In this document: positions 1 through 40,313 of the stretch, piece after piece
How the letters are laid out: every line of letters starts with the position of its first letter
Position numbering within the stretch: position 1 is the stretch's first letter
Origin: Dimorphilus gyrociliatus
Taxonomy: Eukaryota > Animalia > Annelida
Assembly: GCA_904063045.1 (NCBI GenBank)
Contig: CAJFCJ010000132.1
Location: 33,320-73,632, forward strand
Reading direction: 5' to 3'
Length of the DNA: 40,313 bases
Translations under genes and position numbers: made by a program
Notes under the pieces: generated by a model
Databases searched by the model: none
What the model was told of the DNA's origin: nothing
What the model saw: only the letters and a program-made list of their open reading frames with translations

Positions 1-63
1 GCATGTAAGGTTATGTTTTATTCAAGATAATCCAATTTATATTATCTATTGACTTTTTTATAG

Positions 64-537
64 GTCATTCTTTACAAGGGCAACAAGTTGTACATTCTTT
101 CCAATCAAACCAAATGAAAATAGCCACTGGCTGGTTGATAATACCGCAATAACATACTCAAAAATATCGGATTGCGCAATCAAAAATGTTACAAGTAAGT
201 AAATTTTTACTGGAAATTGCTATTGTTTTTTAAATTGCTATTGTAGATAGTCAATTTGAAATATTTCAAAATTCAAATTTAAAGATTGTTCATACTATAA
301 AAGTCTATTTAAGTTTGGAAAATTGCAAATTATTTTGTAGCACATTTGAAAATTGCAAGTAAATTTCACAAATGAGAATATTTTAATTTCTTTTATAAAA
401 TACCAGTTTATAAATTTATTTTCAAAATAGAGGTTTCACTGAAAAGTTGACAGATATAAAATGGTGTAATTTCTTTGAATCATCTACAGAACAAGTTGAA
501 TTAGTGAATGATACTAATTATATTTATTATCATAAAA
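64..537 (+). CDS. Three internal exons of a PAN/Apple-domain protein (partial; gene begins left of the window, 3' end unresolved)
   Basis: AG/GT-bounded exons 64-194, 247-358 and 431-537 (introns 52 and 72 nt) splice in frame to ...SQFEIFQNSNLKIVHTIKVYLSLENCKLFCSTFENCKGFTEKLTDIKWCNFFESSTEQVELVNDTNYIYYHK. The CxxxC...C...C-x-hydrophobic...YY pattern is PAN/Apple-like. Confidence 0.5.
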
Positions 538-1899
538 GTATGAGTATACTTACATGTCAATATCTCTTTCATATCATCTCTCATATCTCATATCATCAAA
601 GTTAAACTACACTTTATTCTATTATATTTCATTGTAAAAAAAAAAAACATACAATTTAAAAAATGGCACTTGAATAATTCAATTATCTAAAAGAGTCGAG
701 ATAATTACTCAACAAAACTTTTCCATTTTCCAATTGTCCTCCATTTTCACAGAGATATCTATGCCAAAGAAATTCCAGTTGGGTTTGTCATATAATTAAT
801 TATATATATAAATGAATTTGAACAAGAGTTTAGTTTCTATAGATAAGCAATTCCAGTAGAACGAATGGGATATATGGTCTATTGGGTTTGTCATACTACA
901 CTTTGCTGTAGTATTACACAATCATCACACAATCCACATCCTTCTCTTTGTGTTCATTGTTTACAAAATGCAAAAACGAGGGCAAATTCTAAAGGAGAAC
1001 TGTGTATGAATTTGTATAGTATGCTGATTTGGGCCAAAGCAGAAATATTCATTGCATTTTGTATGATTTTTAGAATATTATAAAATTTTTCAAATTTGAA
1101 ATCACAGATATCGATTGAACATTTCTATTGAAAATGAGATAATCAACTGTATTGAATTAATCCCTTCTCTTCAAGATATTATCATTCTCTTCCAAACAGC
1201 TAAAATTCATTTCGCATGAAATTGTTTTCCAAACCATTTTTATGCAGTTGAAACAAAAATACTGCATTTATGGTATCTATGACAAGGTCAACAAGGTTAA
1301 AGATAGAAAGAGTTAACTGGTATAAAATAAATTACAATCGTGATAATTTATTTAACATATGTACAAACTCCTTAAATATAACGAAAATTGACTTTTATTT
1401 TCATTAGATAACTGGTATCAATGCAGTATCATCAAACAATCAGTTTTCAAATGAAAATTGAATGTATCATCAATGAATCATTAATTTTCTTCTGATTCTA
1501 AATCTAACCCTATACAAATCAATTTTAAAGGCAGTTTTCCTTCAATTTCCAAAATTGATCCTTTCAAACATTTTTAATAGGTCATTGTCATATTTTACAA
1601 GTAATGGATTAAAATAAAAATTATCAACATATTGATACTTTCCAAATATATTACTTCATCTGTAAACTTTCATCGTGTAAACATTCATTCGATTCTGTCA
1701 AGCCATTACAAAATTATTTTGGTGCAAGCAACAGCCAAGTCATTTCAACGTGTTCCGATTAATGAAAAATTATCACATTTTTAGTTGGCGAGAAGGTCTC
1801 TTCAAACAATATTTACACAAGGTTTAAAAGCTATTTTGGCAATGAAACTCTGAGGAAGAAAACATCTTGAAGACTTACCAATATCTGGTTGTCCAAGCA

Positions 1900-2620
1900 A
1901 AGATGATTAAGGAGCTGGGATTCACGAAAATTTGTGCTAAATCCATTCCCTATGATCCTAATCACGATTAAAAAAAGAGGTAAGGGTAAGCCATTGTATA
2001 AAGCTACTCAATAGATACACGGCAGAAAAAGAAGCATTTTTGGAAAAATTAGTGACCAGAGATGAAGCTTGGGTTCATCTTTATGATCCTGAATCAAAGA
2101 GGGCTTCCCTAACCTTTAAAGAACACGTCATCTCCACCTGAAAAAAAGCTAAAAATGACTAAATCAGCTGAAAAACTGATGTTTACAGGACCTGTTCAGG
2201 CTTAATCCATGGATTATGGTGTAACACTTAACTCCATACAATATGTTAAGACTCTAAATAGGTTGAGGAAGAGACTGGATAGGATAATGGCTGGAAATCA
2301 GATTATTTTACAGCATGATAATGCCAGACCCCCATACCAGTCTGAACACAACTGATTTCATCAGATTTCATCAGAAATCAGTGATGGTCTGTCCGTCCAC
2401 ATCCCCCATACAGAGCCCTGATTTGGCCCCATGTGATTTTTACCTGTTTGGACGACTGAAAGATCATATCAGGGGAGTTGAATACGAACATTTGGATGAG
2501 TTAAAAAAAGACATCAGGGGATCTTTGAGAAGAAAACCATCCTCCTTTTATCGGAACAGGATAGATCAACTTCTATCCAAATTCTATACTTGGTATATAC
2601 AATTTACTGTAGAGTATTAA
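1900..2620 (+). mobile_element. mariner (DD34D) transposase relic, frameshifted
   Basis: Motifs LVTRDEAWVHLYDPESKR (D1 at 2061), QHDNARPHT (D2 at 2317) and PHPPY/SPDLAPCDFYLF (D3 at 2435). D2 to D3 is 118 nt; removing three small insertions (+1 C, a 10-nt duplication atttcatcag, +2 ag) gives exactly 34 intervening residues. TIRs not identified. Confidence 0.85.
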
Positions 2621-2829
2621 TTTTAATATGATTTTTAAGGTTCAATCAAAAAAGGCTCTAAAATTATGAATTCATCGGAAAGATTGTCACTCAACTATTA
2701 TAGAAAACATCTTGCAGAATTGTTAAGGCAATCATTCGTATTCGAACAACTCGGTATGTATTTACATTCATGAATCTACTCAATCAGAATAGAACATAGT
2801 TAAAAAGGATAGCATATGGAAAATTCTAA

Positions 2830-3840
2830 TTTTTGATTCAGAGATTCAAAGAAAGAAAGATTTCTCAACTATTCAACTATTGCCATTTGGTGAAAAAACA
2901 TATGCTAAACTTACTGATATTGTTACATCAATCAAAATATCAAAGATTAGGAATAAAGAAAAATCTATATAATATTTACAATGATTTTATAGATTATGTT
3001 TTCTCAGTCTTTCAGAGAGTAAAATTCTTCTTGAAGTTGATAAAATACTAAAACAACTTGTGGAAGAAAGTTTAAAAGGTATTTTTTAAATCATTCCATT
3101 TGAATTGAACAATGGAGAGATGCAATTATCAATGTTTTCAAAATTCTCTATCTCAAACTGAACATTTAAATTTTAAATTTGAAAATAAAAACTCAGAACC
3201 GAACTATCTCATCTATACAGACACTCTGAAACCAATTGATACTAGGTCACGTGGATTAAATGATAAACAAGCGCCAACATTGGCGAATACATTGAAAAAA
3301 TGTTGTTCATTACAAATTGTAAATTTAGCTGGTTATAGAAACTTTAACATTGAAATTAAAATGATTTGTAAAGGATTGGAAAATTCTTTGAAAACTTTAA
3401 AATCAATTGTTGTTTCTTCATGTGGGTTAAATGCTGAACAAGCAAAAATATTGGGAAATATGCTTAAACACTGTTGCTCATTAGAAATTATAAATATATC
3501 TTAATTGATATTTTATAAGAAAATACATGCAAAACTAAACTGGTATTCTTCAATAATAACATATTCAAATAACATATTCTTGAATTGAAGGGATATGATA
3601 ATATTCAGATAGAGATATTCAGGGTCGATTCTTTGCCACATTTTGAGTGTAAAGGGTAGTTGGCTATTTGACAGAACTATGCAAGAAATTTATCAACAGA
3701 TTGTTCAAATTGTTCAAAATGATTTTTTGTTGGTTAATCATAAGGATAAGATTAGGGAAATTCCTTCAATCAATTTATCTTTTATTAAAACAATGGGCAA
3801 TGGATTCGAAGACATCTGTAAAGCACTCGTATTGTCTTCT
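2830..3840 (+). pseudogene. RI-type (NLR-like) LRR gene remnant
   Basis: ORF 3112-3504 has LKKCCSLQIVNLAG...ICKGLENSLKTLKSIVVSSCGLNAEQAKILGNMLKHCCSLEIINIS. A further repeat, INLSFIKTMGNGFEDICKAL, lies at about 3766-3830. Same repeat consensus as 7120-8550 and 32412-35040; broken by stops. Confidence 0.7.
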
Positions 3841-3950
3841 ATGGGATTGAGGTCTGGAGAGTATGGAGGCCAATTAAGAACTTGGATTCCACTCTCCTCC
3901 ATTGTCCTGCTGCCAGATGAAGTCTTCACCAAATTTTTTTCTAGTACTAA
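3836..3950 (-). mobile_element. Internally deleted Tc1-type (DD34E) transposase fragment
   Basis: The minus strand reads KKFGEDFIWQQDNG in one frame, immediately followed in another frame by GIQVLNWPPYSPDLNPIE. These are the D2 and E motifs with most of the spacer deleted. Confidence 0.75.
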
Positions 3951-4029
3951 CAAAATTTGCATATATTTGAAAAAGAGTTTTGTTAAAAATGTCGCCTTTC
4001 TCTTTCCAAATAAAAAAGAGAATCATTGA

Positions 4030-4560
4030 CAAAGATTTTGTATCCTTGGATATTTCTTGATAATATTCTCAATAAATTTAAATGTTTCTTCCCTATTTTC
4101 AGTGCAAGAACATTTTTGAAAAAATGTTTCCATTTGATTGTTATTCCAATCTATTAACTCATATGCATAATTACAGGAAGTAATAATTTGTTTGCCTTTC
4201 TAAAGCATCTAAAGTAAATTAATTAGCTCTTGGATAGCTTCAGTTTTTTTTTATACTGATGGTTGAAAAGGTCTGCTAAATCTAGCATTAATGTATTTCA
4301 AAATGATTGATTTAATGATAATTGAAACACAGCTGTTGTACAGAATCCGTTGTGATAAATAGTCTTCAAGCAACTTTCTTATCTTGGTATTTGGATTTTT
4401 TTCTGTTCAGAGTTAAAGTGATTTAAAGCATTTATATCCAAGAATTTGTGCATCTTGAAGATAGTTTTAGTAGAAAATAATTGTTAAATATGAAAACTAT
4501 AATTTCCAATTTGCATCTGAAATTTCATAGAGAAAATTGGTATTCAATACTCTAAAAATA
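4030..4560 (-). pseudogene. Degraded pre-LRR region of the same LRR family
   Basis: Minus strand TAVFQLSLNQSF (about 4290-4335) matches TAVFNLSQNVFEN upstream of the 32.4-35.0 kb LRR gene. 4050-4100 resembles 8660-8700 at DNA level. Many stops. Confidence 0.4.
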
Positions 4561-4717
4561 TTTTGAATTTTTGAATAATTTTGATATTATTTTATTTGGG
4601 ACAGTTGATCCTGGTTTATATCTGCAAGGATATTTTCTAAGTTCAATTAAAAAAAATGTAGCTATATTTAATAAATTTGAATATCTCTGGATAGATTTTT
4701 TACATTTTTATTAATTT

Positions 4718-5905
4718 GGTTTTAAATCTGCCAATTGTTCACAACCTGTATGCGATTACAGCTGTGAACCAAATGGAGTTTGCAGTGCACCAAATAAATG
4801 CTTTGCAGGAGATGATTGTTTATTATTCTCGTGCGAGAAATTGTCATTTTGTTCAGGACACGGCAAATGCCAACAATTTGTTATTTGTTCATGCGAGGAA
4901 AACTGGTTTGGAGATTCTTGTAATATTCCAGGTTGTAGTGGCTTTGGTGATTGTTCAAAGAATGGTCAGTGTATAGGTGCAAATCAATGCCAATGAGAAA
5001 AGGGTTTTGAGGGAGGTGATTGCTCCCTTGAAATTCAACCCAACTTGGCAAAGCCAATATTTCTCAATTCCAATTACTCATCACAGGTATCAGAGTATAC
5101 TGCAGAGGGAAAATTGCTGTTTATCGTTGAAGCAAATGATACAGATAGTGGACAAGCTGGAATGGTATATTACGTAATCAATTCATCTCCCATACCAGTA
5201 TATATTTATACTATCAATAAATGGAAGAATGAAATGGAACAAATGAAATAATAGCTGTGAAATCATCATTAAATACTGGAAAATATGAAGTGATCATAAG
5301 TGTCTATGATAAATCTGATAATCCTTGTACATCAACAGCTAAGGTTACAATATTGATTGTTCCACCTGAAATGAATACAACACTTTTACAAGTTAAACAA
5401 ATTGATGGAGAAGATGATGATAATGATCATGATCAAGTGACAACAAATGGAAATGATAATTTAAAACACTGTAATTTCTTCAAGAACATCAACGGAAAGT
5501 ATTACAACTACAAAACAACCGGAAGTAGAATTGTCAACAACTTCAACGCCAAAGAATAACAATTTAAAAACAACCGAAATGTCTACAAAGCTAAATGCAA
5601 ATATCGAGACAACTGTTCCAGGAATGACCAATAAGGAAACAGAACAATATTCAACTGAAACTTTCACAACTGTTGATGGAATAACAACTAGTACTCAATA
5701 CGAGAATGCAACTGTTGATGACAAAAGTAAAGATCTAAGAACAGAAATTGATGCATTGGAAGATAAAGTTCACAGCTATAAAAGTCTTATGACAGATTTT
5801 GCTGTTGGTTTTATCATTTCAGCTGTCTGTTTAGTAACATCTGTTTGCCAACATCATCTTTTATACCTAATTGTAATATATATTATTATTGTAAAGCTTG
5901 TATAG
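4718..5905 (+). pseudogene. Tenascin-type EGF repeats + one cadherin domain + Thr-rich stalk + hydrophobic TM-like segment; disabled
   Basis: Frame from 4718: GFKSANCSQPVCDYSCEPNGVCSAPNKCFAGDDC...CSGHGKC...CSCEENWFGDSC...CSKNGQCIGANQCQ*EKGFEGGDC. The cadherin part follows (PIFLNSNYSSQVSE...VEANDTDSGQAGMVYY...KYEVIISVYDK), then a Thr-rich stalk and a hydrophobic segment. In-frame TGA at 4994-4996, frameshifts near 5230 and 5465, and a Cys-removing deletion in the first EGF. Confidence 0.8.
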
Positions 5906-6249
5906 AGTATACTAGATTTTGTCAGGATTAGGTTTATCTCATGTTGAAGCCAGTAATCAGTGGCCAAAGATCACAGCAAAAACAGCATTTCAAGAAAATA
6001 GTGATACAAGTGAATATCTTATTTTACCTATGAATTATATTGAAATTTCTCAATGGGTGTGCATTCTAGCCGCTTTTTCTCTACTCAATCATCCCTCCTT
6101 CTCTCTTGAATCACAATCTGTCATTGATGTATAGCCCTCTTTCTTCATGGTTTCCTCAAAAGTCAATTTAAACCTAAGCAAAAAGGGATCTTTTTTTCAG
6201 GTATGAAAAAAAATGTTTGTCTTCAAATTGGTGTCCTAGGTAAAGATTT

Positions 6250-6560
6250 ACGTAATTGTATCTTTAAACTGAAGAAAACTTGCCCCATTGAACTTCCGGT
6301 AACAGTATTCCTTCTATAGAAGGATCATTATCTCTGAATATATTCAAGTGTGAATGTTGTGTCAAGGTGATCTATTGAGTACTATAGAACAAGTAAAATT
6401 GGAAATACCAGTTCATCTGACTGTTCTGTGGCTTTGTCCAAACAAAAAAAAAAAGGATTCTTTTTCACAGCTTCTTGACAAATGTCCAAATTTCTTAGCA
6501 ATTTCTCTCTGAGATGTTTCCTGATAAGCTTGTCAACTGCTTCATTATTTTAATGTGTTA
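6250..6560 (-). mobile_element. Possible highly decayed Tc1-like transposase N-terminus
   Basis: Minus strand ETSQREIAKKFGH (HTH-like) near 6490-6520 and a weak GQVFFS (FSDE-like) near 6270-6290. Short matches only. Confidence 0.3.
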
Positions 6561-7119
6561 CTGATGTTACATCTAGTATGTGTGCTAGTAGGGAAGCGTT
6601 CTTGTTTGTCTTTGTTGCTATTATATTTTTACAATAGTGCCATATTCATGCCACAAAGTTTGGTTTGTCCTCGAGGTATGATATTAGGTTAAAGCTTCTA
6701 TAAATCTACCCTGTAAATACACAAAACACAATGCAATTGTTTAGTATTAAAATAGTATTGAGTTAGGTCTATAGTTTACTATAAAGTATATGTAAGGAAA
6801 TGAAGTGCACAGAAATTAATTTCTTTCATTACAGTTTTCAAATTCATATTATCAAATTAAATCAAAATGTATATATTTCAAAATAGGCTAAAATGTTATT
6901 TGAGTGTAAGTCATGAACAATATAAACTCAATGTCGCTATTCAAAATCTATGTTTAGTTCGTGTTTTAACAGTACCCTCTATTTCAAAATGGCAGCTAAA
7001 GAATATACCAATAAGTTCTATGTGAAATTTTGCTTAGAATCTAGATGAGAATTTTCTTATTAATTAATTCATTCCTTGTATTCATCTTCCAATCCTTTTC
7101 TTTTATTAGAATATATCAG

Positions 7120-8858
7120 TCATTTTCCTTGGTGTTGTCTGTAATTTTGAGAAGATTTTCTGTCCTTAAGGAAACATTTTCCAAAAATAATGCATTCTGT
7201 CTTCTTTCTCTTCTTCAGAAGCTTAAGCTTTAATTCAGGTAACACATTTGAAAATGGTGAACATTTTTGATAATCATCTAAAATACACTCAGAAACATGG
7301 ATATTATTCAAATTTTCTGGTAATTTCCATCTATTAAATGTTCCTTTACTCAATTCTAGATTTTTAAATAGAATAATTCTTTCATTTTGGCAGCCATGTT
7401 TTAAAATATTTTCAATTTCTGTAATAAATTCATTATTACAATTACAAAAATGTAAATCTAGTTTCTTCAAAGTGTTCAATGACATTTGAAGTCCTTCACA
7501 AATATTCAATATTCCATTATTCATGTTCAAATTCCTAGATAAATTTATTGCTTCTATTTTAGAGCATTGCCTTAGTAAATTTCCAATCTGTGTACTCTGT
7601 TCTTCATTTAAATTACAGGTATGAAAATCAAGATTCTTTAAAGTGACTGATGACATTTGAAGTCCATCACAAATGTGCATTAATCCATTTCCCATAAATT
7701 TATTCTTGGCTAAATTTATATTCTCTGTTTTATAACAATGTTTTAGTAAATTTCCAATCTTTGTACTCTGTTCTTCATTTAAATGACAATCATGCATATC
7801 AAATTTCTTTAAAGTGTTTGATGACACTTGTAGTGCATCACAAATGTGCATTAATCCATTTCCCATAAATTTGTTCTTGAATAAAATTATTGCTTCTATT
7901 TTGGAACATTGTTTTAATAAATTTCCAATCTTTGCACTTTGTTCTTCATTTAAATTACAGGAATGAAAATCTATATTCCTCAAAGTGTTTGATGACACTT
8001 GTAGTCCATCACAAATATGCATTATCCCATTTCCCATGAATTTATTTAGTGATAAATTTATTGCTTCTATTTTAGAGCATTGTTTTAATAAATTTCCAAT
8101 CTGTATACTCTGTTCTTCATTTAACTGACAATCATGCGCATCAAATTTCTTCAAAGTGTTTGATGACACTTGAAGTCCTTTACAAATATTCTTCACTCCA
8201 TTACCAATTTCTTTATTCTTGCAAAGAATAATTGTGTCAATATGGAAGCAATGAGTCAGCAAATTTCCAATCTGTATACTTTGTTCTTCGTTTAAATTAC
8301 AAGAATGGAAGTCTAGTTTCTTTAAATTATTCATTGCTTTTTGAAGTTTTGAAGAAACATTCCATATTCCATGCCTAATCTTTGTATTCTCAGATAAATT
8401 GATTGTGTCAATTTTAGAGCAATGTCCCTTTAAATTTTTAACCTTTCTATTTTGTTTTTTATTTATATTACTAGAATGGAAAGTAACACTTTGAAAAGTG
8501 TCTAATGACAATTGAAGTCCTTCACAAACATCAAATATTCCTTCATCCATTTTCTAAGGCCACAGAGATTTCTTTTCACAAAATATTCTTGGTAATAACT
8601 AAAGAATTGTTAGATTTTTCAAAATATTTCAATCAGTTTACAAATTTTTAGAGTCATTAACAAATACTCAACAACATTCAAATTATTCCTTGATAGTGAT
8701 ACAATTTTTCTTGTATTCTTACCTTTAGTTTTATATATTTCACAAAAGATCATGTAATTTCCTGGTTTCAAAATTTTTAATATTATTGCAAAATGGTAAA
8801 AATTTATTATTTTGTAAAAGGGTATCTCTAAATCATAGACAGGAAATTGCCATAGCAA
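7120..8858 (-). CDS. RI-type (NLR-like) LRR protein: 476-aa open LRR block with frameshifted upstream region
   Basis: ORF 7120-8550 has alternating 28-aa (LxxLDFHSCNLNEEQS..) and 29-aa (IEAINLSxNKFMGNG..) repeats, about six 57-aa pairs, as in ribonuclease-inhibitor-class LRRs. The upstream region 8550-8858 is in other frames with stops. No NACHT motif seen. Confidence 0.85.
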
Positions 8859-10156
8859 TACGATACCAGCAGGATTTTAAACAGTCAGCCAAATTTATTG
8901 AGAGTGGGATCAAACAAGTAACTAACCTAAGGTATAGTAACCGTTTTAGAAGTCTGTCTGGTGACAAACTCACCAGCCACTTTTCAATTCACTTGATAAA
9001 TGAGGAATACCTCCAAAAATCTGCAAATGATTTTAAAAGATGGGAAGAAGAATTGCTGCAGTTAAGATTCTCTTCACTCCTGTTGAGAGTTTGGACTTGA
9101 GGTGTTGAAGATGCAATGATAGCTTAGGCTGGGAATTACTACTTTAGATAGTAGGTCCTAACAGTCACACCTACCCTGAGCCTAAAGGGACTTGAAGAGT
9201 GAATACAATAAGGAGATTGCCTATCAGCACTGATTGTTATAATCCCTAATCTTGAGGCCTAGTGCCTAGTCAAAATTTTCTTACCTAGGGATAAAGAGAA
9301 AGAGATCTTGTCCTAAATCTAGATTTTTAGAGCATACTCTCATGCATATGATTCTCACTTCCATGAATGAAAACAATAATATCCCCTGCGTTGTATCACA
9401 CTTGTTCTTTCAAATTACATCAATTTGTTATAAGTTGTCTGAACTACTTTTAAAATGAGCAAACAAACAAATAAATAAGACAGTATGTTATGACAACAAC
9501 ATTGACACTGTTCCCCTATCTTCACCAAATATGGTGAAAGTGATAAGAGCTGTAATGGTGGGGTAGCATATCAGGTGAGGGTTATTAAATGTGGAGTTGC
9601 TATAGCACTACTAATGTAGACTCTTAGCATAGGTTAAAAAACCCTTACTTTTGTTTAGTGTTAGGGTTAGGGTTTTTATCATTTTCTGTATAGCCCTCTT
9701 CATCCTGCCTAAATCTCTCTCTGTAAATTTCTTCTGATAACCCTTATTCTCCTCTTCTGGTGGTTGATACCTAAAAATATTACTAACAGAAGAAGGTTCT
9801 ATGGCCCATAGTTTTCCTAATTCATTGTTTTTCTTAAATACAATAATCCTTGATGTCTTTACTCAATGTCATATTTAAATGAGTACAATAAAACTAAATT
9901 AATATAATTAACAATTAACAATTAATTGATCAAATTGAGCTTAGAAAATGAAATAAATTGAGAAAATTGTTTTTCAAAATGTCTATTTGAATGCCAAAAA
10001 CAGATGTCAAGTAAGTGTTTCAAAAATGATGAAGAGATAGTTGTTGTTCTTTCTCTGTTTCAATCTGTGTTATTTAAGAATAACTCATCAAATATAATGT
10101 AGCTTGTACACACATTTTTTATGAATATTCAGTTTTAGCATAAAATATAGTGAAAG

Positions 10157-10494
10157 TTATCTTAGTATTCTCAAATTACAACATTTTTGTAGTATATTGT
10201 CAATATTTGTTGATTGATTTTCAGTTAGATAACAACAGACTAAACCAAGATATTTCAAAGTATTCCGTGATTGAATTAATCCATGACAAATTGATAATAT
10301 ACCATTTCCCATATTTCTATTACCAGTTAATTCTAGTATTTCTATACAGTAACAATTTTGCAGTAATTTTCTGATAAATATTGATTGATTTTCAGTTAAA
10401 TTACACCATCTAAACTGGATACTTGTTAAGTGATTTGATGATTGGACAAGTCCATCGCAAATATAGGATATACCATTTCCCATTTCCTTATTAG
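10157..10494 (-). pseudogene. RI-type LRR fragment truncated 5' by an LTR-like repeat
   Basis: NKEMGNGISYICDGLVQSSNHLTSIQFRWCNLTENQS...ELTGNRNMGNGILSICHGL... It begins exactly where homology to LTR-like family B ends. Confidence 0.8.
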
Positions 10495-10835
10495 TCACAA
10501 CGAACGCAATTCTGGCAAAAATTTATCAAGGAACCGCCAGTATTTCGTGCAAAGAGTATGTATTGAGCATAATGAGTTTTAGTTCTAAACAAACAAGTTT
10601 AAACAACTAGCTAACAGTTAAAACTGAACTGACGAACTGAGGAAATGCATTTCCTTTTATACATTTACCAAAGCTTGGGTTTAATTGTTCAAAGGATCGC
10701 AAAGTTGAAATGTAATGATCTTACAAAGAACGTACAACAAAGGTATGAAAAACAGTTATATCATATAGGTTATGCATGCGATACTTCGAAAACAAGCCTT
10801 AGTTTTCAGCATCTGTTATTGAATAAGATGTAACA
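10495..10835 (-). repeat. Solo-LTR-like repeat, family B (5' part)
   Basis: Starts TGTTACATCTTA on the minus strand. Near-identical over about 150 nt to 19255-19410; contains CCCAAGCTTTGG and a TATAAAA box. Confidence 0.6.
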
Positions 10836-11899
10836 ATTTTGACATGCATTTTTTCCTGTTCTTTGTTCCATTGTTTATACCACCGTGGCAACATCTGTTT
10901 TATTCAGAGAATAATACTTTGTGCGAACTAAAAGCCTTTCTAGAGTTCAAAGCATCTAATTCCACTAAATAAGGTCTTTCTTAGGTTTGGGTTATTAATT
11001 CCATCAAAAAGTGGTTTTTTTCTAATATTTCACTATTCTAATTCCTTTAAAATAAGATCTATCTAAAGTCTTTATATTATAATTCTTTATATTATAATTC
11101 CAAAGTGCACAAAAGTTTAAAATTTAAGTTCATAATTTAAAAAATATTAAACTTGTATTGCAAAGTTCTCACTTTCAAAGTATACTTTTGCTAAAACATT
11201 GTTCCAGAATAGAAACAATAGATAACCATTGTCAAATTAATATATATAAATATGTTTATTAAACTTGCGATAATGAAATCTATGTTCTACTGTAAGAATT
11301 TGAAAAAAAAGTAAAATCTATAGAACATAGATATGAGATGTTTGTAATATTTTTCCAAGTTTGTATTCATCACATATCTCTTACCATCATCTTTTATTGT
11401 TTTCACATGCTAAAGAAATAGCCTATTTTCACAGTGCAGACAAACTGATGGCTTTGAATCTAGAAGACAAAAGTAAAATATTTACATAATTAAAATGACA
11501 CATTTAAATATCCTACTCAGTGACAATTTTTCATTGACTTTTTAATTGTGTGGTTCGGTTTAACCCTCTAATGGCTACAGTTTAATCCTATTGTGAGTAT
11601 GGTTTAATCCAGGCAATGGCAATCTTTCATTAAATTATCATTAGTTTTCACTTTTTCCAATAATTTCAAGTTTTTCGACAAGTATTCGTTCAATGAAATA
11701 TGCTAAATGTCATGTAACAAAGTCACGTGATGACACTAAAAAGATTGACAGAAATCAATAATATCCATTATTTAGAGATTCAAAGTAAATTTTGAAAAAA
11801 ATATTTTTAAATATGACCTTCACCTTCAAAATAAAACTAATTTAAAAAATCCATTCTTCCTTCTTCTCACTCCTTATATATACATAAAAACAGACAGGT

Positions 11900-12390
11900 A
11901 TACGGCTGTACACATTAAGTAAGACAGTTTCTTCTTTTTCAGTCAGTTTGTCCTCTTTCAGCAAGGGCTAAAAAGAACAGACTGACTATATTAGGTGGAT
12001 AGATCCAGCATCAAATTGACTATCATAGAATCATCTTTACAGATGAGTCAAGATTCTCCAGATGACATGCTTACATGGAAATTACATAATCGACCAAGAC
12101 TATCAAGGGATAAGCTTCCTATTGATGGAGGAGGAGTGATGATGTAGGGGGTGTATATCCTCAGATGATGAAGTTTTCTCAAAACTAATTGATTTTGCTT
12201 CAAGTTATTAAATTAGATTCTTGGCAAAACTTCAATTAACAGAAATTGAATTGATATGGCTGAATAGGCTAAAGTAATATTTATATATTCACCAATACAA
12301 CTACTAATACATTCGGGATTCCAAAGCAAAGTTGTTTTTCCAAATGTAAATTTCTTAAATGTTAATCCTCAGAGAATAAATTAATTATTC
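11900..12390 (+). mobile_element. Tc1-type transposase relic
   Basis: DYHRIIFTDESRFS (12018-12059) and GGGVMM*G (GGSVMVWG-like, about 12127-12150), plus a decayed NPxEN-like stretch near 12365-12378. Confidence 0.65.
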
Positions 12391-12559
12391 ATAATTTACA
12401 AACTTTAGTCAATTGTCAATCAATAGCTTTTCAGAAATGTTTAATTTTCATCATTTATTAGATACTGTTCTAAGTAGGCCTATGACAAAAAATTTATATT
12501 TTATTAAAAATTGGGAATTGATTTAGAAATATGTTTGTTTTACTGAAATTTTCCTTGTC

Positions 12560-13300
12560 AGCTCTTCATTCTCTGAACTAGACACGGCAATACCTCGTGT
12601 AATAAATTTGGAATAGACACTACAATTGACATCAAAAGTAAAAAACCGATAATCAACTTTTTCCTTTGTCTTTCGAAAACAAGGTTTTTGTTAAACATTT
12701 GAATTTCTACAGTCTTTTCCAGCGTCAGCAACACCAGACTGCCAGATGTGAACAGAGGTTGGAGCACATTCGAAATTTGGAATAGGAAGGAGTACAAACA
12801 ACATGGTGAGCATAATACTTCCACTCTAAACAACACAAGTTGAAACTGACACTGAATATTTTCTTCAACTTGAACAATTTTCTAACAATTCTTCAATTGC
12901 ATTCATCTCACCCAGAAATTTGAACTCAATCGCCTCAATTCAACAATTTCCCACTCTTAATACTGTCAGATTGGCAATTCTCAAAAAAAACTTGGACAAG
13001 ACACTCAGGTAAGTTTTGGAAATATCCAGGTATCTCAGTCATTCTCTATTGATAATCTTCAGAAAGGCAAATCTCCTAATTGGATTATTCGATAAATCAA
13101 GATATTGCAACATTTCCAGTTTGTGTTGAATGGAAAAACGAAAAATGGAAAAATTGTTGTTTTTCAAAAAACCAATCACTAAATTTGGAAAGAGGCCAAA
13201 GTTGTATTTGGACGCTGATGAGTTTCTGACCTCAATCACGTTCACACTCAATGAAATATCACTTCCGCCCAGAAATTGAAATGCTCCAATAACAACTAAT
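12560..13300 (-). pseudogene. LRR-containing GPCR (LGR/GRL101-like) fragment: typical LRRs, cysteine hinge, probable TM1
   Basis: LQYLDLSNNPIRRF..RE*LRYLDISKTYL..IANLTVLRVGNC*IEAIEF, then (frameshift) KLFKLKKIFSVSFNLCCLEWKYYAHHVVCTPSYSKFRMCSNL (LGR-type LCC...CxP...C hinge), then hydrophobic LIIGFLLLMSIVVSIPNLL. TM2-7 not found. Confidence 0.6.
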
Positions 13301-13309
13301 TTCTTCATT

Positions 13310-13800
13310 TGGTCAATGGAAATCTCTGATTCTTCTCTCCATTGGCAAAAGTTACAAACTCAGAAAAGTTATTTGTGTACTTTGTCTCACTTAGTTGTTC
13401 AGAAGTCATTGATGAATAAAAGACATTTATTTCAACAAAATCGTTTTTAATGAAATCTTTTGAAGTTGAATGATGATCGGATAAATTTAGATAATGTTTG
13501 CCAAAAGTACAAAGCATTTGTTGGCAATGTAGTCTGAAAAACACACGTCAATTGACATTTACTCTGCCGATAACTTCTATCAGCATTGCAGTTTCCATAG
13601 GGAGAGCTTAGTAGATTTTTAACTTTTAGTACTGTTGCTGCAAGATAATCTTTCCCAAATCTTACTTTAAATGCTTTTTCCAGCATTTGTGGAGCATCTT
13701 TGGAGTTGTGAATAAGAACCTAGATATTTTTGGAGAATGATGAAAATTTTCAAATCTATTTTTAGAACTCAACTCTATATCCAGCTGACAATGAATTAAT
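13310..13800 (-). pseudogene. DEG/ENaC channel ectodomain fragment
   Basis: VLIHNSKDAPQMLEKAFKVRFGKDYLAATVLKVKNLLSSPYGNCNADRSYRQSKCQLTC, then DYIANKCF and DFIKNDFVEINVFYSSMTSEQLSETKYT. These match the DEG/ENaC palm/thumb and pre-TM2 motifs; part of the thumb is deleted. Confidence 0.75.
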
Positions 13801-15357
13801 TATTAAATAACCTTGACATTGATTCACATCAATTATCTATTTGCAACTTTTGTTATATTAGAGATACAATTTATAATATGTTAATCAAACTCTAAAAATT
13901 TCTCTATTATGCCAATTTTACATTTTTCATTCTTTCAATCTTCCCCTGAAACTGAAGATTTACAAAGAAGCGAATCATATACTGCTGCTATCTTCACCCT
14001 TTCTAATTCAATTTCTTTATGAATGTTATATTAGATAAATAACTTCTAGACAAAGAAAGAATTAGATCTATTTCAAGTTAATTTTCACAAAAATCTTTGA
14101 GTCTAACTGTTGAATTTTGTTGGATTTTCTTTTTAATAAAATTATCCAAAGCATGCAAATCATTTACTAAATGATAAGTCAGAAAATGCCAAATTTATAG
14201 TTTTTCAGAGGGAAATATTTCCACTACCAACAGAAATTTTACTTTCATTTTTCTAATATCATAATCATAAACATTACAATAATCTTCATTTCTAGGCCAA
14301 TAAACGCAAATGAAAAGACTGTTTCTAACGTCTGATGTAACCAACGGATTTTCTATGGCCAAAATTTGCTTGATAGATATATAAGAATCTGTTCAATATT
14401 AATGATATACAACATTTACAGCAAGGTTAAGGCCATCTGTGTAAGAAAACAAACAAATATGGAATGTTTATACTATAGTATCTGAAACAATAAACAGAAA
14501 TATCAGTTTTCCCAACTTTTCTCTTTGAGCATTTAACAACCTGGGAAATCTACTCACAAAGTACAATTTTAGTTAATGATTATGATTAAGTTGCTATAGA
14601 CACAAATCCTGCATGGAATTCTCTTGACAATACATACAAGATTGCAGTTTCAGGTTTACATCGCATTGATATATCTGTTGGAACATGGCCAGGAATACAA
14701 TCTATTGTAGTTGTATTTGTAAATAATACACAAAAGTTATCAATGCAAACAATGTGGACTAGAAGCAGGATTTTGAAAGTGTGAGTAGAGGTGGACTGGG
14801 ACAAGACATAATCTTTATAATAGGCTTCATCACCATCTCGAAATCAATCAGTGTATTGCTCCTCCTCGACTGATTAAAGCATTTGCAAGTTACAACAGTA
14901 CTGCTTCTACTATTGGTTTTCAAACCATTATAGTTATTTGTCAAGTCTGATTGATGTTTTTATTCGATTAAGGAGAGTTTAACGTCAACTTCTCCATTAA
15001 AATTTAGTATTACAGTGTGTTGACAGATTTCTAAATTAACTATAAAAGACATATTTGCAAACTTTAAAAGACCAAGAAGAAAAGGGCAAATTAGAATGAT
15101 AAAATAATAGAAGGGCAATTTTTTTTGAAGGCAATAGAATCTTTTGCCAATAAGAAATAAAGGAATAACAGAATTGGCAAAGAAACAAAGAACATTGAAA
15201 AAAATGCTTCATTTCACAATACAATATAAAAAAAAACACAAATTAGTCATGTGACCCTTAATTTAAAACTGTTTTCCGGTATAAAATGTTATGTAATAAT
15301 CTGTTATCTTCAAAGGAATATTTGTCAATCTAGGTGAACTACTGTTAATTTTTATAT

Positions 15358-16130
15358 TCAATCTGTTTTCAGTTTGAAAAAACTAAAACACTTTGTCCAA
15401 CAGAAAACAAAAACCTTTTTCATTAAGCAAATAATTAAGAAACATAGAATTGCTAAAATTAGATATAAATCTATATTATAAAGTTTACAGGTTGGCATAT
15501 CCATTGCAGAATGTCTTAAATGACTACTACCAAACTTTAATACATGATTAATCCAATATACAGCTTTATCTAATGGTTTTGGTTCGAGTGATTTGACACT
15601 CTCTTTGCTGATTTTATATACTTATCATCATTCACCATTTTAGCTATGTATTCTTTGAGGAATGTCGTATCTTTTGTGTGAAAAGGTAAAATTTCCAACA
15701 TTCCATATCTTTTCAAATGAACTGAATTGTCCATAGCATCTGCAGGGAGTGGAATACTCAAAACTGGAGCTCCATGATACATAGATTCATAAATGGAATT
15801 GAGACCGCCACGAGATATAAATAGAATACAATTTTCTTTAGCTAGAAGACAGGTTTGAGCAATCTATTTAAAAGTATGAATATTTGGATAACCTTGTTCT
15901 AATTTGCATTTTAATGACCAAATCCATTGAATATTTGAAAATTGAATAAAAATTTTGTGAAAATTCTGCAAAAATTTTGGATGACTGCAAAAATCTAAAG
16001 AATTTCCAAAAGCAATTATACCAAATCTGCAAAATTAACATTTAAATTAAATATTTAACCAAAGTGTCTATTTACTTTTTAGATGAAATTTCATCAAATA
16101 TTGGATCAATACTTGTCATATTTATTGGTT
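15358..16130 (-). pseudogene. UDP-glucuronosyltransferase (UGT) C-terminal half, disabled
   Basis: UGT signature *IAQTCLLAKENCILFISRGGLNSIYESMYHGAPVLSIPLPADAMDN, with the W of WxPQ as TAG (15864-15866) and the H of HGG as R. After a frameshift: DKAVYWINHVLKFGSSHLRH, a TM segment (LYLILAILCFLIICLM) and a C-terminal KLKTD* (KxKxx ER-retrieval). Cut upstream by an LTR-B fragment. Confidence 0.9.
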
Positions 16131-16132
16131 GA

Positions 16133-16336
16133 GATGCTAAAATTTCCAAAGCTTGGGTTCAAGTGGTCAAAGGATTACAAAGTTGAAATCTGACAGTCTC
16201 ATAATTCTCATGTAACAAAAATATGAAAGACATTTTAGGACAAAGAAAAGTTGTAAATATGATCATGTTTTTATTGTTTTCCTCTTCTAAACAATAGTTG
16301 AATTTTGAAGGTTGGAGAGTTGCATAAGATGTAACA
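16133..16336 (-). repeat. Solo-LTR-like repeat, family B (5' fragment)
   Basis: Starts TGTTACATCTTA on the minus strand; matches the 10.5 and 19.4 kb copies up to CCCAAGCTTTGG. Confidence 0.55.
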
Positions 16337-16919
16337 ATTTTAGTAATAAATTGTAATATTAATGCTAGGTTGGAAATAGCAAATATTCTTTATATAATTT
16401 AATAGGTTTTATTCCTGTGTAATGTGTATGCACTGCCCTACTCGAAACTAGGTCACTACTGCTTATCTTTATCAGTGCTATCTGCATAGTACAATACTGG
16501 TTCAATACTACTTCTCTATTGTAGAATATAGCTGATGAATGTATGTGTACAGACAGGCTTTTTATATAGAGCACCTAAACTATTAACCCTGAACCTTTCA
16601 AATTCTCACAATTCAAAGGACTATTTATAAAAACCAGTTACCAGTCAGCCTATTTCTATTTCGAAATTTATTATTCTTTAATACTGTGGATTGAACTAAA
16701 ATCATATAATACAACCCATTTAATAGACTATTTTTAGCAGATAAAACCAGTTTTTTGGGTGTACAACGCTGAAATATTTGTAGACACCTCTATTTGTTAA
16801 TCTGAACTTGAGGTAGATTATAAAACTTTCTATATCTAATGTTTGTAATAAAATAAAGCATATTTGTAATTGTTATCTTTTATCATGTTTTTTTGCAGTA
16901 AATTGTCATAAAACCTAAG

Positions 16920-17866
16920 ATGGATGAATTAGACCTTAAAAAGGCTATGCAATTCTTAATAAGTCCAAAAAATTCTGTTCAAGAAGTTTCAAGTTTTTAT
17001 GAATCATGTGCTGGTATTTATGAAAATGTAAGTAATATTAAATGTAGAAATGTTATATTTTGTATTTATTTTGCTGTCCATATCAATTACTTTAACAAAT
17101 ATAAAATCTTTTATTCCAGTTGACAGAAACCCTGTTCTTTCCTGTTGAAGTTTGTGTACAGACAGCCATTAAATATAATAGTGACAGGAACTGTGTTATA
17201 GTTGATGCTTGTTCTGGAACAGGTCGAGTTGGCAGAGAGGTAAATTATTGATCTGTAATAATGTAATAATACAGTGTACAATATTTTATTTACTTTAATT
17301 ATTGTATCTTTTTGAAGTTGCTTAACCAAAATTATAAGAATGTTGATGCTATTGAACCTTCAAAAAGTATGATTGAAAATGGATTTAAAGGCTATAGAAA
17401 TATCTTTCAAAAATTTATAACAGAAGAGCCCATCAATGAAATTAAAGCCAGTTTAGAAATTTTATTTGATCTCTTTTAAGAAAAATGACTTTTAATAATT
17501 TTTTTTCTTTAGACACCTATGATCTATGTACAATGCTTGGAGGACTGGCTTATGGTCATTTTCCACCTAATGGGTTTGATGAGATTGTAAGGATCGTTAA
17601 AAAAGGTTAATCTAACAATATTCAATATTGTTTATATAAGGGTAGATTTAAAAAAAATACATATTGCTTTTTTGATGAAGGTGGTTTTGCTGTGATAGCA
17701 AATACTTATTTTTACCTAGAAAAATTCACCTGAATATTGGGATGGAATTCAAGAAAAGTTGAAACAATTGGCAAAGGATGGTTTTATTGAAGAAAAAGAG
17801 CGTCAAATTATAGATTACTTGGATGATGATAAACAAGTATTGCTACTTGTATTTAAAGTTATTTAA
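16920..17866 (+). CDS. Class I SAM methyltransferase, METTL27/WBSCR27-like; 5 exons, one +1 frameshift
   Basis: Exons 16920-17027, 17120-17239, 17318-17450, 17513-17605 and 17681-17866, all GT-AG with consistent phases. Motifs IVDACSGTGRVGRE, NVDAIEPSKSM and TYDLCTMLGGLAYGHFPP..EIVRIVKKGG. One extra A in the run 17720-17724 breaks exon 5; corrected length about 212 aa. Confidence 0.85.
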
Positions 17867-18820
17867 AAGATACAGTTGATACTGATACTGTTTGTAGACA
17901 TAAAGAGAACATCAGTATCAATTTATAATTCATCTAACAATTAAAATGCACAGTTTCTTAGAATTATACAATGTTTAAATGATGAAAGGGAAAAAAGGAA
18001 TGGAAAATTAATGCAATAGATAAAACCTCATTGGCACTATAAATCCAAAAGAATAATATCTAGATGACTGATAATCTTTAAAACTTTAATATCCTAACAA
18101 ATATTTTATTGGTTTAATTATTAAAATAAAATATATTCAGTTGTATTGTACAAGTTTTTTTTATATTTGATGCTTATACTATACTAATATATACCACTTA
18201 TCTATGTACAGGCTTAGGAAAGGTTTGCAAAAGGTTTGTTTTTGATTAAATCAAAAAAGAGAAACAGAATTCTCACACATCAAGAGTCCAAATGATTTTG
18301 GGAGCGGTCAAAGAAAAAATACACCAAAATCAACATTTAAAACAATATTCAAAAGAAAAATTTTTTCTGAAATTTTTTATGATTTCCTACCCACAACCTA
18401 CATGGTTTCGTCCTCTCTCTGTATTTTGAAATCTGGGACTCTTCAGGGTCTATTATAATTAACATACAAATTGTTAGAGGTTTGAGAATTTTACTGAAAA
18501 AAATTCTCTTCAGATATAAAATGTTTTATTTATTGATAGAGATTCTTATGTGTTAGTGTATAAAATATTTTTACCTTTTGGAAGTAGAAAAGTAAAAAAA
18601 GTGTATCATTTTAACACAATTGAAAGTTCTAAAATGGTTCCACCTTTAATTGATTTCATTCATCCTGAGTATTAGGTCAGATAAATTTAGATGGTCAGTT
18701 TTTTTTGTAAGATGTAACAATTTTGGTAACATTCAATTTAACCATTGAAAGTGATAAATTGGAACTGGTCCAAAAGTCAACAATAGTTGAAGTTTAACCT
18801 TTTGATACTCTTTAGCTGGT

Positions 18821-18886
18821 GGCTAAATAAATGTTCTTAAGTGTTTTGGAAGTAGAAAAGTAAGGCTAAATAAATGTTCTTAAGTG
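18821..18886. repeat. 23-bp direct duplication flanking a 20-bp copy of nearby sequence
   Basis: ggctaaataaatgttcttaagtg at 18821-18843 and 18864-18886. The insert ttttggaagtagaaaagtaa is identical to 18576-18595. Confidence 0.8.
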
Positions 18887-19090
18887 ATTAAATTAAGACT
18901 AATATAGATCTATAGTTAATGCTAAATTCGTTGCATTTGTTTGCAAGAATTTTATATGCCCATGTGCATACCTGCATCACCTCATATATGTATAATAGAA
19001 TTGTACATGTTAGAATGGAAGAAATCTATATTTGTTAAATCTTTTTCTAACATTCATTTAGTTGATACCAGAAAGTTTGCTTTTGGTTAA

Positions 19091-19480
19091 TGTACTGCCT
19101 TGTACTGTAATTGTAGGAATCTTGAGTTCGTTACGATTGAATTCGTCCTCACCAATCATTTACCAATAAACCAAAGTACTGGTCCAAATAGAACCTTTCA
19201 AGTTCATCCCACAGGTAGTCTCAACAAACTCAATTCCAGCAAAAATTAATCAATGAACTGCCAGTATTTCGTGCAAAGAGTATGTATTGAGTATAATGAG
19301 TTTTAGTTCTAAACAAGCAAGTTCAAACAACAAGCTAACAATTAAAACTGAACTGACGAACTGAGGAAATGCATTTCCTTTTATACATTTACCAAAGCTT
19401 GGGTTCACTTGGTCAAAAGATTATGAAGTTGAAATGTAACAGTCTCATAATGCACACATAACAAAGACATGAAAAACTAT
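19091..19480 (-). repeat. Solo-LTR-like repeat, family B (3' part)
   Basis: Shares sequence with 10495-10750 and ends GGCAGTACA on the minus strand. The composite of copies has TG...CA termini. Confidence 0.6.
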
Positions 19481-19500
19481 TGCATCACTTCTGGCTGACA

Positions 19501-20051
19501 TGTTGTACTGCTCTTGCTGGCAAAATCTATGTGTTTGCAAGTTATAACAATACTGGTTCTACTCGAACCTTTAAACAAATGTTTAAATTAAAACGGTTTA
19601 TTCGCAATAATAATACTTAAGCAAGTAACAATATGAGAGTTTGATAGCAGAGTAGATAGTTCGTAAAAGCAGGTTGCCAAATTACCAAACTGTCTTCCAA
19701 TGTTGAGGAGTAGATGGATGGTTCCAGTGGAGGTTGTTTCCAGGTGATTTTCCCAGGTCCTTGGGTCCAGATGGAAGCTCCATGCCAAATGAGAATAGTG
19801 AGGATTTATATACTTTGAGGTTTGCCTCTGACATCCAATCATCACTTTACATTTGCCAAAATGTGTAGTTCATATTTATCCATATTAGTAACATCCTGTT
19901 ACTAGGTTCAACATTTAGGAAGGTTAATTGAATTATAACTTGGCCACACCCTAGGCAAGTTAATTAAATTATAACTTGGCCAAACCTTTATTGGTAATTA
20001 AAGATGAGCCTTCAAGCTGACTAATCAGACTTATGTTTGCCCAATGTTATA
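19501..20051 (-). repeat. LTR-like repeat, family A (copy 1)
   Basis: Inverted, highly similar copy of 35821-36335. Has an internal tandem duplication (ggccaagttataatt), reverse CCAAT, TATATAAA and AATAAA; termini TATAACA...ACAACA. Confidence 0.75.
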
Positions 20052-20089
20052 GTAAAAATAAAAACACAAGTAAAAATTGAGAACATTTG

Positions 20090-22360
20090 TTATTCTTTTT
20101 TTATCATGCTTAAGTCACAAACTATTTCTGTTGAATATATTGGTGAACATTGTTTAATTACAGCTAATTCTCCCATCTGACTACTGTGCATTCCCAACTC
20201 ATTTGTTAACACTGTGGTCAATTGAGGATCCAAATTTGCCAGTAATGCCACCATCCTGCTTCTTTGAACAAATTGATTGCAGAGAAGACTTGACAGCTGT
20301 TGGGTAAACTTTTTTAAATTCTTAAAATTTGAATCAATGCCATGTAGTAAGGTAGATGTTTGGGCAGCTTCTCTCATTTCCAGTGGGAATTTGTGGTATG
20401 GGTTTTTACTTATATTATGTTTCAGTTTTGCTTCCTTCTTCATCTGCTTTTTAGCCATTCGCATGTGTAGAGTAAAATAAATTCCTTCATGGGTAATCTT
20501 AAATTCTCTGGCTGGTGGTCCTTTATACCATATGCCCAATGTTGGTAAAACCTTCTGTTTGATTCTTTTCTCACTGTATACATATTTTGAAATCGTAACA
20601 GATTGTCTTGTTGCCCTTGTCCAATTGACTGCTTGCAGCATTTCTTGGATATAATAGTTATCCAGCTCCCAGTAAGATGGACTAATGGGTTGTTGTAGAT
20701 GATATATCACAACTTCCTTGAGTGTGCCTTTATTTCTCATTAGTTTATACTTTGTGTTTGTTTCTCTATACCATTGGTTAAGACTTGGTAAGGGGCTGTT
20801 TCTCTTGTATAGTATAATTTGTTCTTTCACTTTTTTGGGATAGTTTAATAGTCATTTTTCTTCATTTTTTCCAATCTTTTGATTTTGTAGCAAATTGTAT
20901 AGGTGTTCCTTGCCTGTTTCGTGTATTAAACTCTGTTTCTCCAGTGGTACTAGCACTTTTGTTCCAGGGCCACCAATTCCATCAATGAATTTGTCTTGAT
21001 AAGGGATGTCCAGAATAGAATACCCTGGACAAGAATAGTGACCAGCAAATTTCATACAACTAATTCTGTTGCTAATTTTTATCCATGGTGATTGTTGCCC
21101 AAGTGTGTAATTATTCTTGAGGTTTCTAAAGACAATAATTGCCTCTTCTGTCTCACAATAGGACTGCCCTGGTAAACAATCTTCCAGGTAGTCCAGATTA
21201 GTTGTAATTTTCATATTAGGAGGCTGCCAATATGTTTTGCCAAACTGGATAATTGTGGTGTATTCCAGCACCTTGGTAGTTGTTGGCCATGTGTAGGCAG
21301 CAGGAAACTGATCTTGGTGGATCCAAGTGTTTCTTTTCACCATTAAAGGTTTTCCTTGAAAAGATTGTTTATCTTTTACCATCTGTCTGCATTGATCATG
21401 AGTTACTTTAATAACTGAGTTAACAATTCTCCTCTTCTTCACTCCAAAGAAATAGTAAGTGTAAAAGTTAGTTCTTAGATACACTTGACATTTTACTGCT
21501 CTTGTTTCAATTTCTTCCAAGTTCAATTCATAGATATCAGCTGTAATTGTCTTGGTTTCTTGTGATTCTATATTACAAGTTGGCTCATCTGCTAGATCAA
21601 ATGCTTGGCTTGGTAGTTGGTTAGAACAAAAGTATAATGGTGGTTTAAATGTTAAGGTAATGTTTGCACTTGTAACATGTGCACCTTGGTAGGATGGTTT
21701 TGGAACTGTTATTGAGTGGATGCAGCCACAGATCACCATTACAGTCATCACTAGTGGAAGCCACAACATCTGTTTCATGTTAGCTCTTCCTGTGTTGGCT
21801 ATAGTTGAATGGTTGAAAATTTTGTGTTGTTGTTCCACTCTGATAGTTATTCCATCTTCTAACTCCATATATTGTGTTTTCACTTCTTGTTGGGAATCTA
21901 ATTGTTCAGAGATGATTTTAGTCTCATCTAGAAATATGACTGATTCATTGTCTGTGTCACTTGTATTTTCTTTCTCATCTTGGGATGAATCTACCACTAT
22001 GATGGACTCATTATCTGAATGGGTTATGTCAATAATTTCACCTTCAATAATTGTTGACTCATTATCAGAATGGGTTATATCAATAATTTCACTTTCAATA
22101 ATTATTGACTCATTGTCTGAACTAGGTATTTCATCTTCTCTATCAGAGATAATGTTTGCCTCTGAATATGTATTTTGATCCAGTTCATTATTTGTTTCTG
22201 GGTCATCACTTTCAGATGAGCTTGAGGGTTCATTGAGACTGTAATTACTGTCTGTTTCAAAAGTATTGCTTGTGTCATAACCAGTATCAGAATTAGTAAC
22301 TTCCATCTCTGAGTCATCACTGTCTGAACATTCTGATGAAGAGTCATACTGTCCCATCAT
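20090..22360 (-). CDS. env: Acidic spacer + internal signal/TM + class III fusion glycoprotein ectodomain (gB/chuvirus G-like), one in-frame stop
   Basis: ORFs 20852-22360 and 20090-20830 are in the same frame, separated by one TGA. Hydrophobic MLWLPLVMTVMVICGCIHS, then a Cys-patterned ectodomain with AVKC..TNFYTYYFFG..VTHDQC, and LCNQ..LDP..GELAVIKQCSP. Confidence 0.8.
21923..22123 (-). repeat. 51-bp coding tandem repeat (SDNESxIIExEIIDITH), SIM-like array
   Basis: Units 22004-22054 and 22055-22105 plus a partial 22106-22123, followed by SDNESIIVVD and DNESVIFLDE. Confidence 0.85.
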
Positions 22361-22362
22361 AG

Positions 22363-22770
22363 CTATAGTGACTTGTTTAGTTGAGGTTGCCTTATTCTTT
22401 CAGCCAGGTTCCCTTTATTTCTATCAAATTTGCGAGAACACTGTTTAGCTTCAAAATTGAGGTTTGCTCCCACAGTTTGTAGGAAATCACAACCAAGTAT
22501 TATTGCCATGTGTAGATTTTCCATAACAATAAATTCTTGTTCCATACTTTCTCCAGCAAATTGGATATTCAGCTTTATGCTTTCTTTTTACTTTAAAGCT
22601 TTCCCATCAGCTGAAGTTATAATTGGTAAGCCAATTGTTTCTTTATCCATAATTGTAACATCCATTAACTTGATTTCTTTTTCAGTAATAAAGGATCTCA
22701 ATGCTCCTGTGTCACACAAGGCAATGACTTCTCTGCCTTTGTGATTCTTCAAATGGAATTGGAAGTCATT
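22363..22770 (-). CDS. Second retropepsin-type aspartic protease, C-terminal to integrase (one in-frame TAA)
   Basis: VIALCDTGALRSFI (DTGA at 22702-22713), TSADGKALK*KESIKLNIQF...FIVMENLHMAIILGCDFLQTVGANLNF. The two ORFs (ending 22588, starting 22545) are 42 nt apart in the same frame. Confidence 0.85.
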
Positions 22771-22874
22771 TCTTCCTTCTACCTGAGAAAGATATTGGAG
22801 GTGTGTTATTTCCTTCTCCACAAGGTGAAAGATTGTTGTTGTTTCTTTCCCTGTTTCCAACTTATTAGATTCAT

Positions 22875-24204
22875 TGGCTAGTCTTAATCTGCTACCATGT
22901 ACAAACTTACATGTATTATCATCCATTTGTATTTCATATATCCACTTTTGATGATTGACTTTTGTTATTTGGTATGGGCCTAACCATTTTAAAGAAGGCA
23001 TTTTTGTTATTGCAATTCTTGCACCATCATTTCTTAAGAATATTTCATCATCAACCTCAAAATATTTTGGAAGATTGAGATTTCTATTCTTTCTTTCCCT
23101 ATATTGTTCTTTTGCCATGATGGATTTACAGAAGGCTGTAGCTCTTAACTGTACCAATTGCTGCTGGTGATTGAATACAAATAGTATGTTTGTTTCAGGA
23201 GAGGTAGTATGCATTGTTACATCAATCAGTGTTCTTGTGCTGGTGCCAAAAAGAAGTTCCTGTGGTGGTAGTCTTGTACTTCCTACAGGTGATTGATTCA
23301 GAAATGCTTGAATCAAGGGTAGGTTTGCAACCCAGTTATGCTGATTTTCTTCCACCACTAATTTATTGATTTCCTTCCTCTCTTCTCTATTTCTTCTTTC
23401 AACTAGTCCATTGCTCTGGCTTCTATAAGCTGTTGTTTGGATTTTCTCAATACCTAATACCTCCATAAACTCTTTAAAAGCTCTACCAACAGAGTTTCTT
23501 CCTTGATCTGTCAACATTTGTTTTGGAATTCCAAAAATGGGAAAAAATCTGTTGAAAAGACGATTTGCAATTTCTTTACTGGTTTGCTGTTTGAGTGCAT
23601 TTAAAACTGTGTATCTACTGAAATGATCCACTATCACAAGTATGAATCTGTATGACTTAACCATGGGTAAGGGTCCAATTATATCCATGGCCACCAACTC
23701 CATTGGTGATGCAGGGTGAAAGGTTTCTACCAAAGGGTATACTCTACTCCTACCATTCATTTGTTCACACAAAGTGCAATCCTTTATTGAATTCTCAATC
23801 ATAATATTTAATTTTGGGTGCCCAAAGGTCTTTGTAATTATTTGTAATGTCATTCTGGGTCCATGGTGATTGTGAATTTTATTTTTATGGAATTTAGGGA
23901 GCAGAGTTAGCATCAAATGGTCAGGTAAAACCAGAATGTTTCTTTTTTCAAGGATAATCCAGATCATTTCCATGTGAACAAACATCTCCATTATGAAAGG
24001 TGTAAAAGTTCCAAAATAAGGAATAGGTAGCTGACCATCCAGTGTTAAATATTCTTTAATTGATTTCAAATTCACATCTTTTTCTTGCTCTGACAGTAAG
24101 TCAACAGAAGACAAATCAATTTTCTCTTCACTGTTATCACTGGTAGCTACAAAAGTTAGATCTGGTGTATGTTCATACTGTTCCATTTTAACTGAAATAG
24201 AGGG
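22875..24204 (-). CDS. pol: Gypsy integrase (HHCC, DDE, GPY)
   Basis: FHKNKIHNHHG...DCTLCEQ; VAMDIIGP, LTDQGRN, GLVERRN; WLGPYQI; VHGSRLR. Confidence 0.95.
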
Positions 24205-24216
24205 AGAAGGGATCCA

Positions 24217-24277
24217 GACAGTTGACCCCCGGACAGTTGACACCCTTGAGGACAGTTGACCCCCTTTAGGACAGTTT
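24217..24277 (+). repeat. MULE left terminal subrepeat array (GACAGTTGACCCCC x3 + partial)
   Basis: Copies at 24217, 24232, 24251 and a partial copy at 24270. Confidence 0.9.
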
Positions 24278-24756
24278 ATTTATATTAACATTGTTTAGAT
24301 GTATTGTTATAATTAAGATTGTAAAAAAGTTAATTTTCAAGGAAAATTTCATATAATCAATTTATTAGTTTTTTTTTAAATTTTTTACACTGAATAAGAA
24401 AAATAAAAAAATCATTTAAAATTTTCAATTTTCAATTTCTCTCCATTTTCTAGATTGAAGAGAAATCTTCAGAGAAGAAGGCAGTAAAATTTACTTCCTT
24501 TTTAAATATCACTCAATTTGAGGTAAGTCACTTTAGTATTTATTTTTGATTTTTTGTGATTAATTAAATTGTTAATATTATATTGTATATTATATATAAA
24601 TGTAAAATGTTATAATACTGATTTTGACAACATTTTGTTGAAATTGTTGGTAAATATTGAATTTTTTCATGTTTTTCATTTGTCTACATAATCAGCATAG
24701 ATATATTCTTCATTTAAAATATTAGAAGGGAATTTTGATACATTTCTATCCAACAA

Positions 24757-26952
24757 ATGGCTTCCAAATGCTTATACTGCAAACAAATGATTTTTTCAAA
24801 CCAAATGAATAAGACATGTTGTTTATGTAAACATGTTTTTCATGAGGACTGCCTCAAAGGTCTGTATTATTGTATCCACTAATTCATATAACTCAGTTTC
24901 TAAAATAAAGGCCAACACTATTGCAATATTTGCAAAAACATAAAAACAACAACATGCCAGATTCAGTTAGCTCAAATGTCCAAGCACTTTATGGTACAAA
25001 ATGCCAATCAGCTTGTAGTAGAAAAAATACAAGTTCAATCTGAATTGAAAAATGAAAAGAAGCTAGAAAATGGTAATGAACTGGAAAATGGCAATGAACT
25101 GGAAAATAGCAATGAACTGGCAAATGGCAATGAACTGGAAAATGGTAATGAACTTCAAATAAGAACAATGGACTTTAAACAAAATGAAATAACTGATATA
25201 GAATCTTCTGGAATTGAAAATTCAACTGACACCTGTTCAAATAAACAACAATTTGATAATCAAGAGGTTAGTGTTTTAGAATGACATTTAATTTATTATT
25301 GTTTAAAATTTGAAATTTAACATTTAGCTTGAGCTTTCATTTGATTTTTCACATGAAAGTTCAATAGATGCTGAAGAATCATCTGATGACAATTATGAGC
25401 CAAAGAATCTCACAAATTCTATCAATGTTTCTGATGAAAGTTCTTTTGAGGTGACACCCAGTCAATCAACAAAACAGTCAGAAAAGCAAGGCTTTGAAAT
25501 TATCAAAGAAGGATCAAGAAGAGGCAAAGATCTATTGACAAAAAATGGCTTTACTTTTGCAGTGAAGAAGAAATCTGACAGACAAACAACTTGGTGCTGT
25601 AGTAAAAGAACAGGAAAGTACAAATGTCCAGCCATTGTTCTACAAAAAGGATCACATTTTTTAGAAAAAGGGCAACATTCACATCCAAAAACAAGTGCCA
25701 ATGAAGTTGAAGCACAAATGAGAAAAGTTGTAAAAGCAGAGATTCAACAAAATTTCAATAACTCAGGAAAAAAATTGCAGAGATTACTCTTTTGAAATTT
25801 TTAGATCAAAGTAAGAAACTTCCACTTATTGAAAGCATGAGAAGAACAGCAGACAGATACAAAGGAAAATTGAGACCTAGCAATCCAGCTGATCTTTCAT
25901 TTACTTTGAACAATGATTTTGTTCCTGAAAATCTTTTAATAAAGGATATTAAAAAGGATGATGCAAGATATATCATTTTTGGTAATAATCATCAAATCGA
26001 ATTGTTGAAACAAGCAAAAATATTATTTATGGATGGAACCTTCAAAGTGATTTCAGGACCATTTCAACAGCTTTTCACAGTTCATGCTTTCATAAAGAAA
26101 AATGGAAATTATAAGCAAGTTCCTCTAGTTTATGCTTTTATGAGCCAAAGAAAGAAAAAATCTTATAAAGCTGTTTTCAAGGTAAATATATATATATATC
26201 ACATTTTCATGAATTACACTACATATATTTCAGGTGTTAGCTGATGTTTTAGATGGTCATCAACCAAAAAAAATAGTAGTTGACTTTGAGGCAGCCTTAT
26301 GGAAGGCCATTGAAGAAATGTTTCCAACAACAACGATTCAAGGATGTGTTTATCATTTTAAAAATGCAGTTTTTAAGAAAATACAAGTATTCATTATATA
26401 AATAGTCATTTGAGAAATACAAAAGTTTTTTATTTATTGAAGCATCTTGGATATGTAAAAGATTATAAAGAAAAAAATTATGGAGGTGAAATGCTTAGAA
26501 AAATAATGTGTTTACCATTCTTACCTGCTAACATCATTAAAAGACAATTCAAAACTATTAAAGGAGAACTTGTTGAGAAAAATTTATTTCTGGATTTTTT
26601 GGATTATTTTGAAAGAATCTTTATTAGAAATAATATTTGGAAAATAAATAATTGGTCAATCTACCAAGTGACCATCAGAACCAACAATGATGTAGAATGC
26701 TGGCATCATAGACTAAACAGTCACTGTGGACAAAGCATTAATTTTTACAATTTAATTTTGAAGTTAAATCATGAATCAAAGGTTGTTGCCCTTTATGAAA
26801 GGTTGTTGTCAGAGAAAAAGATATGTAGGATACAGAAAGTGAAATACAAGGAATTGCAAGGTAAAATATGTTTAGTTTGGGAAGAATTTGCAAATGCTGA
26901 TAAAACAGCTGATGATGTATTAAGAGAAATTTCCAACTTGTATTTTCCATAA
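24757..26952 (+). CDS. MULE transposase, about 658 aa: PHD finger, low-complexity linker, FLYWCH, DDE; 4 introns, one 1-nt deletion
   Basis: Exons 24757-24859, 24911-25266, 25328-26181, 26234-26386 and 26443-26952 (GT-AG introns of 51, 61, 52, 56 nt). MASKCLYC..TCCLCKHVFHEDCLKGQHYCNIC; WCCSKR..KCPA..HSHP; FMDGTF, VVDFE, GCVYH, RTNNDVECWH. One missing A in an A7 run near 25768-25774. Confidence 0.9.
25063..25152 (+). repeat. 18-bp coding tandem repeat x5 (LENGNE)
   Basis: ct(a/g)g(a/c)aaat(g/a)g(t/c)aatgaa units at 25063, 25081, 25099, 25117 and 25135. Confidence 0.95.
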
Positions 26953-27258
26953 TTTTTGAAATACAAATTTTGATGAATATGAAATTAATTATTTTAGTTT
27001 ATTTTATTATTATTAGTCTATTCTTCAAATTTCATTGTAAGATCAATGATTTATGATATGAGAGCTTGGTTTCTAAGCCATTTTTATCCAAAAATCTAAC
27101 AATTTTAAAAATGTATTTCAAACATTAATTAAAAGTAAGAGCTTATCAACTTTCAATTCTTTCAAAAAAGATGATTTTCATTGAAGTACACAATAACTTC
27201 ATGAGATTGACAGTTTTACAAGTCAAAATGCTCAACAGTCTAAGAATTAACCATCTTA

Positions 27259-27358
27259 GGGGTCAACTGTCCAGAGGGGGGTCAACTGTCCAGGGGTCAA
27301 CTGTCTGGATGGGGGTCAACTGTCCGGAAGGGGGTCAACTGTCTGGGGGTCAACTGTC
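27259..27358 (-). repeat. MULE right terminal subrepeat array (GGGGTCAACTGTC x6)
   Basis: Six copies separated by 1-5 nt spacers; reverse complement of the left array motif. Confidence 0.9.
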
Positions 27359-27370
27359 CTTTACCCTTCT

Positions 27371-29060
27371 AATCTTGTTAATGCATCTGCTCTATTTTTT
27401 CGTCCTGTCACATAGTTAATTGTAAATTTTAAATCCAATAAAGCCATGACCCATTTTGCTGTGCCAACATTCAATTTGTTTTGCTTAATGTTTGTACTAG
27501 ACTCTGATGGTCAGTATATAAAAAGAATGGCTTGTCTTGAAGGTAATGTAAAAATTTCTTTACAACCCAGTAAACACCAAATGCTTCCTTTTGATAGGCT
27601 GCATATTTCATTTGATTATTGTTGAATTGTTTTGAAGCATAGGCAATGGGTTTCATTGTTTTCTTCCCATTCTCATCTACATAAACTTGTTCAAGAACTC
27701 CTCCTACAGCTACATTCGATGCATCTGTTGTTAAGTGAAAATCTTTAGCAAAATCAGGTAGTTGTAATACAGGAGGGTTAACTACTGCATCTCTCAATTT
27801 GAAAAATGATTGCTTGGCTTCCTCAGTCCATTGCAATTTATCCTTTTTCCCATGTAGTTTCATTAACATATACAGAGGTTTAGCTACTCTTGCAAAATCT
27901 TGTATAAATTTTCTGTAATAGCCACAAAATGCAACAAAGCTTAGTAGTGAATTTGCAAACACTGGTGGCTGTAAATTATATAATTTATCTGTCTTGGACT
28001 TATCTGTTTCAATCCCCTTTTCTGATACAATGTGTCCCAAGAATTGAACTTGTTCTTTCAAAAACACACATTTACTTAGTTTAATCTTAAAATTGTACTT
28101 TTCAATCTGTTGAAGAATGGTCTCCAATGCTTCCCAATGTTGGTCCAGCAACTTGGTAAATATTATTATGTCATCAAGGTAGTTTAGGCACAAATGCTTT
28201 ACATCCTTTAGCACAAATGAATTCATTACATAACTAAAATGAGGAGGGGCATTCATTAATCCAAAAGGCATCTTAATAAATTCAAACAAGCCAAAAGGTG
28301 TAATAAATGCTGTTTTAGACCTATCTTCTTTCTTGATGTTAATGTGGTGGTATGCTCTTGTCAAATCCATTGTAGAAAAGAATTTATTTCCTCCTCCCAA
28401 ATGGTCAAAAAGATCATCTTGATTTGGCAGTGGATACTTGTTTTTAACTGTCACTTTGTTTAGTTTTCTATAATCTACACACATTCGTAGACTACCTTCC
28501 TTCTTTCTTACAAAAACAATTGATGAAGCCCAATTGCTTTTGCTTGGTTGAATAACTTTGCTTTTTACCAATTCAGCTATCTGTTGCTTACATTCTTCTT
28601 GTTTTTGAGGAGGCATTCTATATGGCCTTTGTCTATATGGTGTTGAACCTGGTTCAAGAGTTATTTCCAAGGGTGGTACCTCTGGATTGCCAATATCAAA
28701 TCTGTCTTCTGCAATAGTTTCTTTATATTTCACCAGAATTTGGGTAACTTTGTCCTTCATCTCAGGATTTTCTTGTTCAATTGTTGTCTGAAGGGTATGT
28801 ATTTGACTCTTGTTCTTTTTCATAATAAGAGGAACTGGGTAAAATCCTTTGAAAGATAAATGTTGTGTTCCAATAGGGTAATTCTTTTCTGTACCTGGCT
28901 GGAGTATAATCTGTCTCTTGCCAAAGTCAAGGGTAGCTCCATTTTGTTGTAGAAAGTCACACCCAATAATACATTGTTGTGTAATGATTTTGTTGATCAG
29001 AAAGCGTTGTTTAATAATCTTTTTGGTTTGGTCATAGGTAAAAGCCAAATTAGTGGGCAA
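27371..29060 (-). CDS. pol: Gypsy pol: protease C-half, reverse transcriptase, RNaseH
   Basis: CIIGCDFLQQNGATLDF; LRMCVDYRKLN, FSTMDLTRAYH, MPFGLMNAP, YLDDII; TTDASNVAVGGVL, KEAFGV, YTDH. After a frameshift near 27475: AKWVMALLDLKFTINYVTGRKNRADALTRLE. The catalytic DTG half of this protease was not found. Confidence 0.95.
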
Positions 29061-29289
29061 TTTCTACTACATCCCCATAAGTTTTAAATTTATGTCAATA
29101 ATTCCTATGAAAATTTGAAGCATGGTGAATAATATATATTCATACTAAAATATGAAAGCTATTTTAAGACTTCTAAAAGAACTCTAAAGCACCTAGCCTG
29201 TACTTTATGAACATCTGCTATTTTTAATGATTGTAGTTCAATTATTTTCTAAGAAGAGACAAGGTCAAGGTGGATGTTTAATCTGAAGA

Positions 29290-29700
29290 AGAAGGTAAAT
29301 GGCAGAAAAAATAGGGTTAGGTTTAGGTTAGGTTTTGTTAGGTCTTGGGGTTAGGGATTGGCACAGTCAGTACAGACTGGTAATCCCAAAAGTGCACTCA
29401 CACTTATAACCAAGATTTGGCTAAGGGTTGGTGTAGCTGAAATCAAGTGAGTAGAAAGGCCACAGTATGATCACCACCAGACAGATAATTGACAGGCTTG
29501 ATGTACCCACAGGTTGAATATAAGTGTCTTCCACTTGTGAGTTGACAAATAAAATTATCAAAATTTTCAAACTGCTCCAATCTCTATGAAATTTGGTACA
29601 GAGTTAGTCCCAATACGAACGAATCTCTGTACAAAATTTGAGCCAAATCGGCCCAACCGTTTAGGAGCTATGATGGTTTGAAAAAGACGTAGTTCCTAAG
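29290..29700. mobile_element. Possible non-autonomous (Helitron-like) element with TTAGG-rich patch and hairpin
   Basis: Degenerate ggttag repeats at about 29310-29355; 15-bp stem aaatttggtacagag (29589-29603) / ctctgtacaaaattt (29625-29639), followed by gagccaaatcggcccaaccgtttaggag. Ends not defined. Confidence 0.3.
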
Positions 29701-29703
29701 TGG

Positions 29704-30528
29704 TTGTTACACCTATTCCTGATATTCGGCAGCTGTAGCCTTAAGATCAGGTATTGTACACAACACAAATCTATTCAGATCATATGTGACTTGAACATTA
29801 TTGTGAAAGATGCTAAATGCTCAAAGCAACTATTGGCCAAGTATAAGGAGTTTATATTCTCAGTGCAGCCCATAACCCATCAGATATGTGAAATCAGCTT
29901 AAAAGATATAATATATGGCAAATGTAACACTGAACAAAATCTATTCAAGGTAAAAGATAATCCTTTGGATAGCCAGAGTAATAATGAACAGAAAATATTT
30001 ATTCATTATTCTACAAATGGATGCAAATTCAGGAAAGTTGCTGCTCAATCAATAAGATTAAAGATTTCTAATAACCTGGAAGAACCTCAATTAGACATTG
30101 AAAGACTTTCAGAACTTTTGAAATTAGGTATCAAAGAAGATGTCGGAAAAAAGGGTGTACAGCTACAGCAAGTATTGGATTATATGACAAATAAGCTTGA
30201 TCAACATTCAGATCAACTAAATTATGCAAAACAAATTGGCATTGACCCTGCAGTAACTAAATCTAGAAGATATTTTATGGCTTGGACAAAGAAACCACTA
30301 CAAACTATTATCAATTTCCTTATTCCTGCAACAACAACTGGTGCAATTGGAATGATATTGTATTGGATAAAGATGAAAGGATTACATAAAAATGTAACAC
30401 AAAGAATACTAAACAGATTCAGAAAAACAAATGACATCAAATCCATTGAGGAAGGCCAACCCTTAAGAGTTGTCAGCAGCAGGAAAGGTCAAGTTATTAT
30501 TGCCAATGTTGAACCATCAGTGGAATGA
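29704..30528 (+). CDS. env: C-terminal part of a related env-like glycoprotein (Cys-containing ectodomain end, TM, cytoplasmic tail)
   Basis: IRYCTQHKSIQIICDLNIIVKD aligns with IKQCSPIYSTEIVCDLSMIKKE at the truncated end of the minus-strand env. TM-like TIINFLIPATTTGAIGMILYWI, then a basic tail. Followed by a PPT and TGTACA. Confidence 0.7.
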   Translation: MLHLFLIFGSCSLKIRYCTQHKSIQIICDLNIIVKDAKCSKQLLAKYKEFIFSVQPITHQICEISLKDIIYGKCNTEQNLFKVKDNPLDSQSNNEQKIFIHYSTNGCKFRKVAAQSIRLKISNNLEEPQLDIERLSELLKLGIKEDVGKKGVQLQQVLDYMTNKLDQHSDQLNYAKQIGIDPAVTKSRRYFMAWTKKPLQTIINFLIPATTTGAIGMILYWIKMKGLHKNVTQRILNRFRKTNDIKSIEEGQPLRVVSSRKGQVIIANVEPSVE

Positions 30529-30534
30529 TGCTTT

Positions 30535-30548
30535 AAGGAGAGGAGAAG
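30535..30548 (+). promoter_or_regulatory. Polypurine tract of an LTR retroelement
   Basis: aaggagaggagaag, 6 nt after the env-like stop and 2 nt before TGTACA. Confidence 0.7.
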
Positions 30549-30550
30549 TC

Positions 30551-30716
30551 TGTACACTTATGAACTATAGTTTATAGATATTTTATAAATGATACTTACT
30601 ATATGATAGAAGTGTTGAAGTAGATGTTGCCTCTAGAGTAGATGGTACAGAACTGCCAGAATCAACCCCTTTTATAGGCAAAGGATAAGATGTTACATAA
30701 CAAACATGTTGACAAC
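30551..30716 (+). repeat. Start of a 3' LTR (family C), running into the gap
   Basis: Begins TGTACAC directly after the PPT; no second copy visible in the window. Confidence 0.55.
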
Positions 30717-31602
30717 NNNNNNNNNNNNNNNNNNNNNNNNNNNNNNNNNNNNNNNNNNNNNNNNNNNNNNNNNNNNNNNNNNNNNNNNNNNNNNNNNNNN
30801 NNNNNNNNNNNNNNNNNNNNNNNNNNNNNNNNNNNNNNNNNNNNNNNNNNNNNNNNNNNNNNNNNNNNNNNNNNNNNNNNNNNNNNNNNNNNNNNNNNNN
30901 NNNNNNNNNNNNNNNNNNNNNNNNNNNNNNNNNNNNNNNNNNNNNNNNNNNNNNNNNNNNNNNNNNNNNNNNNNNNNNNNNNNNNNNNNNNNNNNNNNNN
31001 NNNNNNNNNNNNNNNNNNNNNNNNNNNNNNNNNNNNNNNNNNNNNNNNNNNNNNNNNNNNNNNNNNNNNNNNNNNNNNNNNNNNNNNNNNNNNNNNNNNN
31101 NNNNNNNNNNNNNNNNNNNNNNNNNNNNNNNNNNNNNNNNNNNNNNNNNNNNNNNNNNNNNNNNNNNNNNNNNNNNNNNNNNNNNNNNNNNNNNNNNNNN
31201 NNNNNNNNNNNNNNNNNNNNNNNNNNNNNNNNNNNNNNNNNNNNNNNNNNNNNNNNNNNNNNNNNNNNNNNNNNNNNNNNNNNNNNNNNNNNNNNNNNNN
31301 NNNNNNNNNNNNNNNNNNNNNNNNNNNNNNNNNNNNNNNNNNNNNNNNNNNNNNNNNNNNNNNNNNNNNNNNNNNNNNNNNNNNNNNNNNNNNNNNNNNN
31401 NNNNNNNNNNNNNNNNNNNNNNNNNNNNNNNNNNNNNNNNNNNNNNNNNNNNNNNNNNNNNNNNNNNNNNNNNNNNNNNNNNNNNNNNNNNNNNNNNNNN
31501 NNNNNNNNNNNNNNNNNNNNNNNNNNNNNNNNNNNNNNNNNNNNNNNNNNNNNNNNNNNNNNNNNNNNNNNNNNNNNNNNNNNNNNNNNNNNNNNNNNNN
31601 NN
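30717..31602. other. Assembly gap (886 N)
   Basis: Run of n. Confidence 1.
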
Positions 31603-31869
31603 TTTCTTCTTTAGGATAATATTTAGCGTTTGCTTTTCTTTTTAAATACACATCTTTCTGTTCATATTTCTCCCTTTCTGTCTACAATATCTAATTAAAA
31701 ATTTAACATATACACACCTCTGCAACCAAACCATTCTTTGAAAAATCCATAAATAAAAAAAAGAAAAACAAGGGTGTGAATCTACCCAGGAACGTTCGGT
31801 GAGAGACAACAAGGAAAGATAAATGATAATAGATAATGACCAATTGGTAAAGGGGTTGGAAGATTAAAT

Positions 31870-32125
31870 AACCTTTTAACATGAGGGTTGAACCTAAATA
31901 ATTACTAAAGATAAATGTGACAATTTGTCAATTGTAAAGTGATGATTGGATATTAGAGGCAAACCTCAAAGTATCCAAACACTCACTAATCTTTCTAAAT
32001 CTAATTATTGTGGGAAGATCACCTGGAAACAATCTGAGATGAGATTAACCTTCTACACTCTATTGTTGGATTCTGTTTGCTAATTTGGCAACATGCTATT
32101 ATGAACTATCTACTTCGATATTAAA
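31870..32125 (+). repeat. Diverged partial copy of LTR family A
   Basis: tgtaaagtgatgattgga..agaggcaaacctcaaagtat, acctggaaacaa, taatttggcaac and gaactatctact match family A in order. Confidence 0.6.
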
Positions 32126-32411
32126 CTTAAATTAATTAAACATTATTAACAGCACAACTCAATCAAATGCTAGACAAGGGAGAAAGGTGAAGGATTTAAT
32201 TATCCAAAATCAAATGGGAAGTTGACTGATTAAGTTATACAGTACCAATACCCTATTTTTGGCCACTGCGCTTATTTCTATAATAATGAAGATTTTTTTT
32301 CTTGAACATTAATTTAACAATGCAATAATATGATATGGCAATTGTCACTTTGTAATCAATATAATCAACTAATTAAATTTTTTTTTTCACTCTTTTAATA
32401 ATAAACTTTGC

Positions 32412-35040
32412 TTATTCATCATTCTGTCTACATTTATATAGATTAATTGTTTTTAAAGTGTTTGAGGAGGATTTGAGTCCTTCGCAAATCATTTTAAATC
32501 CTTTTTCCATTTTAGAATTTTTAGACAAGTCAACATCTTCCAACACAGAACAAGATTGAAAAGCTTCTCCTAGAGAATTCGCCTGATTTTCATTCAAGTC
32601 ACAACATTTTATTTTAACATATTTTAAAGATAACTTTGAAGAGCTGAATCCTTTGCAAATACTTTTCATTCCAGCATTTCCCATCATTAGATTGTTGGAA
32701 AGGTCAATTTGTTTCAATGATGAACATTTTTTAAATGCTATTCCTAAAAAGTCTGCTTGTTTTTCACTCAAATTACAATTTGATAGGAAAATTTGCTTAA
32801 GAGTGTTTGAAGATGATTTCAATCCTTGACAAATCTTTTCAAATCCATCATCCTCCATTTTAGAATTATAAGACAAATCTACTATTTCCAAAAAACAACA
32901 TTCTTTAAGAGCTTCTCCAAGATGTTCTGCTTGGAGATAATTCAATTCACATTTGCTTGCATCTATTTTCGTCAGACTGAAAGATGACAATGTGAGTCCT
33001 TTGCAAATTGTATTAAATTTAAGTCCAACTTTACCATTACTAGAGAGATCAACATTTTCCAAAAAATAACAGTTTTGAAATGTTTCTCCTAGAGATTTTG
33101 CTTGTTTAGAATTAATGTTGCATTTAGCTATAGTTATATGCTTTAAAGTGTTTGAAGATGACTTCAATCCTTGATAAATCTTTTCAAATCCTTCATCCTC
33201 CATTTTAGAATTATATGATAAATAAACATTTTCCAATGAAAAACAGGTTTGAAATGCTTCTCCTAAACTTATAGCTTGTTTCTTATTCAATTGACATGAA
33301 ACTAAATTAATATGTTTTAAACTATGATATAAGCATTTTAATCCCTTGACAAAGCATTTTAAATCCTTTTTCTCCCATTTTAAAGTTTTTGGATAAGACA
33401 ACTTTTTCCATTGATGAATATTGTTGAAGCATTTCTCCTAGACATTGTGCTTGTTCATCATCCAATTTACATGAAGTTAAATTTATAGCTTTTAATGTTT
33501 TCAATGCATAAAATTCTTTACAAATCATTTGAAATCCATTTCCCATTTCAGAATTGCAAGATAAGTTAAGATATTCCAAACTAGAACACTTCTTTAATGC
33601 CTTTGCCAAAAATATTGACTTGACATCATTTATATTATACTGTGATAATTGAATTTCTTTCAACGTTTGAGAAGATGTTAAAAGTCCTTCACAAATTATT
33701 TCAAATCCATCATCCTCTATTTCAGAATTTCTGGAAAAATCAAATTTTTCTAATAAACAACAAACTTTTAATGTTTGTTCTAAATATTTTGCCAATGTAT
33801 TATCCAATCCACAGTGATTTATGTCAATTTCTTTTAGAGTGTTATTTGAAAGTTTGTGTCCTTCAAAAATTTTTTCAAATTCCTTTTCCATTTTGAAATT
33901 TCCAGAGAAGTCAACATATTCTAAAGAAGTACATTTACAAAATGTCTTTCCTAATTCAATTGCTTGGTGTTGCTTTATGTTTGCTTTGTGATACATTAAT
34001 ACTACTAAAATTTTCATTTGCAGATTGGAGATTTTTAAATATCATTTGTGATCCATTGTCACCCATTTTATAATTTCTAGATAAATCAACTTTTTCTAAT
34101 GAAGTAAGTTCTTTAAATGTAGTTGCTAAAAATTCAGCTTGTTCACCATTCAGGTTGCATTGTCTGATAGATATATATTTTAAATGGTCTGAAGAAGATT
34201 TTAATCCTTTACAAATGCTTTTAAATCCATTTCTCATATTTGAATTGTATGATTAATCAACATTTTCCAAAAAATTACAATGTTGAAATAGCTGTCCAAT
34301 ATAATCTGCTTGCTGATGATTTAAAATATAATTGTCTAAATTGATTGATTTTAAAGTATTAGTAAATGTAACAGTTCCTTCAGGAAAGTATCTTTTACAG
34401 TTAGATAGTGAAATTATTTGTATAGATTTACAATTTTGGAAAATGTTGTGAGCATGTTCATAAAATTTTTCATAACAAGAATGTTGATTAATATCAAAAT
34501 TTTGAATTTTTTCATAAGTTAACTCTAGTATTTTAAAACATAGACTTTCAAAATCTTTTTCACTTTTTACTTGAAATAAAACCATTGGAATATTTGTAAT
34601 TTGAATGATATCATTGGCCAATGCCCATTTTATTACATTTAAACTCTCTAAATTAAGTTCCTTTAATTTATTTTCTTCAGGAACAACTCTAATATTTGTT
34701 GATGAAATTAATTGTATCATCAAAAAGTATAGTGACTACTCTTTATTATAATCTTTGTGAGCTTTTTTGAATGAAGAGAAAGCTGTTCAAATAAGAGGCT
34801 AATCTTAACTTGTGTATTATCAAGATGTACTTCTTCCAAAAACTCTCCTTTCTTCTCAATTAACAATTTTACTATAGTATCATTTAAATTTTCAATAGTC
34901 AATTCAAGTACTTTTTCATCTGAATTAGAAGATAACTTATTTTTAACAGTTTGACTACAATCAAACATATTTCTAACAGTTTCAGAAGAAAAAATAACAT
35001 TTTCAAAGACATTTTGGGACAGGTTGAAAACAGCCGTAAA
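32412..35040 (-). pseudogene. Long RI-type (NLR-like) LRR gene broken into five ORFs
   Basis: ORFs 34720-34968, 34253-34723, 33956-34237, 33322-34017 and 32412-33401 are collinear. More than 20 repeats of type LExVDLSxNSKM..GFExICxGLKSSSNT / LKxIxLxxCNL..QA..LG. Pre-LRR region TAVFNLSQNVFEN at about 35000-35040; no NACHT motif seen. Confidence 0.85.
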
Positions 35041-35364
35041 TGAAATATTTGAAGATCAGATTTCAGGCTAGGAAATAGTTAGGAGGAATAAGATAAGTAT
35101 TCATTTGTACTTACAGAAATCCCATATAAGGGTTAGGGGCATTTAAAAAGGTTTGGCAGAAACAAGGGCTAGGTTAAGGTTAGGGTAAAACCACTGATAT
35201 ATGGCCTTTTCTACCACATCCAATTATCTTTCTAGTGTGATTTTCAAAATTTCTATATCATTTATAAAAGTATTTAGAAACTGTAACATCCTGAAACTAT
35301 GTAGAATTGCCTAAGGAATTGAAAGAATATCTTCAGTACCAAGAGAGGTGTTTAGAATGGGGCT

Positions 35365-35551
35365 GACAGAAAACATCCCCCAGTGAGATTTAAAAAAAAC
35401 ATTTTGGATTGAAAAATAGTTAGAAGGTGTAAAGTAGCTTTTGATTTATAGTTAGGGGGTTCCATCTATTAGGGCTAATCAAAAAAGTAAAGGAGTGACA
35501 AGGGATAGCTAGGGTTAGGGTTAAGCCATGCATTTGGGGACGTTTTCTGTC
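35365..35551 (+). mobile_element. MITE-like element with 17-bp inverted repeats and TTAGGG-like core (copy 1)
   Basis: gacagaaaacatcccc (35365) ... tggggacgttttctgtc (35535-35551); homologous, in inverted orientation, to 37772-37967. Confidence 0.7.
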
Positions 35552-35820
35552 ATATCCATATATATAAAAATACTCATCACAAATTCTGTTTATGATTTAG
35601 TCAAAAAAAAAAACCTTTATAAATCTTTTGTTAAGAACAGCATTATAGTTCCATTATTGGAAGCCAATAATGGCAAAAAGACAAGGCAGTGCACTATGAA
35701 TATCATGATAGCACAAATAATAAAGACCATTGTACAACTCTGGTTATATTTAACATGGTTGAACTGTATTATTTGATGCAACTTATACATGTACATCTTA
35801 AAACCTACGCAAGAAAATGC

Positions 35821-36335
35821 TATAACATTGGCCAAACATAAGTCTGATTAGTCAGCTTGAAAGCTTATCTTTAATTACCAATAAAGGTTTGGCCAAGTTA
35901 TAATTTAATTAACTTGCCTAGGCTGTGGCCAAGTTATAATTCAATTAACCTTCCTAAATGTTCAACCTTGTAACATCCTCTTACTAAACATAAATATGAA
36001 CTACACATTTCAGCAACTGTAAAGTGATGATTGGATGTCAGAGGCAAACCTCAAAGTATATAAATCCTCACTATTCTCATTCTGCATGCAGCTTCCATCT
36101 GGACACAAGGACCTGTGAAGATAACCTGGAAACAACCTCCACTGGAATCATCCATCTATTCCTCAACATTGGAAGACAGTTTGATAATTTGGCAACCTGC
36201 TATCTACTCTGCTATAGAACCTTCATATTGTTACTTGCTTAAGTATTATTATTGCGAATAAACCGTTTTAATTTAAACATTTGTATTGATATAACTTGCA
36301 AACGCATAGATTTTGCCAGCAAGAGCAGTACAAGA
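35821..36335 (+). repeat. LTR-like repeat, family A (copy 2)
   Basis: Matches the reverse complement of 19501-20051 apart from small indels; AATAAA at 36257-36262. Confidence 0.75.
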
Positions 36336-36473
36336 TGTATTTAGTTAAAATGAAGAGAGTTATATTTGCTCCTTCATTTGAAGCAACTCATGTTAAAATG
36401 TGAAAAAAACAAGACAAATGAAGTGAACAATTCTAAAAACCACAAAATATTTCAAACTTGAATAAATCATACA

Positions 36474-36850
36474 TTAAGGATGATAAATTGAACTACAGAC
36501 TTCCAGGAGTTGAGCAATATTCATTTCTGATCTTTCAAAACCTTCCCAAGCTTCAAAGACTTTTTTTTGAAGATGCTTATAAATTCTTCTCTGATTTCTG
36601 CAGATTTTCTATTCAGTTAAAAGCTTTTCAATGACATTTATCAGATCTGCTTCATGTTTCAATTTTTGAACATTTGTGTAGAATGATGTTGTATTTTCAA
36701 AAGATGAGTGAAATTTTTGGTGGAAGCCCTTCAGATCATTGTTTGTGTGAATTGCTATTATGAAACTTGAACAAGATGATGGAGGCCAAATCAGTTAAGA
36801 TAACTCGTTACATTGTTGCAAACAATCTTTTATACTTTCAAATTGTTGCT
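36474..36850 (-). mobile_element. MULE transposase C-terminal relic (third family member)
   Basis: IWPPSSCSSFIIAIHTNNDLKGFHQKF...LKHEADLINVIEKLLTE*KICRNQRRIYKHLQKKVFEAWEGF...IYHP*. Collinear with the C-terminus of the 24.8-27.0 kb transposase; the catalytic E is K here. Confidence 0.75.
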
Positions 36851-36879
36851 TGATGTGGTCTGATGGTAGAAATGGTAGA

Positions 36880-38750
36880 GAGAGGAATTGGAGCAGAAAA
36901 ACTCATCCCTGGGAAAACCTGTTCCTGGAAAAGTTGTCCCCTTTTGAAAGAGCAAGTTTTAGCATTTTAAAAGGAATAAAAGGAAAATTGTATATAATAT
37001 AGTTGATGAAAAATAGGAAATTTATCAGAGTTCACAAACTAAACACAACATACAAATGCTAAATATATGAAAATCACAATTGGAAATTTAAAGATAATGT
37101 TATTCAGAATAAATGTTTGCTGATCAAATGCTGTGATTTCACCAAATTTATATTCATCCCATTAATCAAAAATTTTCTTCTATTTTGTATTATCATTGGC
37201 CTTTGATACTTTCTTAATTTCTTTTCAGTTAAAAGTTTTTGAATAACTCGAATCAAAGCAGCTTCATGTTTCAAGCAATCAACTAATAAGTAGAAGCAAG
37301 AATTAGGCAAAGCTTTTTCATTAAGTCTCCTATGCCATGCTTCAACATCATTATTTGTGGGAATGCTCATTCCATAAACAGACTAGCTTTCTGGTGTCCG
37401 AATAGAATTTTTAGTCCAGGTATTTTCTATATATTCATACAAATCTTTATATACATTTTTCTCGAAAGCTTCTTCTTTTAAAGATGAAAAAATATGGGGT
37501 ATTACCTGAGAAGGAAGAAGAGGAAGTACCATTAAATTTCTCATCATATTTTGAGAGGCCAGCCTAGTTTTATATTCAGTTGCATATCCCAAATTCTAAA
37601 AACATGAAAATATTTTATAAATTATTATATATTCTTTGTCACGAAATACACCTGGTAATGCAGAGTTTGATATCTACCAGTTTTCCCAAAAGCAGAGCTT
37701 TAGTTTACTAACTATTGTAACTACAAAAAAAATTTTCCTCATTTTACAATATATATATTATATATGGATACGACAGAAAACGGCCCCACAAGTATGGTTT
37801 TATGCTAACCCTAAACCATCCCTAATGTATCCGTAACCCTTTTTCATTACTCCTAACCCTTAGATGGGACCCCCCTAACTACAAATCAATAAATGCTTTT
37901 TTCCTCCTAACCATTTCTTAACCCAAAATGCTGCCTTCAAATATCCTACTTGGGGACGTTTTCTGTTGATCCCATTATCATGACACCATTGAAAAAGACA
38001 TCCTATTATGTTAACATTAGGTGCTAATTCACCTATAGCGCTCCATGCACTTTCTTCAAAATCCAGCATGACAGTTGTTGGTTGAAATCCATTAGTTAGT
38101 TAAAAAAGCAGCCTATAAAATATGAACAGTATTTAAAGAAATTTAATTTGAGCATATCCTATTTACCTTGAATAATATTTTAGAATGCAAATAAGAGAGC
38201 GACTTGTTTCAATTCTGACTCTTTTTTTCAGAAATCCATGAATAGAGTATAATTGTTTGAATGGGTCATTTGCAGGTTTGAATGTTCCATCAAGAAACCA
38301 AATACTTGTTGATTTAAAATAGTCAAGGTGACAATGTGTCGCAGAAATTACAACTCTTGTTTGCTTTTCAAAAATATCCACTTTCAGGAAATTTTTCTGG
38401 GAAGAATGCTTGCTTTATAATAAATCTTAAACCAGTAGGTTCCTTTAATCTATTTTTTCTTTTGTGATAGTTAATAACTTAGATGTAATAAGACATTTTT
38501 CCCCTTAGCACTTGCTTTTTTAAGAATTTTGAATGGCTCAATTTCATTACACTATTCTTTTTCAAATACTTGATCATTTTCAGTTGAAATTTACACTTCA
38601 TTACAAAAATCAGGTACTGTTTCTGTAGTTTCTGTTGACACATTTGCAACATTTTCTTCTTCATCAACCATTTCATCTAATATTCTGTTCTCTTGAAATT
38701 CTTGAAATCTATAAAAAGAAAAATAATGTCAGATTCATTTAAAGAAGGTC
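36880..38750 (-). mobile_element. Decayed MULE element with introns, interrupted by a MITE
   Basis: PFKILKKASAKGK (FLYWCH start), WFLDGTFKP..FKQLYSIHGF, MLDFEESAWSAI..IIGCLFQW, LGYATEYK..LMVLPLLP, PTNNDVEAWHRRLN. Subterminal repeats of type ggggacaacttttcc near 36895-36945. Confidence 0.85.
37772..37967 (-). mobile_element. MITE-like element (copy 2) inside the MULE relic
   Basis: gacagaaaacggcccca (37772-37788) ... tggggacgttttctgt (37951-37966); taaccc-rich core. Confidence 0.7.
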
Positions 38751-38927
38751 ATTTAATTGTTGTATCCGTTTCATACATATTTAGATGGTCAGCTTCTTTC
38801 ATAATATATAATTAGGGATAGGCCTAAGATAAATCAATAGATGCTGGAGTTAAATTCGTAATGTTGTATTGACATTATTGAAATACATTTAAACACACAA
38901 AATTTCTACAACTGAACAAAAACATCA

Positions 38928-40244
38928 TCAACAATTTTCATTAAGAGGAGAAATGATGATCATATAACCAATTGTAGAGTTGGGTGAAATTTCCAATTCA
39001 CTACTTGTAATATTAAAAGAAGATAGTAAACAATGTTTATTTAAAAAATTATAAGAAAAAAATAGACATTTCTTCGTCTTACAATAATTTAAACACGATG
39101 AAAAATTTGCGATTATTATTGAATTGAATTGGTTTGGAGTAGGCATGTTTTTTAATTTCTTATCTTTCTTAACAATTATTCTTAAATTTTCTTTTAAAAA
39201 AAAATTGTTTTTTAGACATTTTTTTAAAAATTATCAATATTTTTACCTTCTTTTATTCCAAACGCTTCAACTTCACAAAATTTCAACTCATTTGAGATTG
39301 ATGTATTATCTATATTCTTTATTATAAGTAATTCATTTCCAATAATTTGTCGAAGACATTTAATCTCGATAATAGATTTAATTATTGTTTTATTTGTATT
39401 GAAATTGCCACATAAGTTTTTTAGGTAATGTCCATTTTCTAGTTTTACAATATATAAGGAAATATGCTTAAAATCTATAAAACAAAAGATGTAGCTTTAT
39501 ATATGTGAATATGAATATATAAATATATAAATTTATTCGATAGATTACCAGTTTTCACATCAAAAAATGGTTGAAGGATAATGTGTTGGATAAGATAAGA
39601 TTGATCAAATTTAAATTGAAGAATAATCTCTCCAGTTGATGATATTTTTGAACAAGACGAATATTTTTGTACACTTTCAATATTGTAAAAATTTCCATCT
39701 ATTATTTTTAGAGGAGAATTTTCCGAGTTCCATAAAGACAATTCATTTGAAATGACTTCTGCTATTGGAATATTTTGTAAATTTTCATTAAGATGTTTTT
39801 TTCCATATGCCAATATTTCAAAAATTTCCAATTGATATGTTTTTGAATCTTGAATGAATAGAAATCTACCATAATTATAACTATTACATTTCCATCGAAC
39901 TGTACCACCATGGTTAGAGTTACCATTTAAGTTAGAGCAATCAGATGTGGTCAATTTTTCAAAAGGGTTGAAGTTATCAACATTCATTATGATTTTAAAG
40001 TCAAATTCATTATATTGGTGTGAACCATGAAAAGTTCTATGAATGCATACATAATCTATTGTATACATATCAATAAGATTAATAACCATCCATTCTATTG
40101 GTGTGTTTAAAGCACTACCAGCCATATAGTGTTTATTAAAGCCATCAGTAGCAAATGTTGCATAAAATGGATATTCTTTATTATTCAGGTCAGAAAATGT
40201 TGAAGACAAATAACAGGGTTTTCCTCTGGCAATGTTTACAAAAT
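38928..40244 (-). CDS. F-type-lectin/F5-8C-like domain x2 + PAN/Apple domain protein, 3' three exons (gene starts right of the window)
   Basis: Exons 40244-39549, 39474-39247 and 39190-38928 splice in frame (introns 74 and 56 nt). VNIARGKPCYLSST..FATDG..WMVINL..GRFLFI..LEIFEILAYG; second domain ..IIDG..LKFCEVEAFG; then SSCLNYCKTKKCLFFSYNFLNKHCLL. Confidence 0.75.
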
Positions 40245-40313
40245 CTTTTTTTTTGTTTTTTAAAAAAAAATAAATACAACTCTATTCCTTTTTATATAAA
40301 ACACTTATTTTAC

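Follow-up and report, generated by a model that had tools for sequence, protein, structure and literature searches.

The locus described here, on a contig of Dimorphilus gyrociliatus, raises the question of whether a class III viral fusogen serves as the env of a Ty3/gypsy element and, if so, whether that element stands for a lineage of its own. The window, that is the whole stretch of 40,313 nucleotides that was analysed, is AT-rich (30 % GC) and eukaryotic in make-up, with leucine-rich repeat (LRR) genes. We are confident that it holds a Ty3/gypsy LTR retrotransposon, decayed and truncated twice, in which env is predicted to encode a class III (gB/G-type) fold and a second retropepsin lies between integrase and env, the element being likely a member of Dingle or of the gB-type errantiviruses, or a close relative (Table 1).

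Organization and decay of the element

The domains of the element follow one another on the minus strand in the order protease, reverse transcriptase (RT), RNase H, integrase, protease, acidic spacer, signal, ectodomain and LTR. The part coding for the protease remnant, RT and RNase H reads from 29023 to 27471. The element is truncated at about 29023, where contigs from public runs show loose ends, and both gag and the 5' LTR are absent. In addition, a MULE transposon has split the element, stops interrupt it, and a deletion on its 3' side has taken the last ~250 residues of Env including the membrane anchor. The copy in the window is dead and yields no working product; the family itself need not be dead.

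Table 1 Features of the retroelement and related pieces in the window
Feature	Position	Strand	Basis
3' LTR without its first ~90 nt	19504..20052	-	533 of 569 aligned positions shared with the copy at 35820-36338; terminus GTACA
Deletion junction, env truncated and fused to LTR	20052..20066	-	contigs of all 4 runs have loose ends at 20066; relatives extend ~250 residues with membrane anchor
env, predicted class III fusogen ectodomain, broken	20093..21778	-	stop 20852-20854; frame break near 20096
Candidate gB-type central helix/domain IV junction motif	20141..20281	-	C-x15-LDP-x17-GE-x6-C-x-P
Likely fusion loop 2 (YTWP)	21284..21295	-	W-P in 7 of 7 covering relatives; aligned to YHW of rabies G
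Likely fusion loop 1 (YYFF)	21446..21457	-	hairpin tip in model; aligned to FVGY of rabies G
Putative Env signal peptide or signal anchor	21700..21778	-	hydropathy up to 2.07
Acidic Ser/Thr-rich spacer, in frame with env	21800..22360	-	27 % D/E, 26 % S/T; 51-nt repeat
Second retropepsin (DTGA ... ILGCDFL)	22420..22779	-	in frame behind integrase; interrupted by one stop (22588-22590)
Integrase (H2C2 zinc finger, core, C-terminal GPY motif)	22880..24208	-	PF17921, PF00665; sequence
MULE DNA transposon between RNase H and integrase	24209..27365	+	FLYWCH E 2.8e-8, MULE E 0.0013; inverted ends
Protease-1 C-terminal remnant, RT and RNase H	27366..29023	-	RVT_1, RT_RNaseH_2, RT_RNaseH (Pfam); RVP remnant E 0.057
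C-terminal fragment of a related, older env	29674..30528	+	identity of 37-42 % with P0068 and P0069 across ~210 residues
Diverged LTR piece	31902..32127	+	70 % identical to element LTR
Solo-LTR-like copy	35731..36332	+	start inferred; 94 % identical to element LTR over aligned bases

When the contigs of four public runs (X1-X4) were compared with the window (40 of 91 rows listed), they were found to differ from it at the env stop and at the env frame break in all four runs. At the frame break between protease and spacer they differ in three runs, and in the fourth the contig ends there. The stop within the second protease (22588-22590) is not among the 40 of 91 comparison rows listed. Contigs leave the window at 29023 and 20066, so other copies continue where this one is truncated; deep contigs lack most of its breaks, and no whole copy was seen among them. 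Element contigs reached depths of 15,000-19,000 against 110-180 for neighbouring single pieces in X1, and 680-1,000 against 8-27 in X3. Such depths are consistent with a family of many copies, depth being no copy count.

The MULE has short inverted ends with internal repeats, and its transposase lies in three pieces (FLYWCH, MULE and tail). A target-site repeat was looked for and none was found. Contigs bridge the MULE, joining 24208 to 27366, in two of the four runs. Contigs in two of the four runs also join 22347 to 28458, an internally deleted derivative that links RT to the spacer.

LTR evidence within the window consists of one partial LTR and the solo-like copy, around which no target-site repeat was found. 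In contigs of the public runs the LTR extends past 20052, and the primer site lies past its other end; it is seen only there, in a public-run contig. No tRNA gene is present in the window.

Env as a class III fusogen

Env was read from two minus-strand open frames (22399-20852 and 20851-20090) with one stop between them. The sequence features of the original prediction are in place. Its signal or transmembrane-like segment appears as 19-residue hydrophobic windows starting at 21775-21754 (peak 2.07), and its motif C..T..YYFFG.K..VT.DQC is present, with YYFF at 21457-21446 on the tip of a predicted beta hairpin. The aromatic pair at the YYFF position and the W-P of the second loop are conserved in all seven relatives that cover those columns. 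The two loops align with the FVGY and YHW segments of rabies G, which we take to be the rabies fusion loops.

By sequence, the window Env alone found no fusogen in Pfam, PDB or the atlas, and word-index protein searches with the Env protein and with its alignment found none either. An HMMER scan among 1.84 billion proteins gave 10 unnamed relatives (21-70 % identical). When the 12 members of the Env alignment were compared with Pfam, two matched PF00974, the rhabdovirus fusion domain (best 2.1e-5), and there was one weak match to herpes gB (E 0.022). The family profile, searched against PDB, matched four glycoprotein sequences (E 2e-4 to 5e-4), among which one is labelled rabies G.

The AlphaFold model of Env had a mean pLDDT of 59 and a pTM of 0.42, with confident residues at ~75-287, poor ones at 460-563, and a pLDDT under 50 in the helix region. 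In this model the predicted fusion domain, an elongated beta structure, is nested in a PH-like domain and carries hydrophobic loops at its tip. All 36 listed rows of a Foldseek search against PDB were herpes gB (best E 5.5e-9), with whole-chain TM-scores of only ~0.2. The best E-value in a viral structure library was 3.5e-11 (Foldseek); since the matches there are a mix of rhabdovirus, chu-like, xinmovirus and herpes proteins, no donor stands out. A structural search of 48,161 chains without Foldseek returned ten chains with Z of at least 5, all of them class III fusogens. HSV-1 gB was the best (Z 9.8, rmsd 6.6, 193 aligned), and the first unrelated chain followed at Z 4.0. The model of the relative P0071 gave the same ten top kinds, and matched gB domain IV at Z 4.2 only.

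Assignment of the predicted Env fusion domain to class III is well supported, and the fusogen identity proposed originally is borne out by its match to both herpes gB and rhabdovirus G. With the viral class III fusogens (herpes gB, rhabdovirus G, thogotovirus Gp and baculovirus GP64) Env shares the fold of fusion and PH-like domains (Z 5.3-9.8). However, identity to them is 5-14 %, and in the window Env ~130 residues are inserted ahead of the central helix.

In the case of the central helix, the likeness to gB is suggestive at the level of sequence. The motif C-x15-LDP-x17-GE-x6-C-x-P occurs exactly as predicted at 20281-20141 and is the single match of a relaxed pattern in the six frames of the window. 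HSV-1 gB has C-x15-LNP-x17-GD-x6-C-x-P, and a gB chain in PDB reads C-x15-INP-x17-GD-x6-C-x-P; the spacing of the window motif equals that of herpes gB. A profile of the C-terminal half gave three matches in PDB, all of them gB and all on the central helix, at E-values (0.4-0.52) that are weak alone.

The tetrapeptide RATR, proposed as a minimal furin site, is present at 20617-20606 and is the sole R-x-x-R in the 769-codon frame. Its reading as a furin site is unsupported and was rejected, because RATR lies inside the ~130-residue insert, which P0070-P0072 lack, and P0069 has the insert without any R-x-x-R. A chuvirus-type env was also considered and rejected: PF24664 was unmatched in the 12 alignment members, and comparison of the profile with the chuvirus-type env of another element (locus L001) gave a probability of 2.9. 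At the position of the deleted anchor, hydrophobic segments are found in the relatives P0068, P0069, P0071 and P0076. The cluster of P0076 comprises full-length, 631-residue Env relatives on contigs of 7-9.5 kb from public assemblies.

A second retropepsin and an acidic spacer

The integrase frame continues into a second retropepsin, which was missed in the original prediction. This domain matched three Pfam families above their cut-offs: RVP with 28.9 bits (cut-off 20.7), RVP_2 with 27.1 (20.3) and gag-asp_proteas with 28.3 (28.2). It is followed by the acidic spacer (~190 residues), and in the window the protease frame and the frame of spacer and env overlap by ~30 nt. One 3,128-nt contig of run X3 links integrase to the second protease and reaches the spacer, and overlapping contigs continue into env. 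As a single contig spans all three, their order is a property of the family and not only of the window locus.

The extra protease is the only part of the element that may be new. Among the 66 long pol proteins, 23 match the second protease, always shortly before RT (the order was judged against RT only). A query of integrase and protease found no related locus in metagenomes, and an RT query found three distant loci (29-41 %), none with a protease match behind integrase. Viral contigs contained no related locus, and no relative sharing the whole domain order was found among metagenomes, viral contigs and the 66 long pol proteins. Among the papers listed in literature searches, judged partly from titles and the starts of abstracts, no report of a second protease in LTR elements was found; the figure of Dingle's domains or the figure supplements to PMC13524379 may show one. 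In the main text of PMC13524379 a protease is named once, at the usual place.

It is quite possible that the second protease is a functionless relic of an old internal duplication. The remnant of the first protease matches it better (40 % over 35 residues, 33.5 bits) than does any protease of the 66 other pol proteins (best 27.7 bits), a likeness that is a weak sign of such a duplication. The window copy has a stop within the domain. In addition, the main contig of X3 skips 60 nt (22625-22684; 20 codons) inside it, and this loss in the main contig of one of four runs argues that the second protease is dispensable. Read on the opposite strand from the element, this piece is bounded by GT..AG, which points to a deletion or an antisense intron. 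However, contigs of two other runs (X2 and X4) cover this stretch without a gap. The catalytic DTG and the C-terminal GCDF motif have also been kept, although the two proteases are only ~40 % identical, and the duplication would therefore have to be old. Should the domain prove to be a relic, the finding would be an ordinary one.

Expression of Env

In unbroken copies, Gag-Pol would be expected to package the RNA and copy it from a tRNA primer. Judging from the analogy with class III fusogens, Env would probably form membrane trimers, insert its two aromatic loops into the target membrane and refold around the central helix, and particles would pass between cells.

For the second protease, a tentative scheme is that one reading frame runs through Pol, second protease, spacer and Env, and that the protease might free integrase from a membrane-bound Env precursor. 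The break between protease and spacer looks private to the window copy, and elsewhere in the family Pol and Env may therefore be read through as a single chain. Env within a polyprotein does occur, as in the Gag-Env-Pol element at L001, whose class III Env shares a single frame with Gag and Pol. There (L001:403-9957) one frame of 3,184 codons holds Gag, a chuvirus-type class III Env (PF24664, E 1e-90), protease, RT, RNase H and integrase. That frame also has a further C-terminal region with hydrophobic ends, and a 607-codon frame without a Pfam match follows it.

Another serious possibility is a separate Env mRNA, spliced or subgenomic, with the acidic spacer serving as a long leader in the cytosol; the second protease would then be only the tail of Pol. 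The env of Drosophila gypsy is spliced. In the window element, Met codons lie in the frame of spacer and env at about 22360 and at the signal, and in the available parts of PMC13524379 gB-type ectodomains are flanked by two membrane segments. Against a separate mRNA, the two frames overlap by so short a stretch, and the break between them looks private (three of four runs differ, and the contig ends in the fourth).

A separate spliced env RNA and a functionless relic are each as likely as release by the second protease. The complete proposal, a Ty3/gypsy family in which two working proteases flank RT-RNase H-integrase, Pol and class III Env form one polyprotein and the second protease releases integrase from the membrane-bound Env precursor, is doubtful. 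If the second protease does work, it would offer another way to couple envelope production to Pol, departing from the one-protease plan of LTR elements, and the family would be a test case for how a captured fusogen is fitted into retrotransposon expression.

Relation to known elements

The pairing of a gB-type env with a Ty3/gypsy element had been taken as unreported, and class III env as occurring mainly on BEL/Pao elements. The first view is overtaken by publications. In the available parts of PMC13524379 (Chary and Hayashi), gB-type env and its F-type counterpart are equally abundant and widespread on Ty3/gypsy elements of many animal phyla. Dingle, as far as the accessible text of PMC7854359 goes, is a Ty3/gypsy family with a gB-like env in D. 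gyrociliatus itself, a genome whose DNA transposons are Mariner and MULE. The element is already described as to its kind and probably as to its family, and the window env is one further case of a published group.

A Ty3/gypsy pol adjoining a gB-like env, which marks a gB-type errantivirus in the accessible text of PMC13524379, is what the window contains. The HSV/gB-type errantiviruses presented there share with the window element the Ty3/gypsy pol, the order of pol and env, the gB-like ectodomain, the signal segment and the aromatic fusion loops; the furin site is likewise not always kept, and there are many copies. The window element differs from them, to the extent of that text, in its second retropepsin and the acidic spacer between integrase and env, and in that the window copy is broken.

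When compared with Dingle and Dgyr_errantivirus_1 (PMC7854359; PMC13524379 supplement 1, both in their accessible parts), the window element shares a gB-like env behind integrase and the presence of MULE elements in the genome. Its primer site is the same 12 nt as in Dgyr_errantivirus_1, but these occur 26 times in the PMC13524379 table of about 1,500 elements. The LTR of ~638 nt, a length that rests on an inferred start, compares with 631 and 636 nt in the Dimorphilus element of the same table. A chromodomain is reported for the Dimorphilus element, using HHpred, in the available text of PMC13524379. Behind the window integrase no Pfam match to a chromodomain was found, and a five-segment chromodomain profile scored below shuffles. 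On balance, the element probably belongs to Dingle or to a close sister family.

The original prediction, in which a class III fusogen was independently captured in an event not reported before and founded a new Metaviridae lineage, is, by comparison, unlikely. It would suit an env so remote from named proteins, with ten unnamed relatives among 1.84 billion, and without a match to the chuvirus-type Pfam family that L001 matches at E 1e-90. The lack of a chromodomain, unlike in the published Dimorphilus element, would suit it too. However, the structure matches single out no donor, and the two papers, in their accessible parts, record Ty3/gypsy elements with a gB-type env from many animal phyla and in the case of Dingle. 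The primer site and the LTR length moreover fit the published Dimorphilus element as tabulated there.

The placement of pol in Ty3/gypsy rather than BEL/Pao is supported. Its Pfam set is of the Ty3/gypsy type and its best PDB match is the Ty3 RT (E 6e-79). All 66 long pol matches carry RVT_1, nearly all together with RNase H families of the Ty3/gypsy type. The order protease-RT-RNase H-integrase with Ty3/gypsy-type domains was observed, plus the extra protease behind integrase. No Pao-type RNase H, protease or integrase-tail domain, the families that we take to mark BEL/Pao, was found at E up to 1 in the Pfam scan of the window. Tas is a BEL/Pao element with a gB- or chuvirus-like glycoprotein. 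Anakin is described as another in the accessible part of 10.1101/2020.02.15.950899. Such elements likewise have a class III env on an LTR element, but the window pol is of the Ty3/gypsy type and its env has no PF24664 match. That the glycoprotein is a separate viral or BEL/Pao insertion lying by chance beside a Gypsy pol is extremely improbable and close to refuted already: the region is a nest of insertions (MULE, a second env fragment and LTR pieces), but integrase and env lie on the same strand in continuous contigs of similar depth, followed by the LTR, and the Pfam scan gave no BEL/Pao family.

Other features of the window

The plus-strand pieces at 29674-30528 and 31902-32127 are what is left of another, older family that carried env, and an N gap (30717-31602) separates them. 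A dispersed repeat of ~260 nt (87 % between copies) occurs at 10492-10753, 16143-16231 and 19216-19477, and one copy adjoins the element LTR. A frame at 2288-2620 resembles, by eye, the end of a Mariner transposase (Pfam gave no match). A host frame at 39475-40281 has an F5/8 type C (discoidin-like) domain with an E-value of 1.8e-4, below the Pfam cut-off. Host genes with long runs of leucine-rich repeats of 57-58 residues form several clusters, at 7120-8553, 10157-10522 and 32412-34735.

Follow-up and report, generated by a model that had tools for sequence, protein, structure and literature searches.

A second retropepsin between integrase and an env-like gene in an abundant Ty3/Gypsy family of Dimorphilus gyrociliatus

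The window, that is, the whole stretch of DNA analysed here, comprises 40,313 nucleotides of contig CAJFCJ010000132.1 from the annelid Dimorphilus gyrociliatus (assembly GCA_904063045.1, positions 33,320 to 73,632). Within it lies a damaged Ty3/Gypsy element of an abundant family that carries an env-like gene. The element lies on the minus strand. Its components are ordered as reverse transcriptase (RT), RNase H, integrase, a second protease (PR2), an acidic spacer, a hydrophobic segment and an Env-like ectodomain. The contigs of four of the six listed public runs were aligned on window positions 19300-30716. These runs, of which X1, X2 and X5 are cited below, come from at most three studies, and the source of the window itself may be among them; the summed contig depth is a rough guide to copy number only.

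The C-terminal half of the canonical protease (PR1) is seen by translation ahead of RT at ~28896-29021, as the first-pass annotation had reported. The copy is truncated above this half; Gag, the N-terminal half of PR1 and the 5' LTR are absent. Searches of the window with P0003 and P0070 as queries found no Gag. Beyond 29023, the family contigs continue with different letters in two of the four runs. RT and RNase H occupy 27366-28895 (translation; Pfam RVT_1, 113.5 bits; RT_RNaseH_2, 98.8 bits), and the frame is broken near the end of RNase H. The linker between RNase H and integrase is interrupted by a MULE DNA transposon on the plus strand (24209-27365), recognized by FLYWCH (34.2 bits), a weak MULE match (19.5 bits) and terminal inverted repeats. 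No target-site duplication was found at its ends. The MULE is private to the window copy. In two of the four runs, contigs have a joint bypassing 24209-27365, at a depth of 16,290 in X1 and 678 in X5, which bears out the earlier claim that the linker is continuous across the MULE. The linker and integrase (22880-24208) contain a zinc finger, the core and a GPY/SH3-like C-terminal module in 429 codons without a stop (Integrase_H2C2, 29.2 bits; rve, 44.6 bits). Translation, the Pfam matches and the MULE-free joint give the Ty3/Gypsy Pol order, PR-RT-RNase H-integrase.

The integrase frame runs without a stop into a retropepsin, PR2, at 22459-22737 on the minus strand. Translation of the window copy reveals DTGA from 22713, the flap TSADG and ILGCDFL. 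The lone in-frame stop inside PR2 is a TAA at 22588-22590. With X at this position, PR2 is matched by Pfam RVP (29.1 bits, E 1.3e-6, cut-off 20.7), RVP_2 (27.2 bits, cut-off 20.3) and gag-asp_proteas (28.3 bits, cut-off 28.2). Since three profiles score above their cut-offs, the match is not due to chance. PR2 has the D-T/S-G motif, the flap, the C-terminal G-x-D-hydrophobic motif and the profile score of a retropepsin, and the complete retropepsin with one TAA that had been proposed to follow integrase in frame is confirmed by both translation and profiles. In PDB, retroviral-like aspartic protease 1 matched PR2 weakly (E 0.53). The single-sequence structure model has an unusably low pLDDT of 33.

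Downstream of PR2, a frame break in the window copy separates the PR2 tail from the acidic spacer (21791-22372), which is an open frame of 194 codons without a stop. It contains 51 D/E, 50 S/T and 6 K/R residues, and a 51-bp tandem repeat lies within it at 22005-22121. The hydrophobic segment at 21704-21760 (mean hydropathy 2.07), which is the sole segment above the hydropathy threshold across the spacer and Env, is likely an internal signal or signal-anchor of Env. The Env-like ectodomain at 20093-21703, likely of the gB/class III type, has 4 N-glycosylation motifs and, from 21730 onward, 13 cysteines. In the window copy it has an in-frame stop at 20852-20854 and lacks the C-terminal part; family contigs extend past 20066. 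The 3' LTR is at 19498-20052, with ~555 nt aligned. A second LTR copy, 88% identical to the 3' LTR, is inverted at 35820-36338. In X2 only, a contig that continues past the LTR end includes 12 nt that equal the primer-binding site given for Dgyr_errantivirus_1.

Several other features are seen in the window. Arrays of 171-174-bp repeats lie on the minus strand at 7120-8553, 10157-10522 and 32412-34735, the last with weak leucine-rich-repeat (LRR) matches. They probably represent clustered LRR genes or pseudogenes. An open frame of 284 codons on the plus strand (29674-30528), with no Pfam match above the cut-off, sits between the truncated PR1 and an assembly gap at ~30717-31602. Inverted repeats of 71-84% at 35026-35564 and 37759-37966, accompanied by TTAGGG-like runs, are likely old DNA transposons; similar runs are present at ~29300-29430. 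An open frame on the minus strand at 39475-40281 shows a weak F5/8 type C match (22 bits, below the cut-off).

In the RT search, the best 120 matches are polyproteins of 29-44% identity in which the same RT families occur, and those among them that are descriptively named are of the Gypsy type (17.6, Ty3-G, K02A2.6-like). As in gB-type errantiviruses, an Env open reading frame follows pol and has a signal segment and a cysteine-rich ectodomain. We take the Env to be putatively gB from its cysteine pattern and from papers on the host. The element is likely a Dingle-type errantivirus with a gB-type env. The window Env matched no Pfam family and nothing in PDB, and neither of its halves gave a usable match in ESM Atlas. 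Its structure model, built without an alignment, has an unusably low pLDDT of 34. No Chromo domain was found with Pfam in the integrase-PR2 protein. Word-based protein searches confirmed 0 of 430 candidates for the integrase-PR2 junction and 0 of 696 for Env. Locus searches found none in viral contigs, and none of 128 pattern matches in metagenome contigs was confirmed.

PR2 is a family trait carried by abundant copies. A single X5 contig (record 18; 3,128 nt, depth 678) reaches from the spacer through PR2 and integrase and across the MULE-free joint into RNase H. In X1, the depth is 29,326 at PR2, 31,884-39,027 in the bins of the integrase core and 21,554-39,421 at RT; at the MULE it is 184-2,022. 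The MULE-free contigs and the match between the depth of PR2 and that of RT and integrase support the earlier claim that PR1 and PR2 are parts of one element. Compared with the window, X2 contigs show differences at 5 of 198 positions in PR2, 7 of 346 at the integrase/PR2 junction, 9 of 311 near RT and 19 of 730 in env. The divergence is similar, 2-3.5%, in PR2, the junction, RT, the spacer and env. Such equal divergence in PR2, the junction, RT and env indicates that PR2 is as old as the rest of the element. The integrase-PR2 junction is also crossed by X1 record 4, a contig less similar to the window (96 differences in 574 nt). In three of the four runs, high-depth contigs are free of the break that separates PR2 from the spacer frame, and the fourth has no depth there. 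Thus, Pol, PR2, the spacer and Env are in one frame in high-depth copies.

There is also a sister subfamily without PR2 and the spacer. In the X1 contig that represents it (record 2; depth 795, ~80% alike), the distance from the integrase C-terminal module to the env start is 245 letters, compared with 1,282 in the window. PR2 is thus not required, as the sister subfamily does without it. In the main X5 contig, 60 nt of PR2 (window 22625-22684) are missing. On the plus strand, antisense to the element, the missing segment starts with GTAAG, continues with a pyrimidine tract and ends with CAG. This look of a canonical short intron suggests an antisense intron. The median intron of D. gyrociliatus is given as 66 bp in the text of the genome paper (PMC7854359). 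Alternatively, the gap could be an in-frame deletion; if it is genomic, PR2 would be dispensable there. Another X5 contig begins at a likely intron boundary of the MULE (25326) and ends near another. X5 may represent RNA, with the family transcribed and spliced antisense. A diverged deletion form joins window position 22347 to 28458 (depth 1,331 in X1 and 27 in X5). It fuses the start of RT to the acidic spacer, so that most of Pol and PR2 are lost and the spacer is still beside env.

The integrase tail and PR2 together, used as a HMMER query against 1.84 billion representatives, returned 68 matches, in none of which the best stretch covers both parts of the query. The top PR2 match is P0002, the D. 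gyrociliatus gene model DgyrCDS14462, with 47 of 72 residues identical (65%). P0002 is a chimeric gene model. It has no stop at the place aligned to the window stop, and ~40 residues past its GCDFL it matches the spacer start (8/18); the distance in the window is ~44 codons. With no stop and a continuation into the spacer start, P0002 probably represents the PR2 of a subfamily that has diverged. The gene model fuses the PR2-like fragment to a TIR-domain protein; it is likely mis-joined, and an exonised fragment is possible. Another match, P0003, is identical to PR2 at 44 of 109 positions (40%). It is a Gag-like protein with the N-terminal half of a protease at its end, where the Gag label is our reading of the sequence; Pfam gave no Gag match in P0003.

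Two retropepsins in one polyprotein were also observed elsewhere. Among the fetched proteins of at least 900 aa (n=137), integrase is present in 112, and 23 carry a protease downstream of it; this is a biased set and no survey. In 21 of these 23, RT follows the protease, and they were rejected as gene models across tandem elements. The remaining two, P0014 and P0070, form one cluster. P0070 is an unbroken 3,129-aa Gypsy polyprotein from ENA, composed of Gag, protease, RT, RNase H, integrase, chromodomain, an env-like region and a second retropepsin. The second retropepsin (~2848-2941) lies between two hydrophobic segments, on the cytoplasmic side of Env. P0070 and P0014 resemble the window element in having two retropepsins per polyprotein, the second of which is cytoplasmic and beside an env-like region. 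They differ in that the second protease of P0070 follows Env, while PR2 precedes it. P0070 also has a chromodomain, and its RT/RNase H is only 34% identical to that of the window. The second protease of P0070 is identical to PR2 at 26 of 102 positions, shows no kinship to it above the family level and is not grouped with it in the tree, so that it is likely an independent gain. The comparison of the window Env with the env-like region of P0070 gave z 1.5 for the whole (26 of 300 shuffles), z 4.2 for a hand-picked N-terminal part (2 of 300) and z 0.2 for the C-terminal part. BLASTP between the window Env and P0070 was not significant.

Retropepsins act as dimers. PR2 may free the Pol enzymes from a membrane-tethered Pol-Env precursor, a proposal for which we see about an even chance. 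Translation through PR2 and the spacer would reach the internal signal; the precursor would thereby become ER-anchored, with integrase, PR2 and the spacer on the cytoplasmic side. As retropepsins work as dimers, PR2 would become active at the membrane once the anchored precursors cluster, independently of capsid assembly. By cleaving at its border with integrase or with the spacer, PR2 would release Pol, and PR1 would be left for maturation within the particle.

The main alternative, which we consider less likely, is that PR2 is a passenger from a spacer-env cassette or a recombination slip, with its frame kept open only for the translation of Env and with no needed activity. The sister subfamily without PR2 and the in-frame 60-nt gap in X5 are both compatible with this. 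Elements with Env before Pol, as described by Chary and Hayashi (PMC13524379), could donate env-protease cassettes, and the Env-then-protease order of P0070 is a good fit to such a source. Against a passenger, the differences between PR2 and P0002 avoid the conserved protease columns and concentrate in the variable ones (permutation p 0.013), the P0002 lineage, 65% identical to PR2, retains the flap and GxDFL motifs, and the window copy has an unbroken DTG motif. The same differences are not significantly conservative (p 0.17-0.24), as a passenger would permit, and 24 changes without a stop have a chance expectation of 27-36%. The evidence for selection on PR2 is thin.

As to the origin of PR2, the first-pass annotation described the C-terminal halves of PR1 and PR2 as strikingly alike and inferred that the element duplicated its own protease. 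The first point failed, and the second is not supported. The PR1 half shares 14 of 35 residues with PR2 and ranks 8th of 68 in likeness, the highest count among unrelated proteases is 19 of 35, and GCD is present in 8 of 66 unrelated proteases; P0003 and P0005 were excluded from this comparison as they are without that half. The likeness is thus within the range of unrelated retropepsins. In a quick protease tree (76 rows, 108 columns), PR2 is grouped with P0002 from Dimorphilus and the Gag-adjacent P0003 of another family (SH-aLRT 98). PR1, whose row is 34% filled, is outside this supported group and is not placed. It is likely, from these similarities, that recombination brought PR2 in from a different Gypsy family, where it was the protease beside Gag, and that PR2 was not copied from PR1.

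An old duplicate of PR1 that has since diverged has a low probability but keeps some, since just 40 residues of PR1 are present. PR1 and PR2 both have GCDFL, and the PR1 half scores 75 against a mean of 52.8 +/- 18.2 for the PR2 matches, which were chosen for their likeness to PR2. The supported PR2 group without PR1 opposes it, as do the rank of PR1 and the 40% identity of P0003 over 109 residues, the end of P0003 being unlike the window PR1. The capture from another Gypsy family is the better reading of the sequences. A single nested insertion of PR2, or a misassembly of the window, as its decayed copy interrupted by other elements might suggest, is extremely unlikely and is rejected, because PR2 is present in X1, X2 and X5 contigs at a depth like that of the rest of the element, the integrase-PR2 junction is crossed in all three runs with one X5 contig linking both neighbours, and the 2-4% differences and the depth of the runs oppose a single source locus.

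How Pol is parted from Env in single-frame retroelements is little studied, and PR2 at the junction offers a direct, testable answer. The independent case of P0070 suggests repeated recruitment of proteases. More broadly, gB-type Gypsy elements may have recruited a dedicated membrane-side second aspartic protease beside Env at least twice, before Env here and after Env in P0070. Clustering of Env would activate the protease, and the Pol-Env precursor or the Env tail would be processed apart from capsid maturation. Such a two-protease design would be undescribed for reverse-transcribing elements. We hold this broader reading to be possible rather than probable. With PR2 and the spacer in between, integrase and the env ectodomain are ~1.1 kb apart, and the first filter of the largest survey, as its text describes it, allowed a Pol-Env gap of 1,000 nt (PMC13524379). 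Such a gap exceeds the filter and would fall into a blind spot of the survey. If PR2 is a passenger, it would still clearly document that one Gypsy family captured a protease from another.

The published elements closest to the window family are from the same host; Dingle and Dgyr_errantivirus_1 were compared by their descriptions. The genome paper describes Dingle as the most abundant class of transposable elements of D. gyrociliatus and as a Gypsy family with a gB-like Env, and also mentions MULEs in this genome (PMC7854359). Dingle and the window element share the host, the abundance, the Gypsy affiliation and an env-like gene after integrase. The text and the reviewer file of that paper name no retroelement protease, the one protease in the text being a reagent; the drawing of the Dingle domains in Extended Data Fig. 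3d may show one (PMC7854359). The HSV/gB-type "ancient errantiviruses" of Chary and Hayashi also have Pol followed by Env, with one protease in their scheme, compared with two in the window element; a protease is named once in the main text and in none of seven supplements (PMC13524379). They list one D. gyrociliatus element with a gB-type Env, Annelida_Polychaeta_Dgyr_errantivirus_1, which has the identical 12-nt primer-binding site beside the LTR (PMC13524379). In contrast to the window element, with no chromodomain match and ~555 nt of aligned LTR, it is described with a chromodomain and LTRs of ~630 nt (PMC13524379). Due to the lack of a chromodomain, the window element is not filed as Dgyr_errantivirus_1 despite the common primer-binding site.

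Errantiviruses with the GAG-ENV-POL order, for which Sacco et al. 2022 is given as a reference, are reported from nematodes, bryozoans and flatworms, and their Env adjoins the start of Pol (PMC13524379). They are the possible donors of env-protease cassettes mentioned above. Atlas virus (Belpaoviridae) resembles the window element in that Pol must be parted from Env, as it is expressed as a single Gag-Pol-Env polyprotein; it differs in its BEL/Pao lineage and its class II fusion protein, and a second protease is unmentioned in the text consulted (PMC9094657). In bdelloids, additional genes after pol are common, with no protease named among them in the text consulted (PMC5408684). The literature text searched, which excludes subscription journals, Repbase entries and figures, contains no description of a second protease in such elements. 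The layout integrase-PR2-Env is apparently an undescribed variant. Whereas the GAG-ENV-POL errantiviruses, as described (PMC13524379), rearrange their genes, the window element has the canonical order and an added protease.
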